In this document: one piece after another, positions 1-64,000 of the stretch
Layout: every line of letters starts with the position of its first letter
How positions within the stretch are numbered: the first letter of the stretch is position 1
Made by a program: the position numbers and the translations under genes
Assembly (NCBI GenBank): GCA_005110385.1
Contig: DUDT01000012.1
Location: forward strand, 84,600-148,599
Source: Candidatus Melainabacteria bacterium
GTDB lineage: Bacteria; Cyanobacteriota; Vampirovibrionia; LMEP-6097
Direction: 5' to 3'
Length of the DNA stretch: 64,000 bases
The notes under the pieces: generated by a model
Told to the model about the DNA's origin: nothing
What the model saw: the letters and a program-made list of their open reading frames with translations, nothing else
The model's database searches: none

Positions 1-27
1 ATTAATACTCTGCATGAAAGCATTTTA

Positions 28-972
28 TTGCCTTGGGATTTTGATTTAGTAAGTTTAAACTCTTTATTAGTGAAGCTCAGTAAAACATCTACTATAGACT
101 ATCCTGATGTGGGAGATGTAAATTTTTCTTTATTAAATTATATAGAACCTTTACTAAAGAGTCTTAACACCGAAAATGTAAAAATTGGATCTGAGCAAGA
201 GTATCTCTTTTCTCCTAATACTGCCATTCGGGTGATCTGCTTAAGGCGAGATAGGGCTGAGACTATAAAATCATGGATGAATAATCACAAAAATTTTAAT
301 TTTTGGTCTAGTCCTAATCATGAGTGTTTCACTCAGGGATTATATTTAAAAAATGATATACTTGGAGTTTCTTTCCCTAAGTACGATTTAGAAAAAGAAG
401 CTGCCCTTGCTAATTTTTGGGATGATTATTATTTAAAAGCTGCTCAGTTAGAGCTTATTTATCCAGATTCTTTTAAAATTTTTGATATGTCTGAGTTATT
501 TTCAGATACTTCTGTTCAAGAAAAATTATTAGATTTTTTGGAAATTCCCGCAGAGAAACGATTTACTGCCGTTCTTAATAATAAGATAGATAAAAAGGCT
601 AAAGATACTGATTTGGGTTTAGTTTTAGACTTTATCGCGGAGCTACTGTCTGAGGAAGTATTAAAATCAATTTTTAATGATTTTGATGGGGATATTTCCC
701 TTAAGTTTTTGGTTTTTTATAATTTGTTGAAAATTGCTATAGATAAGACTGATGAAGAGATGTTGCCGCTTATTAACTCATCTGAGCGTTTTTTAAATTA
801 TCTTCCAGAGATGAGTTTAATTTTTAATAATGATGTAGAAACTATAAACACTTTTCTCACTTTAAATAAAGCTTTTATAAGCTTTTCAAATGAAAAATCT
901 ATTAGATATAATTATTTTCCTAAGGTTATAGAGAACTTGAAAAGATTGATTAGCTCAAACTTGCTAAAATGA
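28..972 (+). CDS. hypothetical protein; frame is open back to base 1, so the 5' end may lie upstream of the window
   Basis: 314-codon ORF (TTG at 28, TGA stop 970-972); no in-frame stop in bases 1-27; no motif I recognise. Confidence 0.5.
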   Translation: MPWDFDLVSLNSLLVKLSKTSTIDYPDVGDVNFSLLNYIEPLLKSLNTENVKIGSEQEYLFSPNTAIRVICLRRDRAETIKSWMNNHKNFNFWSSPNHECFTQGLYLKNDILGVSFPKYDLEKEAALANFWDDYYLKAAQLELIYPDSFKIFDMSELFSDTSVQEKLLDFLEIPAEKRFTAVLNNKIDKKAKDTDLGLVLDFIAELLSEEVLKSIFNDFDGDISLKFLVFYNLLKIAIDKTDEEMLPLINSSERFLNYLPEMSLIFNNDVETINTFLTLNKAFISFSNEKSIRYNYFPKVIENLKRLISSNLLK

Positions 973-995
973 TAAAAGCTCAAAGGTGAATTTTT

Positions 996-1685
996 ATGTC
1001 CGATGAATTTGTAGGTGTTAAAAAGAATAATATTGATGAATTAAAGCGGAAGTTAAATCAAGAAATGCTTAAAGATGCTGAGACGAGAGAATATATGAAA
1101 GACAGTTTAAATCAAGATCCTAGTATGGATTCTTTTGAGTTATCTGAAGAAGTGACTCAGAAGCAGTCCGCGCCTTCAAGCGATAAGGATGCTGCGGCGA
1201 GCTTTGATTCGTCTGCTGATGGTAGTTTGCTCGCTAAATATGAAAAATTAAAAAAAGAGTTCGAAGAACTTGATGAAAGCTATAAAAGATTATGGGCAGA
1301 TCAGCAAAATATGCTTAAGCGTTTTCAAAAAGATAAGGATGATTTACGTAAATATGGCGCTCAGTCGACGATTGAGGCTATACTCCCAGCTATTGATAAT
1401 TTTGATTTCGCGAAGAAAAGTATAAAGATGGAGACTGCTTTTGAAGAGATTCTTAAGAGCTTTGATATGCTTAAGATGCAGTTCCAGATGTCTTTGCAGG
1501 CAATTGGGATAGCTGAGGTTAAAACGGATATGCTCTTTGATCCAGCTCTGCATGAAGCTGTCACGAGTGTACCTTCAATGGAACACCCAGAGGGTACTAT
1601 CCTTGAAGTGATTAAAGCTGGTTATCAGCTACAAGGAAAAGTTATTCGCCCAGCTTTAGTCGTAGTAGTCGCTAACGCAGAGTAA
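996..1685 (+). CDS. grpE: nucleotide exchange factor GrpE
   Basis: Acidic/coiled N-terminal part, then ILPAIDNFDFA and C-terminal GYQLQGKVIRPALVVV, typical of GrpE. Confidence 0.85.
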   Translation: MSDEFVGVKKNNIDELKRKLNQEMLKDAETREYMKDSLNQDPSMDSFELSEEVTQKQSAPSSDKDAAASFDSSADGSLLAKYEKLKKEFEELDESYKRLWADQQNMLKRFQKDKDDLRKYGAQSTIEAILPAIDNFDFAKKSIKMETAFEEILKSFDMLKMQFQMSLQAIGIAEVKTDMLFDPALHEAVTSVPSMEHPEGTILEVIKAGYQLQGKVIRPALVVVVANAE

Positions 1686-2789
1686 TTGTCTAATTTTAAG
1701 TTAATTCTTGAATATAATGGTGCAGGCTTTTCTGGCTCGCAGATTCAGAATGTACGTAAGGATCATGAGGACGACGAAAACGCAGAAATTGAAGATAGCG
1801 GGCAATCACAGAGGGGGACTGCTCGCTATCGTACAAGTTCAAGGCTGAGGAGGACGAATGACCGCAGTGTACGGGTAATTTCTAGCGATGCCGAGGATGC
1901 GAGCCATGTAAGTGGCTCATATCCGAGCAAGCAGAAATACAAGCTTGATTTATCAAGCTTACATGAGGATCATGAGGACGACGAAAACGCAGAAATTGAA
2001 GATAGCGAGCCGTCCCAGAGGACTGTTCAGGGCGAATTAGAAAAAGCTTTAAGTGCCTATTTTCGCTCAAATATCTCTACTAATTTTTCTAGTCGCACAG
2101 ACGCTGGCGTTCATGCTATCGGGCAAGTAGTAAATTTTCACTTAAGTCAGGACGACGGGAGTGGAATATCTGAGCAATCTTATAATTCCTTCTCGGAGCT
2201 GGTTTTATCGAACCCTGATAAATTTTTAATCGGTTTAAATGGTATTTTACCTCATGATATGGCGGTAGCGAAAATTGAACCAGTGGCAGATGATTTCGAC
2301 GCAAGGTTCTCAGCTATAGCTAGAGAGTATATGTATAAAATATTTATTCGCAAACATAGACCAGTACTGCGTTTAGATAGCTTACTGTGGGTAAAAGAAT
2401 CTTTAGATTTTAATGCGATGCAGGTTCATGCGCAGAAATTCCTCGGGGAGCATGATTTTAGTGCTTATTATAGAGCTGAAACTTATGCGAAGAACCCTCT
2501 CTGTAATGTTATGAAATCTGAAATGGTTCAGGAGAGTGGCATCTGCTTTAAATATTATATTCGTTCGAATCGTTTTTTAAAAAATATGGTGAGGCGTATA
2601 GTCGGGGAGCTTATTCAGGTGGGGAAATTAGCGGCTAAGGGTGAGGATGTGAGTAAATTAGAGCCGAATTTTATTTATACTGATGAAAATAAAAAAGAAA
2701 GTGGAGCTCTATTTGTTTCTCAGTATGGGCGTGTGAATGCTAAGGCTGAAGCCCCAGAGGGGCTGACTTTAATGAAGGTTTTTTATTAA
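1686..2789 (+). CDS. truA: tRNA pseudouridine(38-40) synthase TruA carrying a ~90-aa in-frame repeat-element insertion
   Basis: N-terminal FKLILEYNGAGFSGSQIQ ... TVQGELEKAL and catalytic RTDAGVHA; the normally contiguous N-terminal motif is split by bases ~1750-2025. Confidence 0.85.
   Translation: MSNFKLILEYNGAGFSGSQIQNVRKDHEDDENAEIEDSGQSQRGTARYRTSSRLRRTNDRSVRVISSDAEDASHVSGSYPSKQKYKLDLSSLHEDHEDDENAEIEDSEPSQRTVQGELEKALSAYFRSNISTNFSSRTDAGVHAIGQVVNFHLSQDDGSGISEQSYNSFSELVLSNPDKFLIGLNGILPHDMAVAKIEPVADDFDARFSAIAREYMYKIFIRKHRPVLRLDSLLWVKESLDFNAMQVHAQKFLGEHDFSAYYRAETYAKNPLCNVMKSEMVQESGICFKYYIRSNRFLKNMVRRIVGELIQVGKLAAKGEDVSKLEPNFIYTDENKKESGALFVSQYGRVNAKAEAPEGLTLMKVFY
1750..2025 (+). repeat. composite (about 1.5 copies plus an 88-bp internal segment) ENAE-type miniature inverted-repeat element, in frame within truA
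   Basis: GAGGATCATGAGGACGACGAAAACGCAGAAATTGAAGATAGCG occurs twice (about 1758-1800 and 1965-2007). The segment at 1828-1872 is the reverse complement of part of the intergenic copies at 13072-13155 and 37836-37958. Confidence 0.8.
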
Positions 2790-2822
2790 AAAGATTTTTT
2801 TTCTTTAATTTAAAAATACGTA

Positions 2823-3803
2823 TTGACTTTTATTAATATTCTTGTTATCTTTAGTTGTATTATGGTTGAAATTTCAAGAGGTGGCGGAATTGTTCGATAT
2901 GGTGCTAATCCAACTAGAGGAGATATTATAAGACCTGATTTTAACGAAGAACCGAATGCAAGGATTTTGCTTCGCAAGATAAAAAATCAAGTAAACACAA
3001 TTAATCTTCTGGAAACTTTAAGAGAGCGTTTAGAAAGAGTCGGAGATGATTTTTTAAATTCTAAAGCTATTAGCAGATTAAGTTCTCACGAGAAAGCATT
3101 AGTAGTTAATACAGCTCGAAGAATCTTTAATGAAAAAGAAGCAGCTTCTTTAAATTCACGACAAAAAGAAGCCGTAAATCATTTTTTTTACTCTTTAATT
3201 GAAAAATTAGCTTTAAAGCAAACTGGAGAAAGAGCTGAACAGCTGGGTCTAACGACAGTGAGTCCGCGCGATAAACTAGCAGCTGCCTCTAATAGCCAAA
3301 ACCCTGACGAAAAGTTTCTCAGAGAATTTTCAAATCTTCTAGAAACCACTTATATTAACTATCCTGGATATGGTGAAATCTCAGATGTTGATCAGAGTTT
3401 AGCGGAATTATTCGAAGAGGATTTAAATTTAAGACCGGTTGATAAAGCAAAAAATAATAACCCTTTACAGGAGATTTTGATAAGAACATTAAGAGTGGCA
3501 GATGATCATTTTAAATGTGAAAAAGATCATAATGAGCAACCCTTTAGCCAGATTCTCAAAATAGGTGATTCTTCAATTAAAGGTAAAGATCGTGATGGTC
3601 AAAGTCGTTATGAAGAGCTTGGTGGTCTAGGTGATGAGGCAAATGGCATAACTTTAGAAAGGGGTTTTGCAGAAGCATTAGAAAAGCTTTTAAATACTTA
3701 TCAAATTGTGTCGCCAGCACAGCAATTCATAAACACTGATTATCCATATTTAAATACTCTCGCTTTGGAGACAGCCGCATATAAAACTCGAAACCCTTTA
3801 TAA
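2823..3803 (+). CDS. hypothetical protein (start may be ATG at 2862)
   Basis: 326-codon ORF with no competing ORF; no recognisable motif. Confidence 0.5.
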   Translation: MTFINILVIFSCIMVEISRGGGIVRYGANPTRGDIIRPDFNEEPNARILLRKIKNQVNTINLLETLRERLERVGDDFLNSKAISRLSSHEKALVVNTARRIFNEKEAASLNSRQKEAVNHFFYSLIEKLALKQTGERAEQLGLTTVSPRDKLAAASNSQNPDEKFLREFSNLLETTYINYPGYGEISDVDQSLAELFEEDLNLRPVDKAKNNNPLQEILIRTLRVADDHFKCEKDHNEQPFSQILKIGDSSIKGKDRDGQSRYEELGGLGDEANGITLERGFAEALEKLLNTYQIVSPAQQFINTDYPYLNTLALETAAYKTRNPL

Positions 3804-3824
3804 CCCACTATAATACTATTTCCC

Positions 3825-4784
3825 ATGGTTGATGAAATTCATAATGTTATTGACTTTTCAAAATGGAGAGCTAGCAAAGCTTCAAGAAATACGGTTAGCT
3901 CTCCTAATTCCTCCGACGATCAGCGCCTTCAACAGATAGCTCAAGATATTTTTGATCGTATGACTCAGGCTGCTACAGCTTTAGTTAGAAATAATAGCTC
4001 CGAAAATGTCCAAAAACTTGAGCAAGCAGCAAATTCTTTACTGCGTCGTGAAATGTCGTTAGAGGATAAATTTGCAATATTGGGTTACTTATGTAGTTTA
4101 TCTCCAAAGCGATCAGAATTAATACATTCAGAAAATGATTGGATGATGAATCCTAAACAAGAAGCTGATTTATACATTTTTAATCAATTATCAGCTCTTC
4201 GGGTGAAATTAGAGCTTCTTAGTTGGCAAGACGAGGAAGCTTCTTTACATGAATTACATAAAGCTCCTAGTGAGGGGCATCCAGCTTGGAGTGATCAACT
4301 GTTTGCGCTATTAACTAAAACTGCAATTCCAGACTGTGACAGGGTAATGATATATGATGATCTCGCGGGTCTTTATAGCCATCATCTTAATATGTTTAAG
4401 CTGCATACTCAACAGGAACCATCTTGGGATATCGTTCAATTAGCTACTTTTGTGCTGGATATAGCTGATGAAGAATTTAGACAGGAAAAAGAATATGATG
4501 AAACAAAAGCAGTACAGTCTCAGAGGCCACAATCAGAGATAACTCTAAATGATTTACAACCAGCTTCTCTAGATCTTTTCAGGCAAAGGAGGCTATCAAG
4601 GGAAAAATATAGTACCGATTCAGGGATAATTTTAAGGAATGATTTTAAAGCAAATTTTCTACAATGGATGGATAATAATCTTGAAGATTTTCACCAAGAG
4701 GGATTGAGTGGGTCTCCTGAAGAAATATTTAGTAAACTTTGCGTTTCTGCCAAAGAAGGGCAAGCCCTAAGGCTATCCCGATAG
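3825..4784 (+). CDS. hypothetical protein
   Basis: 319-codon ORF; its 3' end overlaps the convergent lgt by 56 bp. Confidence 0.5.
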   Translation: MVDEIHNVIDFSKWRASKASRNTVSSPNSSDDQRLQQIAQDIFDRMTQAATALVRNNSSENVQKLEQAANSLLRREMSLEDKFAILGYLCSLSPKRSELIHSENDWMMNPKQEADLYIFNQLSALRVKLELLSWQDEEASLHELHKAPSEGHPAWSDQLFALLTKTAIPDCDRVMIYDDLAGLYSHHLNMFKLHTQQEPSWDIVQLATFVLDIADEEFRQEKEYDETKAVQSQRPQSEITLNDLQPASLDLFRQRRLSREKYSTDSGIILRNDFKANFLQWMDNNLEDFHQEGLSGSPEEIFSKLCVSAKEGQALRLSR

Positions 4785-5583
4785 CAGATATAAGACTAGC
4801 TGCTTTTATCGGTCCTATGTATAAACTATCAGTACGAAGCTGTTCTATAAAAATTCGTCCTAGAGAATAAAGTATAAAATACAATCCTATACACTGTTTA
4901 CTCTCTAGTTTCTTGTGAGTATTTATTAGAATGCTGAAGCTGATTAGGTTCCAGATCATTTCATATAAAAAAGTGGGATGATGATATTTACCAGTGTGGC
5001 TGATATATAATGCCCAAGGCAAACTCGTTACCGAGCCGAAAGCCTCTTCGTTAAAGAAGTTCCCCCATCTGCCGATAGCTTGCCCGAGTGGGGCTGTAAT
5101 CGCCAAGGCACTTAGCTGCAAGCTGTAGTAGCTAGCTTGAGATACAGCTACATTCTCGGACTGCTCGCCATCTTCAATTTCCGCATTTTCGTTATCCTCT
5201 GGATTATTTTTTTTCGATCTCTGAAAAAAATAACTATAAATCCAAGTTCCTAATATCCCTCCAATAAGACCACCCTGTATGCTCTGCCCACCAAGCCAGA
5301 TCTGATAAGACTCTAGAGGATGCTCCCAAAAATAACTTATATTTAATAGGACAAACCAGGCTCTAGCACCGATAATCCCAGTAACGACCGCGACTAAAGC
5401 AAAATTAGAAAAATCATCGAAAGAGACACTAAGGTTCTTCTTTAATGCTCTTTCCTTCAGGACACTAGCACCAGCATAAATGGCAGTCAGGCAGCCAAGA
5501 GCCGTCATTAGACCATACCAGCGAATCTGTGTAACACCGAAGTCAAATAATATAGGTCCAGGAGATGAGAAAAGAAGAGGCAT
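4729..5583 (-). CDS. lgt: prolipoprotein diacylglyceryl transferase with a short in-frame repeat-element insertion
   Basis: Multi-pass membrane protein with IRWYGLM, GRWGNFFNEEAFG and HPTFLYE motifs typical of Lgt. Confidence 0.85.
   Translation of the reverse strand: MPLLFSSPGPILFDFGVTQIRWYGLMTALGCLTAIYAGASVLKERALKKNLSVSFDDFSNFALVAVVTGIIGARAWFVLLNISYFWEHPLESYQIWLGGQSIQGGLIGGILGTWIYSYFFQRSKKNNPEDNENAEIEDGEQSENVAVSQASYYSLQLSALAITAPLGQAIGRWGNFFNEEAFGSVTSLPWALYISHTGKYHHPTFLYEMIWNLISFSILINTHKKLESKQCIGLYFILYSLGRIFIEQLRTDSLYIGPIKAASLISAIGIALGLALLWQKRKVY
5158..5200 (-). repeat. partial ENAE-type element (terminal repeat plus core), in frame within lgt
   Basis: GGACTGCTCGCCATCTTCAATTTCCGCATTTTCGTTATCCTC aligns with the left end of the 37836 copy (GTACTGCTCGCAAACTCCAATTCCTGCGTTTTCGTCGTCTTC); it encodes EDNENAEIEDGEQSE. 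Confidence 0.7.
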
Positions 5584-5658
5584 CGAAATATATTTTAAGC
5601 GGTATTGAAAAAAAATGTTGAACTTAAGGTAAAAAGTAGAGATTACTGCAGAACAGTC

Positions 5659-6243
5659 TCACTCTACAGGCGAACTAGAATTAAGATCATAAATCCCTTT
5701 ATCTGGAAAAAGCAGAACCTTAAATGTTTTAAGAATAATCCATATATCCAGAACTACATTATGATGCTCTGCATACCAAGTATCTAGCTCCATACGCTTT
5801 TCATAAGGAATTGAGTTTCTGCCATTAACTTGTGTCCAGCCGGTAATACCCGGTTTTACTGCTAGTTTTAACTTTTCTTTTTCAGAAAAATGTTTTACTT
5901 GTACTGGCAGAGCGGGTCTCGGACCGACTATACTCATCTCACCTTTTAAAACATTAAGTATCTGCGGCAGTTCGTCTAAGCTAGTTTTACGTAGTATTTT
6001 TCCGATGGCAGTTATGCGATCATCATCGGCACTTTCAGCGAGTCTATTCGGGTCTGCATTTAAGACCATAGTCCTAAATTTATAGCACTGAAATTCTTTA
6101 AAATCTTTTCCTACTCTAGTGTGTATATAGAGTGCTGAACCACTGCCATCTTTTTTAATTAATAGAAAAATTAATATAAGTAATGGGCTGAAGATGATAA
6201 TAGCTGAAAGGCTTAAAAATATATCTAAAAGCCTTTTAAGAAT
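5659..6243 (-). CDS. bacterial sugar transferase (polyprenyl-phosphate hexose-1-phosphate transferase family); start codon unresolved
   Basis: SLDELPQILNVLKGEMSIVGPRPALP motif. The family-typical N-terminal helix (KRLLDIFLSLSAIIIFSPLLILIFLLI) is encoded in frame upstream of the first ATG (6069) with no ATG/GTG/TTG; 6243 is an ATT. Confidence 0.65.
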   Translation of the reverse strand: MLKRLLDIFLSLSAIIIFSPLLILIFLLIKKDGSGSALYIHTRVGKDFKEFQCYKFRTMVLNADPNRLAESADDDRITAIGKILRKTSLDELPQILNVLKGEMSIVGPRPALPVQVKHFSEKEKLKLAVKPGITGWTQVNGRNSIPYEKRMELDTWYAEHHNVVLDIWIILKTFKVLLFPDKGIYDLNSSSPVE

Positions 6244-6284
6244 GCTGTTTATTTTATTTATAAAAGTATTCTGTTTCGCTAGGT

Positions 6285-7625
6285 TTAGCGCATTATCGAA
6301 TTTAGATGCTGTACCGTTTGAGGAAATGGCGTTGCTTCCTTTTTACCTTGCTTGAGAAATTTATCTATTTCTCCTTTGAGGTTTATTGATTTATCTATAT
6401 TAGCATTTGAACCTTTTTCGTAAGCACCGATATTAATCAAATCTTCATTCTCTTTGTAGGTAGACATTAGGTTACGCATATTAGCTGCTGAGGCTTGATG
6501 CTGCTCGTCTGTGATTTCTGTAAAAAGCCTGCTTATACTACCGAGTACATCTATCGCTGGGAAATGATTTCGCTCTGCGATTCTTCTTGAAAGCCATATG
6601 TGACCATCGAGTACACCCCTTACGGTATCGGCTATCGGTTCATTTACGTCATCACCTTCTACTAATACTGCATAAACAGCTGTGATAGAGCCAAGCTGTG
6701 ATTTACCAGCCCTCTCCAATACCCTTGGTATCATAGAAAATACGCTAGGCGTGTAACCTTTCATCGTAGGAGGCTCTCCTACTGCTAGACCCACATCCCT
6801 TGCAGCCATCGCCGTACGAGTCATACTATCTACCATGAGTAGTACGTTCTTGCCTTTATCTCTAAAATATTCAGCGATAGTAGTCGCTGTAAATAAGCAT
6901 TTCATACGCATCATAGCTGGCCTATCACCTGTAGCGATTACGCAGACTGATCTTTTCAGCCCTTCTTCACCTAAGCTTTCTTCCAGAAAATCCTGTACCT
7001 CACGACCACGCTCCCCTACTAGGCAGATCACGTTAATGTCAGCAGAGCAGTATCTAGCGAGCATCCCCATAGTCGTACTTTTACCTACACCAGACCCAGC
7101 GAAAAGTCCGACACGCTGTCCTACTCCTAAAGTCAGAAGACCGTCTATTGCTCTTACACCAGTAGAAAAGACATCATGGATTCTAGGTCTGCCAAAAGAA
7201 TCTGGGGCTGGTTGTTCGATATCTCTATATTCTTCATAAACTGGTACTGGCTTGTGATCCATTGGTACACCTATCGCATCTATAACCCTGCCGAGTAATT
7301 GTTCTGTAAGACCGACTTGTAATGTATGACCGCTAGGATAGACACTGCATCCTTGGCTGATACCTTTACCATCCTCTAAGCAGAGCATTAATGCTGTAGT
7401 ACCTCTGAAACCTACTACTTCACAGAGTTTGCTGTCGCCATTTTCTGTAACTATGCTGCACAACTCTCCTATAGTAGATCCGGGGAGTTGAGCCTCTAAT
7501 AAAAGTCCGACTACTTTACTCACATAGCCATGCCATTTTCTCGTCTCTTTAAGATGCTCTAGAGCTTTATCGCAGCGGCTAATAATATTACTCTGAATAT
7601 GTTCTTTAAAAGCAGAGAGATCCAT
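6285..7625 (-). CDS. fliI: flagellum-specific (type III export) ATPase FliI
   Basis: Walker A GSGVGKST, Walker B VLLMVDS, F1-beta-like fold, 446 aa. Confidence 0.85.
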   Translation of the reverse strand: MDLSAFKEHIQSNIISRCDKALEHLKETRKWHGYVSKVVGLLLEAQLPGSTIGELCSIVTENGDSKLCEVVGFRGTTALMLCLEDGKGISQGCSVYPSGHTLQVGLTEQLLGRVIDAIGVPMDHKPVPVYEEYRDIEQPAPDSFGRPRIHDVFSTGVRAIDGLLTLGVGQRVGLFAGSGVGKSTTMGMLARYCSADINVICLVGERGREVQDFLEESLGEEGLKRSVCVIATGDRPAMMRMKCLFTATTIAEYFRDKGKNVLLMVDSMTRTAMAARDVGLAVGEPPTMKGYTPSVFSMIPRVLERAGKSQLGSITAVYAVLVEGDDVNEPIADTVRGVLDGHIWLSRRIAERNHFPAIDVLGSISRLFTEITDEQHQASAANMRNLMSTYKENEDLINIGAYEKGSNANIDKSINLKGEIDKFLKQGKKEATPFPQTVQHLNSIMR

Positions 7626-7880
7626 ATTTAAGTATTATGCCCGATATTCATAGAACCATAGCTGAAGCTTGAATTTGCAGGTTTGCGAAAGTCCAGCGAC
7701 CTGAATCTTTAACAAAAATTAAAGATTTACATGATTGCTTAAAACTCTTGTCGTAATACATAATGATATGAATGAAAGAGTGTCTGTACGCATTCCGCGG
7801 GATTAGCGAAGTCGCTAAGGATGTGATGAAAATTTTTGTTTCTCATCACGGACTCTCAGGTGTAGAGGTTAAATAATTTA

Positions 7881-9080
7881 TTGATGCCCTTAGAGTCCGC
7901 TACTCTAAATAAACCTAATTTTAATGGTCAGCCTATTTTAGTGGTTTCTGAACGAAATTCCGGACCAGAAATTCAAGCTCAGAGTGAAAAACAGTCAAAA
8001 CTTTCTTTAGAAGCTGAACGAGAGCTTATGAGCCAAGTCGCTAAGCCCATGACTGGGATTGACGTTCTTGAAAACTTTTTAAGAGATAAATCTTTAAATA
8101 CTGCTGCTGATTTTATATTAAACGTATCTGACGCCCATAACCCGGTAAGAAAAATAGTTTCTAACTGGCTAAATGGAGCCACTGCGGCGATTAACATGGG
8201 AGTTGAGTTTTCTAAGCTTAAAGGTAATAAAACTGGAAGCTTAGTTGGGCAGGCTGCTTATAGGAGTTTTTTATTATTAAACTGCGGTCTTGGGACACTG
8301 ACTGGTCTTAAGCAGAACAGGGGGCTAATGGCTTTAGCTAATGCTGTTGATATTCCTTTTGCTTTTTTACCAGTTAAATGGATATATTCTGCTCGTAGAC
8401 TCTATGCAGGTTTAATGGAGTTAGATAATGCTGCTGTAAAATCTAGTAACTCTCTATTAAAACCAGAAAAAGGTAAGCCTTTTAATTCATTTGGTGATTC
8501 ATTTAAAGTAGTTTTTGAGAGAATGAAAGAATTACCAGCTGAGATTGGTGGAGATATTTCTAAAATAATGAGCGATACATCACGCTCTGCGATTGAAAAA
8601 ACGAGATCTATCTTTTCTGATGTTTTATTAAATAACCAAAAAGGTGTAATGGGCTTTATCGGTGCTAGTGGCTCACTAAGTGGTTTATTACTAAATGCTA
8701 CAGGAATGCATGGTGCTGGTAAGATTGTTGGTGATATTGTTGGGATGACTGGTCTTGTTTTAGATCGTGCTAGTTTACAGAATTTAGAGAAGGGACGTTT
8801 CTTTAACTGGCTTTCTGGAGTTTTCTTTGGGATGGGAGCTGTTGGAGATTTAACTGGTGAAACTCACTTGCAGATGGGGTCAGATGCTTTAGCTAAGATA
8901 TTTACTCAAGTATCTAATATTAGAAATGAGGTGCAGAGAAACGATTTGGAATCTATTGCTAATCCTTTCAAAAATCCTGCTAAGTTTATCACTCAAGCTT
9001 CATCTAAGCTTGCAGAAGAGTTTTTATTTAAAAAGGATGTGCAATTAAAACAACTCATCAGTGAGAGCTTCTTGATGTAA
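7881..9080 (+). CDS. hypothetical protein with Gly-rich hydrophobic segments
   Basis: 399-codon ORF (TTG 7881 or ATG 7884); segments such as GFIGASGSLSGLLLNATGMHGAGKIVGDIVGMTGLVL; no family recognised. Confidence 0.5.
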   Translation: MMPLESATLNKPNFNGQPILVVSERNSGPEIQAQSEKQSKLSLEAERELMSQVAKPMTGIDVLENFLRDKSLNTAADFILNVSDAHNPVRKIVSNWLNGATAAINMGVEFSKLKGNKTGSLVGQAAYRSFLLLNCGLGTLTGLKQNRGLMALANAVDIPFAFLPVKWIYSARRLYAGLMELDNAAVKSSNSLLKPEKGKPFNSFGDSFKVVFERMKELPAEIGGDISKIMSDTSRSAIEKTRSIFSDVLLNNQKGVMGFIGASGSLSGLLLNATGMHGAGKIVGDIVGMTGLVLDRASLQNLEKGRFFNWLSGVFFGMGAVGDLTGETHLQMGSDALAKIFTQVSNIRNEVQRNDLESIANPFKNPAKFITQASSKLAEEFLFKKDVQLKQLISESFLM

Positions 9081-9094
9081 TCTCTTGATAGGGA

Positions 9095-9394
9095 TTAAAC
9101 TTCAGGGAAATATTTAATATGACCGCCATCAATAGTAACGATAGCTTTCTTACCATCTTTAGGCTTAGTTCTGCCTTTAACACTTCTTCTTGAAGAACCA
9201 AACATCTTAGCGATATTTATTTTTTTAACTTTAACGTCTGGGAAAAGCTCTTCGATAGCTTCTTTGATCTGAAATTTATTTGCATGAGCGTCTACTTCAA
9301 AAGTAAATTTACTCATTTCAGACATATTAGTAGACTTCTCAGTAATGATAGGTCTTTTGATTATATAAACTGCTTTACTAGATTTTAATGCCAT
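9095..9394 (-). CDS. rplW: 50S ribosomal protein L23
   Basis: 99 aa; IIKRPIITEKS start and KKAIVT motif typical of uL23; lies directly downstream of rplD. Confidence 0.9.
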   Translation of the reverse strand: MALKSSKAVYIIKRPIITEKSTNMSEMSKFTFEVDAHANKFQIKEAIEELFPDVKVKKINIAKMFGSSRRSVKGRTKPKDGKKAIVTIDGGHIKYFPEV

Positions 9395-9406
9395 GATTTA
9401 AATTCC

Positions 9407-10072
9407 TTACTTAGCCTCAACCCCTACAAACATCTGGAAGCGCTCTTCAGCTTCCTTCAGTGCTTTATTCGTGATGAGAATTTTCTCTGCTTTAAGCATA
9501 TCAACTACGTTTAAACGATCAGAAGTAATAAATTTCACTCTAGCAATGTTCCCAGAAGCTCTTTTTAATAAATCTAAATTTACTGCATTCGTTTCTACTA
9601 CGATTAAAAGTCCAGTATTATTAAGACCTAAAGCAGTTAGGATCTGAAGCATCTCTTTAGTTTTACCTTCTTGGATTTCTAAAGTTTCTAATGCTACTAA
9701 ATTTCCTTTATTGATAACTTGAAGAAGAGCAGATAGAACAGCTTTCTTACTAGCTTTTTTATTTAAATTCTTAATGTAATTCTCTCTACCAGTAGGTCCG
9801 AACATGACACCGCCGCCTCTCCATAGAGGTGAATTCGAGCTACCAGCTCTTGCTCTACCAGTACCTTTCTGTTTCCAAGGCTTAGCTCCACCACCACGTA
9901 CTTCTGCTCTAGTTTTACATTTGGCATGAGCACTTCTTTCATTTGCTTGCTGTCTAACTGCTGCTAAATATATTAAGTGCTTATTAGGCTCTATACTAAG
10001 CAGGCTAGAATCGAAATCCGCTGTGTTTTTAGTTTCTTTACCGTTTTGATCTAATAGTTTTATTGAGGACAT
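9407..10072 (-). CDS. rplD: 50S ribosomal protein L4
   Basis: GGGAKPWKQKGTGRARAGSSNSPLWRGGGVMFGP, the uL4 signature. Confidence 0.9.
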   Translation of the reverse strand: MSSIKLLDQNGKETKNTADFDSSLLSIEPNKHLIYLAAVRQQANERSAHAKCKTRAEVRGGGAKPWKQKGTGRARAGSSNSPLWRGGGVMFGPTGRENYIKNLNKKASKKAVLSALLQVINKGNLVALETLEIQEGKTKEMLQILTALGLNNTGLLIVVETNAVNLDLLKRASGNIARVKFITSDRLNVVDMLKAEKILITNKALKEAEERFQMFVGVEAK

Positions 10073-10116
10073 GACTGATTACCTTGAATTTTATACAAGA
10101 CTAAATATTATAACAC

Positions 10117-11637
10117 TTAGAGAAAGAGATTCTCTTTGAATTTATTAAGACTTTCTAGAAGTTCCTTAACGATATCATCGTCCCATGAATCTCCTCTATC
10201 AAGCTTTTCTTTAAGTGCTTTATGATTAGCTGCGAAATACTCGAACCAGCCTTTCTTGAATTCTGTGATTTTCGTATCATCGATGCTGTCCAGAATGCCT
10301 TGTCCAGCAGCAAATATCAAAGAAACTTCCTCGCCTACTGTAAGCGGAGAGAATTCATCTTGAATTAGAACTTTTACTGATTTTCTACCACGAGTGATCT
10401 GTCTCTGTGTCGCTGGATCTAAGTCTGAAGCGAACTGTGCGAAAGCTTCAAGCTCTTTAAATTGAGCTAGTTCAAGCCTAAGCTTACCAGCTACTTTTTT
10501 CATAGCTTTAGTTTGTGCTGCACCACCTACTCTAGATACAGATAGACCTACGTTAATCGCTGGTCTTACACCAGAGTTAAATAGGCCAGTATCTAGGAAT
10601 ATCTGTCCATCAGTAATGGAAATTACGTTAGTCGGGATATAAGCAGATACGTCACCAGCCTGTGTTTCGATAATCGGCAAAGCCGTTATAGAACCAGCTC
10701 CCTCAGCATCAGAAAGCTTACAAGCTCTTTCAAGTAATCTTGAATGGATATAGAATACATCACCTGGATAAGCTTCACGACCTGGTGGTCTTCTTAGAAG
10801 AAGAGACATAGCTCTGTAGGCCCAAGCGTGTCTAGTAAGATCATCATAAATGCAAAGAACATGCTTACCTTGTGCTAGAAAGTACTCTGCAATAGCTACA
10901 CCAGCATATGGTGCTAAAAACTGTAGGGCAGAACTATCTGTAGAACCCGCGTGAACTACGACTGTGTAAGCCATAGCACCAGCATCTTCTAATTTTTTAA
11001 CTGTTCTTGCAACGGAACCCTGTCTTTGGCCGATAGATACATAAACACAGATAGGTCTATCTGCGTCTGGAACATTTTTCTGATTTAAAATAGTATCTAA
11101 TGCGATAGCTGTTTTACCAGTCTGCCTGTCGCCAATGATAAGTTCTCTTTGACCTCTGCCGATAGGGATCATAGCGTCTATAGAGGTAATACCCGTCTGA
11201 AGTGGCTCGTGGACTGATTTACGTTTAACTATCCCCGGAGCTATTTTCTCTAGTGGCATAAATTTATCTATGTGATACTGTTGCTTAGCATCAAGTACTT
11301 TTCCTAATGGATCTACTACTCTGCCTAGAATTTCATGGCTAACACCTATAGAAGCTAATTTACCTGTGGATTTAACTTGAGTACCTTCTTTAATACCCTC
11401 ACCTTGACCGAGAAGAACGACACCTACGTTATCTTCTTCTAAGTTAATAACCATGCCGTTAGTACCGTCATCGAATTCTACTAGTTCACCATTAACAGCG
11501 GTACTCAGTCCATAGATTCTAGTAATACCATCACCAGCACTGAGAACAGAACCTACGTTATGTGAGATCTGTGTGTCAGGGAAGTTCTGGATTTGTTGTT
11601 TGATAATTTGGGTAATTTCTTCGGGTTTGATAGCCAT
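10117..11637 (-). CDS. atpA: F1 ATP synthase alpha subunit
   Basis: 506 aa; Walker A GDRQTGKT; full-length resemblance to AtpA, including the N-terminal beta-barrel and the C-terminal helical domain. Confidence 0.92.
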
Positions 11638-11730
11638 AGGGTAGTTTCCTTATATAAAATCAGTAGTAATGTTAGCAAATTTATTTTGAAATATTGAAAA
11701 AACTCACTTTCTGTTAATATCGAAGATTAG

Positions 11731-13071
11731 ATGTTTAAAAAAATGAGATTTTCAATACCCTTTTCTTTGGCTTTGATTCTCTTTCTTGGGCTCTCAGTCA
11801 GTGCTGATTTTGATAAAAAATGGATTAAAGTTAGCCAAAAAGATTCTAAACACACTGAAGTCGCAACTGAAATGTTGATGAGAAAATGCAAGGATTGCCA
11901 TACTTCTCACACTGAGTACCCTTTTTACTATAATCTTCCGTTTATAAAAGATTTAATAGATCAAGATATAAAGAAAGGTTTAGCTTACTTTAATATGGAA
12001 ATCGAAGTTTTTAATAAAGAGTTCGATTCGGAAATCAGTTCTACTTCCCTAAATAAGATAAAAAGTGTCTTAGAGAATGGCTCTATGCCACCACTCCAGT
12101 ATAAACTTATGCACTGGGATTCTCACTTTAGTGATACTGAGAAGAAGATAGTTACGACTTGGATTAAGGATCTTAGTAATAGTGACTTTATTCCTATCCC
12201 AAGTAAAGAAGATATGGAATTAGACGAGAATTTAGTGCTTCTTGGAGAGAAACTTTTTAGTGATACTAGGTTGTCACGTGATAACACTATATCCTGTGCC
12301 TCTTGCCATGATTTAGCTAAGGGTGGCACTGATCAAATGCAGTTCTCAACAGGTGTTGCTGGTGGTCATGGACGTATTAATTCTCCTACTGTATTTAATT
12401 CTGTTTTCAATATTAAGCAATTTTGGGATGGACGAGCAGAGGATTTAATCGCACAAGCTAGCGGGCCAGTGCATAATCCACTGGAGATGGGTTCTAATTG
12501 GGATGAAGTTGTGGCTAAATTAAGTGCTGATGCTGATTACATAGTCCTGTTTGAGAGTGCCTTTGGCTCACAAGAGATTACTGGAGAGAAAGTAGCAGCT
12601 GCCATTGCTGAATTTGAAAAATCACTAGTTACCCCAGATAATAAGTTCGATTTATATCTGAAGGGTAATGATTACGCACTTTCTGATAAAGAGAAGCAAG
12701 GATTCGAATTATTTAAAAAATATAATTGTAATAATTGTCACCTAGGAGTCTCGGTAGGAGCGAATTCTTTTCAGAAAATGGGCGTCTATAAAGATTATTT
12801 TGCAGATAGGGCTGCAGGGCTTAATGGTTTAAAACAGATGCCCCTTGCGAAGGAAGATTTAGGTAGATTTAATGTAACTAGGGCTGAAGTTGATAGGCAT
12901 GTATTTAAAGTTCCGACTTTAAGAAATATTAAGAAAACTTTTCCTTATTTGCATGATGGGACTATTCGAAGTCTATCTAGAACTGTAGAAATTATGGGTG
13001 AATATCAAGTCGGGAAAACTATTCCGAAGGAAGATGTGACCAAGATAGTACTTTTCTTGAAAACCCTTTAA
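11731..13071 (+). CDS. cytochrome c peroxidase (CCP/MauG family) with an extra N-terminal haem-binding domain
   Basis: Signal peptide; CxxCH motifs CKDCH, CASCH and CNNCH; FWDGRAEDL and PTLRN motifs typical of di-haem CCP. Confidence 0.8.
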   Translation: MFKKMRFSIPFSLALILFLGLSVSADFDKKWIKVSQKDSKHTEVATEMLMRKCKDCHTSHTEYPFYYNLPFIKDLIDQDIKKGLAYFNMEIEVFNKEFDSEISSTSLNKIKSVLENGSMPPLQYKLMHWDSHFSDTEKKIVTTWIKDLSNSDFIPIPSKEDMELDENLVLLGEKLFSDTRLSRDNTISCASCHDLAKGGTDQMQFSTGVAGGHGRINSPTVFNSVFNIKQFWDGRAEDLIAQASGPVHNPLEMGSNWDEVVAKLSADADYIVLFESAFGSQEITGEKVAAAIAEFEKSLVTPDNKFDLYLKGNDYALSDKEKQGFELFKKYNCNNCHLGVSVGANSFQKMGVYKDYFADRAAGLNGLKQMPLAKEDLGRFNVTRAEVDRHVFKVPTLRNIKKTFPYLHDGTIRSLSRTVEIMGEYQVGKTIPKEDVTKIVLFLKTL

Positions 13072-13155
13072 GGCACTATTGCCGAACTCCAATTTCTGCG
13101 TTTTCGTCGTCTTCATGATCCTCAGCCTTGAACTTGTACGTTTGGCAGCAGTGCC
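13072..13155 (-). repeat. ENAE-type miniature inverted-repeat element, complete 84-bp intergenic copy
   Basis: Terminal inverted repeats GGCACTATTGCCGA (13072-) and TTGGCAGCAGTGCC (-13155); core CTCCAATTTCTGCGTTTTCGTCGTCTTCATGATCCTCAGCCTTGAACTTGTACG; starts directly after the ccp TAA. Confidence 0.8.
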
Positions 13156-13205
13156 ACTGTATTTTTCTAAACATTTAGAAGCCTATCTAAGCTAAAATAA
13201 TACGT

Positions 13206-14618
13206 ATGACAGCAGAACTAGAATTATTAATGCCTGGTGGCAGCTTTGAGAAAGTGCGTTATGCACTAGCTTTTGGTGCTGATGCCGTTTATGTTGGTGT
13301 ACCACGTTACAGTCTAAGAGCTAGAGAAAATGATTTTTTTGACATAGACCTAGTGCAGGAGACTGTTGATTATGTACATAAACAAGGTAAAAAAGTTTAT
13401 TTAACCTGTAATATTTATGCACATAACAATAAAATAAAAGGTTTTATGGAAGCTATGAAGGAAATGATGGACTGTAAGCCAGATGCCTTCATTATGACTG
13501 ATCCTGGTCTTATCGCTGAGACTAAAGAGCATTTCCCTGAAGCAGTTATTCATTTATCTACTCAGGCTAATAATACGAACTGGGCTCAGGTTAAATTCTG
13601 GAAAAACTATGGAGTGCAGAGGGTTATTCTTGCACGTGAACTTAATGTCCAGGAAATTAAAGAAATACATGAACACGTGCCAGATATTGAGCTTGAAGCT
13701 TTCGTTCATGGTTCCATCTGTATGGCCTATTCAGGTCGCTGCTTACTTTCTAATTACTTAAGTTACAGAGATGCTAATCAAGGAACTTGCTCACATAGCT
13801 GTAGATGGGGGTTTAAAGTCTATGCTAATGACGATAAAGAAAGATATGAAAAACAGGGCCATTTTGATGATGTTATTACAGAGTATGTGCCACTTGAAGG
13901 TGATTTTTATTTAGAAGAAGGTCAGCGTAAAGGTGAATTTATGAATATAGATGAAGATGAGTATGGTACCTATATTATGAACTCAAAAGATCTCTGTGCG
14001 GTAGATTACATGAAAGACCTTATGGATGCTGGGATAATTAGTTTTAAAGTCGAAGGGCGAAATAAGACTGAGTATTACGCTAGTATCGTAGCGAGAGCTT
14101 ATAAGCGTGCTTTAGATAAACTAAAGACTGGAGCCGTCTTAACAGAACAGGATAGAAGAGAGATTCTCGATGAGCTTTCTACTACTGCTAATCGTGGTTT
14201 TATTCCAGGTTTCTATGCTCGAAACGCTAACGCTAAAGCTCAAGAGTTGGAAAAAGATACATGCATACAGACTCATCTTTATGCTGCTAGATTAGTATCT
14301 TATGATAAAGCCTCTCAGGTAGCTGAACTTGAAATTAAGAACCGTATAGATAAAGGGGATACTCTTACTGTTATTACTCCTAATCAGCAGTTTGATTTTA
14401 ATTTAGACGAGGCTTATTATAAAGGGCATCCAGATTATCTTCCAGAAGATGTAAATGCTAATCAAGTTAAGCTAACAGAGCATCTTCATGGTGGCGGTGA
14501 AAATGCCTTTGTTAAAATTCCCGTGGCTTTAACGGAGGGCTTTGAACATGCGATATTCCGTATGCCTTATAAAGACCCAGTGAGTTTAAAACAGAGATCA
14601 GAAACGTCTTTAGTGTAG
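13206..14618 (+). CDS. U32 family peptidase / tRNA-hydroxylation protein homologue
   Basis: ELLMPGGSFEKVRYALAFGADAVYVG N-terminus and EAFVHGSICMAYSGRCLLSNY, the U32 signature. Confidence 0.8.
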   Translation: MTAELELLMPGGSFEKVRYALAFGADAVYVGVPRYSLRARENDFFDIDLVQETVDYVHKQGKKVYLTCNIYAHNNKIKGFMEAMKEMMDCKPDAFIMTDPGLIAETKEHFPEAVIHLSTQANNTNWAQVKFWKNYGVQRVILARELNVQEIKEIHEHVPDIELEAFVHGSICMAYSGRCLLSNYLSYRDANQGTCSHSCRWGFKVYANDDKERYEKQGHFDDVITEYVPLEGDFYLEEGQRKGEFMNIDEDEYGTYIMNSKDLCAVDYMKDLMDAGIISFKVEGRNKTEYYASIVARAYKRALDKLKTGAVLTEQDRREILDELSTTANRGFIPGFYARNANAKAQELEKDTCIQTHLYAARLVSYDKASQVAELEIKNRIDKGDTLTVITPNQQFDFNLDEAYYKGHPDYLPEDVNANQVKLTEHLHGGGENAFVKIPVALTEGFEHAIFRMPYKDPVSLKQRSETSLV

Positions 14619-14700
14619 GAGACTTCTCTTTTGTTTATAAAAAATTCGATTAATTAAAGAGACCCTGCACAACCATTAGATAAAGATGTTAGAATAATTT

Positions 14701-14725
14701 CATTTTCTGCGTTTTCCTTGTCCTC
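14701..14725 (+). repeat. fragment of an ENAE-type element abutting the stop codon of the GT4 gene
   Basis: CATTTTCTGCGTTTTCCTTGTCCTC matches the element core (TTTCTGCGTTTTCGTCGTC). Confidence 0.5.
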
Positions 14726-15868
14726 TTAAAACCGCTGCTTCTTAAAATTAAATATAAAACTAAAAATAAGCCAAATAGCAGCTATAGAGCCAATTATAAC
14801 TAGGTAACTTATACCTACTTCATAACCGACTTCAAAGCAGCCTAAGCCTCCACAAAAAAGACTCAAAGAGTAAATTAAGTAATTTATTTGCTTATGTGAA
14901 AGTCCTAAATTCTCTAGCTGGTGATGTAGGTGTTCTGAGTCTGGCTTTAAGATATCTTTTTTATTTAGAGATCGCCTTATTATAGTATAGAAGCAGTCTA
15001 GTAGCGGCAATGCGAAGATTAAAATAAGTAATGGCGTTATAATCGCAACTGTGATTTTTTTTGCAAGACCGAGACAGGAAAGGGAAGCAAGGACGAAGCC
15101 GAGAAGATATGAACCGTTATCGCCGAGAAACATTCTAGCGGGATGAAAGTTGTAACGTAGAAAGCCTAAGCTCGCTCCAGCTAAGGTGGCAGCAAGTAGG
15201 GCTGCGTCTGGTCTATAAAGGAGTGGACTTAAGCTAATAGCCCAAATCGCTACTGCTGAAATGACACTTACTCCAGCTGCTAATCCATCTATGCCATCTA
15301 TTAAATTTATGGCGTTACTGATAAGCACGAGGAAAGCCACTGTGATTAAAAAACTGGAAATGGCACCAAGCTTTATGTGTGGGCTCAGGCTGTGATCGAA
15401 ATAATAGAGAGGGTTTGCGAGGAATTTAATTTTCAAACCTAGTAGTGAAGTAATAGAAGCCGCTGAAACTTGTCCAAGAAGTTTCGTTAGGCAGGGTAGT
15501 GGTTTTATATCATCAAGTAAGCCGATTAAGAAAATCATGGTACTGCCAGTGATTATCGCTTCTAGCTCTAAATGCTTAATACCTGCAGGGGTAAATCTGC
15601 CATAGACTATTATAAAAATAACTACAGTAACTGCGGTTGAAATTAATATAGATAATCCACCTAATCTCGGCGTGGAGAGCGTTTTCATTTTATCTCCTAC
15701 GTTTGAGTAGTAGCGCCCAGATTCTAATTCTTTTCTTGTAGTAAAGCCAGCCCTTTCTTTGATGATAGGGGTAAGTATATAAGACAAAAATAAAGCGATG
15801 ATAAAAGCTAATGGTTGAGCTTGGCTCAGATCCACGAAGGTGCTGAATTCATTAAACGGTATATTCAA
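14726..15868 (-). CDS. glycosyltransferase family 4 (MraY/WecA-type polyprenyl-phosphate N-acetylhexosamine-1-phosphate transferase)
   Basis: Multi-pass membrane protein with NAINLIDGIDGLAAG and DDIKPL motifs. Confidence 0.8.
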   Translation of the reverse strand: MNIPFNEFSTFVDLSQAQPLAFIIALFLSYILTPIIKERAGFTTRKELESGRYYSNVGDKMKTLSTPRLGGLSILISTAVTVVIFIIVYGRFTPAGIKHLELEAIITGSTMIFLIGLLDDIKPLPCLTKLLGQVSAASITSLLGLKIKFLANPLYYFDHSLSPHIKLGAISSFLITVAFLVLISNAINLIDGIDGLAAGVSVISAVAIWAISLSPLLYRPDAALLAATLAGASLGFLRYNFHPARMFLGDNGSYLLGFVLASLSCLGLAKKITVAIITPLLILIFALPLLDCFYTIIRRSLNKKDILKPDSEHLHHQLENLGLSHKQINYLIYSLSLFCGGLGCFEVGYEVGISYLVIIGSIAAIWLIFSFIFNFKKQRF

Positions 15869-17297
15869 GTTCGCTTATTACTTCTTTAATAGTTTTTAGG
15901 CAATATTCAAGAGCAGAGACGCTAATTGTATATGGTGGCATAAAGTAAAGAGTATTTCCAAGTGGTCTTAGTAGTATTCCTTTACTTAAAAATTTTTGAT
16001 ATAGCATCGGTCCAAACTCATCAAAATAATTACTTTCTTTCTGAGTCTCGAGCTCAACTACAGCCACTGCTCCCATTATCCTAATATTTCTGACTAGTGG
16101 GTGTAGAAGCAGATCTGGCGTTTTTAAAGCTTGGATCATTTTTGAATTAATGAACTTTACATCGTCTAATCGCTTTTCTTTAGTATATAAATCGAAACTT
16201 GCTATACCAGCGGTGCAGGCAAGGGGGTTCGCTGTATAAGAATGACCATGAAAAAAGGCTTTTAGGCGAGAGTCTGAGTAAAATGCTTCATAGATTTCAT
16301 CGGTACAGAAGGTTAAGCCCATAGGCAAATAACCACCCGTGAGTGCCTTCGATAAGCAGATTATATCTGGTACTATAATCGCTTCTTTACAGGCAAAATC
16401 ATCACCAGTCCTGCCAAAGCCAGTAAACACCTCATCTGCTATTAATAAAACATTATTTTCACGGCTAAGTTTTCTTAGTGATCTTAAGAATTCTACGCTG
16501 TGAAATTTCATTCCACCAGATCCCTGTATTAAAGGCTCTATGATAATAGATGAAAATTTATTAGGGTGTAATTCTAGTAATTTCTCTATCTCTTTTATAC
16601 TTTGTTTACCAGCTTTTTCTATTTCTTTTTCGATAAAAAGCTCATGCTCAGCGATGCTCAGGTTTTTATCTCTGCGCCCAAAATTCGGAGCTGGAGAACT
16701 AACGAAATCTACTGGAAACATCAGGCTTTTAAAAGCCGAATTCATAAATGTACCACTTGTGGACATGCCACCTACAGTATCACCGTGATAACTATCTTTA
16801 AATGCGATAATGCGCTTTTTATTTTCACAATTTTGGTTATGCCAGAACTGAGTCGCCATTTTAATAGCGACTTCTACTGAAGTCGAACCATTATCAGAAA
16901 AAAAAGCACGGTTTAATGTAGGGGCAGTATCGTGAAGATTCGTCATATCTACGCGAGGTAAAATTCTTCGAACACGGTCTACTAGCTCAATAGCTGGTTC
17001 ATGTGTAAAACCTGCGAACATAACGTGTTCTAATTTATCGATCTGCTCTTTAATTTTTTCATTAATATATTTATTACAGTGACCATGTATATTTACCCAC
17101 CACGAAGATACACCATCGATTAATTGAGTTTCTTTGCCCGTTTCGTCTATGACGTTAAGCATCTCATTCCTAGCACTTTTGACTAGAAATTTAGTCGGGT
17201 AAAGCTTTTCCTGTGTAAAGGGGTGCCAAATATTGGAGTGATCTATTGAAAAAAGCTGATTATTAGTTTTAGTATGAAATTCAGCTAAGCTTTGCAT
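15852..17297 (-). CDS. class III pyridoxal-phosphate aminotransferase, BioA-like
   Basis: WWVNIHGH, ADEVFTGFGRTG and SKALTGGYLP (PLP lysine) motifs; 481 aa. Confidence 0.7.
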   Translation of the reverse strand: MQSLAEFHTKTNNQLFSIDHSNIWHPFTQEKLYPTKFLVKSARNEMLNVIDETGKETQLIDGVSSWWVNIHGHCNKYINEKIKEQIDKLEHVMFAGFTHEPAIELVDRVRRILPRVDMTNLHDTAPTLNRAFFSDNGSTSVEVAIKMATQFWHNQNCENKKRIIAFKDSYHGDTVGGMSTSGTFMNSAFKSLMFPVDFVSSPAPNFGRRDKNLSIAEHELFIEKEIEKAGKQSIKEIEKLLELHPNKFSSIIIEPLIQGSGGMKFHSVEFLRSLRKLSRENNVLLIADEVFTGFGRTGDDFACKEAIIVPDIICLSKALTGGYLPMGLTFCTDEIYEAFYSDSRLKAFFHGHSYTANPLACTAGIASFDLYTKEKRLDDVKFINSKMIQALKTPDLLLHPLVRNIRIMGAVAVVELETQKESNYFDEFGPMLYQKFLSKGILLRPLGNTLYFMPPYTISVSALEYCLKTIKEVISELEYTV

Positions 17298-17354
17298 GAT
17301 TATAATTTTAACTTATCCTTAGAGAAGTAAGCTATTCAATTAAGCTTACTTCTT

Positions 17355-17378
17355 GGCACTGTTGCCGAACTCCAATTA
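17355..17378 (-). repeat. truncated ENAE-type element (left terminal repeat only)
   Basis: GGCACTGTTGCCGAACTCCAATT is near-identical to the first 23 nt of the 13072 copy, after which similarity ends. Confidence 0.55.
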
Positions 17379-17705
17379 TTCGACATTGATTAAATTATCT
17401 ACTCTAGTTACACCAAGTATTAATAGTATTTGTCTTTGTTTGTGCCGCTTGGACAGTATTTATGCTGCTCATTGCTGTAAATGCAATAATAGCGAGGTTT
17501 ATTTTTTCATTTTAACTCCTTTTGTTATTTATGAAATTTATTTAGTATGAATTTTTAATTTGCGCTTTAATGATTATAGTATAAATTATTTGAATGCAAA
17601 TTATTAATAGGTGCTTTTGGTGCCAGAGATTTGATCTTTTTAATTTCTTCCATATTGGGTGAGTCTAATCCTAGCAATATATAGTAATTTCTATTAAAAT
17701 TATTT

Positions 17706-18173
17706 TTGCAGAAGGAATATCTTGAATTGTCAAAAACTGAAAAAGACCTAGGTCTTAAAATATTAATGGATCTTAGGAGGATCACGCGTGCGATAGATCT
17801 TAATTCTAAAAAACTATCTTCTGAGACCAGTCTAACAGCACCGCAGGTAGTATCTTTAATTGCAGTTTATCATCACGGGGTACTCACTTTAGCAGAGATA
17901 GCAGAACAAGTGCATTTAAGCTCTAGTACGATGGTTGGCATTATAGACAGGCTTGAAGCTAAAAATTTAGTAATAAGGGAAAGATCTAAAACTGATAGAA
18001 GACAGGTGCTTATTCGTATCACAGATGAAGGTCAGAAAATGGCGAAGAAATCACCATTACCTTTACAGGAAGAGCTTATTAAATCACTCAGCAAGCTACC
18101 AGAAGCACAGCAGAGAAATTTAGCTAAAGCTTTAGAGTTATTAGTGAAAATGCTTGATTTTAAAGATAGTTAA
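17706..18173 (+). CDS. MarR family transcriptional regulator
   Basis: Winged-helix region LTLAEIAEQVHLSSSTMVGIIDRLEAKNLVIRERSKTDRRQVLIRITDEG. Confidence 0.8.
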   Translation: MQKEYLELSKTEKDLGLKILMDLRRITRAIDLNSKKLSSETSLTAPQVVSLIAVYHHGVLTLAEIAEQVHLSSSTMVGIIDRLEAKNLVIRERSKTDRRQVLIRITDEGQKMAKKSPLPLQEELIKSLSKLPEAQQRNLAKALELLVKMLDFKDS

Positions 18174-18688
18174 GCGAGATCTTTTGATGATAATTCTAGC
18201 TTAACTAAATGCTTAACACCATCATTAACTACCCCATCCCCTATGATAATTTCCCCATCCAGCTCAATCGTCCTTCTCTCGCTTGAAACTATATTCTGTG
18301 TATCTGTCTCCAGTACATGCTTTAATGACGTCTGTTTATTGTGAACAGTAATTTCATAACTACTAGATTCATGCTGGTAGTAAATAGTAAAACCATCCCA
18401 GTAGTCTGGAATACAGGGATTAAGTTTTAAAATATTATTTTCGACTGTAAGACCAAGAATCCATTCGATACCAGCTTTATACATCCAAGCCGCTGAGCCA
18501 GTGTACCAGCTCCAGTCACCGCGGCCAGTATGTGGTGCTTCTGAATATACATCTCCAGCCATTACATAAGGCTCAAGTTTATATTTATGGGCGCCTAATC
18601 GCGTATTGCTGTGATTGATTGGATTTAACATGCTGAAACATTCATGAGCTTTTTTCGCATTACGGCACTGTTGCTTAATTAAAATCAC
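18170..18688 (-). pseudogene. C-terminal remnant of a GH94/GT36-type glycoside phosphorylase or cyclic glucan synthase-like gene
   Basis: GRGDWSWYTGSAAWMYKAGIEWILGL motif normally sits near the C-terminus of 800+ aa GH94 enzymes; only ~170 codons remain, and they abut an IS. Confidence 0.55.
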
Positions 18689-18808
18689 AGAAAGGAGTTA
18701 ATGGGAAATGAGGAAAAAGGCTTCAAGTATTGAGTTTGCAGCTCATTAGATTTAATGTTTTATTGATAAGTCAGTAAAAGAGAGGGTTTCAGGCGCAAAT
18801 ATTCCAAA

Positions 18809-19372
18809 TTAGGATACACGTATCCCTAAGAAGCTGAGATGGTCATATATATTTACAAGGGTTTTAAGATTTTGGGATATAGCGTCAAGTGTTTGGTGGA
18901 AAGTAACTTTAGTTAGTCCTCTAAAATATCTGACAGATTGATCTGCATAATGAAAAAGTCCTTCGAAAGGCGATCTTCTTTTAGTTAGCCATAAATCAAG
19001 GTTTTTATTTTTATCTTTGCGATTATTTTTTTTAATAACACCAGAATGAAGCTCTTTATCTGAAAGTGCTTGAAGGAAGTCAGCGGTATCGTAGCCTTTA
19101 TCTGCAAATATCATTCCAAGCGGCGAAAGTACTTTTACCCCAAGCTGTGCATCAGTAAGATTGGCTGGGGAAACATCTATTCCAGTAATCATCCCGTGTT
19201 TCATATCTACAGCCTGAGTTCTTTTGTAGCCGTACCAAAATTTAGAACCGTCTTTACAGCCAATCTTTGCATAAGGGTCTGCAGAATATTTTTCAATATT
19301 TGAATTATTAAGAGTTTTCTGTTTATCTTCTATAGCTTTATCTCGAGCTTCCCAGATATTAGATTTACTCAC
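18809..19372 (-). CDS. IS5-family DDE transposase, C-terminal part (frame stays open upstream to ~19432 without a start)
   Basis: FIDATAV just upstream in the same frame (first catalytic Asp context), DKGYDTADF (second Asp) and a C-terminal E-containing region. Confidence 0.7.
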   Translation of the reverse strand: MSKSNIWEARDKAIEDKQKTLNNSNIEKYSADPYAKIGCKDGSKFWYGYKRTQAVDMKHGMITGIDVSPANLTDAQLGVKVLSPLGMIFADKGYDTADFLQALSDKELHSGVIKKNNRKDKNKNLDLWLTKRRSPFEGLFHYADQSVRYFRGLTKVTFHQTLDAISQNLKTLVNIYDHLSFLGIRVS

Positions 19373-19385
19373 TACTGCTGTAGCA

Positions 19386-19721
19386 TCAATGAAGGTAAAT
19401 GTATCTGAAATTATATTTTGTTTTCTTATGTTCTGTTAGGCGAAATCCACAAAAATATTTTGCACAAACATTTTCTTTAAGAAATCTTTCCATCTCTCTG
19501 TCTGAATGATTTTCAGCTTGCTGCAAAACTAACATTTTCAAAGCAGATTCTACGGGATATGCTTTTTTCCCTGAATTGCTTGAATAAATCGATTTAATTC
19601 CCTTTGCTAATGACTCAAAATCTACTAGTTTTAATAGTTTCCTATATGCATGATCTTTTGGAACTAAATTCTCTAAAAGCTCCGAATGAAAATCTAATTG
19701 AAAAGACTCGTTACTAAACAT
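19386..19721 (-). CDS. IS5-family transposase, N-terminal (InsH/DUF772-like) part
   Basis: LVPKDHAYRKLLKLVDF and YFCGFRL motifs typical of the transposase N-terminal domain; ends one frame away from the DDE part. Confidence 0.65.
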   Translation of the reverse strand: MFSNESFQLDFHSELLENLVPKDHAYRKLLKLVDFESLAKGIKSIYSSNSGKKAYPVESALKMLVLQQAENHSDREMERFLKENVCAKYFCGFRLTEHKKTKYNFRYIYLH

Positions 19722-19896
19722 ACCTTTATCTATTTTAATATCAAAACATACTCCTGCAAAGACTCTTAATGTAAATGCCTATCGGTATTTACTCGTTGGG
19801 ATTGGCAACAGTCTCCTAATAAAATTTTGTGTGAAATCCCTGCGTGGTACTCAATTTAGAATTTGGGCTGTTGCTTAACTTATTTTTAACTTTTGC

Positions 19897-22341
19897 TTGA
19901 TATATTCTCTTGAGAGTTGTCCAAGGGGTATCCTAATGTCTAAATCTCTTTCTAATGTAAATATTAATAAACCATTTACGCAAGATAATGCTAGAACTGG
20001 TAAGGGCGAGAATACTGCTGATCAGGCTTCAAGAAAAGATACTTCGAAACGTGCTTCTGCAGTGAGAGACTCGATCATTAATAACAATAATAGTAAAAAC
20101 TCGACTATTTATGCAGGCAGAGGCGATGATGTAATTAATAACAACAATAGTGAAAACTCGACTATTTACGCAGGCAGAGGCGATGATGTAATTAATAACA
20201 ACAATAGTGAAAACGAGACTATTTATGCAGGCAGAGGCGATGATGTAATTAATAATAACAATAGTGAAAACTCGACTATTTATGCAGGCAGAGGCGATGA
20301 TGTAATTAATACGGATACTTTAGGAAGTAATACTATTAAGGCTGGTCGAGGCGATGATGTTGTCAATGTATCAGTAGAGATGGGGTCAAGAACTAATCCT
20401 AATGGAACTTTGACTATAAACGGTGGTGCTGGTCATGATAAAGTCATTCTCTCGGGGAAAAGGGAAGATTATGAGATTGATAAAAAAGGTAATTATGTCC
20501 ATATCGATACAGGTTCTCGAATTAAGATTAATGATGATGTAGAAGAAGTCAAGTTCCAAGAAGCAAGTACAAACAATTCAGCGAGTACTACTAGTCGAAC
20601 CAATCAGGGTAAGATAAAGGCTTTGCAGCAAGGTCTGGATAAATATTTTGATGTTTTAAATACGTCGGCGGGCGAAGCCACTTTAATACAAGATCCAGAT
20701 GCTCTGACTGCGGCAAGACAGAATGCTGAGTTTACTAAACAATATAAATCAGATTTTACTAATGTTTGGGATAAAAACAAAGATGGTAGTTTAGATACTA
20801 CCGAGGTCACTCAATTTGGGTGGAAAGCTGAGGATTGGAATAAACATGTACTTAAGCATGATAAGAGTGGTGATGGGAAATTAAATTTTGATGAACTTCT
20901 AGGTGTTTGGAGGGAGTTTGATACGGATAAGAGTGGTAAATTGGAAGGCACTGCTACCACTGGCGAGATGGGAGTTTACGTGCGCGGTGATTATAAGAAA
21001 ATCTCTTCACAAGATCCAGATGCTCTGACTGCGGCAAGACAGAATGCTGAGTTTACTAAACAATATAAATCAGATTTTACTAAAGTTTGGGATAAAAACA
21101 AAGATGGTAGTTTAAATACTACCGAGGTCACTTCATTTGGGTGGAAAGCTGAGGATTGGAATAAACATGTACTTGAGCACGATAAGAGTGGTGATGGGAA
21201 ATTAAATTTTGATGAACTTCTAGGTGTTTGGAGAGAGTTTGATACTGATAAGAGTGGTAAATTGGAAGGTGTATTTGGAAAGGATGCCACTACTACCACT
21301 GGCGAGATGGGAGTTTACTGGCGCGGTGATTATGATAGTACAATGTCGCTCACATCAAGGCTTGATAAAATGGGCAATGAACTTAAAAAAATTGGTCCCA
21401 TAAAAATGAATTACGATGATTTCGTTGGTGCAAATGAAGGCGCATTTTCTCCAGTCACATATGCCGCTCGAACCGATTCTCTACAGCAACTGAGTTCAGA
21501 TGTCTTAGTAGACCTTGAAAATCAAATGTCAGCAGCTTTAGCAATAGATACAGACGCTGGAAGGCAGTCTGTGGCAAATTTAAGGACTGAAATGAAAACA
21601 ACTGCACAGCAGTTTAAACTTGATAATGGGGCATCAGAGCTTATGAATGGTTTGATTAACAAAGTTCAGATAGATTTCGGTAATATTGATAAAGAGCAAG
21701 CTAAAAGTCTTTATCAGATTAATCTAGAGAACCTTGTTGAAGCAGAGGTTAAATATAGTCAGGGTATTGCTACTGGCAATTTCGAAGAAAGAAGAGGAGT
21801 ATTACCTCAAATTACAGCGCTCGGAGAAATGCGAACTACTCAGCATGTAATTAGTGAATTAGAAAGGCAATATGGTTTTAAACGTCAAGATCTACTGCCG
21901 GAAAGGGCACTACAGGCAGAATTTATTGTTGAGTTGAATAATGATGCACTAGCTGATTTAAAGAATCAAATGTCTGAATCTTTAACAATAGATTCAGAGG
22001 CTGGGAGAATATCTTCAGCCGCTCTTAGGATTGAAATTAATCTAGTTAAAAAGGACAAGGATTTTTGGAGTAATAGAGCTGATTACTGGAGTGGTGATGA
22101 TACGTCTGCACCTAAGGTTAATGTAACTGACACAATGCCAGTAAGAGCAGCTCAGGCAGAATTTTTTGTTGAGTTGAATAATGATATACTCTACGATCTA
22201 AACACTCAGATGTCAGCAGCTTTAGCAATAGATACAGAAGCTGGAAGATTATCTGCTGCTTCTTTAAGAACTGAGATTGCTACGACCAAATCTCTATTAG
22301 GTTTTTGGCAGTCTGCAGCTACTTACTGGTCTGGATCTTGA
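19897..22341 (+). CDS. large repetitive putative calcium-binding protein (RTX-like GxGxDxU repeats plus EF-hand-like DxDxDG loops); start may be ATG at 19936
   Basis: 5 x 19-aa INNNNSENSTIYAGRGDDV, 2 x 107-aa units each with DKNKDGSL, DKSGDGKL and DTDKSGKL loops, and 3 C-terminal AEFxVELNND...IDxEAGR repeats. Confidence 0.7.
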   Translation: MIYSLESCPRGILMSKSLSNVNINKPFTQDNARTGKGENTADQASRKDTSKRASAVRDSIINNNNSKNSTIYAGRGDDVINNNNSENSTIYAGRGDDVINNNNSENETIYAGRGDDVINNNNSENSTIYAGRGDDVINTDTLGSNTIKAGRGDDVVNVSVEMGSRTNPNGTLTINGGAGHDKVILSGKREDYEIDKKGNYVHIDTGSRIKINDDVEEVKFQEASTNNSASTTSRTNQGKIKALQQGLDKYFDVLNTSAGEATLIQDPDALTAARQNAEFTKQYKSDFTNVWDKNKDGSLDTTEVTQFGWKAEDWNKHVLKHDKSGDGKLNFDELLGVWREFDTDKSGKLEGTATTGEMGVYVRGDYKKISSQDPDALTAARQNAEFTKQYKSDFTKVWDKNKDGSLNTTEVTSFGWKAEDWNKHVLEHDKSGDGKLNFDELLGVWREFDTDKSGKLEGVFGKDATTTTGEMGVYWRGDYDSTMSLTSRLDKMGNELKKIGPIKMNYDDFVGANEGAFSPVTYAARTDSLQQLSSDVLVDLENQMSAALAIDTDAGRQSVANLRTEMKTTAQQFKLDNGASELMNGLINKVQIDFGNIDKEQAKSLYQINLENLVEAEVKYSQGIATGNFEERRGVLPQITALGEMRTTQHVISELERQYGFKRQDLLPERALQAEFIVELNNDALADLKNQMSESLTIDSEAGRISSAALRIEINLVKKDKDFWSNRADYWSGDDTSAPKVNVTDTMPVRAAQAEFFVELNNDILYDLNTQMSAALAIDTEAGRLSAASLRTEIATTKSLLGFWQSAATYWSGS
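20077..20361 (+). repeat. 57-bp tandem repeat x5 (fifth unit degenerate) inside the CDS
   Basis: Unit starts at 20077, 20134, 20191, 20248 and 20305; near-identical ATTAATAACAACAATAGTGAAAACTCGACTATTTAYGCAGGCAGAGGCGATGATGTA. Confidence 0.9.
20689..21330 (+). repeat. 321-bp tandem duplication inside the CDS
   Basis: CAAGATCCAGATGCTCTGACTGCGGCAAGACAGAATGCTGAG... starts at 20689 and again at 21010, with only scattered substitutions. Confidence 0.9.
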
Positions 22342-22433
22342 TAGTGTAGGCGCTGTAAAAGGTCGACTAAGAAAGAGTCTCTTAATGGTTCAAAGGACTC
22401 TGGCTCGAACCTAGATAATAAATTTAAATAATT

Positions 22434-22476
22434 AAAGAGGTCTATCCACGATGGATAGACCTCTTTCCCCGTTTTT
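22434..22476 (+). terminator. rho-independent terminator downstream of the 814-aa gene
   Basis: AAAGAGGTCTATCC-ACGA-TGGATAGACCTCTTT perfect hairpin followed by CCCCGTTTTT. Confidence 0.75.
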
Positions 22477-22629
22477 AGTTTTGGCAAATTACTCTAACTT
22501 ACTTACTTTTTGCAACATCTTTGATCATCCTTTGTTTTTACTCTAATTGTTTGAGTTCTAATGATTATAGCAAGATGGGGTGTAAATAAGCCTGGGTTTA
22601 TTTTAATATATTAATAACCCATGCTAGGA

Positions 22630-23229
22630 CTAGCTTTTCTTGTCTAGCTTGGTAAATTTAGTACCTTCTAAAGTCAGGTTATACATTAAACCTTTCTGAT
22701 CGAAAACAAAAGCAATAACTGGTTGATTAGTTATTTGTGAATCAATAAAACCATCTGCACCAACGCTAACTATCGCTACAGAAGCATCTGCACCAATTTT
22801 CCAGTTATCACTATTGCGAAGTTTACTCAGGCCCTCATCATCCATAAATAAAATTACTATAGATTTCTTCTGAGCCCCTAACTGCCATCCAAATGAACCA
22901 GAAGCAAGACTATAATATTCCATAGTCTGCTTACCAAAAAGCAATGAGCCTTCCCCGTATTCGCCACCAAAGACGAACCCTGCTTTATAAACATCAGGGA
23001 AAACAAGAACGCCTTTAGCTTTAGCTAAAAGATCATCGGATCTTCCTACCTCTCGGCTTAATCTATTAAGGGCGATTTTAACGTTAGAGTCGATTTCTGC
23101 TTTAGATATTGCAGAGACCTTTACTTGAGAACTTAGCAGGAATACTGCTAATAGTATAAAAGTAAATATTTTGAAATATAGTTTTTCGTTTTTCTTTGTC
23201 ATAAAATGATTATGACATTTATTGATCAA
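22630..23229 (-). CDS. secreted SYLF (Ysc84/DUF500) lipid-binding domain protein
   Basis: Signal peptide, then GVLVFPDVYKAGFVFGGEYGEGSLL and SGSFGWQLGAQ, which resemble the SYLF domain. Confidence 0.65.
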   Translation of the reverse strand: MINKCHNHFMTKKNEKLYFKIFTFILLAVFLLSSQVKVSAISKAEIDSNVKIALNRLSREVGRSDDLLAKAKGVLVFPDVYKAGFVFGGEYGEGSLLFGKQTMEYYSLASGSFGWQLGAQKKSIVILFMDDEGLSKLRNSDNWKIGADASVAIVSVGADGFIDSQITNQPVIAFVFDQKGLMYNLTLEGTKFTKLDKKS

Positions 23230-23695
23230 ATTATTTGGATTATAAAGATTTGAGATGAAAGGTTTTTTGTTGATTTGCCCTAGTTGGGATTTTTCAGGTT
23301 AATTCCTTTTCTTTCGATTGCAACAAATTTAAGGTATTTTACATATAGTTAATTGAGTAAACCATAATTAACTGCGTGTAAAATATAGTTTAGTAGTAAA
23401 TAATTTATTGTAAATCAATTATTTAGTTATAGAGTATAGGATAGATTCTCTGCATCAAGAATCAAAGTTAAAAACCAAGCTAGCTCAATTACTAAGCTCC
23501 TCTAATGACCTTAACGGCACTAAATACCTTACCAAGACTGTATGGCAGGGACAGAGCAGGGTACAGATCTCAGATCCTTACCTCGTGATTTATACGATGT
23601 CGTAGAAATCTATAAAAGAAAAGATTTACTTCCCACTCCTACTGAGCTAAAGCGAGTGCTAACTAAAAAGTGTGAATTTAAAGGCGTGGAATTAC

Positions 23696-24112
23696 TTAAT
23701 TGATCAAATACCGAATATGTCTATAAAATTGACTACTTAAAATGCTGCCTAGCACTGCTCTCTCGACTTCTAGCTCTTTAATGATCTTAATAAAAACATC
23801 TTTTAATTGTATAAGATCGGAGTTAATTATATTCCAAACCAGCTCAGCATCTATGCCTCTGTAATTATGTGAAAAGATATTGCGCATACCGACTATATTA
23901 GTCCAAGATATTTCAGGATGGCGGTCTTTTAGATTGTCGTCTAAGTTTTTAACTTCTTCCCCTATGGCTATTAGTAAATTAGCTGTAGCATTAAAATCTT
24001 TCTGATCATTAGCCCAAAGAAAATCACTATATGATTTATATTCACTAGAATAGATAAGTATTTTTTCTATAGCTTCTAGTATAGTAAGGCTAGATATAAG
24101 ATTTTTATTCAA
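23696..24112 (-). CDS. hepT: HepT-like (DUF86) toxin of a nucleotidyltransferase-type TA pair
   Basis: RNIFSHNY fits the Rx4HxY HEPN motif; 138 aa; overlaps the upstream MNT gene by 8 nt. Confidence 0.8.
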   Translation of the reverse strand: MNKNLISSLTILEAIEKILIYSSEYKSYSDFLWANDQKDFNATANLLIAIGEEVKNLDDNLKDRHPEISWTNIVGMRNIFSHNYRGIDAELVWNIINSDLIQLKDVFIKIIKELEVERAVLGSILSSQFYRHIRYLIN

Positions 24113-24416
24113 TTATAATCTTCTCCATCTCAATCCCCATCAGGATAATAGGATTTAAAAACTCTGGGTGATAATAGACTAGGTCTATAGGTCGCTTATC
24201 TAATAGCTCAGATAATTCATCTTTAGCATTTATATAATTACTAAGAGTTTTAAATTCAGACGAAAGCTTCACTGCTATATCTATATCGCTGTTTTCATTT
24301 TCAGAATTCTTAGCGAAAGAACCGAATAGCATAATCTCACTAAAGCCATATTTTTCTTTTAGGTAAGGCTTTTTAGTACTTAGTGTTTTTAAGATTTTCT
24401 CTTTAGAGAGAGTCAT
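24105..24416 (-). CDS. mntA: MntA-like minimal nucleotidyltransferase antitoxin
   Basis: LFGSFAKNSENENSDIDIAV fits the GSx(n)DxD nucleotidyltransferase motif; 103 aa. Confidence 0.8.
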   Translation of the reverse strand: MTLSKEKILKTLSTKKPYLKEKYGFSEIMLFGSFAKNSENENSDIDIAVKLSSEFKTLSNYINAKDELSELLDKRPIDLVYYHPEFLNPIILMGIEMEKIIIE

Positions 24417-24474
24417 AAATTAATTTTACCACTTCATAAAAACACCTTATGCCCTATACCAAAAACTTGGGTAA

Positions 24475-25316
24475 GGCTCTTTACTTGCCGGGTGCTTTTC
24501 CGCACTCGACTTTTACAGATAAGATTAATGTTTCAATCATCAAGGCAACAATTAAAAACAAAAAAGCTAAACCGCAAGGGTCTAGCTTTTTCGTTTGCAT
24601 AAATGGTGCGCCTGGATAGATTTGAACCATCGAAGCAACCAGTGCGAGTTAAAGTCTCTAGTCCGCCACCAATCGGGATTCTTTAGATGTAAAAGCTTCG
24701 CTTTTACGGCGGGGTGCTTTTCCGCACTCGACTTTTACGGACAAGATGAATGTTTCAATCATCAAGGCAACGATTAAAAACAAAAAAGCTAAACCGCAAG
24801 GGTCTAGCTTTTTTGTTTGCATAAATGGTGCGCCTGGATAGATTTGAACCATCGAAGCAACCAGTGCGAGTTAAAGTCTCTAGTCCGCCACCAATCGGGA
24901 TTCTTTAGATGTAAAAGCTTCGCTTTTACTTGCCGAGTGCTTTTCCGCACTCGACTTTTACGGACAAGATGAATGTTTCAATCATCAAGGCAACGATTAA
25001 AAACAAAAAAGCTAAACCGCAAGGGTCTAGCTTTTTTGTTTGCATAAATGGTGCGCCTGGATAGATTTGAACCATCGAAGCAACCAGTGCGAGTTAAAGT
25101 CTCTAGTCCGCCACCAATCGGGATTCTTTAGATGTAAAAGCTTCGCTTTTACTTGCCGAGTGCTTTTCCGCACTCGACTTTTACGGACAAGATGAATGTT
25201 TCAATCATCAAGGCAACGATTAAAAACAAAAAAGCTAAACCGCAAGGGTCTAGCTTTTTTGTTTGCATAAATGGTGCGCCTGGATAGATTTGAACCATCG
25301 ACCAATCGGTTAAAAG
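24475..25316. repeat. 222/223-bp tandem array (about 3.8 units); each unit begins with the 3'-terminal 30 nt of tRNA-Lys (45 nt in the last copy)
   Basis: TGGTGCGCCTGGATAGATTTGAACCATCGA at 24604, 24826, 25049 and 25272; units are near-identical and each contains three hairpins. Confidence 0.9.
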
Positions 25317-25415
25317 GTAAGTCCCCCAAAGCCATTATAGGCTTATAACCTAGCTTTCAAGCTTTCAGATAACCTAAATTTCTTGCGTCTTGCGCCTTGA
25401 ATAAAGGAGTAAGAA

Positions 25416-26531
25416 ATGAACTATTTAAGCACCCTTGAGGTCTCTAAAGATTTAGGAATTCCTAAGCGAACTGTGCAAAGCTACTGTAAAGAAGGTTTTT
25501 TACCTGCATTAGTTAGTTTAAATAAAGGGAAGCCTTGCTATAAAATTGAAGCTCATAGCTATCTGAACTGGAAAAATAAAAATTTCAAAGGTATCAAAAG
25601 AGGTAAATTTAGTAAGCATACTTCTAGCGACAGAGAGATAGTTATAGATGATCTGAAAAGCCTAGCTCAAATCTGGTTAGAGTGGTGTGCTTCAGGTAAG
25701 CTTACAGGTAAACCACTAGGTAAACGAACTATAGAGATTTATGAATATTACTTCACTCTTTATATAAAGGGTTTAGGGAAGTATCCTTCTAAGCCTTTAA
25801 TTTCAGTAGATAATCTTCGTAATGTGCTTGGCTCTTATCAGCCACAGAACTACAGCACTAAGAGAAATATCTACGATGCGATTATGAGTTTTACTAAATA
25901 TTTAATTGAGTTAGATAAATTCAGCCCAGAGATTCGTAATAAGTTAAAAGCACTAAAACCTAAGAGATATTTACCAGCTAAAAAAACTTCACTTAATGAA
26001 ACTCAATTAAAGACTATGATAGCCGCCTGTAATGAAATGAAAACTAATTACTATGGAAGGTTAAGTAATAAAGTGATAGTAGTTTTCCTTGCTAATACTG
26101 GTCTTAGAGCCTTTGAGTTTTGTAAGCTCAAGCTAGAGGATATAAACCTAGAAGCTAAAAGAGTATATGTAAGACTAGGGAAAGGTAATAAACCACGTGA
26201 AATAGGTATTAATACTGAGACCTATGAATTACTACTAGAATATCTTAAAGCTAGGCTTTCTTTTGATTCTGAATATTTTTTCTTAAATAAAGATGGAAAA
26301 CCCTTTACAGTAGATAGACTGAATAAGAAAATATCAGGATTAGCTAATAAATTAGGCTTTAAAGGGATAAGCCCGCATAGCCTTAGAAGGTCCTTCGTAA
26401 CTATAAATGCTGCGAAAGGCAGACCATTAAACCATCTTAGGATAGCTTGCGGTCATGCTGATTTAAGCACTACTCAAGGCTACTGTATGACTAGCGTTGA
26501 TGAGGTCGTAGCTGCTATGAGGGAGTGGTAG
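25416..26531 (+). CDS. int: tyrosine recombinase / phage-type integrase
   Basis: TGLRAFEFCKLKLEDI (Arg I), HSLRRSF (HxxR), GHADLSTTQGY (His-Tyr); N-terminal HTH-like MerR/excisionase-type segment. Confidence 0.85.
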   Translation: MNYLSTLEVSKDLGIPKRTVQSYCKEGFLPALVSLNKGKPCYKIEAHSYLNWKNKNFKGIKRGKFSKHTSSDREIVIDDLKSLAQIWLEWCASGKLTGKPLGKRTIEIYEYYFTLYIKGLGKYPSKPLISVDNLRNVLGSYQPQNYSTKRNIYDAIMSFTKYLIELDKFSPEIRNKLKALKPKRYLPAKKTSLNETQLKTMIAACNEMKTNYYGRLSNKVIVVFLANTGLRAFEFCKLKLEDINLEAKRVYVRLGKGNKPREIGINTETYELLLEYLKARLSFDSEYFFLNKDGKPFTVDRLNKKISGLANKLGFKGISPHSLRRSFVTINAAKGRPLNHLRIACGHADLSTTQGYCMTSVDEVVAAMREW

Positions 26532-26540
26532 GATTAAATT

Positions 26541-27341
26541 ATGGAAAATAAGAGAACATATTTTTTTGTTGATGAATCTGGAGATCTCTCTCGGTTTGAC
26601 AAGAAAGGTCGCTCATTATTAGGTGTAGAGGGAGTTTCAAAAACTTTTATGCTTGGCTCACTAGAAGTCTTAGAACCCATAGAGGAAATTATCAAGAAGA
26701 TGGAAGAGCTAAGAGCAGACCTGATTAAAGATCCGTGTCTATTGAGAACACCCTCTTTAAAGAAAACTAAGTTATGTTTCCATGCTAAAGATGATTGTGC
26801 TGCTGTTAGAAGAGAAATGTTTAAGATTCTTAAGGATATGAAAGCTAGGGTTAGAGTAATGGTTCGCCGTAAATCTGAGCTAATAAGATTATCTAAGCAT
26901 TCTTTTGAACTGAATAAAGTAAAAGTGTCAGAAGCAACTATCTATTCTTCTATGGTTTCACGCTTATTTAAGCCACTGTTACACAAAAATTCATATAACC
27001 ATATTTTATTTTCCCAACGAGGGAAAACCTTTAATACCGAGTCTCTTCAAAAGGCTATAGAAATAGCTAAGGATAACTGTTACCATGACTGGGGAATTAA
27101 AAACGATAATATTATTACGATAGAGCATTCTAGCCCTAGTAATCATATAGGTTTGCAGATTGTTGATTACTATCTCTGGGCATTAAGCCGCTTATATGAA
27201 CAAGATGATGATTCATACTTCAATTATTTAAGAGATAAATATAGTTTGATCTGGGATCTGGATGATAAAACAAAAAAAGACTGTGGGGTCTATTACACAC
27301 AGAAAAACCCAATATCGTTAGAAAAAATAAAAGAGCTGTAG
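26541..27341 (+). CDS. DUF3800-like protein
   Basis: N-terminal YFFVDESGD and later QIVDYYLWAL resemble DUF3800; starts 9 bp after the integrase stop. Confidence 0.55.
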   Translation: MENKRTYFFVDESGDLSRFDKKGRSLLGVEGVSKTFMLGSLEVLEPIEEIIKKMEELRADLIKDPCLLRTPSLKKTKLCFHAKDDCAAVRREMFKILKDMKARVRVMVRRKSELIRLSKHSFELNKVKVSEATIYSSMVSRLFKPLLHKNSYNHILFSQRGKTFNTESLQKAIEIAKDNCYHDWGIKNDNIITIEHSSPSNHIGLQIVDYYLWALSRLYEQDDDSYFNYLRDKYSLIWDLDDKTKKDCGVYYTQKNPISLEKIKEL

Positions 27342-27783
27342 GCTAGGTTCGAGTGTCAGTGACTCTCTTACACACGGCACGAGGCCGACGTTCACCTACA
27401 ATATGTATAGTACCACATTATGCGAAGTTTTAAACATGAAATTACAGTCTAGGTAAGGATGAATAAGCATATATAGTACAAATCTGAAAAAGGTTTTTAT
27501 ATCGCTCGGGCATTTATGCGTTTTTAGAAAAAGTCACGTAAGCAGCACAAGCAAAGCCTATTAGGTTAAAAGTAAAAAAGAATGTCAAGATAGCAGCTTC
27601 TGGAGACATATACATTAATTTACTACAATAAAATTTCTAATTAAAGTTACTTGCCCCAAGGGGGGCTTTTATATTTCTTATGCATTGGCTCTCGCTACTT
27701 GGGGGATTTTGAGGTTTTGCTGTAAAGCTTCGATTGTGTCCGTGATTTTATTTGATAATTCAAAAGATATGAGAGCTAACTTA

Positions 27784-28137
27784 TTAAAACCTTGGTCCAA
27801 TAAATCTAAGAACTGAAAAACGCAACAAAGAGATAACGAACCAGAACCCCCAAATATAAAAATATATTGGCTCAGCTGCTGATAAGCTTACACCATTGAT
27901 TAACTTATAAACAAATGGATAAATTAAGGGAGTAAACTCTATAAATGGAATAAACATCGCAATAAATAAAACAGGGGTAGATATAATATATTTCCAAAAG
28001 CTCGTAATGCCTAAAACATTTTCACAAAAATCACCACTTAAGGTTATTGCTAAAATAAAAACCAAAAATGCAGAGATTTGATAACATAATGAAACCAAGC
28101 TAAGTAAAATATTAAAAGCAATTTTCATAGCTAACAA
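27784..28137 (-). CDS. small integral membrane protein, unknown function
   Basis: 117 aa with about 4 hydrophobic helices. Confidence 0.5.
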   Translation of the reverse strand: MLAMKIAFNILLSLVSLCYQISAFLVFILAITLSGDFCENVLGITSFWKYIISTPVLFIAMFIPFIEFTPLIYPFVYKLINGVSLSAAEPIYFYIWGFWFVISLLRFSVLRFIGPRF

Positions 28138-28200
28138 TTCTAGCCTAAATCTCTTAAGTGAAAAACATTTTTAAGTAGTAAGCCCTGTAAAATTGAATCA

Positions 28201-28470
28201 ATGCTTAGCCTATTCTCCTTACCCTTTTTATTACTAGCTCTATTCTTACCTTTCCCTTATGCCTACTATACTCTACTAAGATTTTTAGTAACTGCTAATT
28301 CTTTATGGCTATTACAGAAGATCTCAGTAAGTGAGGCTCATAGGTTTACTCTTCTCGCAATCGCTGTATTGTACAATCCTTTGATCCCTGTTCATCTGAA
28401 TAAGCCTATATGGAACGTGATTAATTTTTTGACTATATTGTATTTTGTTTATATTGGTTATAAGAAATAA
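28201..28470 (+). CDS. small integral membrane protein, unknown function
   Basis: 89 aa with about 3 hydrophobic helices; divergent from the 27784-28137 gene. Confidence 0.5.
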   Translation: MLSLFSLPFLLLALFLPFPYAYYTLLRFLVTANSLWLLQKISVSEAHRFTLLAIAVLYNPLIPVHLNKPIWNVINFLTILYFVYIGYKK

Positions 28471-28667
28471 AATTCACTTTTATCAATTTCAGGCTTATAA
28501 GTTGCTTAGTACGAATTTATAGATCTTGTGTGTAATTTTGGCAAGCAAGATCCTTTACAGGAAAGGTTTTTAGTGAAATTTGCTGCTGATTATTTTCTCT
28601 GTGTTCTATGTGTTTCCTCTCTCGTGATTTATTATGATGAGTATTAGATATAATCTGATTATTCATC

Positions 28668-29315
28668 ATGAGAATTTTAAGCTGTTTATTAATCTTATGT
28701 ATTTTTTTGAGTGCATCATGCTCTAAGCCTATTAATCCTGCTGAGAAGTTCTACAATAAAGGACGTTTAGCTTATTCAAAAAAAAATTATAAGGAAGCTT
28801 TTGAGTACTATAAAAAAGCTGCTGAATTAGGTGATGCTAAGGGAATGAAAAATTTAGCAAGAATGTATTTTTTGGGAGAATATGCAAAAGAGAATTATAG
28901 CGAATGTTTTAAATGGCTCAAAAGATCCGCTGAGTTAAGAGATCCTGATGCAATGTTTATTTTGGGGCTTTTTCATTATTACGGTTGGAAACCTGTTATT
29001 CAAGATCATGGAGAAGCTATTAAGTGGTTTAAACAATCAGCTGAGTTAGGTGATGATGAGGCAATGATGTATTTAGGAAGCATCTACTATGTTACTCAAG
29101 AGAATAATAAAGCTTTCAAGTACTATAAAAAGGCCGCTGAATTAGGTAACGCTAAGGCAATGTATGAGTTAGGGAATATGTATTATTTAGGAGATGGAGT
29201 ACTATGGAAAGATCCTAAAAAAGCTAAATACTGGATAAAAAAAGCTTACGAAGCTGGTAATAAAGATGCAGAAAAGGCTTGGAATTCTCTGGCATTATGG
29301 AGTGCGAGACTCTGA
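28668..29315 (+). CDS. Sel1-repeat (SLR) lipoprotein
   Basis: Lipobox LSASC, then about five repeats of the form A..W(F/Y)KKAAELGD..AM..LG.MY..G. Confidence 0.85.
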   Translation: MRILSCLLILCIFLSASCSKPINPAEKFYNKGRLAYSKKNYKEAFEYYKKAAELGDAKGMKNLARMYFLGEYAKENYSECFKWLKRSAELRDPDAMFILGLFHYYGWKPVIQDHGEAIKWFKQSAELGDDEAMMYLGSIYYVTQENNKAFKYYKKAAELGNAKAMYELGNMYYLGDGVLWKDPKKAKYWIKKAYEAGNKDAEKAWNSLALWSARL

Positions 29316-29465
29316 AGATAGTAAAATGCCCTAGAGAACAGTCTAGAGTTGTGGAAGTGTTAATTAACCTTAAGCTCTGTGCCGCCAGTCTGAGATTAAG
29401 ATTCAGGTAAATGAAAATATTGATTTGGTACACTTACAAATCTTTGTGACAGGCGTTTAAGAGTT

Positions 29466-29924
29466 TTACTCCTTTTTTACAACTACACATCCTGATAAAA
29501 GATCGTGCAAGCACTGTTTTTTATTGCTAAAGAAAAATAATATATAACCAATAAAGATGGTTAAAATATTAAGCCAGTTCAAGAAATATCTTAGACTTGC
29601 TGTAGCAAAACAAACCTGTGAACCATCTAAACTCAATATTTTAATTCGTAATATTCTCTGTCCAATTGTGGATTGGTTTTTACCACTTTGTAGCAGACCA
29701 TAGTAAAACCAAGCAATTACAAGACCTAGCATGTTCCATTGACTTTCGCTGAATTCTATACCGCTGACAATTTTGACAATTACTAATGGAATGACGACTA
29801 GCGAGAAACATAAAACGGCTATAATGATAAGATCAATTAATCTGGCTCCTAGCCTCTCTAAAAATGAAGCAAGCTGATATTCCGTAACCTCATTCTCATT
29901 CTCTATAGTTATAATTTTGTTCAT
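29466..29924 (-). CDS. RDD family membrane protein
   Basis: RLGARLIDLIII, three helices and a C-terminal HDLLSGCVVV, typical of the RDD domain. Confidence 0.65.
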   Translation of the reverse strand: MNKIITIENENEVTEYQLASFLERLGARLIDLIIIAVLCFSLVVIPLVIVKIVSGIEFSESQWNMLGLVIAWFYYGLLQSGKNQSTIGQRILRIKILSLDGSQVCFATASLRYFLNWLNILTIFIGYILFFFSNKKQCLHDLLSGCVVVKKE

Positions 29925-30107
29925 ATTAACAAAGACAGAGCTTAACCATTTCAGCTTATGTTTATGAGCTAAACGCTTCCTGATCCTATCATATTTCCCT
30001 GTAGCCTATGTATTCACCCCATAATTACCTACTGAATGGCGACATATTCCCACCCCTATAAGTTGTAAGTCGTAAAATTTAATAACTGACAACTGACAAA
30101 GCCCCCC

Positions 30108-31619
30108 TCATTTTTGCATTAACCTAACTAAAATCGTAGGTTCTCCATTATTTGATTTATTTTTCTCTTGCCTCAAATCAATTACTTTTAGGTCTCTGAG
30201 TGTATCTAAAGCTAAATTAAATTGCTCACGATTGCGGTCATAGCCTCTCAGGCTATTAGCTAAGCTATTAATTTTGACTTCATAGTCTTTTTTATCACGA
30301 AGTTTATTAACGATTTTTACAGCCATATTAAGCACGCTAGAGAGTTCACGATTGTTTAAAAATTTAATCGTAGTATCTTCAATGTATTGGACTAAGGTTT
30401 CAGCTTGAGTTAAGGTCTCAATAGAAATTAATCGAGAATCTCTAAAGCTGGATTCTAGGCAATGTAAAATCCCTGCGATTTTAAATAAAGCTTCTCGCCA
30501 ATAACGATCAAGGCAGCTTATCAAGACATCGTTATAACAAAATTTATTTTTTTTATATTTATAATCTTCAAAAATCACCTGCTCATAATGCTGCGTTGCT
30601 TCATTATCTAGTTTCAAAGTGATATTACTAGTGCTATATAAGCCAAAGCTCCACAAATCAATTAGCGTATGTTTTATCGGATCTAAGTTTAAGAGTTTTT
30701 TATTTCGCCTAGGGAAAGCTATAGGAGGTTTAGAGTTACTGCAATCTATCAAATTCAGTCTAGCAAAGAATCCTGAGCCTAGATCTTCATCACTTAAATT
30801 ATTAGATAAGCTCTTCGTAGTTATTGGACCTAAAATGGAAATTAAAGCTTTATTCGGTAAATTTAAGTTTTTGCTGCTCTTGTAACTTACTAAATTATTG
30901 GAAATATTTCCACCGTATAAGCTAATGAGTAACTCTTTTAGAGCAGGTACTTCCTTGACTTTTTTTAACATTATTGAGATTTCTTCATCTGTCGCCATCA
31001 ATCCATAGCTCATACCATCACTGAGCATCTCAATGATTCTCTCTAAGCTGGTAACTAAAGGGAAACTAATCATTTCATTAACTGGTGCTTTGGGTTCTTC
31101 CATCTCTTCGCCCTTTTCCTCAGCCTTTAGGAATTTTTTCATTTCTCGGTTATAGTGTTTCAGGTCTTTAGCATATTTTTCTTTAACTGGATTCTCTAGC
31201 TCTCGAATTAAATCTAATACAGGCTTAGCTCCAGTACTTTTACCACAGCCACTAGGTCCTATAGGAAGTATCCAAGTATTTAAAAATAGATCTGAGCTTG
31301 GACCTTCGACTATGACTTTATCTCTTAAGAAGGAACCAGCTATAGAGATAATTGGAAAAACAATAGCAGCGTTTGCAATTTGTGTTATAGAGTCTTCTCT
31401 GTCTAGAAGAGCTTTTAAGCATGGAGCTAATGCTTCTTTCTCTAGATTTAAAGCATTTTCCAAAGTTAGTGAAGCTATTTTTTGATTTATTTCATGTTCA
31501 CTGAAAAGCTTATTCTCAAGCGGGTTTAGAGCTTGTTTTTCTAGCTCTTGGATATATTTTCTTCTATCTCCTTCACTAAGTTTATTCATTTGATCATCGA
31601 TCCCTGATTTTTCCGACAT
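30108..31619 (-). CDS. P-loop NTPase, DUF3987/YfjI-like (mobile-element replicative helicase-like)
   Basis: Walker A GPSGCGKST, Walker-B-like LMATDE; 503 aa; adjacent to a Toprim-like gene. Confidence 0.55.
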   Translation of the reverse strand: MSEKSGIDDQMNKLSEGDRRKYIQELEKQALNPLENKLFSEHEINQKIASLTLENALNLEKEALAPCLKALLDREDSITQIANAAIVFPIISIAGSFLRDKVIVEGPSSDLFLNTWILPIGPSGCGKSTGAKPVLDLIRELENPVKEKYAKDLKHYNREMKKFLKAEEKGEEMEEPKAPVNEMISFPLVTSLERIIEMLSDGMSYGLMATDEEISIMLKKVKEVPALKELLISLYGGNISNNLVSYKSSKNLNLPNKALISILGPITTKSLSNNLSDEDLGSGFFARLNLIDCSNSKPPIAFPRRNKKLLNLDPIKHTLIDLWSFGLYSTSNITLKLDNEATQHYEQVIFEDYKYKKNKFCYNDVLISCLDRYWREALFKIAGILHCLESSFRDSRLISIETLTQAETLVQYIEDTTIKFLNNRELSSVLNMAVKIVNKLRDKKDYEVKINSLANSLRGYDRNREQFNLALDTLRDLKVIDLRQEKNKSNNGEPTILVRLMQK

Positions 31620-31630
31620 AAATACTCCTT

Positions 31631-32275
31631 TTAAATTGTCATCTCTTTGGGTCTTGCACCTGCTCTATATAAAAATATTGAAAACTCATCTAAGGCTTTT
31701 CGCACATTAGGCTTGGTTTTGATATCATCATCAAATAATAAAAATACTGTTCTATTCTCTAAAACGAAGCATGATAGATCTTTCTTGAAGTCTTCAGAAC
31801 ACCAGCCCCATACACCTGGTATGGAGATGACAGCTTTACCAAGACTCGCTAAGCATGAAGCTTTCTTCTCACCTTCAGTGAAAATGATTGGAATTGAAGA
31901 ATCTTTCATGACTTCCTGCCAGCGTGCAAACTCTAAGAATGGATAAAAGGGAACTAGAGGGACACCTTTTTTCTGATGATATTTGATTTCAAAAGGTTGC
32001 TTAAGATTTTTGTGGCGATAAAATCGAATCCTGTAGCTTACGGGGTCTAGCATTGGAACTTGCCAGCCCCAGAAATCATCTTCTTGATAGCCGTCTAGAG
32101 CTATTCGTTTCATAGATAAACCTGAATTGAATAATTCTCTTAAGATATACGTGGCTGAGATTCTTGAATAGACAAGTCTTTCAATCTCTTTTTCATTTAG
32201 AGATGAAATATCAATAATGGTTTTATTAAATTTATTATTCATAGTATTTTCTTTTATTGCCTGTAACTCATACAT
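31631..32275 (-). CDS. DUF3854/Toprim-like protein
   Basis: PIIFTEGEKKASCLAS (TEGxxKA) and FLLFDDD acidic motif. Confidence 0.5.
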   Translation of the reverse strand: MYELQAIKENTMNNKFNKTIIDISSLNEKEIERLVYSRISATYILRELFNSGLSMKRIALDGYQEDDFWGWQVPMLDPVSYRIRFYRHKNLKQPFEIKYHQKKGVPLVPFYPFLEFARWQEVMKDSSIPIIFTEGEKKASCLASLGKAVISIPGVWGWCSEDFKKDLSCFVLENRTVFLLFDDDIKTKPNVRKALDEFSIFLYRAGARPKEMTI

Positions 32276-32428
32276 GTACGTGTTTCACTAATCCTTTCCT
32301 TGAAAGGTTTTAGATTGTTTCTAAAATAAAATTTGCTATAATGAAGCTACTCAATTTTCAAACAGCAATCTAGGGCAGCTTTAGCTGCCTTTTGATTAAG
32401 AAGAGTCTAGTTTATAAATCATTCCTAA

Positions 32429-33375
32429 TTACCATTCCTTTTGACTCTCTAAGACCTCTTCGAGGCATGGGTTCACATAACTTTGTGTGGTTAATATACT
32501 TTGATGCCCTGCGATCATTTGCAGGTAAGGCATAGGTGCGCCCTTGCTTGCATAATGGGTAAGGCAGCCCCTTCGGAGGCTATGCCATGAACCAGAAAGC
32601 CCAGCTTTTTGAGTAAGTACCTTAAGCCTTTTCTCTAAGCGGTCCCGCTTTAATGGTCTGCCATCTGGTAATAAAAATAATTTATCTTCATTCATCGTTT
32701 CTACCTCTCATTTCAATATAGTTTTTTAAATCCTCTTTTAAAGCCTTATTAATGGCTACCCAGCGATTTTTACCGCCCTTACCGTTAAATATAAGAATTT
32801 TCCCTTCATCAAGAAAAACATCACCGAGATTTAAATTACAAATTTCCGAGACCCGAAGCCCAGTATAAAAAGCGAATTTTAAAAGAATCTCATTTAAATT
32901 CTTTGATGCTTGATTAGTTTTAAGTCTCTGATTGGCTTCTAATAGTAGATTTAATTCTTTCTCTCTAAAAGTAGGTCTGCGTATATCTTTATGGCGTTTG
33001 ATTTTTATACTTCTTAATCGCTCAAGAATATTATCGCTATCTCTAAGCATTGAATACCCCCTGTCTTATTAAAAACTTTGCTAAGCTAATAGCCGCTTCT
33101 TTACAGTGTTTACGGCTAGAAAATTGTTCGGGTTTATGAGCTTCTATAGCTTGAACTGTAGCCTCGTATAGATTAGAATAATCTGCTTCTAATAAATGCC
33201 AGATTTTATTCATCGCATTTAAATAGATGCGTATGCAGTCAAAGCTAATAGCTCTGCCGTATGGTTGTGAGCCATTTTGCATGGCAGCCACCCAGCTATA
33301 TACGATTTCTTGGTACTGCTCTGGTACTTTCTTCAAAAGATTTCCATAAGCGTGGCTAGTTAATGACTTGGTCAT
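32429..33375 (-). pseudogene. tyrosine recombinase split into three ORFs by two frameshifts
   Basis: 33375-33043 N-terminal SAM-like domain; 33050-32688 YTGLRVSEICNL (Arg I); 32695-32429 HSLRRGC and GHQSILTTQSY. Both junctions are 8-nt overlaps (ATGCTTAG, ATGAATGA). Confidence 0.75.
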
Positions 33376-33753
33376 ATCTTTATTTCCTATTTATATTAGG
33401 GGGTTACTCAGCCTTTGCTAAATGCCCCGCTAATCTATTTGTATTATATTGGCTTATTTTCAAAGCCCTTAATTCCATAAGCGTTGCTGGTTAATGACTT
33501 GGTCATATCTTCATTTCCTATTCTTGGCTTATTATAGTCTCTACTTTTTAATTAAATCGCAGAATAGGTATTGATGTGTAAAACATTAAAGCTCTTACAG
33601 TAGCTATATGGCCTCTGAGTAGAAAAGGTGCTTTATCTGCCTCTTACCCATAATCAAATTCTAACAGGGCTAATAAAGCTAGAGATACTAGGTATAATCT
33701 AAGAAGGTGAAGCGCAAGACGCAAGTTTTTTCACCTTCTGGAATCTTTATAAA

Positions 33754-33828
33754 TGGTGCGCCTGGATAGATTTGAACCATCGACCAATCGGTTAAAAGCC
33801 GAGTGCTCTACCGCTGAGCTACAGGCGC
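33754..33828 (-). tRNA. tRNA-Lys (anticodon UUU)
   Basis: Reverse complement GCGCCTG-TA-GCTC-AGCGGTA-GAGC-A-CTCGG-CTTTTAA-CCGAT-TGGTC-GATGG-TTCAAAT-CTATC-CAGGCGC-A-CCA folds as a cloverleaf. Confidence 0.92.
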
Positions 33829-34057
33829 TCATACAAATAGTTAATATATCATAAGTTCAAGCCTTATTTTAAAGCCAAGCTTTTTTTTATATTAATTTCA
33901 AAATCTATTCTTATTAATAAGGAAGACTGTTACGGAAAATTCTCTATTGAAAATTTTTGGGGAAAAATGACCCCTTAAAATTTTCCATTCTAAAGTTTAT
34001 TATAAAAACCCTAGTTAAATATTCTGAGTTCCAATCACAAAGGGGTTTATAGAAAAA

Positions 34058-35986
34058 ATGAATAAGATGAGAAATAGAGATGGCTGGGGAGGAAGGATTC
34101 GAACCCTCGAATGGCGGGACCAAAACCCACTGCCTTACCACTTGGCGACTCCCCAAAAATTTGAACATAATAATAATACTTTATTTTTTGGATTCCTGTC
34201 ACTTGGCTTCTTAATTTTTTTATGTTTCACTTTTAATAAAGCGGCAGCACAGCTGCCACCAAGCTTGTCTATTTTAGAGCTGAATAGGCGAAGAGTGGTT
34301 AATGCTAGTTTGAGTCCGCTAACGGCGGTTCTAGCTACAGATGAGCAATTGATTTATTCTCTGAACAGTAGGATTTTTGTAGATGAATCTTCACTGCCAA
34401 ATATTAATCTTCTAGATGAAAATGAGAGCTTTAAAGTAAATCGTATTTATCAAAATGCTACTGATATCTATTTCGCAACTAATGTGGGGCTGATTAGGAA
34501 TCAGCAGCGAATATTTACCAAAACTGGGGTTAATGATATTAGTTTTACTAAAGATAAAATTTATCTAAGTACGGATCTCGGGCTTTATGCTTCTGATATT
34601 TCGTCTCTACGCTGGGAGCTTGTAACTAAGGCAAATCTGCGGATTCTACAATGCAAACCTTCACTTAAATCTAAGAACCTTTTTTATTTACTCACGGTAA
34701 ATGGTTTTTATACTTTTAATTCTAAAAAGAATCTTGTGGTGAAAGTTAATCAGGGATTAGTGTTTAATTCTGATTCTGAATTAAAGGGGCGGCTCGAAAT
34801 TTTAAAACACAAGCAGCTTAAGGAAGAGCTGATTTATCTTGCTTTAAATAATGCTGTTTATAAGCTTGATGGTGCTAAAAAAAGCTGGCGTCGTTTAACT
34901 GACAAGGGTTTGGTTTTTGATCAAGATTCGCAGATGCAGGTGGTGGATATTTTCTATAAAGATGATTATTTATTTTTGGTTGCGAGTACTGGATTGTTTT
35001 ACGCTAAGTTAGGCTTAGGAAATGAAGTCACAGAGTGGCATAAGGTGAGTTCGGCGGAATTTAATTTAGATGAAAATTTTTTAGAAGGTTTTACTGCTTC
35101 TAGTTTTTCTAAGCAAGATAAAAGCATCTCTTTGTTTATAGGTAATTTTAGAGGCGATTTATATCAGCTCAGGCTTGGAGATTCAGGGCATGACCTAGAA
35201 ATTAGGGATGGACAGCAGTCCTCTGTGGCTCTCCTTGAGCCGATTGCATTGTCGTCAGCTCTAAATAAGGATCATGAGATTAAGAGTGAAGAAAAAACGA
35301 CTCAAGATATTATAAGTCCTAGTGAAAAGCCTGATGCGTTAGATTCGAAGGAGAAATTAAAGCTGATTTTTTCTTTAGAACCCACTATTCAAGAGACTCA
35401 AACTAAGGCTCTTCAGTTTTCGGGGATTCCTTCTGGGATGCAGTTTGGGGCTTATAAGCGGCAGGCTCGTTTAAGGAATGTTCTGCCACAGATCGATACA
35501 TCTTTCGATAATTCTGATTATGCTCTAAGTAGCTTAGAGACTCGTGGTTCAGACCAGTATGATTCGGCTGATAGTAGTATAAATAGTTCTTTAGATAAAA
35601 ATCGCAAAGCTTCTGCTGATAATGAGTTTAATACAGGCTTTCGCTTTACTTGGCATTTAGATCGTTTAATATATGATCCAGAGATTATAGACATAGTAAA
35701 TAGCGCAAGAGTTTCAGCGAATATTCGTGAAAACCTTCTTACTGAGCTAACTCAGATTTATTTCCAGAGGAAAAATCTTTTATCTGAGCTTATATCTAAT
35801 CCCTTCTCTAGGACTATGACTCAGAAGTTTAAATTGCAGGAACTTACTGCTGATATAGATGCTAGAACGGGTGGCTGGTACAGTCTTGCCTTGAGAAGTC
35901 GATTCAGGGAGGCTGCTGCGCGAAACACAGTGAGTGATTTGGAAAAAATATTAGAGGAGCTAGATATTAACTATGAAAATATTTAA
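34058..35986 (+). CDS. secreted repeat (beta-propeller-like) protein; true start uncertain because the first ~98 nt overlap tRNA-Gln
   Basis: Signal-peptide-like LFFGFLSLGFLIFLCFTFNKAAAQ begins just after the tRNA; recurring IYxxTxxGLY-type blades; 642-codon ORF. Confidence 0.55.
   Translation: MNKMRNRDGWGGRIRTLEWRDQNPLPYHLATPQKFEHNNNTLFFGFLSLGFLIFLCFTFNKAAAQLPPSLSILELNRRRVVNASLSPLTAVLATDEQLIYSLNSRIFVDESSLPNINLLDENESFKVNRIYQNATDIYFATNVGLIRNQQRIFTKTGVNDISFTKDKIYLSTDLGLYASDISSLRWELVTKANLRILQCKPSLKSKNLFYLLTVNGFYTFNSKKNLVVKVNQGLVFNSDSELKGRLEILKHKQLKEELIYLALNNAVYKLDGAKKSWRRLTDKGLVFDQDSQMQVVDIFYKDDYLFLVASTGLFYAKLGLGNEVTEWHKVSSAEFNLDENFLEGFTASSFSKQDKSISLFIGNFRGDLYQLRLGDSGHDLEIRDGQQSSVALLEPIALSSALNKDHEIKSEEKTTQDIISPSEKPDALDSKEKLKLIFSLEPTIQETQTKALQFSGIPSGMQFGAYKRQARLRNVLPQIDTSFDNSDYALSSLETRGSDQYDSADSSINSSLDKNRKASADNEFNTGFRFTWHLDRLIYDPEIIDIVNSARVSANIRENLLTELTQIYFQRKNLLSELISNPFSRTMTQKFKLQELTADIDARTGGWYSLALRSRFREAAARNTVSDLEKILEELDINYENI
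34081..34155 (-). tRNA. tRNA-Gln (anticodon UUG)
   Basis: Reverse complement TGGGGAG-TC-GCC-AAGTGGTAA-GGC-A-GTGGG-TTTTGGT-CCCGC-CATTC-GAGGG-TTCGAAT-CCTTC-CTCCCCA-G-CCA; has the U1-A72 pair typical of tRNA-Gln. Confidence 0.9.
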
Positions 35987-37220
35987 AACTAATTATAATA
36001 AATCGAGTTATAAACTTGGACAAAGCTTGTTTGCCTGCTTGCTTGTTCTTGATCTGATGCTTGTTGGGTTATTTTCACCAGCTTGCTCAAAGATAATCCC
36101 TTTTAAACCAAATCTGCAACTGCTTAAAGATTTTATGGCTAAAGGTGAGACTATGACTCTGAAAGGCACTGGTTTAATTCAGAATTTAGACACTGCTTAT
36201 AAAATTAGGTTAATGGCTGTCACTGATACTAGCTTATTACCTATCGACCTAGAGATACTTTCTGTAGAGGCTGGGGAACTAAATTCTGTAATCCCGGAGG
36301 ATATTCCTTATGGTGATTATAAAATAGAGTTTCAGCTAAGAAGTCGCTATCTAAAAACCCCGAAGCTGCTTTTAGCGGATATTCTGAAAATTAGACCTAA
36401 AGCCGTCACTGACTTTAGCTTAAAGGCTGATGTTTTATTAAAAGCAGAGAATTTAACAGCTCTTCTCAGTGGTGCTAAGGCAAATGATTTTAAATTAATC
36501 CTAAATTTAAATGACGTAGATGAGGAAGTGGACTCTATCTTAGAGCAGGCAGATAGTTTAAGTCTTGATGCGAATCTGAGTAGAGAGGCTCTAAAACAGA
36601 AAGTCATAGGGCGTATTTTAAAATTAGGTTTAAATACAGCACAGGTTTATACCTTGGAAGATGGCTTTAAAAGCTTGCTTACGACTTCAGTAAATTTTTA
36701 CTATTTACCTCTGGATGTCTTTCAGCAAGAGCTATTTGTTTCTTTAAATCCTTTTTCTGTAGTGATGAAGCAGAATTTTACAAATAAATCCTTTGATGTC
36801 AGTTCCGTGATAAAAAAAGAGCAGCAAGGCTTGACTACAACATACTATTTAAAAGCTTTTGAAAAGCCTTATTATTTAAGTAGAAGTATAGAAGCTTCTG
36901 CACTTGGTATTGAGAAGATGCGAGTTATTGGTGATGAGTTCGCTGTCATTAAGAATTTAGGTATTAATTCTTTTAAATTAAGAAAATGTAGGCTCGCAGA
37001 TTCGTTGAGAATTAGATTTGAGTTTACTCAAGATATAGAGCTTTTGCCAGAGGCAGCGGTTAGCGTGAATGGTGATCTAGGCTTAAATAATACTGGAGCT
37101 GATTTTTTAAGCTTAAGCTGTGAAGTTGATCAAGGCTCAGGGCTTAAATATGTAATTCTAGACGAGTTTTCTTATTCTAAGACGAATGAAGAGGGTTTTG
37201 CTGTGAGGGATTTGCTATGA
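35973..37220 (+). CDS. hypothetical lipoprotein
   Basis: Lipobox-like FSPAC after a hydrophobic helix; overlaps the upstream gene by 14 nt (operon-like). Confidence 0.55.
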   Translation: MKIFKTNYNKSSYKLGQSLFACLLVLDLMLVGLFSPACSKIIPFKPNLQLLKDFMAKGETMTLKGTGLIQNLDTAYKIRLMAVTDTSLLPIDLEILSVEAGELNSVIPEDIPYGDYKIEFQLRSRYLKTPKLLLADILKIRPKAVTDFSLKADVLLKAENLTALLSGAKANDFKLILNLNDVDEEVDSILEQADSLSLDANLSREALKQKVIGRILKLGLNTAQVYTLEDGFKSLLTTSVNFYYLPLDVFQQELFVSLNPFSVVMKQNFTNKSFDVSSVIKKEQQGLTTTYYLKAFEKPYYLSRSIEASALGIEKMRVIGDEFAVIKNLGINSFKLRKCRLADSLRIRFEFTQDIELLPEAAVSVNGDLGLNNTGADFLSLSCEVDQGSGLKYVILDEFSYSKTNEEGFAVRDLL

Positions 37221-37227
37221 TTGATGT

Positions 37228-37836
37228 ATGAATAATTTGACCTTATTTGCGTTACTGTTTTCTATATGTGCTGCTTGTAATGCTGAAATGAAAATTTTTA
37301 TAAATGATAAAAAACCTGCGGTACTAGCACCGACTCAAGCTAGACCACCAGTTAAAAAAGTAGTTAAGGAGAAAAAGAAAATGAGCACTGAATTTAAAAT
37401 AGGGGATTTAGCTCCAGATTTCACTTTAAATGACCAAAACGGTAAAGCACAGACTCTATCTAGTTATAAGGGTAAGTTTGTACTTGTTTATTTCTATCCT
37501 AAGGATGATACTCCAGGATGTACTATAGAAGCTTGTTCTATTAGGGATAATGTTGCTCAGTTTTCGAAATATGATGTTAAAGTCTTTGGTATTAGTGCTG
37601 ACGACGTAGCTAGTCATAAAAAGTTTATTACTAAATATAAGTTACCTTTTGATTTACTTGCTGATACTAATAAAACAGTAGCTAAGCTCTATGGTGCTGA
37701 TGGACTTTTTATTAAAAGAATCTCTTTCTTGATTGATAAAGAAGGAAAGTTTGCGAAATTATACCCAAGTGTGAATCCTAGTCAGCATGCTGGGGAAATA
37801 CTTGCGGATTTAGCTTCGCTTACTCAGCGTATATAG
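37228..37836 (+). CDS. bcp: peroxiredoxin Bcp (thiol peroxidase) with an N-terminal signal/lipoprotein-like extension
   Basis: FVLVYFYPKDDTPGCTIEAC peroxidatic Cys motif; N-terminal LFALLFSICAAC; alternative start M52 at 37381. Confidence 0.85.
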   Translation: MNNLTLFALLFSICAACNAEMKIFINDKKPAVLAPTQARPPVKKVVKEKKKMSTEFKIGDLAPDFTLNDQNGKAQTLSSYKGKFVLVYFYPKDDTPGCTIEACSIRDNVAQFSKYDVKVFGISADDVASHKKFITKYKLPFDLLADTNKTVAKLYGADGLFIKRISFLIDKEGKFAKLYPSVNPSQHAGEILADLASLTQRI

Positions 37837-37958
37837 GTACTGCTCGCAAACTCCAATTCCTGCGTTTTCGTCGTCTTCATGATCCTCATGTACTTCGAGT
37901 ACACTGCGGTCATTCGTCCTCCTCAGCCTTGTACTTGCACGTTCATTAACAGTCCCGT
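37836..37958 (-). repeat. ENAE-type miniature inverted-repeat element, long (123-bp) intergenic variant
   Basis: GGTACTGCTCGCAAACTCCAATTCCTGCGTTTTCGTCGTCTTCATGATCCTC + 37-bp extra module + CTCAGCCTTGTACTTGCACG...AACAGTCCC; its first base is the last base of the bcp TAG. Confidence 0.8.
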
Positions 37959-37988
37959 GGTATAATCCTCAATCAGATTACTTAATAA

Positions 37989-38702
37989 ATGTTTAGAATT
38001 TCAATTTTTTTAGTAGCATACTTATTAAGCGTAACTGGTCTTTTCGCTAAAGCTATAGGACCTAAAGACTATTTTGAAGGGCTGCTTTATAGTATTAGAG
38101 CTAATATAAGGCAGCAAGATAATTTTGCCTATTCAATTTTTTACACGCATCCAAATGCACGAAAAGCTTTATTAGAGCAGCATAATGCTAAAGCTAAATT
38201 ACTCACTGAATCACAAAAGCAGAAAAAAAATGATCCTGAAGATTTAGCAAAGGAATTAGAAGAGGATAAATATTGCGTTGTTAAAGCAATACCAACTTGG
38301 CACGATAGTCCTCTGTACAATGTTTTGGTCGTTCCAATTACTAATCAAACTGTACTTGGAGAAGTTAAATATTATTATTCTAATGCTCTTGAGATAGGGG
38401 ATCTAAAAATAGTCGATAAAAATAATAAAGAGCTAGAGTGTAAAGTCTTTAATAAGAGATACGTTGATTTAATGAATGAAGAAAATGTCCGTTATATAAG
38501 ATCTGTTTATAAGTGGGTTTATTATGGTGTTGATATTACCAAAAAGGCTATGGTAGCTGATTTTGATTTAGCCTGTGTAAATAAATTACAAAAACCAGAG
38601 CTGCTAGTAATTAGAGAGAAAAATTTACCTATAAAAAACTATTTGCAGCAAAATGGCGATGATATAAATAAAAAGATACTGCAAAGATTGTCTAGCTCTT
38701 AA
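37989..38702 (+). CDS. hypothetical secreted protein
   Basis: 237-codon ORF with an N-terminal signal peptide; no family recognised. Confidence 0.5.
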   Translation: MFRISIFLVAYLLSVTGLFAKAIGPKDYFEGLLYSIRANIRQQDNFAYSIFYTHPNARKALLEQHNAKAKLLTESQKQKKNDPEDLAKELEEDKYCVVKAIPTWHDSPLYNVLVVPITNQTVLGEVKYYYSNALEIGDLKIVDKNNKELECKVFNKRYVDLMNEENVRYIRSVYKWVYYGVDITKKAMVADFDLACVNKLQKPELLVIREKNLPIKNYLQQNGDDINKKILQRLSSS

Positions 38703-38728
38703 AAAGTTTTTAAATTGAGATATTTAAT

Positions 38729-39784
38729 TTAAGTAAGTTTAGGAAAAGTATTCAGGGAGTAATTATGAAATTGCTCCCTATTTTTTTCATTTATGCTCAT
38801 AAATTTAAAATATCCAGCACTGGCTATCATGGCAGCATTATCGGTGCAGTATTTTAAATTGGGCATGTGGCAACTTGGGGGCTGTAGCCTTGAAACTACA
38901 TCTTGTGCAGTGGTCTCATTTAGCTTTACAGAAGAAAATCTTTCTTGAAAAACTTTTCTAATGTGTGAATTAGCTGAAACGCCCCCTGCGATTACGACTG
39001 TATCTAAATTTGTTTCAATAATAGCTTTATTTATTTTTTGGTAAAGTGTCTCTGCGATACAGTTCTGGAAGGCGAAGGCGATATCAGCTTTATCTTCTGT
39101 AAATTTTTCTTCGCCGATTTTTTCTTTAAGTCTTAAGACTGCTGTTTTAAGACCAGAGAAACTAAATTTAAAACCTTCGACATTAGAGATCGGGAATTTA
39201 TAAAGCTTGTTCTCAGAACCAGTTTGAGCTAATTTATCGAGCTCTGGTCCTCCGGGGTAGTCTAAGTCTAATAACCTTGCGGTTTTATCGAAAGCCTCTC
39301 CTACTGCATCATCTATGCTAGAACCTAGTATTTCCATTTCATTATAATCATTTACTGTGATAATCTGTGTATGACCGCCACTGACTAACATGCAGAGAAA
39401 AGGTGGTTCTAAACTGCTTTCTAAGAAATTAGAGCAGATATGACCATGTAAATGATTTACTGGAATTAACGGCTTATCATAAATCCAAGCTAAAGTCTGA
39501 GCTACATTAACACCAATTAACAGTGAACCCATAAGACCTGGTCCTACTGTGACAGCTATCGCATCTATGTCTTCGAAATTTAGCTTTGCTGTTTTTAAAG
39601 CACTGTCTATAACTGTATGAATTTTTTCGTAGTGTAGCCTAGAAGCATACTCTGGTATAACGCCGCCCCAATCTTTATGTTCATTGATTTGGCTGTATAG
39701 TACGTTAGATAAGACTTCTCTACCGTTTTTAACTATACTAGCAGCACTTTCGTCGCAGCTGCTTTCTATTCCCAAGATGAGCAT
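38729..39784 (-). CDS. tsaD: tRNA N6-adenosine threonylcarbamoyltransferase TsaD
   Basis: MLILGIESSCDESAASIV, NHLHGH metal-binding motif, GGVSAN. Confidence 0.9.
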   Translation of the reverse strand: MLILGIESSCDESAASIVKNGREVLSNVLYSQINEHKDWGGVIPEYASRLHYEKIHTVIDSALKTAKLNFEDIDAIAVTVGPGLMGSLLIGVNVAQTLAWIYDKPLIPVNHLHGHICSNFLESSLEPPFLCMLVSGGHTQIITVNDYNEMEILGSSIDDAVGEAFDKTARLLDLDYPGGPELDKLAQTGSENKLYKFPISNVEGFKFSFSGLKTAVLRLKEKIGEEKFTEDKADIAFAFQNCIAETLYQKINKAIIETNLDTVVIAGGVSANSHIRKVFQERFSSVKLNETTAQDVVSRLQPPSCHMPNLKYCTDNAAMIASAGYFKFMSINEKNREQFHNYSLNTFPKLT

Positions 39785-39879
39785 TCTATTTATTCTAGTT
39801 TATCTGTGATATTTTGATCATTTAAAAAAATCAGTATTTTATTTAGTTATAAGAGGAGATCCTATGTAAAATGATTTAA

Positions 39880-40770
39880 ATGTCTAAATTAATTAAACTC
39901 TGTAGCTGGAATGTAAATGGCATTAGGGCGGTAGCTAAAAAAGGTTTTTTTGAATGGTTAAACGCTGAAGATTACGATGTTGTCTGTCTTCAGGAGACTA
40001 AAGCTCAGGTGGAGCAGCTAGAGCATGAATTTAAGGGAAATGAAAAATATCCATTAGTGCATTTTAATAGTGCTGAACGTAAGGGTTATAGTGGTGTAGC
40101 TTCTTTTTTTAAAGAAGGTTTTAAGCCAGCTCAAATTTCAGATGGTTTCGATTTAGGCTTAGCTCAGAAAATTACGAAGAAGTTAAATATGGAAATGAGT
40201 TTGATAGAGGCTTTTAACTCAGAAGGGCGTGTGATTTGTAGCCATCACGACTTAAATAATAACAGCTCAAATAATTTGAGTAGTGATAATTTTGTAAAAG
40301 AAAGAACGCTCGTTTTGTTTAATATTTATTTCCCTAACGGCGGCGCTAACCAAGAGCGTTATAGATTTAAATTAAAGTTCTATGATTTTTTTCTAGAATA
40401 TTTAAAGGCTTATGAAGATGAGTATCCGAATATCGCGGTAACTGGTGATTATAATACTGCTCATAACGCTATAGATTTAGCTCGTCCTAAGGATAATGAA
40501 CAAACTTCAGGGTTTATTCGTGAAGAGCGTGATTACTTAGATCGCCTTCTTGCTATGGGTTATATCGATACTTTTAGGTATTTGCATCCTGAGCCTGATA
40601 ATTATACGTGGTGGAGTTATCGAACGGCGGCACGTAAGCGTAATGTGGGCTGGAGGATAGATTACTTCTTTGTTTCTAAAAGTCTTGTAGGGAAAGTTAA
40701 AGAAGCTGAAATTTTAAATCAGGTAGAGGGTTCTGATCATTGTCCGGTGAGTTTAGTATTAGGGTTTTAA
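39880..40770 (+). CDS. xth: exodeoxyribonuclease III
   Basis: SWNVNGIRA, LQETK, GDYNTAHN, WWSYR and SDHCPV motifs. Confidence 0.85.
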   Translation: MSKLIKLCSWNVNGIRAVAKKGFFEWLNAEDYDVVCLQETKAQVEQLEHEFKGNEKYPLVHFNSAERKGYSGVASFFKEGFKPAQISDGFDLGLAQKITKKLNMEMSLIEAFNSEGRVICSHHDLNNNSSNNLSSDNFVKERTLVLFNIYFPNGGANQERYRFKLKFYDFFLEYLKAYEDEYPNIAVTGDYNTAHNAIDLARPKDNEQTSGFIREERDYLDRLLAMGYIDTFRYLHPEPDNYTWWSYRTAARKRNVGWRIDYFFVSKSLVGKVKEAEILNQVEGSDHCPVSLVLGF

Positions 40771-40839
40771 TTAGTCTTATTTATTACTGAGTGGGATAGC
40801 ATAAATTTTAATCAAGATGGCATACTTAATATTTAAGAA

Positions 40840-43800
40840 ATGACGTTAACTTTAGAAAATATTTTTAATCGTTTAAACCCAGCTCAAAAAGAGGCTGTAG
40901 AAGAGACTGAAGGACCAGTAATGGTTTTAGCTGGTCCGGGGACTGGAAAAACTCAGGTCTTAGCTTCACGTATCGCAAATATACTTAGTAACCCAGATTT
41001 ACAGATGAATCCTGAAAATATTCTCTGTCTAACTTTTACTGAAAGTGGTGTAGTCGCCATGCGTAATCGCTTGATAAGTATTATCGGTACAGCAGCTTAT
41101 TACGTGAAAATTCATACTTTCCATTCTTTCTGTAACGAAGTTATACAGGGTAATTCAGAAATTTTTCCTAGCTTAAGCTCGGTAGCGGAGCTTGAGCAGA
41201 TAGAGATAATCGAGAAACTAATTTCAGGGCTGGATGTTTCTAGTCCTTTAAAGCCTTTTGCTGATCCGTATTTACATAAAAGCGAAGCACTCTATGTGAT
41301 TAAATTACTTAAAAGAGAATCGGTAAGTCCAGATGATTTAGAGGCTTCTATCGCCTTTATCGAGCTTTTATCGAAAATAATTCACGACGATATAATGAGC
41401 TTTATTCGCCAGAATGCTCGCTCACTGAAAGATGAGGACTGTTTGATTTTTATAGATAATCTCGCAAATACTTTAAAACAGGCTGATCTAGAAACATATT
41501 TACTACCGAATTCACCATTAGATTTAAGCTTAGCGAAAGAAAAAATACAGAAATTTATTATTCAGGTAAGGAAATTTTTTAATCAGGCGACTAAGGTCGC
41601 TGATTTTAAATCGACCTTAAAAGATTTTTATACTAAGGCTATAGATAATGTTCCTAAACAGTATGAGCTAGTAAAGCTTTATCGAGGCTATATTAAAACT
41701 CTTTTAGAAAAGAGACTTTATGATTTTGAGGATATGCTGCTCATGGTTATAAATGCTTTTAGTAAGCATCCAGATCTTTTAGCCACTTACCAAGAGAAGT
41801 TTCAGTATTTACTAGTCGATGAATATCAAGATACGAACGGCTCACAGAATAAAATACTTGAACATCTCTGTTCTTTTTATCAAGATCAAGCGAATATCTT
41901 CGTTGTAGGAGATGATGATCAATCTATCTATAAATTTCAGGGAGCATCACTGGAGAACATCAGTTCTTTTTTCGGAACTTACCGAGAAACTCTTAAGATG
42001 GTGGTCTTGACTGAAAATTATCGCAGTCAGCAGAATATTTTAGATCTTTCACATTTTTTAGTTAGCCATAACCAGAATCAAATCATAGAGCTGTTTCCAG
42101 ATTTAGAGAAAAAGCTACATGCTGCTACTGATATAGCTTTAGGGCCAGTAAAACTCATCGCTCATCAGGATTTTAATTCAGAATTATTTTATATAGTAAA
42201 AAAAATTCAAGAGCTTATCACTGAAGGCGTGCAGCCTGAAGAGATCGCAGTTTTGGTTAGGAATAATAAGGACGTTACTGCTATCGCTGATCTGCTTGCA
42301 AGAGCGAGCGTGCCAGTGAAAACATATTCTAATGAAAATATTTTAGAAGATATTTTAATCGCGCAATTAATAGACCTTCTCAGAGTAATATCTAAGCCTA
42401 AGGCTCATAGTTATTTACTTTTTAATCTTTTACATTATGATTTTATTTTAGGTTCTGCTCTGGTGGGGGAAGCTTCTGTAAATTTAGGTGTTTCAAGCAA
42501 TAATAATCTTTGTGAATTTACTAACAAGGCGGTTAAACTGCGTGAAATATGGAAATTAAATAAATTAAATCGTGATTCAGAACTTAGCCTTATTGAGTTG
42601 ATGCTAGAGCATGAGCTGTTTAAGCCTTTTGCAGAGAAGATTTTAGATTTTCATCAGCGAGCTTCTAATCATTTTTTAGATAAGCTCTTTGAAGATATTA
42701 TTAATGAGTTTAATTATCTAAATTTTATAGTGAAGGATTTTAATAATATTCAAGTAAGTAATTTACAGAATTTAAATCAGCTCTTCGCTGAAATTAAGGA
42801 ATTACAGCTAAATCATAAAAACAAAGCAGCTTATGATACTTCTAGCTCAGTCACCCCAATTTATCAGCTAGAGAGCTTCCTTGCGCACATAGATAGACTG
42901 CGTGAAAATAGATTAAAGCTAAATGCTGCTAGCATAGATGATTTAAGCCTTTCTGCGGTGCAGATTATGACGGCGCATAAATCTAAAGGGCTTGAGTTTG
43001 AATATGTTTTTATACATAAATGTGTAGATAAAATATGGGGTAATGTTACTAATCGTAGTAAACTCAGGCTGCCGCCATTCACCATTGGGGATTCCGTTCT
43101 GGAAACTAAAGAGTCTCAGAATGATGAAGAGCGTAGGCTGTTTTTTGTGGCTATGACAAGAGCCAAAAAAGAGGTTTTTGTTAATTTTTTTAAAAAAGAT
43201 GCTAACGCAAAGGATGTTAGTCCTTCACTGTTCGTCGAAGAGCTTTTAAGTTTTAGGGATAAGGAAAAAATACAGCTTATAGATGCTACTGATAAATCTA
43301 ATTATGGATTAACTTCACTCCTAGAGAAGAACTTAGCTTTCCTAAGTTCCCATGAAGCTCATCATTATACTGATACTAAAGTCCTAGATGCGGTGCTTGC
43401 TGAGTATAAACTTTCTGTAACACATTTAAATACTTTCTTGAAATGCCCGCGTAAATTCCTTTTTCAGAATTTATTAAGAGTGCCAGCCGCTAAAGATAAA
43501 AGTGCTAGCTTCGGTACGGCTGTGCATAATGCTCTCTATGAGACTTTTCTGCATATTAAGAAAAAAGATATGGATCATAAAGCCTTTCTCTTAAAGAGCT
43601 TTGAGCAGAGCTTGCAGCGTGAATATTTAGATGAAAAGGATTACGCAGATTCTTTAGCCTTAGGCTTAAATTCCTTAGCAGCTTACTACGATGAGTATCA
43701 GGATTCGTTTATAGAGAATGTGGAATTAGAGTTTAATCATAAAAGTTTAGAATATAAGGGGCTTAATCTTACTGGTAAACTCGATAAAATAGAAGTTTTG

Positions 43801-44166
43801 GATTCTGTAACCCGCACGGTGAACGTCGTTGATTATAAAACTGGGAATCCCACCTATGCTGATTCTAAACTTAAACCGGGTGCTGATTACCATCGGCAGA
43901 TAGCTTTCTATCAGCTTTTAACAGATCTTGCTTTTGAGCAGGGTGTTTCTACTTATAGAATGCAGTCTGGGGAAATAGATTTTGTGCAGCCATGTAAAAC
44001 AAATGATTTTAAGAAGGCTAAGATATATATTACTAAAGAGGATTTAGCGAATTTAGATTTAGAGATAGAGAGTTTTAAAATTAAGCTTGCGAATAGAGAT
44101 TTTAATATGACTGAGGATGTGAAGATTTGTTCGAGTTGTCAGTTTAAGAATTTATGCTGTAGGTGA
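40840..44166 (+). CDS. UvrD/PcrA-type SF1 helicase fused to a C-terminal PD-(D/E)XK nuclease with a Cys cluster
   Basis: AGPGTGKT, DEYQDTN, ENYRS and TAHKSKGLEF helicase motifs; C-terminal CPRKF, GKLDKIE, VVDYKTG and CSSCQFKNLCC (AddB/Cas4-like). Confidence 0.8.
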   Translation: MTLTLENIFNRLNPAQKEAVEETEGPVMVLAGPGTGKTQVLASRIANILSNPDLQMNPENILCLTFTESGVVAMRNRLISIIGTAAYYVKIHTFHSFCNEVIQGNSEIFPSLSSVAELEQIEIIEKLISGLDVSSPLKPFADPYLHKSEALYVIKLLKRESVSPDDLEASIAFIELLSKIIHDDIMSFIRQNARSLKDEDCLIFIDNLANTLKQADLETYLLPNSPLDLSLAKEKIQKFIIQVRKFFNQATKVADFKSTLKDFYTKAIDNVPKQYELVKLYRGYIKTLLEKRLYDFEDMLLMVINAFSKHPDLLATYQEKFQYLLVDEYQDTNGSQNKILEHLCSFYQDQANIFVVGDDDQSIYKFQGASLENISSFFGTYRETLKMVVLTENYRSQQNILDLSHFLVSHNQNQIIELFPDLEKKLHAATDIALGPVKLIAHQDFNSELFYIVKKIQELITEGVQPEEIAVLVRNNKDVTAIADLLARASVPVKTYSNENILEDILIAQLIDLLRVISKPKAHSYLLFNLLHYDFILGSALVGEASVNLGVSSNNNLCEFTNKAVKLREIWKLNKLNRDSELSLIELMLEHELFKPFAEKILDFHQRASNHFLDKLFEDIINEFNYLNFIVKDFNNIQVSNLQNLNQLFAEIKELQLNHKNKAAYDTSSSVTPIYQLESFLAHIDRLRENRLKLNAASIDDLSLSAVQIMTAHKSKGLEFEYVFIHKCVDKIWGNVTNRSKLRLPPFTIGDSVLETKESQNDEERRLFFVAMTRAKKEVFVNFFKKDANAKDVSPSLFVEELLSFRDKEKIQLIDATDKSNYGLTSLLEKNLAFLSSHEAHHYTDTKVLDAVLAEYKLSVTHLNTFLKCPRKFLFQNLLRVPAAKDKSASFGTAVHNALYETFLHIKKKDMDHKAFLLKSFEQSLQREYLDEKDYADSLALGLNSLAAYYDEYQDSFIENVELEFNHKSLEYKGLNLTGKLDKIEVLDSVTRTVNVVDYKTGNPTYADSKLKPGADYHRQIAFYQLLTDLAFEQGVSTYRMQSGEIDFVQPCKTNDFKKAKIYITKEDLANLDLEIESFKIKLANRDFNMTEDVKICSSCQFKNLCCR

Positions 44167-44184
44167 AGATTCTTCAGAAAGGTT

Positions 44185-45225
44185 TTATATTACTTCCTCT
44201 AAAGCCTTCCAACTCTTACACTCTTTATGAATCTGAAACTCTATATGCTTATAAAGTAGCTGTAAACATGATTTCAATTCATTATTCTGTGAGTCGAGGC
44301 TAAAAGCTATTTCTGGGACGGATGAGGAAATATTATTATCGAGCTGATGCTGATGGTGCTGTACGCCTGCCTCAAGACTAGCTTTAATTTCCTCCAAACT
44401 CACTTGCATATAATTCACTAAAAAATCTTCTATCAAAATTTCTCTTAATGTGATTTTTTTATTTTCGTTTTGAAAAGATACCTGAAAATCAGTGTCTAAG
44501 CTGCTTAGTGGTGATCTGTCTAAGGCATCTAAAAGTTTAAATGTAAATTTCTTTAAAGAGACTATATGATCGTCTGTGTGGTAGCCCTGCCTGTAGAGCT
44601 CATAGCCCTCTGTGCTGCAAATAGAACCACTGCTGAGGTCGAAATATTGTGGTATCTGCTTAGGCTGTCTGCGTTTGCGTGTGAGCGTGCAGGTATTTAA
44701 GTCTGGCTTGTAACCAAGCTCGCAGATTATGCACCAGAGAAATTCTATGCTGAGAAGCAGTTGTTGATTCGTTTTAATTTCACCAGACTGCTCGTAAGCT
44801 CCAGTTTCTGCGTTTTCGCTGATTCTATTTTTATTTAAATGCCCTGCTGTAATGCTTTTAAGGTATCTTAAGTAAATATCCAAAAGCTCAAAGAAATTTC
44901 TCGTGCTATCGCATTCATTTGAGATTTTTTCAGTGATTTCTGATGCGAAAAAAGCTAAGTTTAAGGCTAGAAGATCAGAGCAGCCTAAGAGGAAATTATT
45001 TACTATGCTGACTTCTGAGACTATATCTAGGTTTTTCCCTTTGGCGAGTAGGAAATCGCAGTGATTTAAAGTCTGGGTTTTCGCGGCAAATGAGCTGTTC
45101 ATGCGCCTAGCACCTTTAGCGATAGCTGAAATTAAACCGTTTTCAGGAGTTAAAATTTTTAATATTCTATCTGCTTCACCGAGCTTTTGGGTTTTAAGAA
45201 TAATCCCAGAGCTTCTATACTGCAT
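44185..45225 (-). CDS. recO: DNA repair protein RecO, extended and carrying a short in-frame repeat-element insertion
   Basis: N-terminal OB-fold region SSGIILKTQKLGEADRILKILTPENGLISAIAKGARR; 346 aa versus about 250 typical. Confidence 0.7.
   Translation of the reverse strand: MQYRSSGIILKTQKLGEADRILKILTPENGLISAIAKGARRMNSSFAAKTQTLNHCDFLLAKGKNLDIVSEVSIVNNFLLGCSDLLALNLAFFASEITEKISNECDSTRNFFELLDIYLRYLKSITAGHLNKNRISENAETGAYEQSGEIKTNQQLLLSIEFLWCIICELGYKPDLNTCTLTRKRRQPKQIPQYFDLSSGSICSTEGYELYRQGYHTDDHIVSLKKFTFKLLDALDRSPLSSLDTDFQVSFQNENKKITLREILIEDFLVNYMQVSLEEIKASLEAGVQHHQHQLDNNISSSVPEIAFSLDSQNNELKSCLQLLYKHIEFQIHKECKSWKALEEVI
44785..44823 (-). repeat. partial ENAE-type element in frame within recO
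   Basis: AGACTGCTCGTAAGCTCCAGTTTCTGCGTTTTCGCTGAT aligns with the left end of the 37836 copy; it encodes ISENAETGAYEQSGE. Confidence 0.6.
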
Positions 45226-46037
45226 TAAATACCCCAGCTCATAGTCACTGGATCTATCGGAGTGAAGCCTTTATCTGAGATGAGTACACTGTTTTCGTAT
45301 CTATAGCAAGATTCTGGTAAAGTCTCTGTATTAAAATCTGTCGCTATAAGTGCTACTTTAGTTTTATCATTTACTGAGAGTTGTTCGTCTAATCTAGAAA
45401 CAATGGCACTCGCGATATCGGCATCACCACTCACTTTACTATTGAAATAGACTAAAACATCGACTCTGCCTTGATTTGATAGTCTGATACTGTCGCCAAG
45501 TATTTTATCTACATGCATTTCAAAATCATATTTTTTCCCGCCAGCGAAAGGATTAATCTCACGAGGCACTGAAAGAACTATTGCTTCACCAGATTTACCT
45601 GATGGATAAGTATAACGGCGATATTTACTCTCTAATTTACCGAGCTCTTCCATCTGCCATTTAGTGCGTTCGCTTTTCCATGATCCAGTGGTGCAGATAG
45701 GTGTGATAATCTTATGACCATTATCTATTGCAGCCATAACGCTGCTTGCAAAAGGAATCTCTGGGTTATCGCTATATTGAACGAAAGCTGGATCATAGCC
45801 TTCTACTTTAGTTATGGATAAAGATACACCAAAGCTTTTAGCTTCTTTATAGAGATGTTCTAAACTTGAAAAGTTAATGCCACCTTTTTTAGTAGTACTA
45901 GCTGATACCGCACAGCCTTCGCAGCCGATAGGGCAGGAATTCATATGCCTCTCATGGAAAATGTGTTTGAGGTAAAAATCTTTCTTATTTACTGAGTTTA
46001 AAACTAACTCAGACTTCGTAGCTAAGGCTAATTCCAT
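45225..46037 (-). CDS. small radical-SAM-like protein (CxxxCxxC), function unknown
   Basis: CPIGCEGC motif at residues 35-42; its stop overlaps the recO start (TAATG). Confidence 0.45.
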   Translation of the reverse strand: MELALATKSELVLNSVNKKDFYLKHIFHERHMNSCPIGCEGCAVSASTTKKGGINFSSLEHLYKEAKSFGVSLSITKVEGYDPAFVQYSDNPEIPFASSVMAAIDNGHKIITPICTTGSWKSERTKWQMEELGKLESKYRRYTYPSGKSGEAIVLSVPREINPFAGGKKYDFEMHVDKILGDSIRLSNQGRVDVLVYFNSKVSGDADIASAIVSRLDEQLSVNDKTKVALIATDFNTETLPESCYRYENSVLISDKGFTPIDPVTMSWGI

Positions 46038-46157
46038 TAATTTTTCATTATACTATAGTTTTTTACTTAATTATCTTTACATTACTCGTAAAGTTTAGCA
46101 TTTGGTAAAGATTTGCATGAACAGCGGATTTTCGTTATGGAGCTGTGCATTAGTCTT

Positions 46158-47231
46158 TTATAGAAGCTGTTTATTTTTCTGTTTATAAACGAAGGCTAAG
46201 ACTTCAGCTACTGCGACATAGAGATCTGGGGTAATTTCATGATCGATTGGGCAGTTTTTATACAAAGCACGAGCAAGTGGAATATTCTCAACTATCATCA
46301 CATCTGCTTCTTTGGCAAATTCCTTAATCCTTGCAGCAAGTAATCTGCTACCTTTAGCTACTACTATGGGTGCAGAAGAACCGTTACGATTATATTTTAA
46401 AGCTACGGCTAAGTGAATAGGGTTGGTTACCACAACATCAGCTTCTTGGACATTAGCTTTAAGACCCTTTTTTTGACCTACAGCTCTTTGTGCTTGTTTC
46501 ATTCGTCCTTTAATATGAGGATCACCTTCTTGGTTCTTATATTCTTGTTTTACTTCTTCTTTGGACATTTTTTGATCTTCACCAAATTGCCACTTTTGGT
46601 AGACATAATCGACGATACTTAATATAAGCATTACAGCTGCGATTTTCATGCAGAGATCCCATGCTATGGCTCCGACTGCATTTAACGTACCTATAAGGCT
46701 AATCGGTTTCATAATAACTGTAATTAAATGATTATTAATGAACATTGACCAAGTCATCGCTGCGATAATAGTCATCTTAGTTAGCCCTATAGCAGTAGTG
46801 ATAACAGAGCGAAGAGATACTAACCTTTTCATACCATTAATGGGGTTTATTTTATTTATGTCGAATTCCAGTGGCTTAAATGAAACGTGTAAGCCTACTT
46901 GAGCTACGGTACTGATAAATACCGCAAGCCAAATACTAATTAAAAGTGGGGCGCAGAGCATTACATATTCACCGATAGCAGAGGTGATTAGTCCGAAGTA
47001 GCCGTTACTGTTTACTTCTTCGAATCTTACTCTTGAAAAAAAATGTCTAAATAGATAAGCGATTTTAGCTGAAATAGCAAGACCAGTTAAGCAGAGCATT
47101 ACTAAACATACGAAAACACCTATAGTTCCAGACAGATCTTGAGATCTTGCTACTTGCCCCTGCTCCCTGCTCTGTTTCAGCTTCTGGGAGGAGGCCCGTT
47201 CGGTTTTGGAGTCTTTATCCTCGTCTGGCAT
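46158..47231 (-). CDS. flhB: flagellar export apparatus protein FlhB
   Basis: N-terminal TE.AS..K...AR..GQV.RS pattern, four helices, and an autocleavage-site variant NPIHLAVAL (canonical NPTH). Confidence 0.85.
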   Translation of the reverse strand: MPDEDKDSKTERASSQKLKQSREQGQVARSQDLSGTIGVFVCLVMLCLTGLAISAKIAYLFRHFFSRVRFEEVNSNGYFGLITSAIGEYVMLCAPLLISIWLAVFISTVAQVGLHVSFKPLEFDINKINPINGMKRLVSLRSVITTAIGLTKMTIIAAMTWSMFINNHLITVIMKPISLIGTLNAVGAIAWDLCMKIAAVMLILSIVDYVYQKWQFGEDQKMSKEEVKQEYKNQEGDPHIKGRMKQAQRAVGQKKGLKANVQEADVVVTNPIHLAVALKYNRNGSSAPIVVAKGSRLLAARIKEFAKEADVMIVENIPLARALYKNCPIDHEITPDLYVAVAEVLAFVYKQKNKQLL

Positions 47232-47323
47232 TCAAGCTAGTGTATTCCCTGTATACAGTTAGCCTATGCTGGGTTTTATGGGGGAGAGGCTGAGGTATTT
47301 AAGTGAAAAGATGATCGAAAAAA

Positions 47324-48706
47324 ATGATTAGTCTTTACTTTTTGATAGATTTTTATTATTATATTGTGATTATGGCTTTAATGGATAGTTCGCCGGGGGG
47401 GGGTAATGATTGGAGTTTAAAGAGCTTCGTGGCACGGGCACGGGAGCTTGGGATGACCCCGGGTAAAGCTGATCCTTTAGAGGAAGCATCGCGGAATGCA
47501 GATGAATTAGAGGCTGTTGCCGCAGCTCAAGAAGAGCGTCGAATGGCTCAGGGAAGCGCAGTTAAGGTGATGGGTTATAAGCCTATAGAGGTTATAAGAT
47601 CTTCACCTGATCGTAATCATGTAACAATGGTAAACGTTTCTGATATTAAGACGGCTCATGGTTTTGAGGTTAAGGCTGCTCCCACGGAATCGACTTTAGA
47701 ATTAAGACCTTCTCCTGATGGTTCAGAGCAGTTAGTTAAAATTAAGAACCGAATTTTCGATAGAGAAATAATTAGAGATGAGACTGGAAGAGTAACTGAG
47801 CTAGAAGACGAGATTAAATTACCTAAATCTAATATTAGACTAGAGGTCTCTATTCAGGATAATTCTAAAGTCGTTAAAATTATCGAAAATGGTGAAGAAG
47901 CAAGAGAATTAAAATTTAGTGTGATGGGAGGAGATGATAATTCAAGAATCGAGCGACCATCGTTTTCAGCACCATCTATATCTGGAGATAGCTTGATGGA
48001 AGAAGTTTTTTTCCATAAAAAATCTTTAAGTCCTTATCAACAGCCTTTAATTGATGAGGGTGAGCAGGTTAAGCCTTATGAGCTTAAAACTAATGAATAT
48101 ACACTGTCTGTGGATAGAGGGATTATAACGATTCGTGATAATAAAGATGGCTTAGTTTTTTTACAGGATGGTGAGGGGCAAAATTATATTTTTCATCCAG
48201 AGAGTGTATCAGATACGAGTTTAGTTAAGTCTAGAGCGAAATTAGATGCTGTGACTCCAGCTGCTTTTAGAGAAGTTTTGGAGGCAAGAGAAAATCAGAT
48301 ACTTGATATGCTTGCGCTTTTTGAGAAACAGGGTAATCCATCTGAGATGCGAGTAAGATTTTCACAGTCTAACTCTCAAGGTGAAACTGAGATACTGGTA
48401 AATAGAGCTGAAATTAAGGCTGAGTTAGAATCTATCAGCAGTCAAATTCTCGAACTCTCTAATCAGGCATCTATATTTCTTACGAGTCAGCAACAGGATT
48501 TAGGGAATGATCCTAGTAAGCTAAGTATGCTTCAAGGATTCTTAGGTTTTGGTGGATATAATGCAGAAGCAGATCCGGCTACTGTATCGAAGGCTGATAA
48601 TCTTAATATTTTAAATCCTAAGCAGACTGTAGCGATGTTTGCAGGTGCAGATGGTCAGTATCAGTATTTTAATGCAGAAGGTAGATCACTTTTCGGTGTG
48701 GTATAG
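47324..48706 (+). CDS. hypothetical protein (start possibly ATG at 47372)
   Basis: 460-codon ORF on the strand opposite the flanking fliR and flhB; no family recognised. Confidence 0.5.
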   Translation: MISLYFLIDFYYYIVIMALMDSSPGGGNDWSLKSFVARARELGMTPGKADPLEEASRNADELEAVAAAQEERRMAQGSAVKVMGYKPIEVIRSSPDRNHVTMVNVSDIKTAHGFEVKAAPTESTLELRPSPDGSEQLVKIKNRIFDREIIRDETGRVTELEDEIKLPKSNIRLEVSIQDNSKVVKIIENGEEARELKFSVMGGDDNSRIERPSFSAPSISGDSLMEEVFFHKKSLSPYQQPLIDEGEQVKPYELKTNEYTLSVDRGIITIRDNKDGLVFLQDGEGQNYIFHPESVSDTSLVKSRAKLDAVTPAAFREVLEARENQILDMLALFEKQGNPSEMRVRFSQSNSQGETEILVNRAEIKAELESISSQILELSNQASIFLTSQQQDLGNDPSKLSMLQGFLGFGGYNAEADPATVSKADNLNILNPKQTVAMFAGADGQYQYFNAEGRSLFGVV

Positions 48707-48723
48707 AATTAATATTAAAATCC

Positions 48724-49521
48724 TTAAACCCGAATCCCCATAAAGAACTCATCAAAAAAGTCCATTAACTTTTCTGTAAAGAAATCATCTAAGCTAACCC
48801 AGTAATTACCGAGCATCATGCTTAATAATATGGAGCCGAAAATTAATTTTAACGGCTGTATCATGAAGAACATACTTGCTTGTGGGAGTATTTTAGAAAC
48901 TAGAGTAGTAAAGAGGTCTAGCACTAATAATATGCCTACAAATGGCAGAGTTAATTCTAAAGCATAGAGAAATATTTTCCCGAATATTGGTAGAAACTGA
49001 GACATAAGTAACCCGATATCTAATTCAAATTTATTAATCGGTAAAATCTCATAACTTTTAGAGAGCATGAAAAGCACTATATAAAAGCCATTGGCTTTTA
49101 GAAAGACGAAATTCGCTGTAAATACTAGGATGTTTGCCATTGGACTTACTTGTGCTTGTACTGTCGGGTCGAATAAAGAAGAGGCGCTCTGCCCCATCTG
49201 TGTACTTGCAAGCTGGCCCATAGTCGCTATTGCATCAAAGACGACGCTGAAAAAGAAACCTATGAAAAAGCCGATAAGTAATTCGAAGGATAGGGCTATT
49301 AATAAATGCCAGTGATCTAAAGGTAAAATACTATTAGAAGTACTCATCGCTTGAGAATAGAGAACTGTACCAAGCATAATCGATAAGCCAATCTTGTATT
49401 GAGCTGGGATCTGCCCCTTTGATAGAATCGGCATGACCAGCATCATGCCGCCTACTCTTGACATAATAAGAAAGAAATTAAGAATGATTTCTATAGTAAT
49501 AAATTCAATATTAAAATTCAT
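48724..49521 (-). CDS. fliR: flagellar export apparatus protein FliR
   Basis: 265-aa polytopic membrane protein; FFLIMSRVGGMMLVMPI start typical of FliR/SctT. Confidence 0.75.
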   Translation of the reverse strand: MNFNIEFITIEIILNFFLIMSRVGGMMLVMPILSKGQIPAQYKIGLSIMLGTVLYSQAMSTSNSILPLDHWHLLIALSFELLIGFFIGFFFSVVFDAIATMGQLASTQMGQSASSLFDPTVQAQVSPMANILVFTANFVFLKANGFYIVLFMLSKSYEILPINKFELDIGLLMSQFLPIFGKIFLYALELTLPFVGILLVLDLFTTLVSKILPQASMFFMIQPLKLIFGSILLSMMLGNYWVSLDDFFTEKLMDFFDEFFMGIRV

Positions 49522-49560
49522 TTATTATTAAGACCTTTCGTCTTTTTAATTTCTATTTTC

Positions 49561-50403
49561 TTAAATCGTCTCACAGAGCTGAATTCCCTTGCTGGTGCCT
49601 AAGTGACTGAGTCTTTCGTGTGTAATGTTAATGATTTTAATAGCGTCTTCATAGCTGCGAATACCGCCAGCCGCTTTGATCTGCACGAAAGGTTCTTTAT
49701 CGTAAAGGTCTAAAAGATTTTTTATTTTACGGATAAGTTCAGGGTTAGCTTGAGCTTCTAATCCTTTAACTTCGATAAAGCCAGTGGAGTTTTTATATGA
49801 AATATTTACCTTCAGTGAAGAATTTAGTTTTTCTTTTTTCTGCTTATAATAGTGAGCTACACGGGCTAGAATCTCTACGGAATATTTAAGCTGTTCATCA
49901 TTTAGTAATTCACAGGAGAAAATGGGTTTTAAGCAGATATGTAAGTCTTCTAGATTTTCATATTTATTAGTGAATAAAGATTCTAAATCAAAGATTTTAT
50001 CGATAATAGATGTTAAATCTTCGTAAATAGGATTTAACATTATAGGAACTTCATTTAAAAGATATTTAGGATTCATTACTGGGTCAAGCTCTAAAGCACC
50101 GTCTCTAAGAGCGATTTCACACTCTTCTAAAAGAGCTGTTCTTTCTGTTTTTAGAAAAAACTTTTCAATCAATTCGTCTAATTTATCTTTCTCTGGATCA
50201 TAGGAAATTTTATTTTCAGGAAAGGATATTACAGCAGAACATCTATAGATAGGTGCTAGATCCTTGATAAAGGCTGGTCTTATGCAGATGGAATTAAACC
50301 TGTAGGCGACTGCCTCTTTGGCTAGTACCAGTAAGGAATCTGGGCTTGCATTAATATCAAGTTTCGTATGATCTATAAGATGATTAATAGTTTGTGTAAT
50401 CAT
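49561..50403 (-). CDS. deoxyribose-phosphate aldolase-like protein (DeoC family) with internal insertions
   Basis: IDHTKL near the N-terminus, ICIRP, and KAAGGIRSYEDA near the C-terminus. Confidence 0.65.
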   Translation of the reverse strand: MITQTINHLIDHTKLDINASPDSLLVLAKEAVAYRFNSICIRPAFIKDLAPIYRCSAVISFPENKISYDPEKDKLDELIEKFFLKTERTALLEECEIALRDGALELDPVMNPKYLLNEVPIMLNPIYEDLTSIIDKIFDLESLFTNKYENLEDLHICLKPIFSCELLNDEQLKYSVEILARVAHYYKQKKEKLNSSLKVNISYKNSTGFIEVKGLEAQANPELIRKIKNLLDLYDKEPFVQIKAAGGIRSYEDAIKIINITHERLSHLGTSKGIQLCETI

Positions 50404-50496
50404 TTAAACTTATTATCGCAGTCTTGCTATTATCGTTCAAATATAAATCTGTTTAAGACTATTAAGTTTAAATAGACTCTAAGTTGGTAAATTAAT

Positions 50497-51276
50497 ATGG
50501 CAAGCCAAGAAATTATTGTAATTAAGATCGGGACTTCATCTATTACAGATATTAAATCTGGTGTAGATTATAAGACTATTAATCTGCTCGCAAAGGCAGT
50601 CGCTGAGCTTAAAGCTGAGGGGCATACTTTAGTAATAGTAAGTTCTGGAGCTATGAGCTTAGGTATCTGTAAATTAGGTTTAGATCATGCACACTCTGGT
50701 AATGTCGCTTATAAACAGGCTTTAACTTCAGTAGGACAGGTAAGTCTGATGAATGCCTACGATAATATTTTTAAATACTACGGCTATAGCGTGGGGCAAG
50801 TGCTGATTACACATAAAGGTCTAGACGATAAAGAACGTAATGACTGTATTAAAGGGACTTTTGAAAATATTTTTAAATTAGGAGTTATACCAGTAGTTAA
50901 CGCTAACGACACTGTAACTTCTGAAGAACTCGCTTATGGTGATAATGACAGCCTTTCAGCTAGAGTAGCTGTATTGCTGCAAGCACAGAAGTTAATATTT
51001 ATAACCGATGCTGGCGGTTTCTATGATAAAGACCCTCACTTAGACAGCTCTGCGAAGCTTATAGAGAGAGTCACAGATATAGATGATTATATTTATTCTT
51101 TAGCTGGTGAAAGTAGCACGAAAGTCGGGCTAGGTGGCATGAAAAGTAAAGTAGAAGCGGCTCGTATCTGTATGGATGATAAGGTTAGGCTTTTAATTAC
51201 TGGTAAGAAAGAGATTTCTAAGCTTGGGAATCTTTATGATTCTGATGTGAAGATTAAGGGGACTTGGTTTTATTAA
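50497..51276 (+). CDS. proB: glutamate 5-kinase (no PUA domain)
   Basis: VIKIGTSSIT, VSSGA, PVVNANDTV and GDNDSLSA motifs. Confidence 0.85.
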   Translation: MASQEIIVIKIGTSSITDIKSGVDYKTINLLAKAVAELKAEGHTLVIVSSGAMSLGICKLGLDHAHSGNVAYKQALTSVGQVSLMNAYDNIFKYYGYSVGQVLITHKGLDDKERNDCIKGTFENIFKLGVIPVVNANDTVTSEELAYGDNDSLSARVAVLLQAQKLIFITDAGGFYDKDPHLDSSAKLIERVTDIDDYIYSLAGESSTKVGLGGMKSKVEAARICMDDKVRLLITGKKEISKLGNLYDSDVKIKGTWFY

Positions 51277-51302
51277 TCTTTACATCGTGAATTTTAGAGG
51301 CT

Positions 51303-52748
51303 TTAGTTTTTAAGTCTATATTTTTTTTCGAAATCCTTAAGTAATTTATTAACCTTAGGAGCCATAATATAAAGCCCTGTGAAATTTACGAGGCACATGC
51401 CTAGGAACATGGCATCTGATAAATCTAAAATCGTGCCTAAATGCATTACTGAGCCTATAATGATGCAGGCTAAAAAAATTATTTTAAAAAACAATTCTGC
51501 ATAATCAGTGTCGCCAAATAAATAACACCAAGCCCTTAGACCATAGTAAGAATAGCTAATTAAAGTCGAGTAAGCGAATAATATTACAGCGAGAAAAAGC
51601 AGATATGGCAATATCGGTGATACTGACCGAAAGGCTTCAGAGCAAAGATGAACACCCTCTAGATTTTTTATTAAATGACTCTTTGTAATCAGAATTACTA
51701 AAGCAGTAGCATTGCAAACAATCACTGTATCTATAAATGGTTCTAACATAGAGACGAAGCCCTCCGAAATTTTTTCATTGGTTTTGGTTGAAGCATGTGC
51801 AATAGCGGTAAAACCAGACCCCACTTCACTAGAGAAGGCTGACCTGCGAAATCCCGTAATAATACAGCCAATGACTCCTCCTTGAACTCCTGTTGCAGTA
51901 AATGCTTGATTGAAAATTTCGGAAAATGTTGCAGGAATATCACTATAGTTAGCACCAAGAATAAAGATGGCAGAGCCTATAAATATTAAACTCATGAAAG
52001 GCACTAGTTTTTCTGTTACCTTTGCGATACTCTCTAAGCCACCAATAATTACTATACCTACTAAAAAAGCGATTATTAATCCAAATAACCAAGCCTTGTT
52101 CGTAAAAAAATTCATGCTATCGCCTGAAAGATTTAGTAATAGCTGATAGCTTTGGTTAACTTGCAGCATGTTTCCGCCACCTAAGACTCCACCAATGCAT
52201 AGTATGGAATATAGTACTGCAAGGATTTTCCCTATAGTTTTAAAGCCTTTAATTTCAGCGAAGCCAAGACTTAGATAATACATTGGTCCACCAAGGTAAT
52301 CTTTTGCATGTGAGTGTTTTCTATAAATCATTCCAAGGCTGCACTCTATAAATTTAGAGGACATACCGAGAAAACCTGCTACGGTCATCCAGAAAACAGC
52401 TCCAGCACCACCTACGCTAACTGCTATACCAACCCCAGCTATGTTACCAAGACCGACAGTGCCAGATATAGCTGTACACATTGCTTGGAATGGACTAATA
52501 AGACCTTCCGCATCCTTAGTTGCATATTTTCCTTGTAGAGTCTCAATCGTATGTTTTAAACCTCGGATATTTAAAAAGCGAAAATATACAGTAAAAAATA
52601 ATGAGCCTGTAATTAGCCATAAAACCAGAAAGGGAATTTTTATTTCAGGTGTGAATTCTAATTCGAAGAAAATTATACTAGACAGGCTTTTAGCTAAAGG
52701 TTCAACCGCTGAGTTGATTTGAGTGTCTAATTTATTTAACGCTTCCAT
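51303..52748 (-). CDS. sodium:alanine (AGCS family) symporter
   Basis: FQAMCTAISGTVGLGNIAGVGIAVSVGGAGAVFWM, the AGCS signature region; about 11 helices. Confidence 0.85.
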   Translation of the reverse strand: MEALNKLDTQINSAVEPLAKSLSSIIFFELEFTPEIKIPFLVLWLITGSLFFTVYFRFLNIRGLKHTIETLQGKYATKDAEGLISPFQAMCTAISGTVGLGNIAGVGIAVSVGGAGAVFWMTVAGFLGMSSKFIECSLGMIYRKHSHAKDYLGGPMYYLSLGFAEIKGFKTIGKILAVLYSILCIGGVLGGGNMLQVNQSYQLLLNLSGDSMNFFTNKAWLFGLIIAFLVGIVIIGGLESIAKVTEKLVPFMSLIFIGSAIFILGANYSDIPATFSEIFNQAFTATGVQGGVIGCIITGFRRSAFSSEVGSGFTAIAHASTKTNEKISEGFVSMLEPFIDTVIVCNATALVILITKSHLIKNLEGVHLCSEAFRSVSPILPYLLFLAVILFAYSTLISYSYYGLRAWCYLFGDTDYAELFFKIIFLACIIIGSVMHLGTILDLSDAMFLGMCLVNFTGLYIMAPKVNKLLKDFEKKYRLKN

Positions 52749-52895
52749 TTATTTATTAATAGTATCTTGAATCAATGATTCTAAAATAATCCGTTGAACT
52801 GATAATTCTATTCTAAATAAAAAGCCCTCTCAGAAATTCCAAAAGGGCTTTTTATTTTAATTAAGGCAGAGGGTGGCTGTTACTGATAGTGCAGT

Positions 52896-54233
52896 TTAGT
52901 AAACAGATAAATATCTATTTATTTCCCACTCAGAAACAAAAGCTCTATACTCTTGGTATTCTTTATGTTTAGTCTCTAAGAAATGCTCGAATATATGATC
53001 CCCCAGTGCAGATTTCACCATGGCTGAATTAGCCATACACTTAATGGCTTCATTTAAATCACCAGGAAGTGCATTAATATTACGATCTGTGAGTGTTTCC
53101 ATCTCTAGTTTGTAAATATTATCGTTAACTTCAGCTGGAGGCTCTATCTTGTTTCTAACGCCATCTAAACCAGCTTCTAAAAGTACAGCGAAAGCTAGAT
53201 AAGGATTAGTGCTAGGATCTGGGCATCTTAGCTCCACTCTAGTACCTATGCCACGAGTAGCAGGGATTCTGATTAACGCACTTCTGTTTAATTTAGACCA
53301 AGCTATGTATACCGGTGCTTCATAACCCGGAACTATTCTCTTGTAACTGTTTACTAAGGGGTTAGTTACGGCTGTAAATTCTTTAACATGCTTTAAAAGA
53401 CCGCCGATAAAGTATCTCATAGTTTCAGAGATGCCATCTGCTTTAGACTCATCATAGAAAGCATTTTTCCCATCTTTAAATAGAGACATATTGCAGTGCA
53501 TACCACTACCGTTTACGCCAGCGATAGGCTTAGGCATAAATGTAGCGAAAAGACCGTAACTATTCGCTATAGCTTTAGTCGCCCATTTGAAAGTAAGAAC
53601 GTTATCCGCTGTTTCTAAGGCTTCAGCGTATTTAAAGTCGATCTCATGCTGAGAAGGTGCCACTTCATGATGACTTGCTTCCACTTCAAAGCCCATCTCT
53701 TCTAAACATTCAATAATAGATCTTCTTACATCAGAACCTTGATCTAGTGGTTCTACTTCGAAGTAACCAGCTTTGTCGATGTACTTAGTAGTAGCTAAGC
53801 CTTCTTCATCAGTATCAAATAAAAAGAACTCACATTCAGGTCCAAGGTTGAATGAATAACCTAGATCAGCAGCTTGTTTTAAAACTCTCTTCAGATTATT
53901 ACGAGGACAGCCCATAAATGGTGTACCGTCTGGATTGTAAATATCACAGATAATTCTAGCTACTGCATCCTCTTGTGGTCTCCAAGGGAGGATTTGGAAA
54001 GTGCTGATGTCTGGATTAAAGTACATATCAGAAGTCTCGATAGTTCTAAAACCTCTGATAGATGAGCCATCTAGCATCATCTTATTATCTAAGACTTTTT
54101 CTATCTGTCCGATAGGAACAGAAATATTTTTTACGGTACCGTGTATATCACAGAATTGAAGACGTATAAATTTTACGTCATTAGCTTTGGCCAACTTTAT
54201 GACATCTTCTCTAGTTTTAGGTTTTTCTCTCAT
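52896..54233 (-). CDS. glnA: glutamine synthetase type I
   Basis: LDGSSIRGF, NGSGMHCN and NPYLAFA motifs; 445 aa. Confidence 0.92.
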   Translation of the reverse strand: MREKPKTREDVIKLAKANDVKFIRLQFCDIHGTVKNISVPIGQIEKVLDNKMMLDGSSIRGFRTIETSDMYFNPDISTFQILPWRPQEDAVARIICDIYNPDGTPFMGCPRNNLKRVLKQAADLGYSFNLGPECEFFLFDTDEEGLATTKYIDKAGYFEVEPLDQGSDVRRSIIECLEEMGFEVEASHHEVAPSQHEIDFKYAEALETADNVLTFKWATKAIANSYGLFATFMPKPIAGVNGSGMHCNMSLFKDGKNAFYDESKADGISETMRYFIGGLLKHVKEFTAVTNPLVNSYKRIVPGYEAPVYIAWSKLNRSALIRIPATRGIGTRVELRCPDPSTNPYLAFAVLLEAGLDGVRNKIEPPAEVNDNIYKLEMETLTDRNINALPGDLNEAIKCMANSAMVKSALGDHIFEHFLETKHKEYQEYRAFVSEWEINRYLSVY

Positions 54234-54350
54234 GCTTTTGAAAATTTTATCAGAAACATTAAATATTTAAGTATAAACTTCCTGTGAAAATTCATCCAGA
54301 GTAAAGTGTAATAACTTATTTATTGAAATGGTAAAATTTAACTACGTAAA

Positions 54351-56363
54351 TTGATGCAAGTAAATTTCGACGTAATCATTATAGGTGGCGGACATGCAGG
54401 CTCAGAAGCAGCACATGCTTCTGCTAGATTGGGTTTAAGTACATTGCTGTTAACTAACAATGTAGATCAGATAGCGACTATGCCTTGTAACCCAGCCGTA
54501 GGTGGTCCAGGTAAATCACAGCTGGTTAAAGAATTAGACGCCCTTGGTGGTGTTATGGGTTTAGCTGCTGATGCGACTTACCTTCAGATGAAGACGCTAA
54601 ATTCAAGTAAAGGTCCAGCGACTAGATCTCTGCGAGCTCAATCTGATAAAAAACAATATTCACGTTGGGTGAGGCAGTATTTAGAGTCTATGCCTAATTT
54701 GCGTATCTATCAGTCTGCTGCAAAGGCTTTAATTTTTGATGAAAATAAATCTAACCGTATTATCGGTGTAGAAACTAATTTGGGTGAGAAAATATATGCT
54801 TTATCTATCGTTTTAACCGCTGGAACTTTTTTAGAAGGTAGGATTTTTACTGGTCATCAATTTGAAAGTGCTGGAAGGGCTGGTGAGAAGCCTTCTCTAG
54901 GATTGTCTCCACAGATTCGCAGTCTAGGGCTGGAAACTGGAAGGCTAAAGACTGGTACGCCAGCTAGAATAGATAAAAAAACTATAGATTTTTCTGGCTT
55001 AGAAGTCGCTCCGGGTGATGGAGAGCTATCTTTTTTCTCCTTTTTGCCGCATAGACCTATTCGCAGACAGTATCCCTGTCATATTACTCGTACTAATGCA
55101 AATACGCATGAAGTGATATTAGCTAATCTAGAGAAATCACCGATGTATTCTGGAGCTATCTCTGCGAGCGGCCCTCGATACTGCCCGTCTATAGAAGATA
55201 AGGTAGTTAAGTTCCCGCATAATCCTTCGCATCATTTCTTTTTAGAACCAGAAGGCTTAGATACTGATGAGATTTACCTTCAAGGCTGTAGTACTAGTTT
55301 ACCAATAGAAGTGCAGTGGCAGATTATCAGGACTCTTCCGGGGCTAGAGAAAGCATGGATAACCAGGCCAGCTTATGCAGTAGAGTATGACTACTTCCCT
55401 GGTATACAGTTTAATCATAGTTTCGCTTCTAAAGAATTAAATGGGCTGTTTGTCGCAGGGCAGGTTCTAGGCACTAGTGGCTATGAGGAAGCTGCTACTC
55501 AGGGGCTTATGGCGGGAATAAACGCTGCGATTCAGGCTTATAATTTAAAAACTCAATTAGAGAAAGATTCTTTGCCTGTAAATGAGAGATTTAGAAAATA
55601 CTGTGATGAATATCAGGATTTTGTTTTAGGTAGAGAGACTAGTTATATAGGGACTTTAGTCGATGATTTAGTTACTAAGGAGATCTCAGATCCTTATAGA
55701 ATGATGACTTCTAGGTCTGAGTATAGATTAGTGCTTAGGCAGGATAATGCTGATCAAAGGCTTACGCTGAAAGGCTATGAGTTGGGTTTAGTCGATGATT
55801 ATAGATGGTCTATATATTTAGAGAAGCAGGAGCGTATAGAAGAAGAATTTAGATTTATTGACCAGGCGAAATTCGCTCAGGATAATATTCCTACTGGTAT
55901 GGAAATTAAAGGTTCGAATAAAATTACTGTTCATGAAATGCTAAAGAGACCAGAGTTTACATATGAAGATTTAGCGAAAGTTAATTTCTGTGCTGATCTT
56001 CATGAAGAAGATCGCTATGCCTTGGAGAAGAAAGGAATTCTTTTAGACAAGATTCTTTATCCCTTTGAGTTAGAGACTTACGTTAAGTATCAAGGTTACA
56101 TAGATAGGCAGATGGTGCAGATTAGAGATATGCAGAAGCGTGAAAATATTAAAATCCCCGTAGATTTTGATTTTAAAAATTGTTCGATTCTCTCTCTGGA
56201 AGCTAGAGATAAGTTATCGAAGGTAAGACCACTGACTATAGGTCAAGCTAGTAGAGTGGGGGGAATTAGTCCTAGTGATATTTCCAGTATTTTGATTATG
56301 CTTGAGACCAAGAGAAAGAATGCTGCCATTCAAAGTGGAGTTTCGCTACACGCTCAAAGTTAA
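54351..56363 (+). CDS. mnmG: tRNA uridine 5-carboxymethylaminomethyl modification enzyme MnmG (GidA)
   Basis: FDVIIIGGGHAGSEAA FAD motif, GPRYCPSIEDK, and C-terminal GQASRVGGISPSDIS. Confidence 0.92.
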   Translation: MMQVNFDVIIIGGGHAGSEAAHASARLGLSTLLLTNNVDQIATMPCNPAVGGPGKSQLVKELDALGGVMGLAADATYLQMKTLNSSKGPATRSLRAQSDKKQYSRWVRQYLESMPNLRIYQSAAKALIFDENKSNRIIGVETNLGEKIYALSIVLTAGTFLEGRIFTGHQFESAGRAGEKPSLGLSPQIRSLGLETGRLKTGTPARIDKKTIDFSGLEVAPGDGELSFFSFLPHRPIRRQYPCHITRTNANTHEVILANLEKSPMYSGAISASGPRYCPSIEDKVVKFPHNPSHHFFLEPEGLDTDEIYLQGCSTSLPIEVQWQIIRTLPGLEKAWITRPAYAVEYDYFPGIQFNHSFASKELNGLFVAGQVLGTSGYEEAATQGLMAGINAAIQAYNLKTQLEKDSLPVNERFRKYCDEYQDFVLGRETSYIGTLVDDLVTKEISDPYRMMTSRSEYRLVLRQDNADQRLTLKGYELGLVDDYRWSIYLEKQERIEEEFRFIDQAKFAQDNIPTGMEIKGSNKITVHEMLKRPEFTYEDLAKVNFCADLHEEDRYALEKKGILLDKILYPFELETYVKYQGYIDRQMVQIRDMQKRENIKIPVDFDFKNCSILSLEARDKLSKVRPLTIGQASRVGGISPSDISSILIMLETKRKNAAIQSGVSLHAQS

Positions 56364-56370
56364 TATTTGT

Positions 56371-57309
56371 ATGTTATCAAGATATTACACCCTAAAACAA
56401 TATCTCCAAAATCGCTTTGGAGAGAAGCTCCATCGTGTAACTCTTGAAGGTGGTTTCACCTGTCCTAATCGTGATGGCACGAAAGCTGTTGGTGGCTGCA
56501 CTTTCTGTACCGACGATGGTTCATCTTCTGGAGCGAGGAATCCCGCTCATACTATATCTGCCCAGCTCGCTGACGGTATAGAGAAACAGGGGAAACGCTT
56601 TGGAATAAATCAGTTTATCGCTTATTTACAATCCTTTACTAATACCTATGCTGATGTGGATTATTTAAGGACTATTTATAATCAAGCTGTAAGTGATGAG
56701 CGGGTAAAAGTATTAGCTATAGGCTCTCGCCCTGATTGTGTTCCAGATAAGGTGATAGATCTTTTTGAAGAATATACAGCAAGAGGGCTGGAGCTGTGGG
56801 TGGATATCGGAGTGCAGAGCTCGCATAACAAGACTTTAGATCTTATTAATAGAGCTCATACTTATGAAGATTTTACTGATGCCGTGAAAAGAATTAAGGC
56901 TAGAAAAAATCCTCTACTCAGAGTCTGTACTCATGTGATTTTAGGACTCCCAGAAGAGACTCCAGAAATGATGTTGAAGACAGCAGAGAGCCTTGCTGAG
57001 CAGGATATAGACGACCTGAAAATTCACCAACTCTGTATTTTCAAGGGAACAGCTATGGAAATAGATTACTTAAATGGTGATCTTTCTGTGATAGAAAGAG
57101 ATGAGTATATAAAGATCTTGGCTGATTTTATCGCAAGAATACCAGAGAAGGTAGTTATTCAGCGAGTTATGGGTGAAGGTAAGGTCGGGGAGCTGATCGC
57201 TCCAGAGTGGGCTGACCATGGGATGAAGCAGAAATTTTTACATGAATTTCATAAATATTTAGATGAAAATGATATTCGGCAGGGTGGCTTAATGGCACCG
57301 TTGCCCTAA
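56371..57309 (+). CDS. TIGR01212-family radical SAM protein
   Basis: GGFTCPNRDGTKAVGGCTFC motif; I prefer ATG 56371 over the track start 56302, which overlaps mnmG. Confidence 0.8.
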   Translation: MLSRYYTLKQYLQNRFGEKLHRVTLEGGFTCPNRDGTKAVGGCTFCTDDGSSSGARNPAHTISAQLADGIEKQGKRFGINQFIAYLQSFTNTYADVDYLRTIYNQAVSDERVKVLAIGSRPDCVPDKVIDLFEEYTARGLELWVDIGVQSSHNKTLDLINRAHTYEDFTDAVKRIKARKNPLLRVCTHVILGLPEETPEMMLKTAESLAEQDIDDLKIHQLCIFKGTAMEIDYLNGDLSVIERDEYIKILADFIARIPEKVVIQRVMGEGKVGELIAPEWADHGMKQKFLHEFHKYLDENDIRQGGLMAPLP

Positions 57310-57860
57310 TATCTCTGCGGTATGTCTAGAAACATTAATAGCAAATCATCATATTGATAATAACGATTCTTTAAAAAGAACCCTTCTTCTATGACTGAAT
57401 CTCTGAGCTGATTTGGGGCTATTGCTCTTGATGGTCTGCTGAAAGTAGGTGGGAATTTATTAAGTAGTAAATTTAATTTATTTTGAAATGAACATAAATT
57501 AGTACCGATAAGTATTAGTAAACCTGGTCTAATAATCATCGGAGCTAATTCGTTGAGAATTTCTCTGAGATTGTCGCTGCAAGGCATATCTAAGTCTAAA
57601 ATTATGTAGGAGAAAGATTTGTGGGTTCTAGATATATTCTGAGATCTTAATTCATCTGGATTTAAACTAGATACTTTATTGAATATATTATTGACAGCAA
57701 GCATTTCAGAGATCTGGTTCTGTTTATCACTGATATGTAAGATGCTCTGCCCTGTTCTAATTTCACGCCTGATTTTTTTTAACATTAAGCGATGAAAGTT
57801 TTCTTGCTTGGAATTTGCGGGATTTACTTTTGTGGAATCTTGTAGATGAGAGTTGTTCAT
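57306..57860 (-). CDS. hypothetical protein (weak methyltransferase-fold-like pattern)
   Basis: 184-codon ORF, 4-nt overlap with the hisD stop; YIILDLD and PGLLILIG resemble degenerate SAM-MTase motifs. Confidence 0.4.
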   Translation of the reverse strand: MNNSHLQDSTKVNPANSKQENFHRLMLKKIRREIRTGQSILHISDKQNQISEMLAVNNIFNKVSSLNPDELRSQNISRTHKSFSYIILDLDMPCSDNLREILNELAPMIIRPGLLILIGTNLCSFQNKLNLLLNKFPPTFSRPSRAIAPNQLRDSVIEEGFFLKNRYYQYDDLLLMFLDIPQRY

Positions 57861-59188
57861 AATTGTGAAACCCTGTTTATGATTGCCTGAGCATGAGCTT
57901 CTAGATTCTCTGCTCTAGCGAGTCTTGCTGTATGTTTGGCTAATTCTTTGAAGCCATTACAGTCCTTGGAGACTCCTCTGAAATCGATTAAAGAACTTTT
58001 TTTCATAAAATCAGCGGAATGAAGTCCAGATGCGTACCTTGCCCCTCTGCCAGTAGGCAGGCAGTGGCTAGGACCAGCTAAGTAATCACCAAGACTTTCA
58101 CAGGCATTAGCTCCGATGAAAATCGCTCCAGCGTGTTTAACGCTAGGTATAAGAATGCTAGCTAAAGAATCTACCACTTGTAATTCTAAATGCTCGGGGG
58201 CATAGAAATTGATGAGTGCTGATATCTCATCTGGATTGTCGCTGAAGATACAAGCACTATAGTTTTTGTAGGAAGACCTAATGACAGCTATTTGCTCATC
58301 TGTTTTATGAGCTTTTAAAGAATCTATCTGTGCTTCTATTTCTTGAATTGAATCTGCTAATAATTTCTGATCAGTGCATATTAATAGCGCAGACTCTAGG
58401 CCTGAGCCATGCTCTAACTGGCTTAAAAAGTCAGCTGCTATTTCTTTTGGATTTGCACTGTTATCTGCGACTATAGTAAGCTCACTAGGACCGAAAATTC
58501 CATCTATGCCTATAGTTCCGAACACATTTTTCTTGGCTAAGCTAACAAAAATATTACCAGGCCCGACTACTTTATCTACGGGCTTTATAGTCTCCGTGCC
58601 ATAAGCTGCTGCAGCTATCGCTTGAGCACCACCTATAGGATAAATTTCATCTATATCAAGGAGATCGGCTAAGCCTTGAATACTTGGGTGTATAGGTGGC
58701 GGGCTGAAGAGTACTATGCGTTTAACACCAGCTACTTTTGCTGGTATAACTGTCATAAGTACGGTGGAGAATAAGGGGGCTTTTCCACCTGGAATGTATA
58801 CTGCGACAGAGTCTAGGCTAGTATATCTCACTCCGAGTCTTTCTCCTAGGTTACCTGTAAATCCCCAACCTTGAGCAAAATTAGAACTTCTATATTCTTC
58901 AATATGAAATCTTTCTATTCTTTCTTTAGCTACTTCTAAAGACTGTTTTAATTCTGCGTCGAGTAATTTATAAGTTCCTTTTACGGAGATACCTTTCAGC
59001 TCTTCATCTTTAAGGATATATTTGTCGAATTTTTCTGAGAATTCTTTTATTGCTGAATTGCCTTTATTCTTAACCTTGTTAACTATTTCACTCACACTCT
59101 TTTCTATGTGGCTAAGATTTTCAGGATCAAGCCTAGAATTGATTTTTTTTATGACATCCAAATTGGATAGTTCTTTTGAACTTAACAT
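57857..59188 (-). CDS. hisD: histidinol dehydrogenase
   Basis: YIPGGKAPLFSTVLM, QLEHGSG and GDYLAGPSHCLPTG motifs. Confidence 0.9.
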   Translation of the reverse strand: MLSSKELSNLDVIKKINSRLDPENLSHIEKSVSEIVNKVKNKGNSAIKEFSEKFDKYILKDEELKGISVKGTYKLLDAELKQSLEVAKERIERFHIEEYRSSNFAQGWGFTGNLGERLGVRYTSLDSVAVYIPGGKAPLFSTVLMTVIPAKVAGVKRIVLFSPPPIHPSIQGLADLLDIDEIYPIGGAQAIAAAAYGTETIKPVDKVVGPGNIFVSLAKKNVFGTIGIDGIFGPSELTIVADNSANPKEIAADFLSQLEHGSGLESALLICTDQKLLADSIQEIEAQIDSLKAHKTDEQIAVIRSSYKNYSACIFSDNPDEISALINFYAPEHLELQVVDSLASILIPSVKHAGAIFIGANACESLGDYLAGPSHCLPTGRGARYASGLHSADFMKKSSLIDFRGVSKDCNGFKELAKHTARLARAENLEAHAQAIINRVSQL

Positions 59189-59213
59189 GGTTTTGATTAT
59201 AGCTTTTCAAGCC

Positions 59214-59549
59214 TTAGAGAATCGCAGCCATTTCGCCATTTTGGTGCATTTCCATAATGATGTCACAGCCGCCGATAAATTCTTTATTTACATAAAGCTG
59301 CGGGAAAGTCGCCCACTCAGAGTAAATTTTCATTCCAGCTCTTAGATCTGGGTTAGAGAGTATGTCATAAGTAGCATATTCGCTATCATGAAAATTTAAT
59401 ACTTTGACTACTGCATCGGAGAACCCACACTGTGGCTGGAATCTATCCCCTTTCATAAATAGGACTATTTTATCTTTAGCTAGAATAGTGTCGATTTTCT
59501 CTTTTAATTCCGATGGAAGTTCACCTTGTGTTGTGTTGCCGATTTGCAT
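59214..59549 (-). CDS. grxD: monothiol (CGFS) glutaredoxin, Grx4 family
   Basis: VLFMKG...PQCGFS active site, WATFPQLYV, GGCDI. Confidence 0.85.
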   Translation of the reverse strand: MQIGNTTQGELPSELKEKIDTILAKDKIVLFMKGDRFQPQCGFSDAVVKVLNFHDSEYATYDILSNPDLRAGMKIYSEWATFPQLYVNKEFIGGCDIIMEMHQNGEMAAIL

Positions 59550-59587
59550 ATTTTGCTCCTTTGTTTTTATTTTTTGAAATAATGTGT

Positions 59588-59827
59588 TTAATTTTCAGTA
59601 CCGCTAGATTTAATCATGAGTGCGTGTATCGCTTCACTAGCTAAAGGTTCTTTTAAAATTTCATAGATTTTTCTATGCTGTTTGATTTTGGGAATATTAT
59701 TAAACTCGGGTGTCTTAATTTCTATTTCCCAGTGATTATGACTGCCCGCGCTTAAGTCATTGACTATGAGGGTCTCGACTTTGAGTTCTTGTTTTATCAT
59801 TGTTTCTATTTCTTTTTCACTTATCAT
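59588..59827 (-). CDS. BolA family protein
   Basis: 79 aa; KQHRKIYEIL and IHALMIKS fit the BolA fold motifs. Confidence 0.75.
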   Translation of the reverse strand: MISEKEIETMIKQELKVETLIVNDLSAGSHNHWEIEIKTPEFNNIPKIKQHRKIYEILKEPLASEAIHALMIKSSGTEN

Positions 59828-59842
59828 AGTTGGTTTTCCTTT

Positions 59843-61096
59843 TTATAATATAGCTAAAACTTTTTCTAGGGCTGTGAAGAAAGAGTCTATATCTTCTTTA
59901 GTATTATAAAATGCAAAAGAAGCTCTTGCTGTAGAACTTAGTCCAAATCTTTGCATAACTGGCTGAGCGCAGTGATGCCCGACTCGTATCGCGACACCGT
60001 ATTCGTTAATTAAAGTACCTATATCAAAGGCTTCTGCGATATCTGAGGTGAAAGATATTAAAGATGCCTTATTTTTGGCATTACCAATAATATTTATGTT
60101 TTTAAATTCTCTAATGCGAGCGGTAGCATAATTTAATAATTCATTTTCATAGTCAGAGATTAGATCTAAGCCAATATTTTCTAAATAGTTTATAGAACTT
60201 GCTAACCCTATTACTTCTGCGATAGCAGGTGTGCCAGCCTCGAAACGGTGTGGAGGAGTGGTAAAGGTGGTTTTCTCAAAAGTGACTTTCTCTATCATTT
60301 CACCACCACCTTGATAAGGAGGCATAATTTCGAGTAGATCATATTTCCCATACAGTACTCCTACGCCAGTGGGACCAAAAATTTTATGACCAGAGAATAC
60401 GAAAAAATCTGCATCTAAGTCCTGCATATCCACTTTAAAATGACCAGCAGATTGGGCTCCGTCTATTAATACTTTTACTCCTTCTGCATGGGCAGCTTGA
60501 ATCATTTCTTTTATTGGGTTTATAGTTCCAATAGAATTAGAGATATGTGTTAAAGCTAGTATTTTCAGTCTTGGAGTTTTAATTAATTTCGTAAAAGCCT
60601 CTTGGTCTAATTCACCATTCTCAAGAACTGGAATAACTAAAATTTTAGCTCCGATTTTTTCTGCTTGAAGCTGCCAAGGGACTATATTTGCATGATGTTC
60701 GAGCCCTGAAATTAAGATACTATCTCCTGCTTTGATAAAGGCAGATGAAAAGCTGTAGGCTACGAGGTTTATGCTTTCAGTGCTACCTCGTGTGAACACT
60801 ATTTCAGATGATGATTTCGCATTAATGAATTTTGCTACTCTCTCTCTAGCTTCATCAAAGGCTTTAGTAGAATTAATTGACAAGCTATAAAGCCCTCTTC
60901 TCACCGTACCATTTTCGTTCAACATAAAGTCTCTTATGCGATTTATAGTACAGGTAGGTTTATGAGTAGTAGCGGCGTTGTCTAAGTAGATTAAATTTTT
61001 GCCATTAATGCTCGAATCTAGTATAGGAAAATCTTGTCTAATTTTAATTAAATCTAGTTTCGCTGGGATTTTAAATTCAGTACTGCTGTTTAACAT
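59843..61096 (-). CDS. sufS: cysteine desulfurase SufS
   Basis: YLDNAATT, SGHKIFGPTGVGVLYG (PLP Lys), RVGHHCAQP (catalytic Cys). Confidence 0.9.
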   Translation of the reverse strand: MLNSSTEFKIPAKLDLIKIRQDFPILDSSINGKNLIYLDNAATTHKPTCTINRIRDFMLNENGTVRRGLYSLSINSTKAFDEARERVAKFINAKSSSEIVFTRGSTESINLVAYSFSSAFIKAGDSILISGLEHHANIVPWQLQAEKIGAKILVIPVLENGELDQEAFTKLIKTPRLKILALTHISNSIGTINPIKEMIQAAHAEGVKVLIDGAQSAGHFKVDMQDLDADFFVFSGHKIFGPTGVGVLYGKYDLLEIMPPYQGGGEMIEKVTFEKTTFTTPPHRFEAGTPAIAEVIGLASSINYLENIGLDLISDYENELLNYATARIREFKNINIIGNAKNKASLISFTSDIAEAFDIGTLINEYGVAIRVGHHCAQPVMQRFGLSSTARASFAFYNTKEDIDSFFTALEKVLAIL

Positions 61097-61104
61097 GGTT
61101 TCCC

Positions 61105-62472
61105 TTATTTCAATTTATGTACAGTATTCGCTGTATGTATTGTAGTGTCTAAATTTTCTAAAGTTAGGTTACGTATGTGCTGCTTTGCGCTATCTATGGT
61201 TACTTTCTGTATGATCTCTTCACAGAAACTCAGGGTAAGCATCGCAAGAGCATCATCCTTTTTTATGCCACGACTAAGCAGATAGAAAATTTCATCTTCA
61301 TCAAGCTCTCCTACAGTAGACCCATGTGAGCATTTTACGTCATCAGCCAAGATTTTTAATTGTGGTCTAGAGTCTATGTGAGCAGTATTTGAGAGTAGAA
61401 GATTTTTGTTTAGCTGTGTAGCATTGGTACCATTAGCACCCTCGCTAACATTGATTTCACCGTTAAATTCTGCTCTTGCAGAGTCTGAAATTATACCTTT
61501 ATAGAGTTGATTGCTAGTGCAATTGGGAACCAAATGATTTACTTTGATAACATTATGCGCTTTACGGTCTTTATTTAATATATAAAATCCAGCTAGACCT
61601 GCATTAGCACCAGGTTCTAATAAGTCTACTTTTATATTGTCTCGTGAATGATTAGCTTTCAGATCTAGAGAATTATATTCAAAGTTACTATTTTTCATTA
61701 ATCTTGCGTAAAGATCATAGAGTAAAATCCCTTGCTGTGTATCATCTTGGATTTTGTCTAGTTTGAAATGAGCTCCCTCTGAGAGAATTAGCTCTACTAC
61801 GGCATTATTTACGAAATGACTATTGGCTAGACCTATGTAGCTGACTATGATTTTGAGTTTGGCATTTTTACCTAGATGAATTAATGAACGAGTTTGATTG
61901 AAGCAGCTTTCATTAGAAAAATGTAAGATTTGTATAGTTTCTTCGATTTCAGTATCGTCTGGTACGCTTAGTAGGAAACCGTTACTCATCAATGCAGTAT
62001 TACATGCTTTGAAGAAACTGTCTTCCTGATTGATCTTGTGTGCGAAGTGTTGATTGATAATCTCTTCTTCGGTGGGATGTTTTTTTAATTGATCAGGGTC
62101 GTTAAAATCTATAATAGAGATATTTTTGTTAGTAAGACTAGTGCTAGACAGCTCCTTAGAGAAATGACCGTTTACTGTAACCAGTAGATTTTCAGAGCAT
62201 TCTGGGAACCTGTGTTTGCGGATAATTTCTTTATCAAGCTTATTAATTTCACAAATATCTAAGGTGAAGAAATTTTCTAATATTGGCTGAGAATCATAAT
62301 ATTTCCAGTCCTCTGAACTTTTCTGTGGAAAACCAAGTTCAGTTACTCTTTTAATTGCAGTTTCTTGGCGGCTTCTGATATTAGGAATCTCAGAGAGCAT
62401 GCTAGAACTTGCTCTGAAGATCTGCTCAATAAACTCTATTTCATTTTTATTTCTTTCAGCTAAGTTTGGCAT
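61105..62472 (-). CDS. sufD: Fe-S cluster assembly protein SufD
   Basis: Position between sufC and sufS; C-terminal LKILADDVKCSHGSTVGELDEDEIFYLLSRGI. Confidence 0.85.
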   Translation of the reverse strand: MPNLAERNKNEIEFIEQIFRASSSMLSEIPNIRSRQETAIKRVTELGFPQKSSEDWKYYDSQPILENFFTLDICEINKLDKEIIRKHRFPECSENLLVTVNGHFSKELSSTSLTNKNISIIDFNDPDQLKKHPTEEEIINQHFAHKINQEDSFFKACNTALMSNGFLLSVPDDTEIEETIQILHFSNESCFNQTRSLIHLGKNAKLKIIVSYIGLANSHFVNNAVVELILSEGAHFKLDKIQDDTQQGILLYDLYARLMKNSNFEYNSLDLKANHSRDNIKVDLLEPGANAGLAGFYILNKDRKAHNVIKVNHLVPNCTSNQLYKGIISDSARAEFNGEINVSEGANGTNATQLNKNLLLSNTAHIDSRPQLKILADDVKCSHGSTVGELDEDEIFYLLSRGIKKDDALAMLTLSFCEEIIQKVTIDSAKQHIRNLTLENLDTTIHTANTVHKLK

Positions 62473-63220
62473 TTAAAATGTCATATCCCTTTTTCTCTAA
62501 CTCTAAAGCAAGATCGGCTTTCCCTGATAGAACTATTCTACCTTCGCTAAGTACATGTACTTGATCGGGTACTACATAGTCTAAAAGCCTTTGGTAGTGA
62601 GTTATCATTAATACGCCATTGCCAGTGTTTTTGTAGGCATTGATGCCGTTTGCTACCGCTTTGAGAGCATCTATGTCTAAGCCAGAGTCTATTTCGTCTA
62701 AAACTACTAGTTTTGGTTCTAAAATTAACATCTGAAGGATTTCATTTTTTTTCTTTTCTCCACCAGAGAAACCTTCATTTAGGTTACGGTTTAGGAAATC
62801 ATTTTTCATGCTGAGTATTTCTAGTTTGCTTTCGACGAGATCATCAAAGTCAAGGGGGTCTGCTTCTTCTAGCCCATGATATTTTTGTTTAGAATTATAC
62901 GCCATTCTTAGAAATTCAAGATTATTTACACCAGCTATTTCTAGGGGGTATTGGAATGCTAAAAACAGTCCTAGATTAGCTCTCTCATTAGCTTCTAATT
63001 CGTTTAAATCTCGTCCGAGGAAATTCATGGAACCACTGGAAACCTTGTAAGCTGGATGCCCAGAGAGTATTTTAGATAAAGTACTTTTTCCAGAGCCGTT
63101 AGGTCCCATGATGGCATGCACTTCACCTGCTTTAATGGTAAGATTAAGACCTTTTAGGATTTTATCACCGTCTTCTAGATTGGCTTCGAGGTTTTTTACT
63201 TCTAGTATTGTTTCTGTCAT
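62456..63220 (-). CDS. sufC: Fe-S cluster assembly ATPase SufC
   Basis: GPNGSGKST, FSGGEKKKNEILQ, LDEIDSGLD. Confidence 0.92.
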   Translation of the reverse strand: MTETILEVKNLEANLEDGDKILKGLNLTIKAGEVHAIMGPNGSGKSTLSKILSGHPAYKVSSGSMNFLGRDLNELEANERANLGLFLAFQYPLEIAGVNNLEFLRMAYNSKQKYHGLEEADPLDFDDLVESKLEILSMKNDFLNRNLNEGFSGGEKKKNEILQMLILEPKLVVLDEIDSGLDIDALKAVANGINAYKNTGNGVLMITHYQRLLDYVVPDQVHVLSEGRIVLSGKADLALELEKKGYDILNAKLS

Positions 63221-63281
63221 TGCTCTATTGTTATTTTTCCTGTTTTTGTTTTACTTGAAAATTTATTTTCTTGATTTTACT

Positions 63282-64000
63282 CTAGCCGACGCTGTTTTCC
63301 AGTTTTAAAGACATTAACTGATTCGCTTCTGCTGCAAATTCACCAGGTAATTCTTTAAACACATCTTTGCAAAATCCACTAATAATAAGGGCTATCGCAG
63401 ATTCTAAACTTATGCCACGTTGTTGTAAATAGAAAAGCTGCTCTTCAGATATTTTAGAAGTGGAAGCTTCGTGTTCAACACGGTTTGAATCCCCTTCTAC
63501 TTCGATGTAAGGGACTGTACTTGCTCTACAGTGTGAGCCAATTAACATAGAGTCGCACTGAGTATAATTTCTAGCTCCTTTAGCTCTTTCTCCCATCTTC
63601 ACTAAGCCTCTGTAGGTGTTGGAAGATTTACCTGCTGATATACCTTTGCTGATAATGGTAGATTTAGTATTTTTACCGATATGTATCATTTTAGTTCCAG
63701 TATCAGCTTGTTGCATATTGTTTGTTAAAGCGACTGAATAAAATTCTCCGATGCTATTATCTCCAAGTAAGATGCAGCTAGGATATTTCCATGTAATGGC
63801 GGAACCAGTCTCTACCTGTGTCCAAGAGATTTTAGAGTTTTTCCCAGCGCATTTACCACGCTTGGTAACGAAGTTATAGATTCCACCTTTACCATTTTCG
63901 TCTCCAGCATACCAGTTCTGAACTGTAGAATATTTAATTTCCGAATTATCTAAAGTAACTAGTTCTACGACTGCTGCGTGTAATTGGTTTTCATCGAAAG
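63282..64000 (-). CDS. sufB: Fe-S cluster assembly protein SufB, C-terminal part; the gene continues beyond the window
   Basis: The frame stays open from 63716 to the window edge ([48 protein letters not shown]...), followed by the typical SufB C-terminus. Confidence 0.9.

What the first reader, a model, noticed from the sequence alone, without database searches (positions are those of the whole stretch)
1750..2025. About 275-bp composite element inserted in frame in truA, adding ~90 aa to an essential-type tRNA modification enzyme
TruA normally reads ...GxQxQ-(few aa)-TVQxxLE. Here GSQIQ (ending ~1749) and TVQGELE (from ~2023) are separated by about 90 codons that contain no stop.

The insert consists of:
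- a right-hand half element
- AGAG
- a full element whose two halves are separated by an 88-bp segment carrying its own palindromes (GAGCCATGTAAGTGGCTC; AAGCTTGATTTATCAAGCTT)
- AGAG
- GACTGTT

The peptide HEDDENAEIEDS appears twice. Nested or tandem insertion that still preserves the frame implies either selection for read-through or a protein-level tolerance or role. This is behaviourally analogous to Rickettsia palindromic elements.
Basis: partly seen in the sequence, partly recalled or inferred. Interest (0 to 1): 0.75.

Follow-up and report, generated by a model that had tools for sequence, protein, structure and literature searches.

The report
Palindromic mobile repeat translated inside truA
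The tRNA-modification gene truA of this non-photosynthetic cyanobacterial relative (Vampirovibrionia) carries about 267 bases of a palindromic mobile repeat that is read through as a floppy surface loop; the same repeat sits in frame in dozens of other housekeeping genes of this lineage, a behaviour best known from Rickettsia.

Summary
truA (1686-2789) contains a stop-free composite at 1752-2021. It consists of a 5'-truncated copy of a palindromic repeat, the pentamer AGAGG, a complete 202-nt copy with 16-nt inverted arms, and AGAGG again. The closest relative's TruA (98% identical) lacks 84 of these codons.

Other relatives carry intermediate forms, and outgroup TruAs have only 2-4 residues at this position. 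The repeat is a dispersed family found in five Vampirovibrionia/Caenarcaniphilales genome assemblies. Its forms are 121, 130 and 202 nt long, and each becomes a whole number of codons once the 5-bp target duplication is added.

Of 104 copies embedded in long ORFs, 100 lie in one orientation and one reading frame, encoding ...RTSSRLRRTNDRSV..HEDHEDDENAEI.... Copies outside ORFs show no orientation bias.

The truA core is under purifying selection (dN/dS 0.07-0.29) and the insert is not (about 0.6-1.3). AlphaFold models the insert as a disordered loop on an intact TruA fold.

One correction: the "88-bp nested segment" is part of a recurrent long variant of the repeat, not a truA-specific event. 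Unusually for such elements, the arms vary between copies while staying complementary, and the core is nearly invariant. No transposase partner was found.

The parts
1686..2789 (+). truA ORF (367 aa, TTG start directly after the grpE stop). It is the host gene of the composite insert.
   Evidence: One search gives the ORF. One search gives Pfam PF01416. One search matches E. coli TruA 1dj0 (E = 6e-28). In one search the AlphaFold model matches 1dj0_A with a target-normalised TM-score of 0.82.
1752..1809 (+). 5'-truncated upstream copy (the right half of the repeat, model positions about 56-118). It encodes ..KDHEDDENAEIEDSGQS and its outer arm has decayed (GGGCAATCAC).
   Evidence: Searches give the nhmmer hit 1744-1806 (E = 3e-13). 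One search gives direct repeat D1.
1810..1814 (+). AGAGG, the left copy of the 5-bp target-site duplication of the full copy. It also acts as the spacer between the tandem copies.
   Evidence: One search gives the coordinates. One search shows that a 5-bp duplication is a property of the family.
1815..2016 (+). Complete 202-nt copy of the palindromic repeat (long variant). The left arm is 1815-1830 and the right arm is 2001-2016. It encodes GTARYRTSSRLRRTNDRSV...HEDHEDDENAEIEDSEPS in the truA frame.
   Evidence: In one search the RNA fold is -81.1 kcal/mol with z = -7.5 against shuffles.
1873..1960 (+). Central module of the long variant, sitting in the apical hairpin of the repeat. It adds a net 81 nt (27 codons) and carries two small palindromes of its own.
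   Evidence: One search finds the same 88 nt at 96-100% identity in L045, L047, L031, L049, L008, L007, L095, L101, L107 and L023, always inside a copy of the repeat.
2017..2021 (+). AGAGG, the right copy of the 5-bp target-site duplication. Native truA resumes at 2022 (ACTGTTCAG = TVQ).
5157..5221 (-). In-frame remnant of the same family in lgt (..NPEDNENAEIEDGEQSE..). Its length varies among orthologues.
13072..13155 (-). 84-nt short form of the repeat, intergenic, directly after the stop of the cytochrome c peroxidase gene. Its orientation is antisense to both neighbouring genes.
14691..14748 (-). Weak remnant of the right half, lying between ORFs.
   Evidence: One search finds a 21-mer with 3 mismatches. 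One search gives nhmmer E = 0.12, so this is tentative.
17355..17377 (-). Isolated arm remnant (GGCACTGTTGCCGAACTCCAATT).
   Evidence: repeat family D14: 96% identical to the arm of the copy at 13072.
37836..37956 (-). Complete 121-nt copy, intergenic, abutting the stop of the AhpC-like gene. Its left arm is degraded.
   Evidence: (E = 8e-39).
44785..44839 (-). In-frame remnant in recO (..SENAETGAYEQSG..), between the RecO_N and RecO_C domains.
   Evidence: nhmmer E = 2e-4.

Best explanation
The segment is not native truA sequence. It is a composite of a non-autonomous palindromic mobile repeat, a MITE-like family confined to a clade of Vampirovibrionia (Caenarcaniphilales-like) bacteria.

**The element.** A copy has a nearly invariant core of about 90 nt, an apical hairpin that can carry an extra module, and two 15-16-nt complementary arms. 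A new insertion duplicates 5 bp of the target. The propagating forms are 121, 130 and 202 nt, so element plus duplication is always a whole number of codons (42, 45 or 69).

**The coding filter.** One reading frame of one strand is open and encodes a very hydrophilic peptide, basic then acidic. Copies that land in that frame in a tolerant loop of a protein are kept. Other orientations and frames are purged.

**History at truA (inferred).**
1. A copy inserted between the GSQIQ strand and helix 1, at the pentamer (A/C)A(A/G)GG.
2. The site then acquired a second, head-to-tail copy sharing the pentamer, either by re-insertion or by tandem duplication.
3. The upstream copy lost its left part.
4. 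Recombination between the two direct right halves repeatedly collapsed or re-expanded the array in different lineages.

This produced the observed series: composite with a 202-nt copy (this window), composite with a 121-nt copy, a solo right half (15-20 residues between the conserved Asn and Arg), and a near-empty allele that still keeps 8-9 nt of the arm.

**Consequence.** The insert is transcribed and translated as an 89-residue disordered surface loop on an otherwise intact, selectively maintained TruA. It is tolerated, not useful.

**Shown versus inferred.** Shown: the anatomy, family membership, polymorphism, frame and orientation filter, 5-bp duplication, relaxed constraint on the insert, and the intact predicted fold. 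Inferred: the order of events, that translation actually occurs, and how the element moves.
For: **Repeat family**
- The core 21-mer occurs 7 times in the window against 0 expected.
- nhmmer finds 243 copies or fragments in 843 kb of related loci.
- The 22-mer scan of 185,579 species genomes hit only five Vampirovibrionia-type assemblies. One extra hit, in a Moraxellaceae assembly, was a chance match.

**Polymorphism at truA**
- P0002 (98% identical), P0007, P0014 and P0020 have 5 residues at the site.
- P0004, P0005, P0009, P0010 and P0019 have 15-20 residues.
- P0001, P0003 and P0006 have 47-57 residues, and the window has 89.
- Outgroups have 2-4 residues, apart from Caenarcaniphilales P0026 with 11.
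- These states are scattered over the gene tree.

**Target duplication**
- 11 of 74 full copies have a perfect 5-bp flanking repeat, against 0.33 expected. 27 of 74 match at 4 or 5 of the 5 positions.
- The truA copy has a perfect AGAGG on both sides.
- L100 is a filled site with ATTAT on both sides. Its orthologue L104 is an empty site.

**Codon compatibility**
- 121+5, 130+5 and 202+5 are all multiples of 3.
- Forms of 70-84 nt occur only outside ORFs.

**Coding filter**
- 100 of 104 ORF-embedded copies are in the same orientation and phase 0. Three of the four exceptions lie upstream of the probable start codon.
- Intergenic full copies flanked by co-oriented ORFs are 10 sense and 8 antisense.
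- Ten host ORFs scanned against Pfam (of the 76 found) are real conserved proteins: DabA, PanE, a cytochrome c assembly protein, FtsX, a GlpD-like oxidoreductase, RecJ, ArgJ, GuaA, a binding protein and RadA.

**No peptide-level constraint**
- Insert dN/dS is about 0.6-1.3, against 0.07-0.29 for the truA core.
- Variability of the element core shows no codon periodicity: 0.15 / 0.22 / 0.17 bits at codon positions 1 / 2 / 3.

**Fold**
- AlphaFold mean pLDDT is 79.7, with most of the core above 90 (lower in residues 151-170 and 331-350).
- Residues 21-110, which span the 89-residue insert (23-111), have 10-residue block means of 38-68, and the model shows almost no regular secondary structure there (one 4-residue helix at 29-32).
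- The model matches E. coli TruA 1dj0.
- The site lies just before V26 of E. coli TruA.
- The insert is 49% GC against 36% for the window. Its peptide has GRAVY -1.69 and pI 4.8.
Against: - No autonomous element or transposase with matching ends was found in the window or in the 111 loci.
- The conservation pattern is the reverse of a classical MITE. The arms are hypervariable (mean 0.88 bits) and the core is nearly invariant (0.18 bits). A transposase that recognises the terminal repeats by sequence is therefore not obviously the mobilising agent.
- At several orthologous sites the 'empty' allele is a solo right half, not a clean target. At one site (L001) the spacer pentamer does not match the right flank. 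Part of the copy-number change is therefore recombinational, not transpositional.
- Synonymous divergence of the insert among P0001, P0003 and P0006 is 0.03-0.07, far below that of the host gene (0.24-0.48). This requires recent re-insertion, gene conversion or nucleotide-level constraint.
- No transcript or protein data exist for this organism, so translation through a hairpin of -81 kcal/mol is inferred only from the conservation of the gene.
Confidence: 0.8

Rival explanations
1. The element is real, but it is not a classical transposase-driven MITE. It would be a structured single-stranded (RNA or ssDNA) hairpin element. Its conserved core would be the recognition site and its arms would need only to pair. 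It would spread by a hairpin-dependent enzyme (an IS200/IS605- or REP/RAYT-like nuclease, an integrase-like recombinase, or reverse transcription) together with ectopic recombination.
For: - 15 of the 16 arm pairs show changes on both sides. 175 compensated cells are observed against 50.8 in shuffles (0 of 500 shuffles reach the observed value), and 93% of arm cells remain paired.
- The apical hairpin also covaries, with UA to CG and CG to UA changes in 6 copies each.
- The core is nearly invariant across arm subfamilies shared by several genomes.
- G:T pairs outnumber A:C pairs on the sense strand, 70 to 25 overall and 41 to 23 in the arms (p = 0.03).
- In the window's truA, all three arm segments carry the same locus-specific T/A change with its compensating partner.
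- Arms of full copies match the arm of the adjacent remnant better than the arms of other copies, 20% against 5.5%.
Against: - A variable-sequence 5-bp target duplication is the signature of staggered-cut DDE transposition. It is not expected for IS200/IS605- or RAYT-type elements.
- Copies are not phylogenetically independent, so the shuffle test and the G:T bias are weak evidence.
- Mismatch correction within a hairpin, or selection for cruciform or hairpin stability, would give the same covariation.
- No Rfam family matches the region.
- No associated enzyme gene was seen.
Confidence: 0.25
2. The encoded peptide has a selected function in TruA and the other hosts. It could act, for example, as a charged disordered linker, a localisation tag or an interaction tag, and the insertions would be adaptive.
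For: - The peptide is strongly charged and very similar in many proteins.
- Only one frame is found inside genes.
- The core of the element is highly conserved.
Against: - Insert dN/dS is about 0.6-1.3, against 0.07-0.29 for the host core.
- Conservation of the element is equal at all three codon positions, and it is the same in intergenic copies.
- A 98%-identical sister TruA lacks the composite, and other relatives carry every intermediate length.
- AlphaFold gives no structure for the segment.
Confidence: 0.08
3. The segment is removed before the mature protein is made, as an intron, an intein or by translational bypass. In that case the frame preservation would be incidental.
For: The RNA is predicted to form a very stable hairpin (-81 kcal/mol, z = -7.5). 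Such a hairpin could in principle be processed.
Against: - No Rfam family matches the region, which excludes known group I and II introns and self-cleaving ribozymes.
- No intein-like features are visible in the peptide.
- The near-absolute restriction of genic copies to one open frame and to 3n lengths would be unnecessary if the segment were excised.
Confidence: 0.03
4. truA in this genome is a decaying pseudogene, or the composite is an assembly artefact of a repeat.
For: - Repeats are prone to misassembly.
- In one related assembly (L006), lgt is split into two ORFs at a copy of the element.
- The window's exact TruA protein is not in the protein collection, and two metagenome scans did not find the window's truA insert junctions.
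Against: - The ORF is uninterrupted, and all residues invariant in the 64-sequence TruA alignment are present, including the catalytic RTDAGVH motif.
- Core dN/dS against the sister allele is 0.07.
- Homologous composites occur at the same site in independent assemblies from JGI, ENA and NCBI.
- The same 'half + 202-nt copy' architecture, with the same 207-nt spacing, occurs in another gene in L045.
Confidence: 0.03

Closest known systems
Rickettsia palindromic elements (RPE-1 to RPE-10; Ogata et al. 2000, 2002, as summarised in PMC10969869)
   Same: - Palindromic repeats of about 100-150 bp dispersed through a small genome.
- A large fraction sit in frame in unrelated housekeeping genes.
- They encode a conserved peptide placed where the host fold tolerates it.
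- Copies are present or absent among related genomes.
- No transposase is encoded.
   Different: - There is no sequence relationship: the 22-mer scan hit no Rickettsia genome.
- The host phylum is different (Vampirovibrionia, the sister group of photosynthetic cyanobacteria).
- This family has a clear 5-bp target duplication and lengths that are exactly 3n once it is added.
- It has modular size variants (84, 121, 130 and 202 nt).
- Head-to-tail partial tandems are frequent.
- The arms covary around an invariant core.
- I could not check whether RPEs share the last three traits.
Classical bacterial MITEs (Correia/NEMIS of Neisseria, Nezha and other cyanobacterial MITEs, Coxiella QMITEs; PMC10969869, PMC5896051)
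   Same: - Small size, no coding capacity for a transposase, and terminal inverted repeats.
- A target-site duplication.
- Many dispersed copies with insertion polymorphism.
- Occasional in-frame fusions; QMITE2, for example, extends enhC.
   Different: - In those families the terminal repeats are the conserved part and match a known IS. Here the arms are the most variable part and no parent IS was found.
- In-frame residence is the exception in those families. Here about 40% of sampled copies are in frame inside ORFs.
- Correia elements duplicate TA, not 5 bp (from my own knowledge).
REP/REPIN elements mobilised by RAYT transposases, and ERIC/IRU elements
   Same: They are hairpin-forming dispersed palindromes in which secondary structure matters. 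ERIC elements can lie inside transcribed regions and carry ORFs (PMC10969869).
   Different: - REP and REPIN elements are extragenic, have conserved terminal 25-mers and make no variable 5-bp duplication.
- No RAYT gene was seen here, although none was specifically searched for.
Small dispersed repeats (SDR) of heterocystous cyanobacteria (Elhai et al. 2008; recalled from memory, not checked here)
   Same: They occur in a related phylum, are very small mobile repeats that nest within one another, and are sometimes found in genes.
   Different: SDRs are 21-27 nt units. This element is 121-202 nt with a defined core and arms. Homology was not tested.

Membership tests
MITE (miniature inverted-repeat transposable element) | Terminal inverted repeats | tested here: met
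   The arms are 15-16 nt. In 60 aligned copies 93% of arm cells are paired.
MITE (miniature inverted-repeat transposable element) | Target-site duplication of fixed length | tested here: met
   The duplication is 5 bp. 11 of 74 copies have a perfect repeat against 0.33 expected, and 27 of 74 match at 4 or 5 of the 5 positions. AGAGG flanks the truA copy on both sides.
MITE (miniature inverted-repeat transposable element) | Small, multicopy, dispersed, with no transposase ORF | tested here: met
The only open frame encodes a 40-67-aa hydrophilic peptide.
MITE (miniature inverted-repeat transposable element) | Filled and empty alleles at orthologous sites | tested here: met
   The truA allele series is shown. 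L100 (filled) and L104 (empty) form a clean pair, and several sites show a solo right half against half plus full copy.
MITE (miniature inverted-repeat transposable element) | A related autonomous IS sharing the terminal repeats | tested here: inconclusive
   No left-arm/right-arm pair enclosing more than 600 nt of coding sequence was found in the window or the 111 loci. These are fragments of metagenome assemblies, which often lack IS copies.
Rickettsia palindromic elements (as a homologous family) | Sequence similarity to RPE consensus sequences and occurrence in Rickettsiales | tested here: not met
   The exact 22-mer core scan of one genome per species hit only Vampirovibrionia-type assemblies, plus one chance match. 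No direct alignment to RPE consensus sequences was possible, because none were available.
Rickettsia palindromic elements (as a mode of behaviour) | Palindromic repeat inserted in frame in many unrelated protein genes at structurally tolerant sites | tested here: met
   There are 76 host ORFs, of which ten were confirmed as conserved families. The truA site is a low-confidence loop on an intact fold.
Intein | Self-splicing protein domain with Hint-fold blocks and nucleophilic residues at the junctions | tested here: not met
   The only Pfam hit on the protein is PF01416. The insert is a low-complexity charged peptide modelled without structure.
Group I/II intron or known self-cleaving ribozyme | Match to a curated RNA family | tested here: not met
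   Rfam 15 scanned over 1500-2300 on both strands at E <= 1 gave no match.
TruA (tRNA pseudouridine 38-40 synthase), the host gene | PseudoU_synth_1 fold with the catalytic Asp in the RTDxGVH motif | tested here: met
   Pfam PF01416 matches. RTDAGVH at residues 137-143 lies within invariant or nearly invariant alignment columns. Foldseek gives a target-normalised TM-score of 0.82 to 1dj0. Enzyme activity cannot be tested here.

The most novel reading that the evidence does not exclude
This is a previously undescribed class of gene-dwelling selfish element, adapted to live inside coding sequence. Its length plus target duplication is kept at 3n in every propagating variant. One strand carries a permanently open frame for a disordered peptide. 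Mobility would depend on a conserved internal core presented on a hairpin whose arms are free to vary as long as they pair. That would imply a structure-specific, non-classical mobilising enzyme, possibly one acting on single-stranded DNA or RNA. If so, it would be an independent second invention of the Rickettsia phenomenon in a free-living lineage, with its own mechanism.
Probability: 0.2. Interest if true: 0.8.

Novelty: new member of a known kind. Interest (0 to 1): 0.55.

Why it matters
In-frame palindromic repeats have mostly been discussed as a peculiarity of Rickettsia, an obligate intracellular bacterium in which weak selection was thought to explain their tolerance. A second, unrelated family behaving the same way would widen that picture. 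Here it occurs in Vampirovibrionia, in dozens of housekeeping enzymes (TruA, Lgt, RecO, GuaA, RadA, RecJ, ArgJ and others). Mobile DNA may therefore be a general source of loop insertions in bacterial proteins.

The family also offers a clean natural experiment:
- an allelic series (5, 15-20, 47-57 and 89 residues) at one site of one enzyme;
- a near-absolute orientation and frame filter;
- 3n-compatible lengths;
- an unusual conservation pattern of invariant core and covarying arms, which constrains how the element moves.

There is a practical consequence too. These inserts inflate and fragment gene calls in metagenome assemblies, and can mislead homology searches.

Tried and rejected
- **Rfam.** The region gave no family at E <= 1, so the intron and ribozyme ideas were dropped.
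- **Autonomous parent element.** I searched for left and right arms 0.3-5 kb apart. Only the 202-nt variants and unrelated neighbouring copies turned up.
- **Peptide searches in the 5.8-billion-protein collection.** The forward and reverse-frame peptides returned only short 'hypothetical' ORFs called on intergenic copies, 38 for the forward frame and 2 for the reverse. They did not give the intended census of host proteins. I replaced them with my own ORF census on the fetched loci.
- **Exact look-up of the window's TruA.** It is not on record.
- **Two metagenome scans** for the window-specific truA junctions found nothing, so the same allele was not seen in an independent sample.
- **Moraxellaceae hit** of the 22-mer. 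It was a chance match with no element around it, so the idea of horizontal transfer was dropped.
- **Position of the loop relative to tRNA or the dimer interface.** The accessible review gave no residue-level information, and model coordinates cannot be analysed with these tools.
- **The 88-bp segment as an independent nested mobile element.** Rejected, because every other occurrence lies inside the apical hairpin of a copy of this same repeat.
- **The 'empty' alleles as pristine targets.** Rejected, because they retain AGC(A/C)GTCCC, the outer part of the right arm.
Full report
**1. What is in the sequence**

ORF 1686-2789 (+) starts with TTG directly after the stop codon of grpE (996-1685). 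It encodes a 367-aa protein of the TruA family (Pfam PF01416, E = 5e-20). The N-terminal strand and the GSQIQ motif end at 1748, and the conserved RTVQGELE helix starts at 2019/2022. The 91 codons in between have no stop.

The anatomy is as follows:

| Coordinates | Feature |
|---|---|
| 1752-1809 | right half of a repeat, with a decayed outer arm |
| 1810-1814 | AGAGG |
| 1815-2016 | complete 202-nt copy; arms 1815-1830 and 2001-2016 are 94% complementary |
| 2017-2021 | AGAGG |
| 2022 onward | native ACTGTT |

- The 62-nt direct repeat 1753-1814 / 1960-2021 is 90% identical, and a 31-mer from it occurs exactly twice in the window against 0 in shuffles.
- The insert is 49% GC against 36% for the window. 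Its peptide is extremely hydrophilic, with GRAVY -1.69 and pI 4.8.

**2. It is a dispersed repeat family, not native truA sequence**

- The 21-nt core occurs 7 times in the window with at most 3 mismatches, against 0 expected.
- The window holds a complete 121-nt copy (37836-37956) and an 84-nt form (13072-13155). In-frame remnants lie in lgt (5157-5221) and recO (44785-44839), and there are two weak remnants.
All were in five assemblies:
  - Vampirovibrionia Deming_bin.154
  - 'bacterium' samp_4445_VAMB_679
  - Cyanobacteria bacterium REEB446
  - Caenarcaniphilales RE-15aug16-7
  - WB4_1_1465, which is labelled Proteobacteria
- One further match, in a Moraxellaceae assembly, was due to chance.
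- TruA homologues name the same lineage.
- An nhmmer profile finds 243 copies or fragments in the 843 kb now held.

**3. The truA site is polymorphic among close relatives**

All of these proteins are 78-98% identical outside the insert. Counts are residues between the conserved Asn and Arg.

| State | Proteins |
|---|---|
| 5 residues (VK[Q/P]SQ) | P0002, which is 98% identical to the window; P0007; P0014; P0020 |
| 15-20 residues, a solo right half (..SNAEIEDC..) | P0004, P0005, P0009, P0010, P0019 |
| 47-57 residues, right half + pentamer + 121-nt copy | P0001, P0003, P0006 |
| 89 residues | the window |
| 2-4 residues | outgroups P0024, P0087 and gammaproteobacterial P0100 and P0103 (Caenarcaniphilales P0026 has 11) |

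- These states are scattered on the gene tree, so several gains or losses occurred.
- Even the shortest alleles keep AGC(A/C)GTCCC, the outer part of the right arm. They look like collapsed derivatives and not virgin targets.
- Relative to P0002, the window has 1755-2009 in place of AAG, a gain of 84 codons.

**4. The 88-bp segment**

The same 88 nt occur at 96-100% identity in at least 10 other loci from several assemblies. In every case they lie inside the apical hairpin of a copy of this repeat. Host genes include a GlpD-like oxidoreductase (L047) and an unnamed gene in L045.

The L045 gene has the same 'right half + pentamer + 202-nt copy' architecture and the same 207-nt spacing as truA. 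The segment is therefore the module of a long variant of the family, not a nested event private to truA.

**5. Properties of the element**

*Target duplication.* 11 of 74 full copies have a perfect 5-bp flanking repeat against 0.33 expected, and 27 of 74 match at 4 or 5 of the 5 positions. L100 (ATTAT on both sides) and L104 form a filled/empty pair.

*Length.* 121+5 = 126, 130+5 = 135 and 202+5 = 207, all whole numbers of codons. The 70-84-nt forms are seen only outside ORFs.

*Frames.* Frame +0 is open in all forms and encodes GTA.(R/K)RTSSRLRRTNDRSVL.VHEDHEDDENAEI(G/E).... The other frames mostly carry stops, although the reverse frame -0 is open in some 121-nt copies.

*Coding filter.*
- Of 104 copies with at least 40 stop-free codons on both sides, 100 are in the sense orientation and phase 0.
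- Three of the four exceptions lie upstream of the likely start codon.
- Intergenic full copies between co-oriented ORFs are 10 sense and 8 antisense.
- The bias is therefore a filter acting in coding sequence, not an insertion preference.

*Hosts.* There are 76 host ORFs. Ten were checked and all are conserved families: DabA, PanE, cytochrome c assembly, FtsX, GlpD-like, RecJ, ArgJ, GuaA, a binding protein and RadA. The first protein search had already pulled in unrelated proteins through the insert alone, including a TrmE, a photolyase-domain protein (PF00875) and an oxidoreductase.

*Partial tandems.*
- 20% of full copies are preceded, 5 nt upstream, by a sequence matching their own right arm. 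The mirror arrangement occurs in 1.4%.
- Arrays of 3-4 units with a 126-127-nt period exist (L072, L028, L093).
- At several orthologous sites the alternative alleles are 'solo right half' and 'right half + pentamer + full copy'.
- This is what recombination between the two direct right halves would produce.

**6. An unusual conservation pattern**

- In 60 aligned 121-nt copies the core is nearly invariant (0.18 bits per column). The 15-nt arms (0.88 bits) and the apical loop (1.47 bits) vary.
- The arms stay complementary. 15 of 16 pairs show changes on both sides, 175 compensated cells are observed against 50.8 in shuffles (0 of 500), and slid controls collapse.
- The apical hairpin covaries too.
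- G:T pairs exceed A:C pairs on the sense strand, 70 to 25 overall and 41 to 23 in the arms (p = 0.03). The copies are not independent, so this is weak evidence.
- Core variability has no codon periodicity, so the conservation is at the nucleotide level, not the peptide level.
- In the window's truA, both right arms read GATAGCG and the left arm reads the compensating GCTATC. Relatives have GATTGCG and GCAATC.
- This pattern is the reverse of classical MITEs. It suggests that pairing of the arms and the sequence of the core are what matter for propagation.
- No autonomous partner was found.

**7. Is TruA still a working gene?**

- The ORF is intact, and the catalytic RTDAGVH motif and all invariant residues are present.
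- Core dN/dS is 0.07 against P0002 and 0.17-0.29 against other relatives. For the insert it is about 0.6-1.3.
- Insert dS among P0001, P0003 and P0006 (0.03-0.07) is far below the host dS (0.24-0.48). This points to recent re-insertion, gene conversion or nucleotide-level constraint.
- AlphaFold (64-sequence alignment) gives mean pLDDT 79.7, with most of the core above 90 (lower in residues 151-170 and 331-350). Residues 21-110, which span the 89-residue insert (23-111), have 10-residue block means of 38-68, and the model shows almost no regular secondary structure there (one 4-residue helix at 29-32).
- The model's best structural match is E. coli TruA 1dj0 (target-normalised TM-score 0.82).
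- The site corresponds to the turn just before V26 of E. coli TruA, between the GWQRQ strand and helix 1.
- I could not measure its distance to the tRNA or to the dimer interface.
- The 202-nt copy would fold as RNA at -81.1 kcal/mol (z = -7.5). Its effect on translation or mRNA stability is unknown.

**8. Most likely mechanism**

A non-autonomous palindromic mobile repeat inserted at (A/C)A(A/G)GG in the loop-coding part of truA. A second head-to-tail copy arose at the same pentamer, and the upstream copy was truncated. Recombination between the direct right halves has since contracted or re-expanded the array in different lineages.

The window carries the version whose full copy is the 202-nt variant. 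Its 98%-identical sister has the collapsed allele. The window's composite is therefore either a recent re-expansion, by insertion or by ectopic conversion from a composite like the one in L045, or the sister allele is a recent collapse.

The insert is translated as a tolerated disordered loop. The order of events, the translation itself and the mobilising enzyme are all inferred.

**9. Comparison with known systems**

- In behaviour this is the Rickettsia palindromic element phenomenon (PMC10969869): palindromic repeats in frame in many housekeeping genes at tolerant sites.
- It is not a member of that family. There is no shared sequence, and no Rickettsia genome was hit.
- It meets four of the five MITE criteria tested. 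The parent-IS criterion is unresolved.
- It differs from Correia, Nezha and QMITE elements in its variable arms and invariant core, and in the scale of in-frame residence (PMC10969869, PMC5896051).
- Full-text searches found no description of such elements in Melainabacteria, Vampirovibrionia or Caenarcaniphilales.

**10. Verdict**

I rate the novelty as a new member of a known kind. The family has several features that merit follow-up: 3n design, an absolute frame filter, covarying arms, and an allelic series at one site. Interest is 0.55.

Noticed in passing
window 24480-25375, 25267-25316 and 33749-33828: A 50-nt stretch at 25267-25316 is 100% identical to the 3' part of tRNA-Lys(ttt) at 33754-33828 (-). 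The roughly 8.5 kb between them encodes a tyrosine integrase (25416-26531), DUF3800, a Sel1/TPR protein, an RDD protein, DUF3987, DUF3854 and a truncated second integrase. This looks like an integrative island at tRNA-Lys. Just upstream, 24480-25375 holds four tandem repeats of about 223 nt. The first three carry an 80% match to the same tRNA fragment and the fourth contains the exact copy. They may be stacked attachment-site remnants.
   Followed up: partly
window 5157-5221 (lgt, 4729-5583, minus strand): Residues of about 126-147 of Lgt are derived from the same repeat (NPEDNENAEIEDGEQSE). Their length and sequence differ among four orthologues, while the flanks are invariant. This is a second in-frame variable site in the window.
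   Followed up: yes
window 44785-44839 (recO, 44185-45225, minus strand): A short in-frame remnant of the repeat (SENAETGAYEQSG) lies between the RecO_N and RecO_C domains.
   Followed up: partly
L006:6653-7590 (GCA_009924885.1, lgt): In this relative, lgt is called as two overlapping ORFs, with a 110-nt copy of the repeat at 7065-7174. This is either a frameshifting and therefore disruptive insertion or an assembly error.
   Followed up: no
P0019 (TruA of a related assembly), alignment A1 columns ~180-197: This TruA has a second repeat-derived insert (GVDGENAEIGVSLHAHLG) in a different loop, after ..NFHLNQ. At least two loops of TruA therefore accept the element.
   Followed up: no
L072:1743-2118, L028:2515-2761, L093:5562-5805: These are head-to-tail arrays of 2-4 copies with a 126-127-nt period, the same pentamer lying between units. 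Two of the three (L028, L093) lie inside ORFs.
   Followed up: partly
window 19897-22341: This 814-aa ORF has internal repeats: five units of 57 nt (20020-20361), a 261-nt repeat present twice 321 nt apart (20688-21269), and 83-143-nt repeats (21511-22278). It was not characterised.
   Followed up: no
window 13069-13072 and 37834-37836; L001:1243/1244; L002:6261/6262: Several intergenic copies abut a stop or start codon to the base. Elements may therefore often supply or sit against gene ends, and gene callers may extend ORFs into them.
   Followed up: no
one search hit list (P0093-P0118): A whole-protein search with this TruA returns unrelated proteins at E = 1e-30 to 1e-37, purely through the insert. 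They include a TrmE, a photolyase-domain protein (PF00875), an FAD oxidoreductase, an alpha/beta hydrolase and a PF13231 glycosyltransferase-family protein. This is a trap for automated annotation in this lineage.
   Followed up: partly
RFQS01 assembly (GCA_009924885.1, 'Proteobacteria bacterium WB4_1_1465'): This assembly carries the element and a TruA 82% identical to the window's, with the same gene order as the Vampirovibrionia assemblies. Its 'Proteobacteria' label is probably a misclassification.
   Followed up: no

Follow-up and report, generated by a model that had tools for sequence, protein, structure and literature searches.

Does the 84-bp repeat at 13072-13155 of the 64,000-nucleotide stretch analysed here (the window) belong to a family of mobile elements and, if so, what could move it? 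A preliminary description, made from the sequence alone, had taken this copy as the reference form of a MITE/REP-like family with related sequence at eight or more sites, and had seen no cognate transposase in the window. That such a family exists, far above chance, is borne out. The 28-nt core GAGGACGACGAAAACGCAGAAATTGAAG matched four times in the window at up to three mismatches (0.00 expected), and a 14-nt core nine times at up to two mismatches (0.99 expected). Repeat finding joined the sites at 13072, 37836, 1750-2025, 5154-5204, 14696-14725, 17355-17377 and 44786-44826. A profile built from 41 copies of other genomes recovered every claimed site in the window except the two shortest, a 23-nt piece at 17355 and a 12-nt piece at 19802; the former is backed by a full copy at the orthologous site of another genome, whereas the latter is the end of an insertion sequence (IS) and drops out of the list.

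In what follows, "sense" denotes the orientation in which the element is read in truA. The canonical copy measures 121 bp and comprises terminal inverted repeats of 13-16 bp, a conserved core and a central hairpin. Two 45-nt half-cores, left and right, flank a variable loop of 5 nt; outside them lie 13 variable terminal bases at one end and, at the other, 13 bases complementary to these, and a conserved AAC...GTT carries the pairing of the arms to 16 nt. The conserved core between the arms is asymmetric, with AACGAACAAGTTCAAGGCTGAGGAGGACGAATGACCGCAGTGTAC before the 5-nt loop and GTACATGAGGATCATGAGGACGACGAAAACGCAGAAATTGGAGTT after it. A loop of 5 nt was present in 49 of 67 two-halved copies, and at least 11 of the 13 terminal bases were complementary in 46 of 65 full copies. 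The arms fall into several types (GGGCGTGTAGCC, GGCACTGTTGCC, GGGACTGCTCGC, GAGACCGCTGCAC and others) and are far less conserved than the core, which suggests arm replacement or recent bursts. None of the copies carries a transposase gene; their open frame encodes a 40-aa low-complexity peptide.

Copies were scored at 84-256 bp, the ends of the 256-bp copy being uncertain. Shorter forms, of 84 bp (seen also at another locus, in L018) and of roughly 75-80 bp, arise via deletion between GAGGA-type direct repeats of the two half-cores. At the other extreme, the central hairpin of 17 copies holds an extra 73-140 nt, for a total of 189-202 bp (256 bp in the one copy so scored). In all 21 of its occurrences across the window and the sampled loci, a module of about 80 nt (range about 70-86 nt) is confined to the element. 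The module has small co-varying hairpins of its own and occupies one or the other of two TA positions in the GTAC of the central hairpin, flanked by TA on either side; whatever its length, the frame is kept (L008, L021, L044, L049, L056, L085, L087 and others). It could be a nested element or else a cassette that recombines. Long and canonical forms can occupy the same place: at one orthologous site L095 has 121 bp where L044 has about 200 bp, and truA contains the 202-bp form in the window and the 121-bp form in the genome CANHDW01. Copies decay through deletions between short internal direct repeats; what is left are right halves, seen for example as the ENAEIE stretches of truA, lgt and recO. 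A right-half remnant precedes many full copies, a pattern that would fit repeated use of a duplicated target. A solo left half in L053 was considered as the start of an autonomous element and discarded, being the C-terminal end of a host ORF.

Seen against this layout, the copies of the window change their roles. The one at 37836-37956 (minus strand; profile E = 1e-33), previously read as a 123-bp variant with an extra module, is the canonical 121-bp form, with one degenerate arm (7 of 13 bases complementary); the first G of the copy supplies the last base of the TAG stop of an AhpC/TSA gene (37228-37836), to which the copy lies antisense. The copy at 13072-13155 (minus strand; profile E = 5e-15) is instead a derivative without 37 nt of its interior, lost by deletion between short direct repeats. 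It has GGCACTG-type arms, and the terminal inverted repeats ascribed to it are present, pairing at 13 of 16 positions on direct reading. This copy begins on the base after the TAA stop of a cytochrome c peroxidase gene (11731-13071) and is likewise antisense to the gene. Both intergenic copies were present in all same-species contigs fetched, with no polymorphism. Three metagenome contigs of the same species (L127, L128 and L130) end inside the copy at 37836-37956, so the repeat breaks assemblies.

The core fragment noted at 14.7 kb is a decayed right half (14693-14728, minus strand; profile E = 5.5e-3) that lies directly against the stop of the glycosyltransferase gene at 14726-15868 (minus strand); at the orthologous site, the genome RFQS01 carries a remnant and, after it, a complete copy of 202 bp. 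The piece at 17355-17377 (minus strand) is a truncated right end, 23 nt long and 96% identical to the end of the copy at 13072. Its orthologue in RFQS01 (L056, 134-254) is a full 121-bp copy, and similarity between the genomes stops here. The sites in lgt and recO are decayed right halves, and their translations are in frame: 5157-5204 (minus strand; PEDNENAEIEDGEQSE; profile hit 5158-5204, E = 1.5e-4) and 44785-44826 (minus strand; ISENAETGAYEQSGE; profile hit 44785-44819, E = 1.7e-4), respectively. The recO protein of the window occurs unchanged in freshwater metagenome contigs. At truA (1750-2025), the element does lie inside the gene, as a composite: an in-frame right-half remnant (1751-1814, plus strand; VRKDHEDDENAEIEDSGQSQR in translation; profile hit 1748-1804, E = 4e-11) is followed by a long 202-bp copy, also in frame (1815-2016, plus strand; arms GGGACTGCTCGCT and AGCGAGCCGTCCC; profile hit in two parts). 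The long copy is flanked by the target duplication AGAGG (1810-1814 and 2017-2021) and carries the optional module, of about 81 nt, in its central hairpin (1875-1960, plus strand).

Beyond the window, a scan of one genome per species with the 19-nt pattern GAAAACGCAGRAAYTGRAG returned at least 105 stretches, 73 of which, among the matches listed, come from five metagenome-assembled genomes (MAGs): JBMOEX01 (Vampirovibrionia), JBJTTW01, RFQS01 (labelled Proteobacteria), CANHDW01 (Caenarcaniphilales) and JAGWWP01 (Cyanobacteria REEB446). The remaining listed stretches are single chance matches in about 30 unrelated genomes, in which nhmmer detected no copy. Searching with the truA copy, nhmmer gave 139 hits that merged into 83 copies, all in the five MAGs and the window, from a sample of about 0.5 Mb of five species plus the window; these loci were picked for having the core motif, so densities and proportions are biased, and some copies are orthologous between species and hence not independent. 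The copies are thus present in at least five related Caenarcaniphilales/Vampirovibrionia MAG species. A Chlamydia-like host, initially suggested by low G+C, Sel1 repeats and export genes, was rejected on this placement of the repeats. The window is about 91-93% identical to the five MAGs over orthologous parts and therefore represents a sixth related species. We found no earlier description of the element for Melainabacteria or Caenarcaniphilales in the literature.

The element inserts with a 5-bp target-site duplication. Among the 46 copies with good arms, the 5-bp flanks are identical in 11 (0.46 expected, with a maximum of 3 in 500 random pairings), and four of the five flank bases are equal in 11 more (2.0 expected); duplications of 4 and 6 bp showed no excess in the same 46 copies, and no clear duplication was seen in copies with GAGACC-type arms. 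The copies also differ between species, rather than all being conserved at orthologous positions as an ancient fixed motif would be, and the empty site that the preliminary description had proposed to look for in relatives is found, with precise borders, in CANHDW01 (L027). This genome is without exactly 126 nt present in JBMOEX01 (L029, 7018-7138) and RFQS01 (L070, 1577-1697). The difference equals the 121-bp element plus the 5-bp duplication, that is, 42 codons, in frame within an ORF that reads ...YEIQSQSDEIK... in L027 and ...YEIQSH[LGRVAKRTSSRLRRTNDRSVLGVHEDHEDDENAEIGVSLHAH]PDELK... in L029 and L070. We considered and rejected a core that inserts into pre-existing palindromes, the arms being those of the target: the empty site has no arms, and the duplication lies outside them. 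An integron attC-like site was set aside on the conservation of the core and the target duplication that is made.

An ORF of at least 450 nt runs through the element in 29 of the 65 full copies (45%), without exception in sense orientation and with the reading frame beginning at the element's first base. Sense frame 0 is open in 38 of the 41 aligned copies; antisense frame 0, open in 31 of the 41, is used by none (binomial p = 4e-9), and the other four frames are closed. The sense peptide has a GRAVY of -1.25 and 40% charged residues, its first half being basic and its second acidic. The length classes 121, 190, 196, 199 and 202 all equal 1 mod 3, also outside genes, so that with the 5-bp duplication most variants add whole codons; the exceptions measure 189 and 192 bp, and none of them scored as intragenic in a long ORF. 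Insertion in the stop-free sense frame adds 42 hydrophilic residues (...RTSSRLRRTNDRSV..HEDHEDDENAEIGV...) and leaves the host protein unbroken, and selection would remove insertions in the other orientation and frames. The intragenic copies that persist are shown to be solely those in the stop-free sense frame.

TruA proteins present a range of such states. The uninserted sequence NVKQSQRTVQ is found in P0061, P0064 and P0070, one 42-aa insert in P0056, the remnant SxAEIEDCE alone in P0054, P0059, P0060 and P0069, and a remnant together with a full copy in P0051 and P0053; the window protein has a longer remnant and the 202-bp form with its AGAGG flanks. P0052, 98% identical to the window protein, is without the insert and keeps only PSQ. 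A second loop site of TruA holds remnants in P0069 and P0071.

A candidate for the autonomous partner lies in the window itself, contrary to the preliminary description. The preliminary description had read 19802-19813 as a possible solo terminal repeat; it is the left inverted repeat of a decayed IS5-family insertion sequence at 18664-19815 (minus strand; Pfam PF01609, E = 5.7e-12), which came to light in a Pfam scan of ORFs near the copies. The terminal repeats of the IS, GAGACTGTTGCCAATC (from 19815 downward) and GGCACTGTTGCTTAAT (from 18664 upward), are inverted and match at 13 of 16 positions, and its ends GGCACTGTTGC and GAGACTGTTGCC show the same motif as the element arm GGCACTGTTGCC. 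An 89-bp deletion splits the transposase into two minus-strand ORFs, the N-terminal part at 19386-19721 and a DDE_Tnp_1 fragment at 18809-19372. In a strain contig (L112), the same IS is intact at the same locus, with 1241 bp and a 333-aa transposase (P0143) that is 90% identical to that of the window and carries PF05598 (DUF772) and PF01609 (DDE_Tnp_1); it is through this homologue that the combination defining the IS5 family, DDE_Tnp_1 with DUF772 between short inverted repeats, is found. The same ends occur in other MAGs, and the similarity of the window to other MAGs stops exactly at 18664.

Related insertion sequences encode transposases that are 60-63% identical and have other ends, the intact ones measuring 1.18-1.24 kb with 332-333 aa. 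Those in L118-L120 end in GGGCGTGTAGCCAAATAG, 15 nt identical to arm type a (in L118, the end GGGCGTGTAGCCAAA equals type a at 15 of 15 nt), those in L114-L117 in GGGCGTGTCGCCAAATCC and that in L113 in GGGACTGTAGCAAAATAG; GGGACTGTAGC is the end of another related IS. Among genomes of this clade, the GGCACTG-type IS alone was found, the type-a and GGGACTG IS being known from metagenome contigs; a metagenome scan for the type-a IS end gave one uninformative contig. A 5-bp duplication flanks two copies of related IS (ACTAT/ACTAT and CTTAG/CTTAA). No duplication was seen at the window copy or in three of the five relatives' contigs that include both flanks, where short metagenome contigs across repeats may be chimeric. 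The named IS5 subgroups duplicate 2-4, 8 or 9 bp and are not known to duplicate 5 bp. The IS of the window and its intact relatives resemble the IS5 family in DUF772, DDE_Tnp_1 and short terminal repeats, whereas the window copy is broken, matches the NCBIfam IS1182/IS5 models below their cut-offs, and the 5-bp duplication is atypical. Transposases of this kind (DUF772 plus DDE_Tnp_1) would move the element in trans, its different arm types matching the ends of different related IS lineages.

At the right end of the IS, a GH94 glycoside hydrolase gene is truncated: ORF 18170-18688 retains only the last ~70 residues of the catalytic domain (profile positions 353-420 of 420). The cut gene, together with the missing target duplication, suggests that a deletion or rearrangement probably followed the insertion.

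Other features of the window include a large EF-hand/RTX calcium-binding ORF full of internal repeats (19897-22341): a 57-bp periodicity consisting of five overlapping 114-nt copies, 57 bp apart (20020-20361), a 261-bp unit present twice (20688-21269), and units of ~83-143 bp (21511-22278). A HepT-like ribonuclease and nucleotidyltransferase (MNT) pair, in the arrangement of a type VII toxin-antitoxin system (23696-24416), lies just before four tandem units of 222-223 bp, each with a copy of the tRNA-Lys 3' end and a terminator-like hairpin, beside a tyrosine integrase gene. About 8 kb from these units, an integrase pseudogene adjoins the intact tRNA-Lys, and genes with DUF3800, Sel1 repeats, RDD, DUF3987 and DUF3854 lie in between. 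The region (24480-25375, 25416-26531, 32429-33375 and 33754-33828) resembles an integrated island, or several, in which attachment sites have accumulated. ORF 34058-35986 (plus strand) is listed with a start that overlaps a tRNA-Gln (34081-34155, minus strand); its real start is probably further downstream. A strain-variable segment of 1.42 kb (47301-48720), with one ORF (47324-48706, 460 aa, no Pfam match), is missing from three contigs of the same population (L001, L003 and L004).

Strong co-variation of the stems would also be expected if the repeats were structured non-coding RNA genes or regulatory hairpins (3'-end stabilisers or terminators) that spread by duplication and are conserved for an RNA function. 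In 41 distinct 121-bp copies, both sides change in 15 of the 16 pairs of the terminal helix (94% paired) and in 2 of the 6 pairs of the central hairpin (100% paired; variants GTGTAC/GTACAT, GTGCAC/GTGCAT and GTGTAT/ATACAT); over all stems 93% of cells are paired, none of 500 shuffles reaches these values, and shifted pairings collapse. Position relative to genes points the same way, with 23 of the 65 full copies abutting the stop codon of a gene, a position that both intergenic window copies also have. An antisense ORF of at least 100 codons stops between -8 and +10 nt from the element edge in 17 copies, and such an ORF lies on the sense strand in 6. The stop is found in the flank, across the junction (TA/G, as at 37834-37836) or as a TAG inside the GGGCGTGTAGC arm, and such siting may result from a preference for AT-rich target 5-mers with TA in them, from tolerance, or from a function at 3' ends. 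Folding is divided: the plus strand of 13072-13155 reaches z = -4.0, but the 121-bp copy at 37836 does no better than shuffles (z about -1), and a T-run after the hairpin is not consistent. A known RNA family or ribozyme was rejected on the Rfam search, in which no family reached the gathering score on the element regions (below it, even with permissive E-values, just sX9, 19.8 bits versus 44) and two tRNAs were the only matches at that score in the window. An RNA function also sits badly with the 45% of copies that lie in ORFs and are read through as protein, and with the target duplication and precise empty site. On the sequences compared, the arms are better understood as co-varying in step with several related transposase lineages that they match than as being selected to form a hairpin; arms selected as hairpins were largely replaced, as an explanation, by arm types that match the ends of different IS lineages. 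This match does not explain the co-variation of the central hairpin, and some 3'-end copies may have a secondary role, but as an account of the family an RNA origin appears unlikely.

Arms that vary in sequence yet stay complementary, an element that folds back on itself and the GTAG of the type-a arm could equally recall a REP/REPIN-like or IS200/IS605-type palindrome, moved as single-stranded DNA by an HUH enzyme (RAYT or TnpA) that recognises hairpins. Such elements duplicate no target, whereas here 5 bp are duplicated; the arms are the same as the inverted repeats that bound IS with DDE transposases, no HUH-type (RAYT) gene was found among the 32 window ORFs scanned, and the sampled loci contained no multi-copy ORF. 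We therefore give this mechanism very little credence. Equally little credence attaches to the idea that the element is a protein-coding module, a selected peptide insertion or domain whose intergenic copies are decayed gene fragments. It would account for the single frame and orientation of every intragenic copy, for length variants that keep the frame even outside genes and for the conserved peptide, but it has to contend with the more than half of copies that lie outside ORFs, many of them antisense to the neighbouring gene, with the inverted ends, target duplication and empty site, with host proteins as unrelated as TruA, Lgt, RecO and others, and with the commonness of insert-free orthologues. 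A search of the protein database with the peptide gave just short spurious ORFs of 33-71 aa (P0001-P0050); these "hypothetical proteins", annotated in public MAGs over intergenic copies, are almost certainly not genes.

We therefore favour, with a probability of roughly 85%, a MITE family mobilised in trans by IS5-family transposases and resident in frame in genes as the explanation of the repeats. Every testable hallmark of a MITE is supported: inverted repeats, 5-bp duplication, dispersed copies, an empty site, deletion derivatives and a candidate partner IS with matching ends. The initial assignment to a non-autonomous transposable element therefore holds, whereas its REP-like label has to be given up, since a target duplication is made and the ends match an insertion sequence with a DDE transposase. 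Simple descent of each subfamily from its own IS does not explain a core conserved beyond the arms. It is conceivable, and we put it forward tentatively as somewhat less probable than its negation, that one MITE core repeatedly switched both arms to several IS5-family lineages and was shaped for life in genes; the shaping is suggested by lengths that are mostly whole-codon (189 and 192 bp excepted), the use of one stop-free frame and the frame-keeping nested module.

In habit, the element is closest to the Rickettsia palindromic elements (RPEs), short palindromic repeats that lie in frame in unrelated housekeeping genes and are kept as peptide, occur also between genes and are present in many copies per genome (PMC10969869). 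The Melainabacteria element is likewise found in frame in unrelated genes (29 of 65 copies; TruA, Lgt and RecO among the hosts). What sets it apart are evident terminal inverted repeats, a target duplication of 5 bp, a candidate parent IS and a host in another phylum; that host is a Caenarcaniphilales bacterium, so the likeness is that of a functional analogue. We know of no transposase partner for RPEs. In its 5-bp duplication and compensatory stems, the element is closest to bcr1 of the Bacillus cereus group, a mobile repeat of ~120-155 bp with 5-bp direct-repeat flanks and compensatory stem changes (PMC3184786), with which it also shares its size. Unlike it, bcr1 lies mostly between genes, in an unrelated host phylum, and is described as an element that is transcribed and works at the RNA level; neither an in-frame intragenic habit nor a matching IS is reported for it. 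MITEs with a parent IS, such as Nezha/ISNpu3 in cyanobacteria and Correia in Neisseria, likewise share their ends with the IS, duplicate their target, show both filled and empty orthologous sites and are numerous (PMC3184786, PMC10969869). Correia duplicates TA and has 26-bp inverted repeats, compared with 5 bp and 13-16 bp here, and Nezha has a different sequence and a different partner. In contrast to classical MITEs, a single conserved core is combined here with several types of arm, matching different IS5-family lineages, and roughly 45% of the sampled copies lie within genes in a single frame.

For these uncultured bacteria, the family explains many of the odd differences in length among housekeeping proteins and their acidic "ENAEIE" stretches, as well as the short "hypothetical proteins" annotated spuriously in MAGs and the breaking of contigs during assembly. 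Its copies are strain and species markers for freshwater Caenarcaniphilales. The family represents a second, independent case of Rickettsia-type in-frame residence in genes, with a visible target duplication and a candidate transposase, so that the origin and mobilisation of RPE-like elements could be tested directly here. If arm switching is true, this would be an RPE-like system of protein tinkering with an identifiable transposase, and an experimentally tractable one.

Follow-up and report, generated by a model that had tools for sequence, protein, structure and literature searches.

A tandem array of 222/223-bp units carrying the tRNA-Lys 3' end in Candidatus Melainabacteria, probably an amplified relic of site-specific integration

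Beside a genomic island integrated at tRNA-Lys, a Candidatus Melainabacteria contig (DUDT01000012.1) carries a tandem array of short units, each of which contains the 3' end of the tRNA. We consider it probable that this array arose by tandem amplification of a non-coding relic that site-specific integration left at tRNA-Lys; its units lack an integrase and are flanked by att copies. The units were most likely expanded, contracted and shuffled by unequal homologous, possibly integrase-mediated, recombination. Rather than a gene, the array is probably a landing-pad by-product, either neutral or mildly useful. Coordinates refer to the window, i.e. the whole 64,000-nt stretch that was analysed (contig positions 84,600 to 148,599, forward strand), unless a comparison locus (L number) is named.

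Tandem Repeats Finder reported a single array at 24480-25301, with a period of 223, 3.7 copies, 98% matches and a score of 1574. Together with the attachment site, a 45-nt repeat of tRNA-Lys, it occupies 24480-25316, and it is made up of three units of 222/223 bp plus a partial copy of 124 nt. The 30-mer TGGTGCGCCTGGATAGATTTGAACCATCGA is found exactly at 24604, 24826, 25049, 25272 and 33754 (0 expected in 100 shuffles). These results bear out the tandem units with a tRNA-Lys 3' end described in the initial annotation, which was also correct in limiting the 45-nt identity and the closure of the island to the last copy: 25272-25316 is identical to 33754-33798 over 45 nt, from the anticodon loop to the CCA. 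Read in tRNA sense (from high to low coordinates), the order is tRNA-Lys, island, att45, unit A, unit A, unit B, X0 and MNT-HepT. The features are listed below, where att30, R and X are the three parts of a unit, given by their plus-strand positions.

23696-24112 (HepT) and 24105-24416 (MNT), minus strand: MNT-HepT toxin-antitoxin pair, chromosomal flank adjoining the array
24480..24603, minus strand: X0, terminal partial copy, 124 nt, equal to the sequence directly 3' of tRNA-Lys in L004
24604..24825, minus strand: unit of subtype B, 222 bp (att30 24604-24633; R 24634-24702; X 24703-24825), variant U7, also present in L015, L035 and L036
24826..25048, minus strand: unit of subtype A, 223 bp (att30 24826-24855; R 24856-24924; X 24925-25048), variant U0, with 12 occurrences in 8 sequences (7 loci and the window)
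25049..25271, minus strand: unit of subtype A, 223 bp (att30 25049-25078; R 25079-25147; X 25148-25271), with its tRNA-sense terminator hairpin at 25224-25264
25272..25316, minus strand: att45, the island's distal att (attR), direct repeat of the 3' part of tRNA-Lys
25317..33753, no strand assigned: integrated island, 8,482 bp from att copy to att copy, absent from L004
25416..26531, plus strand: intact tyrosine integrase, 371 aa, transcribed away from the array
32429..33375, minus strand: second integrase, adjacent to the tRNA, in three overlapping ORFs of 110, 120 and 88 aa
33754..33828, minus strand: tRNA-Lys(UUU), identified by ARAGORN and Rfam, of which 33754-33798 is the proximal att copy (attL)

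In tRNA sense, a unit consists of X (124 nt), R (69 nt) and att30 (30 nt). The att30 part corresponds to the final 30 nt of the tRNA, starting with two bases of the variable loop and continuing through the T-arm and the acceptor 3' strand to the CCA; exact copies of these 30 nt flank every unit and are themselves part of the island's 45-nt att. X starts with TTTATGCAAAC, followed by a strong hairpin and a T-run. Its source can be read from the empty site in L004, where tRNA-Gln and tRNA-Lys are followed at once by X and the MNT gene, without island or unit. Because X stands directly after the tRNA there, X is the tRNA flank of the island-free state, terminator included. The same downstream flank forms X0, which runs from TTTATGCAAAC through the terminator hairpin and intergenic sequence into the MNT gene; X0 differs from the X part of the units at 6 positions and is the end of the array, abutting the chromosomal flank directly. 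In L029/L030, X continues for 72 nt after the att and then gives way to a different neighbouring gene.

R shows a perfect 8-bp hairpin across the X|R junction and a 9-mer, CCGATTGGT, that is also present in tRNA-Lys. Its origin was searched for by blastn-short against all loci and the window and by local alignments to the tRNA and two island right ends, and nothing was found beyond CCGATTGG, the sharing of which between R and the tested sequences has p = 0.06-0.15. R was also likened to the right end of the L005-type island, and this match was judged not significant.

Two of the three units are of subtype A, and the unit nearest to the flank is the 222-bp subtype B, which has clustered changes at the X|R junction and reads GGCGGGGTGC... 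where the other units read GCCGAGTGC.... A hairpin CGAGTGC/GCACTCG that had been ascribed to each unit is not intact in all of them, since subtype B differs. As for the terminator hairpin, 140 of 140 pair cells are standard on the tRNA-sense strand across 8 unit variants, 11 of them being G.U, and the same 11 cells become A.C mismatches on the opposite strand. The "bidirectional terminator" proposed earlier is thus strand-asymmetric. Such conservation fits the terminator of tRNA-Lys, and neither a coding region nor a truly bidirectional terminator.

The island contains genes for an integrase, DUF3800, Sel1-repeat and RDD proteins, a DUF3987 helicase/primase-like protein, DUF3854 and a broken second integrase; the DUF3987 and DUF3854 proteins are of replication type. 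The 371-aa integrase combines a Phage_integrase domain with an N-terminal HTH_17 match that does not reach Pfam's cut-off; its best scores are with Xer-type models, yet they stay under every curated cut-off. The split of the second integrase is common to all related contigs except L029, in which the first two ORFs are fused (228 aa) and the 88-aa ORF follows. Named homologues of the island integrase come exclusively from MAGs of Candidatus Melainabacteria and Caenarcaniphilales, and related islands in other Melainabacteria (53-65% integrase identity) have the same two-integrase layout.

In one metagenome contig (L022/L031; ERZ27271690 k141_31967), the island right end, one 45-nt att and the island left end are continuous and no unit is present, so that the same 45 nt as attR joins both island ends. 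L031 is 8,623 nt long (8,482 + 141) and begins and ends with the same 141 nt, an overlap that is typical of a circular or tandem template assembled with k = 141. Since the island is closed on itself in this contig, it is probably active. The chromosomal contig from the same sample (L008) breaks inside a unit.

Attachment sites were also compared within the integrase family, and the identity block begins at the anticodon loop for tRNA-Lys and tRNA-Asn alike. The tRNA-Asn case is L039 (ERZ3430527 NODE_13), which contains a related island with 59% integrase identity and a 46-nt repeat starting at the anticodon loop. Upstream of this tRNA-Asn (20296-20370 of L039), at 20354-20629, lies a 127-bp tandem array with 2.2 copies and 95% identity. 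Its unit is composed of the first 18 nt of tRNA-Asn (TTCCCGGGTAGCTCAGTG) and 109 nt of other sequence, a mirror image of the tRNA-Lys case.

Relatives of the locus were collected by exact-protein look-ups with MNT, the integrase, DUF3800 and spurious ORFs of the units, which yielded about 35 metagenome contigs (JGI, ENA, Logan). As the comparison loci were picked by exact identity of flanking or island proteins, they represent one population and are non-independent samples. The number of units after the island, counted in short-read assemblies and unreliable where adjoining units are identical, is 0 in L016 and L029/L030, 1 in L006, L017/L023 and L036, 2 in L001 (A,A), L015/L028 (A,B) and L021, and 3 in the window (A,A,B). 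The order varies as well, and in L035 a B unit precedes an A unit.

Islands are found at different att copies. In L002, L003, L014 and L011 (the REEB446 MAG), the order is tRNA, unit, att30, island and att45. The first three of these loci continue after att45 with one more unit, att30 and X0, and the L011 locus stops inside the island. R-att30 is fused to the island's left end in L012 and L013 as well. Such a joint of R-att30 to the island left end implies a recombination event that used the att30 of a unit. We further compared three markers read from the alignment of the 8 unit variants, namely column 84, the junction subtype and column 146. All four marker combinations are seen both for column 84 with subtype and for subtype with column 146, which indicates homologous exchange inside the units.

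Genome and metagenome collections were scanned for the R|att junction with one exact 26-mer, a probe that diverged relatives would escape. Among species-representative genomes it was found in two MAGs of the same group ("Cyanobacteria bacterium REEB446" and "Vampirovibrionia bacterium Deming_bin.154"), and among metagenome contigs in 1 contig. In a viral contig collection, the R|att junction, the sequence Y described below and the island left junction had 0 matches each.

Several unusual joints were observed, those of L013 and L020 being secondary deletion joints of illegitimate type. At 716-916 of L021, the last att30 after two units runs into sequence Y (TTTATAGCTAGCCCTGATCGAAAGATCGGGGC...) and not into X; Y could be a native flank of another kind, or else a third type of island that begins here with its left end. 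X, the island left end and Y all start with TTTAT (TTTTT in some island copies). In L013 (OGWJ01000963.1), the island right end is fused to the middle of X and att45 is lost. At 997-1160 of L020, X is fused at about nt 122 to a site about 95 nt into the island left end, and this illegitimate joint falls within a few bases of the X|R junction. An argument for horizontal origin based on alleles (unit X with "A", terminal X0 with "G", and a nearly identical flank beyond) was set aside for three reasons: the loci had been selected through their identical MNT protein, L004 is diverged to a similar degree in its upstream flank, and in L024 and L027 att45 is followed directly by a G-allele X, though both contigs end within ~95 nt and this X may or may not be terminal.

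Elsewhere in the window, an ORF of 814 aa (19897-22341, plus strand) contains a 57-bp in-frame tandem repeat at 20077-20311 (4.1 copies, 94% identity). The matching gene in related contigs (801 aa) has faint Pfam matches to calcium-binding families (HemolysinCabind, EF-hand), and its length ranges from 782 to 802 aa between strains. Moreover, the window carries an IS (DUF772 and DDE_Tnp_1 ORFs) and a 172-aa GH94 remnant at 18170-19721 (minus strand), in the place of which L002, L003 and L007 have an intact gene of 2,869 aa with the Pfam domains Glycoamylase, GH94_b-supersand and Glyco_hydro_94.

From the above, a course of events can be proposed. R is probably the right-end remnant of an earlier island, although it matches nothing in the window or the loci beyond the 9-mer shared with the tRNA. 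Its joint with X probably formed at a shared GTAAA, since the perfect 8-bp hairpin spans the X|R junction, in an illegitimate, microhomology-mediated event that would have duplicated the old attR junction (R-att30-X) once. The earlier island would have been lost later. Thereafter the 223-bp repeats could have grown, shrunk and swapped sequence by unequal homologous recombination, possibly with integrase action at the att copies. Each att30 may act as an extra attB, or docking site, for the island, and since a terminator follows each att30, the extra att copies would cost the host little.

One observation speaks against the relic reading. Under the usual rule, the start of the identity block marks the strand-exchange site (Islander classes, PMC4383910), and the identity blocks would place strand exchange in the anticodon loop, which att30 lacks. 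If exchange occurs there, the att30 junctions could have formed only by RecA-type recombination on as little as 30 bp or through another integrase. The R-att30-island junctions require exchange inside the 30 nt. Either the integrase crosses over in the T-loop/acceptor junction region, or RecA-type exchange took place on 30 bp with a multicopy circle.

Parts of this arrangement are known from other systems. Decayed att-flanked elements in tandem with functional ones are an established pattern (PMC5704250), partial tRNAs and remnants occur in tRNA-seeded islands such as the tycheposons of Prochlorococcus (10.1101/2020.12.28.424599), and tandem islands at tDNA have been described in Islander, which rejects intervals <2 kb (PMC4383910).

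The closest concept is the CIME with tandem accretion, which had been suggested from the start and is the closer of the two initial readings, although the units differ from it in size, content, uniform amplification and truncated att. CIMEs (ICESt1-related, Streptococcus thermophilus) have, like the unit, no integrase or transfer genes, are bounded by att direct repeats, and stand in tandem with a functional element that abuts one att, in arrangements that vary by strain. In accordance with this, the unit is flanked by att copies of the site used by the co-resident element and is gene-less (223 bp, in which the only ORF is not conserved). The number of units varies between assemblies, and they sit on either side of an apparently active island. 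Accretion is seen in the R-att30 joints to the island left end in all six loci given above. As to content, that of CIMEs is decayed ICE/IME DNA; in the unit, 124 of the 223 bp (X) are a copy of the tRNA downstream flank in L004, and R (69 nt) matches no island compared. The loci gave no sign of the suggested mobilisation in trans, the sole circular junction found consisting of the island and one att, without a unit. In addition, the 223-bp unit is present in 2-3 near-identical copies, and its att comprises 30 nt out of the 45-nt repeat of the island. Known CIMEs are generally far longer than 223 bp.

In tycheposons and Islander tandem islands, likewise, repeated integration at one tRNA leaves displaced 3' tRNA fragments, tyrosine recombinase and primase/helicase-type genes are present, and tandem and excised forms coexist in populations. 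However, their tRNA fragments are separated by kilobase-scale elements or remnants, each with a present or former integrase, while the spacing of our array is a uniform 223 bp and its copies are 98-100% identical. Members of an Islander tandem have their own integrase and a tDNA fragment; the unit has the tDNA fragment and no integrase.

Integron cassette arrays are similar in that the integrase is transcribed away from adjacent short modules ending in recombination sites. Here, however, the integrase does not belong to the IntI type (cut-offs of 265 bits for TIGR02249 and 435 for NF011946, reached with 50.7 and 23.2 bits only), the sites are direct tRNA fragments instead of the imperfect attC palindromes, the modules hold no conserved ORF where a cassette usually has one, and units are also found 7.5 kb from the integrase, across the island. 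The score of the integrase and the kind of recombination site led us to reject the integron reading. The pdif modules of Acinetobacter plasmids and other Xer-dependent modules have sites of about 28-30 bp in series; pdif sites are dif-like and of alternating orientation, and pdif modules carry genes. The sites of the units, by contrast, are tRNA-derived chromosomal direct repeats and the modules are gene-less.

Among other explanations of the array, an unlikely one is that the unit is an active integrase-less mini-element. The island integrase would excise it as a 223-bp att circle, alone or with the island, and re-insert it at any att, so that the array would grow by repeated integration and not by unequal crossing-over. 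The identical att30 bounds, the units on both sides of the island and the circular or tandem junction of the island are consistent with this, and the units of L021 that end in Y could mean a different genomic context. Xer-type recombinases generally act on sites of about 30 bp, and models of this type are those against which the integrase scores best. However, neither a unit-only nor an island-plus-unit circular junction was found among the loci, and the closed island contig has one att and no unit. Host flank makes up 124 of the 223 bp, the marker combinations point to homologous exchange within units, and with family identity blocks starting at the anticodon loop att30 may lack the crossover region. 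Y, of which about 170 nt are at hand, may equally be the left end of a third island type.

It is very unlikely that the unit encodes a small structured RNA on the tRNA-sense strand, with a 3' acceptor-like stem on the T-arm and then the terminator of the next unit, the minihelix of which could be a mimic or decoy for enzymes directed at tRNA 3' ends, e.g. the neighbouring HepT RNase. The sense strand of the unit does fold into a more stable structure than shuffled versions of it (-79.9 kcal/mol; z = -6.6, compared with -4.6 on the opposite strand), but the tRNA terminator and the T-arm, both inherited from the tRNA locus, account for most of this energy. In the predicted fold, the R end UGGUUGCUU pairs with AGGCGCACCA beside the T-arm to give an acceptor-like stem; this stem pairs the CCA end, unlike a tRNA acceptor stem, and its columns are invariant in the 8 variants. 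The one-sided changes in the terminator hairpin keep G.U pairs valid on the sense strand only, yet compensatory changes are absent, with 0 of 70 predicted pairs changed on both sides in the 8 variants and a covariation term of +0.49. ARAGORN found only tRNA-Lys and tRNA-Gln, and no tRNA-like gene in the units. An Rfam search of 23500-35000 by E-value gave nothing over full units, the sole match in the array being a chance-level STnc150 (E = 0.09) over X0 at 24430-24597, and a promoter scan found no sigma-70-like site on the sense strand within the units. The MNT-HepT pair adjoins the array, but this adjacency is explained by the empty site, where the gene is next to tRNA-Lys too. An RNA gene was rejected because nothing specific emerged from Rfam, ARAGORN, the promoter scan or the alignment fold, and the structured RNA with a tRNA-like 3' half that had been offered as a second reading has no support.

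We regard as extremely improbable that the unit carries a gene for a small membrane peptide (39 aa, MQTKKLDPCGLAFLFLIVALMIETFILSVKVECGKALGK), as in tandem type I toxin-antitoxin loci. The 39-aa ORF (39/49 aa) starts 4 nt past each tRNA piece, ends at the X|R junction and has a hydrophobic, transmembrane-like core, and 5 of the 6 differences between X0 and the X of the units are at third codon positions. With more alleles, however, the changes (tallied by eye) are 4 synonymous and 4 non-synonymous, and no sequence resembling a Shine-Dalgarno motif precedes the ATG. When 5.8 billion proteins were searched for homologues, only copies from the same population came back. In the units of L020 and L021 the ORF reads ATG TAA, and one base is lost at the hairpin loop, by which the frame is shifted and the stem pairing kept; in the L005/L007 unit the ATG is lost. 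Type I toxin-antitoxin loci would have a conserved small hydrophobic ORF in every copy, which these disrupted variants contradict. The idea of a small protein or type I toxin was rejected on the same-population homologues and the disrupted variants, by which the membrane-peptide explanation is largely refuted.

Finally, an assembly artefact, with one unit wrongly expanded by the assembler, is scarcely credible: two of the three units in the window are identical, short-read assemblers can miscount repeats and k141 assemblies break at units (L008-L010 begin inside R), but A and B stand in tandem in single contigs of different samples (window, L015, L035), units are present in >15 contigs of JGI, ENA and NCBI assemblies, and the junctions are clean where there is no unit or one unit.

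On the relic reading, attachment-site scars can amplify into uniform arrays, and island-finding tools discard them (intervals <2 kb). It is a quite doubtful further suggestion that the unit is an att minicircle devoid of genes, excised and re-inserted in trans by the island's Xer-like integrase, which would make it the smallest integrative module known. If this were true, attB sites would multiply at tRNA-Lys and the landing-pad array would let several islands accrete with the tRNA untouched, and the 127-bp array at tRNA-Asn in L039 would be a second Melainabacteria example of the same process.

In this one uncultured freshwater population, a single hotspot is found in many states, i.e. empty, with the island only, with units only beside the tRNA, with units on either side of the island, with islands in tandem, and with the island closed on itself. 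The apparently active island belongs to a two-integrase family that is known from Melainabacteria only, in which few mobile elements have been described. Provided that the extra att copies work, a tRNA locus could accommodate a different number of elements.

Follow-up and report, generated by a model that had tools for sequence, protein, structure and literature searches.

We identified a mobile element of about 8.5 kb which is inserted in a tRNA-Lys gene of an uncultured Caenarcaniphilales (Melainabacteria/Vampirovibrionia) bacterium, within the 64,000-nt stretch of DNA analysed here (the window, to which all coordinates refer). The island is mobile, as the inserted form, an excised circle and an empty site are all present in public assemblies. 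The reading that we consider likely is that this bacterium carries the island as a site-specific integrative element which is still active at present and probably replicates itself.

Insertion site, excised circle and empty site

The island is bounded by two perfect copies of a 50-bp att repeat, a distal copy at 25267-25316 and a proximal copy at 33749-33798, and measures 8,482 bp from att to att. The repeat spans the tRNA from the anticodon loop to CCA (positions 32-76), followed by five nucleotides downstream of the tRNA (TTTAT). The proximal copy lies within the tRNA-Lys(UUU) gene (33754-33828, minus strand; ARAGORN; Rfam tRNA, 70.2 bits), which is intact and has its 3' 45 nt inside the repeat, and the native tRNA terminator is found to the left of the distal copy. 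Direct repeats that duplicate the 3' part of a target gene which itself remains intact are characteristic of a site-specific integrative element. The original prediction described such an island in tRNA-Lys, bordered by a perfect direct repeat of 45 bp; the repeat is perfect indeed, with a length of 50 bp. The integrated island was found in at least ten other assemblies with 99.2-100% identity, and because assemblies made independently by JGI, ENA and Logan show both junctions with such identities, the repeat is real and not an artefact of one assembly. The contrast in G+C content between island and flanks, which had also been proposed as a check, was absent (about 0.31-0.37 within the island and 0.32-0.39 outside).

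The excised circle (attP) and the empty attB, the other forms named in the original prediction as a check on site-specific integration, were both found at contig level in a single metagenome assembly (ENA ERZ27271690) and support integration at tRNA-Lys. The circular contig L096 (k141_31967) is 8,623 bp long with a 141-nt terminal overlap and matches the window for 100% over 31064-33798 followed by 25267-31204, being a circular permutation of the island with a single attP. Since 8,623 - 141 = 8,482 equals the att-to-att distance, L096 represents the closed circle of the whole island. In this circle, two genes for tyrosine recombinases, transcribed divergently, lie on either side of attP, int_A at a distance of 99 nt and int_B at 373 nt. 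The 24-kb contig L111 (k141_171686) contains the empty site: it is 100% identical to window positions 33749-44220 (10,472 nt), and its tRNA-Lys runs directly into the terminator that is located left of the distal att copy in the window. The left side of L111 differs from the window, with an ISL3 insertion and restriction-modification genes, and L111 is therefore considered to derive from a sister strain and not to be a proven excisant. An assembly artefact, or a chromosomal tandem duplication of an island that is no longer mobile, is a very improbable source of the circular contig: a head-to-tail duplication would yield an identical circular contig, only one such contig was found, and exact-pattern scans of JGI metagenome contigs gave no other attP or attB junction, but the 50-bp repeat is far below k = 141, so that closure of the circle in a de Bruijn graph needs reads spanning P'-att-P, the unoccupied site in the same assembly has a 100% identical flank, and the element is located at differing att copies in relatives.

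Outside the island, a tandem array of 222/223-bp units is present at 24480-25266. Each unit consists of a 35-nt tRNA 3' fragment, a terminator hairpin of 41 nt and additional sequence of about 145 nt, with tRNA fragments at 24599-24633, 24821-24855 and 25044-25078. The number of units is four in the window, three in L095 and two in L097, and L111 has no array. Among genomes of the same genus, the att copy that holds the element varies, as does the cargo. The elements in genomes G001 and G004 are inserted at an array-type tRNA fragment, representing a secondary att site; in G001, tRNA-Lys is followed by a single 222-bp unit, a fragment of 33 nt and then the element, and the G004 element does not contain the int_B-to-Sel1 block. 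As the fragments in G001 and G004 hold no more of the tRNA than its terminal 33-35 nt, from the T arm to the 3' end, crossover probably takes place within this part. The arrangement in G001 could also stem from unequal exchange within the array instead of fresh integration.

Gene content and arrangement of the two recombinases

The int_A gene (25416-26531, plus strand) encodes an intact tyrosine integrase of 371 amino acids with an N-terminal, excisionase-like HTH_17 domain (PF12728) and a catalytic domain (PF00589, 1.7e-28) that spans profile positions 3-166 of 172. The catalytic motifs TGLRAFE, GKGNKPR, HSLRRS and GHADLSTTQGY are found in the translation, and the protein is assigned to phrog_1 (integrase) in PHROGs and is XerA/XerC-like in comparison with PDB. 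The dN/dS ratio against G001 is 0.09. In relatives the distance between int_A and an att copy is always about 100-130 nt, and this tight linkage together with the domain composition suggests that int_A is the integrase of the element. Where relatives of the int_A family are named, they belong to Melainabacteria/Caenarcaniphilales only. The second tyrosine recombinase, int_B (32429-33375, minus strand), is located at the opposite end.

Several genes between the recombinases are predicted to be exchangeable cargo. The first (26541-27341, plus strand) encodes a candidate defence-associated DUF3800 protein (PF12686, 1.3e-11; PADLOC DUF3800_VII, 2.7e-14) and is missing in the 97%-identical island copies of G001 and G003. 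It is followed by a non-coding stretch (27342-27783) without a match in Rfam, the core of which (27472-27710) is 94-95% conserved, even beside a 62%-identical integrase (G006). The presumed cargo further includes a divergent pair of small membrane proteins (27784-28470), consisting of a 117-aa ORF without Pfam family (27784-28137, minus strand) and an 89-aa DUF6804 protein (28201-28470, plus strand; PF20619, 5.2e-16), a Sel1-repeat protein with an N-terminal signal-like segment (28668-29315, plus strand; five repeats, Pfam Sel1, 6.1e-38), and an RDD-family membrane protein (29466-29924, minus strand; PF06271, 6.4e-23) with a weak PADLOC match to the C-terminus of PD-T4-6. Judged by domain families only, the DUF3854 and DUF3987 genes (30108-32275, minus strand) form a putative replication module. 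The DUF3987 P-loop protein (30108-31619; PF13148, 1.1e-25) has helicase/primase matches in PHROGs, the DUF3854 protein (31631-32275; PF12965, 1.9e-19) is Toprim-like, and neither has a relative in PDB; related islands contain PriCT/D5_N/DUF5906 primase-helicases at the corresponding position. Apart from the 117-aa ORF, for which no family was found, the Pfam search agreed with every gene assignment in the original prediction, and its statement that capsid, tail and conjugation genes are absent was confirmed, as no island ORF matched capsid, tail, terminase or conjugation families in PHROGs.

The sequences between att and the recombinase genes form the two arms of attP. The P arm on the int_A side (25317-25415, plus strand) contains the 14-nt motif CTTGCGTCTTGCGC at 25382-25395, 20 nt upstream of the int_A start. 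The P' arm on the int_B side (33376-33748, minus strand) contains GCGCAAGACGCAAG at 33712-33725 within a hairpin with a 10-bp stem, and also a second copy of 50 nt from the int_B 5' end (33473-33522 versus 33342-33391). In the 1.91-Mb genome there are only two occurrences of the motif or its reverse complement, both of them in the arms of this island, and analogous inverted repeats are present in the arms of three related islands.

The arrangement of the recombinases is a recurrent one in this bacterial family: one of type A and one of type B stand at opposite ends and face inward, and a primase/helicase-type gene lies beside B. This layout is found without internal att at tRNA-Lys and tRNA-Asn, and islands at tRNA-Met have it as well. 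No internal att was detected in the tRNA-Lys island described here, in two islands at tRNA-Asn (G000:C4 with a 47-bp repeat and G016:C5 with a 51-bp repeat) or in another island at tRNA-Lys (G023:C4, 60 bp). A 12.97-kb island at tRNA-Lys of another genus (G012:C28) has a perfect 48-bp repeat and the order att, A, B, tRNA. The minimal tRNA-Met elements contain only A, a primase-helicase gene, a 181-aa ORF and B. From these comparisons, the layout looks like a design and not like a chance fusion.

Fusion of two elements was one of the options in the original prediction. The island would then be a composite of a B-type replicative element (int_B, DUF3854/DUF3987 and cargo) and a small A-type element (int_A and DUF3800), which were joined by tandem integration at tRNA-Lys, lost the middle att and now excise together. 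In favor of this, A and B are modular and do not co-evolve, as tRNA-Met islands with 99-100% identical A have B recombinases that are 27-78% identical. B with a primase-helicase gene adjoins a tRNA without A within 6-12 kb (G004:C15, G021:C5), and A is found alone beside tRNA-Thr and tRNA-Asn (G011:C4, G018:C34). The recombinase modules also have different histories, because G000 and G001 are 97% identical in the int_A region and only 88% in the int_B region, with about 90% identity in the chromosomal flank. A weak att-like stretch (17/24) is present in the non-coding gap at 27549-27572. However, none of the four complete islands has a convincing internal att, a single circle comprises all 8,482 bp, and the genome-unique 14-nt inverted repeat shared by both outer arms is unexpected for unrelated elements. 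Moreover, the recombinases always face inward, in either order (A distal in five islands and proximal in four), and in the minimal 5.3-kb elements the A-type element would be an integrase alone. A composite origin is thus the weaker option and rather unlikely.

Comparison with known integrative elements

The element shows similarities to the tycheposons of Prochlorococcus, which in the available description target tRNA genes, carry an integrase, range from a few to 20 kb in size, lie between partial copies of the tRNA and are composed of a small integration module, a primase/helicase replication module and exchangeable cargo, and mostly without capsid or conjugation genes (Hackl et al., bioRxiv 10.1101/2020.12.28.424599). 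Partial tRNAs and remnants of tycheposons are described to pile up beside the tRNA into a variable island, and circular or excised forms to be present in environmental data (bioRxiv 10.1101/2020.12.28.424599). At the level of this description, the tRNA-Lys island shares the integrase, a putative replication module, cargo, the partial tRNA flanks and the lack of capsid and conjugation genes. It differs in its host, a non-photosynthetic sister lineage of Cyanobacteria from what appear to be inland-water metagenomes, and in its target, as tRNA-Lys(UUU) is not among the seven island tRNAs given for Prochlorococcus (Pro, Ser, Ala, Thr, Arg, Met and tmRNA; bioRxiv 10.1101/2020.12.28.424599). The related islands target tRNA-Asn and tRNA-Met, and A-only islands lie beside tRNA-Thr and tRNA-Asn. 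A second, often split, tyrosine recombinase at the opposite end is also not part of the available tycheposon description.

With P4-type satellites and PICIs the island has in common an integrase beside att, insertion in a tRNA 3' end which the element restores, its small size and a circular form, and the islands related to it contain primase-helicases (PriCT/D5_N/DUF5906). It could be a phage satellite which is induced and packaged by a helper phage, with the circle as the induced form. Its integrase, primase/helicase-type module, small size and tRNA site match those of satellites and of PICI-like tycheposons as described (bioRxiv 10.1101/2020.12.28.424599), and the circular form dominates in one sample. 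Against this, Pfam and PHROGs searches of the island ORFs detected no capsid, capsid-size or head-size redirecting, terminase small subunit, cos/pac-related or helper-sensing gene, and thus no gene for hijacking of helper capsids; the island also has two recombinases where satellites have one. Among IMG/VR contigs, a pattern scan, which detects close relatives only, gave none for int_A or DUF3987, and no helper phage is known for the Caenarcaniphilales lineage. We regard a satellite lifestyle as unlikely.

Mobility enzymes at both ends are also known from VPI-1, an island at tmRNA with direct repeats of about 30 bp, vpiT at one end and intV at the other (PMC7574455). Both VpiT and IntV are annotated as mediating integration and excision, and VpiT is described as a transposase (PMC7574455). 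The tRNA-like target, the direct repeats and the mobility enzyme at each end are shared with the tRNA-Lys island, but VPI-1 has virulence genes and no replication module, and its VpiT does not represent a second tyrosine integrase. The size of VPI-1 is about five times that of the tRNA-Lys island. Site-specific integration and excision by a tyrosine recombinase through a circular intermediate are shared with IMEs and ICEs; in contrast to those, searches of the island ORFs (Pfam, PHROGs) yielded neither a relaxase or coupling protein nor any oriT-linked or type IV secretion gene.

The split recombinase and a model for the element

The int_B gene consists of three overlapping cistrons (33375-33043, 33050-32688 and 32695-32429), each shifted by +1. 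PF00589 is split across the frames, with profile positions 3-87 in the second and 94-167 in the third piece, and no single polypeptide contains a complete catalytic domain. All R, K, HxxR, H and Y catalytic motifs are present. The gene calls are identical in more than ten independent assemblies. The original prediction described int_B as frameshifted. Decay of the gene is contradicted by strong purifying selection (dN/dS of 0.02-0.32 for the cistrons among G000, G001 and G003) and by the recurrence of the same +1 splits in homologues of only 45-70% identity from the same and another genus.

If int_B were dead, the island would have one working integrase and the split ORFs would be leftovers. 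The domain, normally a single polypeptide, is broken by two frame changes, and the split at the second junction is limited to two or three protein clusters in a set of 5.8 billion proteins. Yet the third piece, downstream of this common second split, has a dN/dS of 0.02-0.06 at a dS of 0.46-0.94, and all three ORFs are open in G000, G001, G003 and the homologue from another genus (G016:C5; third piece 71% identical). The first split is present in at least seven homologues that are 45-60% identical. At each junction an ATG overlaps or closely precedes the upstream stop, with Shine-Dalgarno-like GAGG/GGGGG motifs upstream of the ATGs in G000 and G001. A dead int_B is accordingly quite improbable. 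We infer that two or three cistrons, coupled in translation, together encode int_B as a functional recombinase, and the presence of all motifs together with purifying selection suggests that it may act as a multi-chain enzyme. To our knowledge, no natural split tyrosine recombinases have been described.

The island occupies the 3' part of tRNA-Lys(UUU), and a 45-nt copy which it brings along rebuilds the tRNA. By recombination of the 50-bp att copies, the 8,482-bp circle with a single attP is released and tRNA-Lys is restored beside its own terminator. In the model of an active integrative element, int_B would belong with the replication module, functioning for instance in multimer resolution of the replicating circle or assisting in excision. 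Because packaging and conjugation genes were not found, transfer from cell to cell would have to use outside help in the form of phage particles, vesicles or DNA uptake.

Overall, the element is similar to tycheposons and to elements of the P4/PICI type, and its host lineage is a new one for these. As a tentative extension, Caenarcaniphilales might hold a distinct family of tRNA-integrating replicons with attP between divergent recombinases, in which the split, multi-chain B is required together with A or replaces A at secondary sites that contain only the T arm. If true, B would represent the first multi-chain tyrosine recombinase found in nature, as part of a two-recombinase integration system.

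Boundaries, gene content and mobility of the island

The island (25267-33798) is integrated in a tRNA-Lys(UUU) gene (33754-33828, minus strand), 250 nt from an upstream tRNA-Gln gene (both ARAGORN and Rfam). The original prediction of a perfect direct repeat that covers the 3' part of the tRNA from the anticodon loop held, except that the repeat (att) is 50 bp long (25267-25316 and 33749-33798) and not 45 bp. In tRNA sense it begins at C32 (anticodon loop), extends through the encoded CCA and includes a further TTTAT; the two copies are spaced by 8,482 bp. Every predicted gene was confirmed by Pfam: an intact tyrosine integrase at the distal end (int_A, 25416-26531, plus strand), DUF3800, small membrane ORFs (one DUF6804), Sel1 and RDD genes, a putative replication module (DUF3854 and DUF3987) and a second, split recombinase next to the tRNA (int_B, 32429-33375, minus strand). 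The predicted absence of capsid, tail and conjugation genes agrees with a PHROGs search, in which the island had no capsid, tail, terminase or transfer match. No relatives of DUF3987 and DUF3854 were found in PDB by sequence search, and none of int_A and DUF3987 in IMG/VR by a pattern scan that reaches close relatives only. G+C content, a comparison proposed with the prediction, does not set the island apart; its profile is without contrast to the flanks and composition therefore speaks neither for nor against a foreign origin. Beyond the tRNA, Rfam and a promoter/terminator scan gave nothing further. A non-coding segment (27472-27710) without Rfam match is 94-95% identical in three related genomes (G003, G004 and G006) and terminates in a GCCCC-AAGG-GGGGC hairpin followed by a T-run (27653-27676); in G006 the integrase beside it is just 62% identical (protein) to int_A. 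This segment may serve as an origin or regulatory region, or may encode a small RNA.

Both the excised circle and the empty target site that were expected of a mobile island were found at contig level in a single ENA assembly (ERZ27271690). An exact look-up of the int_A protein led to an 8,623-bp MEGAHIT contig with the gene order DUF3987' - DUF3854 - int_B | int_A - DUF3800 - ... - RDD - 'DUF3987, which equals window positions 31064-33798 followed by 25267-31204 at 100% identity. The contig has an identical 141 nt at its start and end (8,623 - 141 = 8,482), indicating a closed circle of exactly att-to-att length. Its one att copy (attP) has the P' arm on one side, with int_B at a distance of 373 nt, and the P arm on the other, with int_A at 99 nt. 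As the repeat is 50 bp and k was 141, the loop closes only if reads span P'-att-P. A 24-kb contig of the same assembly (L111) is 100% identical to the right flank of the window across 10,472 nt, and its tRNA-Lys runs straight into the terminator that in the window sits left of the distal att, which identifies an unoccupied attB. Further to the left L111 lacks the array of partial tRNA copies and carries DUF1016 and methyltransferase genes as well as an ISL3 insertion; it thus represents a sister strain and not a proven excisant. Several assemblies (JGI, ENA and Logan) contain the integrated form, with one junction or both, at 99.2-100% identity. Two scans of JGI metagenome contigs for exact patterns gave no further attB and attP junctions; the attB pattern used (TTTGC) differs by one base from the ENA empty-site contig (TTTAC). 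A context look-up with a tRNA-Met-type integrase gave no circle. In G018, a genome of another genus, left-flank synteny stops after the terminator plus about 95 nt, too short for a clean cross-genus empty site. The island is a real, active integrative element, ordinary in principle and well documented here. Less ordinary are three features: a two-recombinase layout that recurs in relatives, a split recombinase that is conserved, and an array of partial tRNA copies as putative secondary att sites.

The split recombinase int_B

The second recombinase, described as frameshifted in the original prediction, consists of three ORFs with a +1 shift at each step and 8-nt overlaps (ATGCTTAG and ATGAATGA). 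More than 10 independent assemblies have identical gene calls (110, 120 and 88 aa), which excludes sequencing error as the source of the splits. Comparison of the window's own genome (G000) with G001 and G003 gave dN/dS values of 0.22-0.32 for piece 1 (dS 0.11-0.23), 0.08-0.16 for piece 2 (dS 0.19-0.22) and 0.02-0.06 for piece 3 (dS 0.46-0.94). The second split is common to these three genomes, indicating that piece 3 evolved under strong constraint in its own frame; the first junction is fused in G003. Both splits are present in a homologue from another genus (G016:C5, piece 3 71% identical), and the first split in homologues that are 45-60% identical (G000:C4, G004:C15, G004:C60 and G023:C4). 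Paired matches suggest the first split also in G003:C83, G017:C185 and G006. In more distant homologues the gene is one uninterrupted ORF (311-345 aa), and the second split is rare, with three clusters only in the protein collection. All catalytic motifs are present in int_B. With purifying selection on each piece, splits that recur in homologues and intact catalytic motifs, int_B is not a wreck.

The start ATG of each downstream ORF overlaps or adjoins the upstream stop, and a GAGG- or GGGGG-type motif precedes the ATGs at the G000/G001 junctions. Coupled cistrons that together encode the recombinase are the most economical reading; the split may instead reflect a programmed +1 shift. The conserved split under purifying selection raises the question whether separate chains can make up a working tyrosine recombinase in nature. 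If so, this would bear on recombinase mechanism and on tool design.

Partial tRNA copies and the flanking hot spot

To the left of the distal att the window carries GC, a 41-nt terminator hairpin and a four-unit tandem array (24480-25266) of 222/223-bp units, each with only the last 30 nt of tRNA-Lys plus TTTAT. The four units of the window compare with three in JGI 3300042294 (L095) and two in JGI 3300020536 (L097). In the array-free empty-site strain the native flank stops about 18 nt before the position of the first fragment. The 222-bp unit appears to stem from tandem duplication of a segment that reaches from the T arm of the tRNA to about 187 nt downstream.

In G001 tRNA-Lys and the terminator precede one array unit, after which come a 33-nt tRNA fragment, the P' arm and int_B (88% identity); a second contig carries DUF6804 through int_A (97%), the 50-bp att and the terminator, without DUF3800. 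In G004 the same tRNA fragment and P' arm are joined straight to DUF6804, with int_B through Sel1 missing, and after the true tRNA-Lys comes a different element that has an int_B-like gene. G003 and G006 hold further mosaics of the element. We infer that the G001 and G004 fragment sites reflect crossover within the last 33-35 nt of the tRNA: with an attP that carries 50 nt of tRNA identity, such a crossover would allow use of a site with T arm and acceptor only and leave the full 50 bp at the distal junction. Instead of insertion at a fragment, unequal exchange inside the array and subsequent excision could have led to this arrangement. If partial copies do act as secondary sites, they are a means by which a tRNA hot spot adds to its targets.

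In L111 (k141_171686, region 347-3757) an ISL3-family transposase lies about 60 nt past the tRNA-Lys terminator, and DUF1016/YhcG and N6_Mtase genes take the place of the MNT/HEPN (HepT-like) pair located directly left of the array in the window (23696-24416), the nucleotidyltransferase of which matches PADLOC PDC-S09 (8.8e-23). These differences mark the region downstream of tRNA-Lys as a strain-variable hot spot. IS5/DDE_Tnp_1 transposase fragments and short repeats occur at 18809-19721, 1752-2016, 13085-13124 and 37907-37945 of the window; the short repeats share their sequence with the ISL3 ends in L111 and are found again at contig ends of relatives. Such sequences probably break MAG assemblies around the island locus.

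The element family, its modules and its hosts

Thirty genomes of the family were searched with int_A and one int_B homologue (types A and B), and the loci were fetched and annotated. B lies next to the tRNA and A at the distal end in this island, in a 12.97-kb tRNA-Lys island of another genus (G012:C28, 48-bp perfect repeat, A 52% identical), in an 11.9-kb tRNA-Asn island of the window's own genome (G000:C4) and in G016:C5 (tRNA-Asn, 51-bp repeat). The order is reversed in G023:C4 (tRNA-Lys, 19.2 kb, 60-bp repeat) and in the tRNA-Met elements G016:C4, G023:C24 and G023:C53. A and B read inward in all of these and would thus diverge from attP in the circle; G043:C83 departs from this, with B and A back to back and 3.2 kb apart. 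No internal att copy was found in the four complete islands searched (the window's, G000:C4, G016:C5 and G023:C4), the best match in the window's island (17/24 at 27549-27572) being judged unconvincing. For the tRNA-Met islands and those with A or B only, the search gave no distal att. The island on contig 4 of G000 (89991-101954; L075 3992-15955) begins with tRNA-Asn(GUU), which is followed by an int_B-like gene in two cistrons, a PriCT/DUF5906 primase-helicase of 785 aa, cargo and an int_A-like gene (49% identical). It closes with a perfect att copy of 47 bp, and an extra 32-nt tRNA fragment lies 145 nt past that copy.

The neighbour of B, sometimes beyond 1-2 small ORFs, is a replication-type gene. 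The window's island and G043 have DUF3854 and DUF3987 at this position, five islands have a PriCT/D5_N/DUF5906 primase-helicase (481-786 aa), and two have a reverse transcriptase. RVT_1 reverse transcriptases lie downstream of B, with one ORF between, at L079 5688-6959 (G018:C34, E 5e-21) and L083 4883-6205 (G023:C24, E 8e-23). The smallest elements (about 5.3 kb) consist of A, primase-helicase, a 181-aa ORF and B only. G018 has a DUF3800 gene (48% identical) after its integrase, as in the window's island. Both arms of the window's island contain the 14-mer GCGCAAGACGCAAG in inverted orientation, which is found nowhere else in the 1.91-Mb genome (chance expectation about 0.01 occurrences). Arm inverted repeats with a sequence of their own are present in G000:C4 and G012:C28 (12-13 nt, extending by eye to about 21 nt in G000:C4) and, as a weak 9-nt repeat, in G016:C5.

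In this lineage the anticodon arms of tRNA-Lys(UUU) (33754-33828) and tRNA-Asn(GUU) (L075 3992-4066) are nearly the same (TCGGCTtTTAACCGATtGGTC vs TCGGCTgTTAACCGATcGGTC). By identity, the integrases of Lys and Asn sites do not form separate groups, A of G016:C5 (Asn) being 59% identical to int_A and closer than two Lys-site integrases, which suggests easy switching between these targets. Contig L027 (G003:C334, RFQS01000051.1; 6669-10799) has a frameshifted, 97.6%-identical int_A at one end and, at the other, a DUF3854-DUF3987 fusion protein of 731 aa together with a 527-aa large serine recombinase, the 3' end of which overlaps tRNA-Val(UAC). No tRNA-Lys att copy was found between these ends, and the locus could be another element at tRNA-Val or a rearrangement.

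A genes that are 99-100% identical are paired with B genes just 27-78% identical, some loci hold B and primase-helicase without A within 6-12 kb, and A occurs alone beside tRNA-Thr and tRNA-Asn. These reassorted pairings and lone loci argue against an obligate A/B pair. Co-evolution of A and B was rejected, since the Mantel correlation (r = 0.50) is driven by near-identical pairs and the identity matrices show module shuffling. With A and B reassorting and each also occurring alone, we take the element to be built of modules, one for integration (att-int_A) and one of int_B and replication genes, with cargo, all of which move as one unit; origin from two element types that once fused is a less likely but live alternative.

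The window is on contig 12 of a 25-contig genome (1.91 Mb, 88.5% complete). Copies of int_A that are 97-99% identical are on contigs of Candidatus Caenarcaniphilales, Candidatus Melainabacteria or Vampirovibrionia MAGs, one labelled 'Cyanobacteria bacterium' and one mislabelled 'Proteobacteria'. Its relatives form about 90 protein clusters, all named members of which are from Melainabacteria/Caenarcaniphilales. This host and the tRNA-Lys target rule out a Prochlorococcus tycheposon, an initial guess from low G+C and partial tRNAs. A literature search found no paper on Caenarcaniphilales mobile elements, and NCBI taxonomy does not list the order by name. In make-up and tRNA hot-spot behavior the element matches tycheposons as published (bioRxiv 10.1101/2020.12.28.424599), although tRNA-Lys is not among their sites, and resembles P4/PICI-type satellites, although their defining capsid-hijacking genes are absent from the island (Pfam, PHROGs). 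An island linked to tmRNA, VPI-1, likewise has one mobility enzyme at either end (PMC7574455) and so offers a precedent.

The integrated, circular and empty states are recoverable from public data, with attP, attB and arm motifs exactly defined. The tycheposon/P4-like lifestyle of integrase, primase-helicase and cargo at tRNA hot spots now extends past marine picocyanobacteria, and the non-photosynthetic sister group of Cyanobacteria now has a documented, currently mobile element family.
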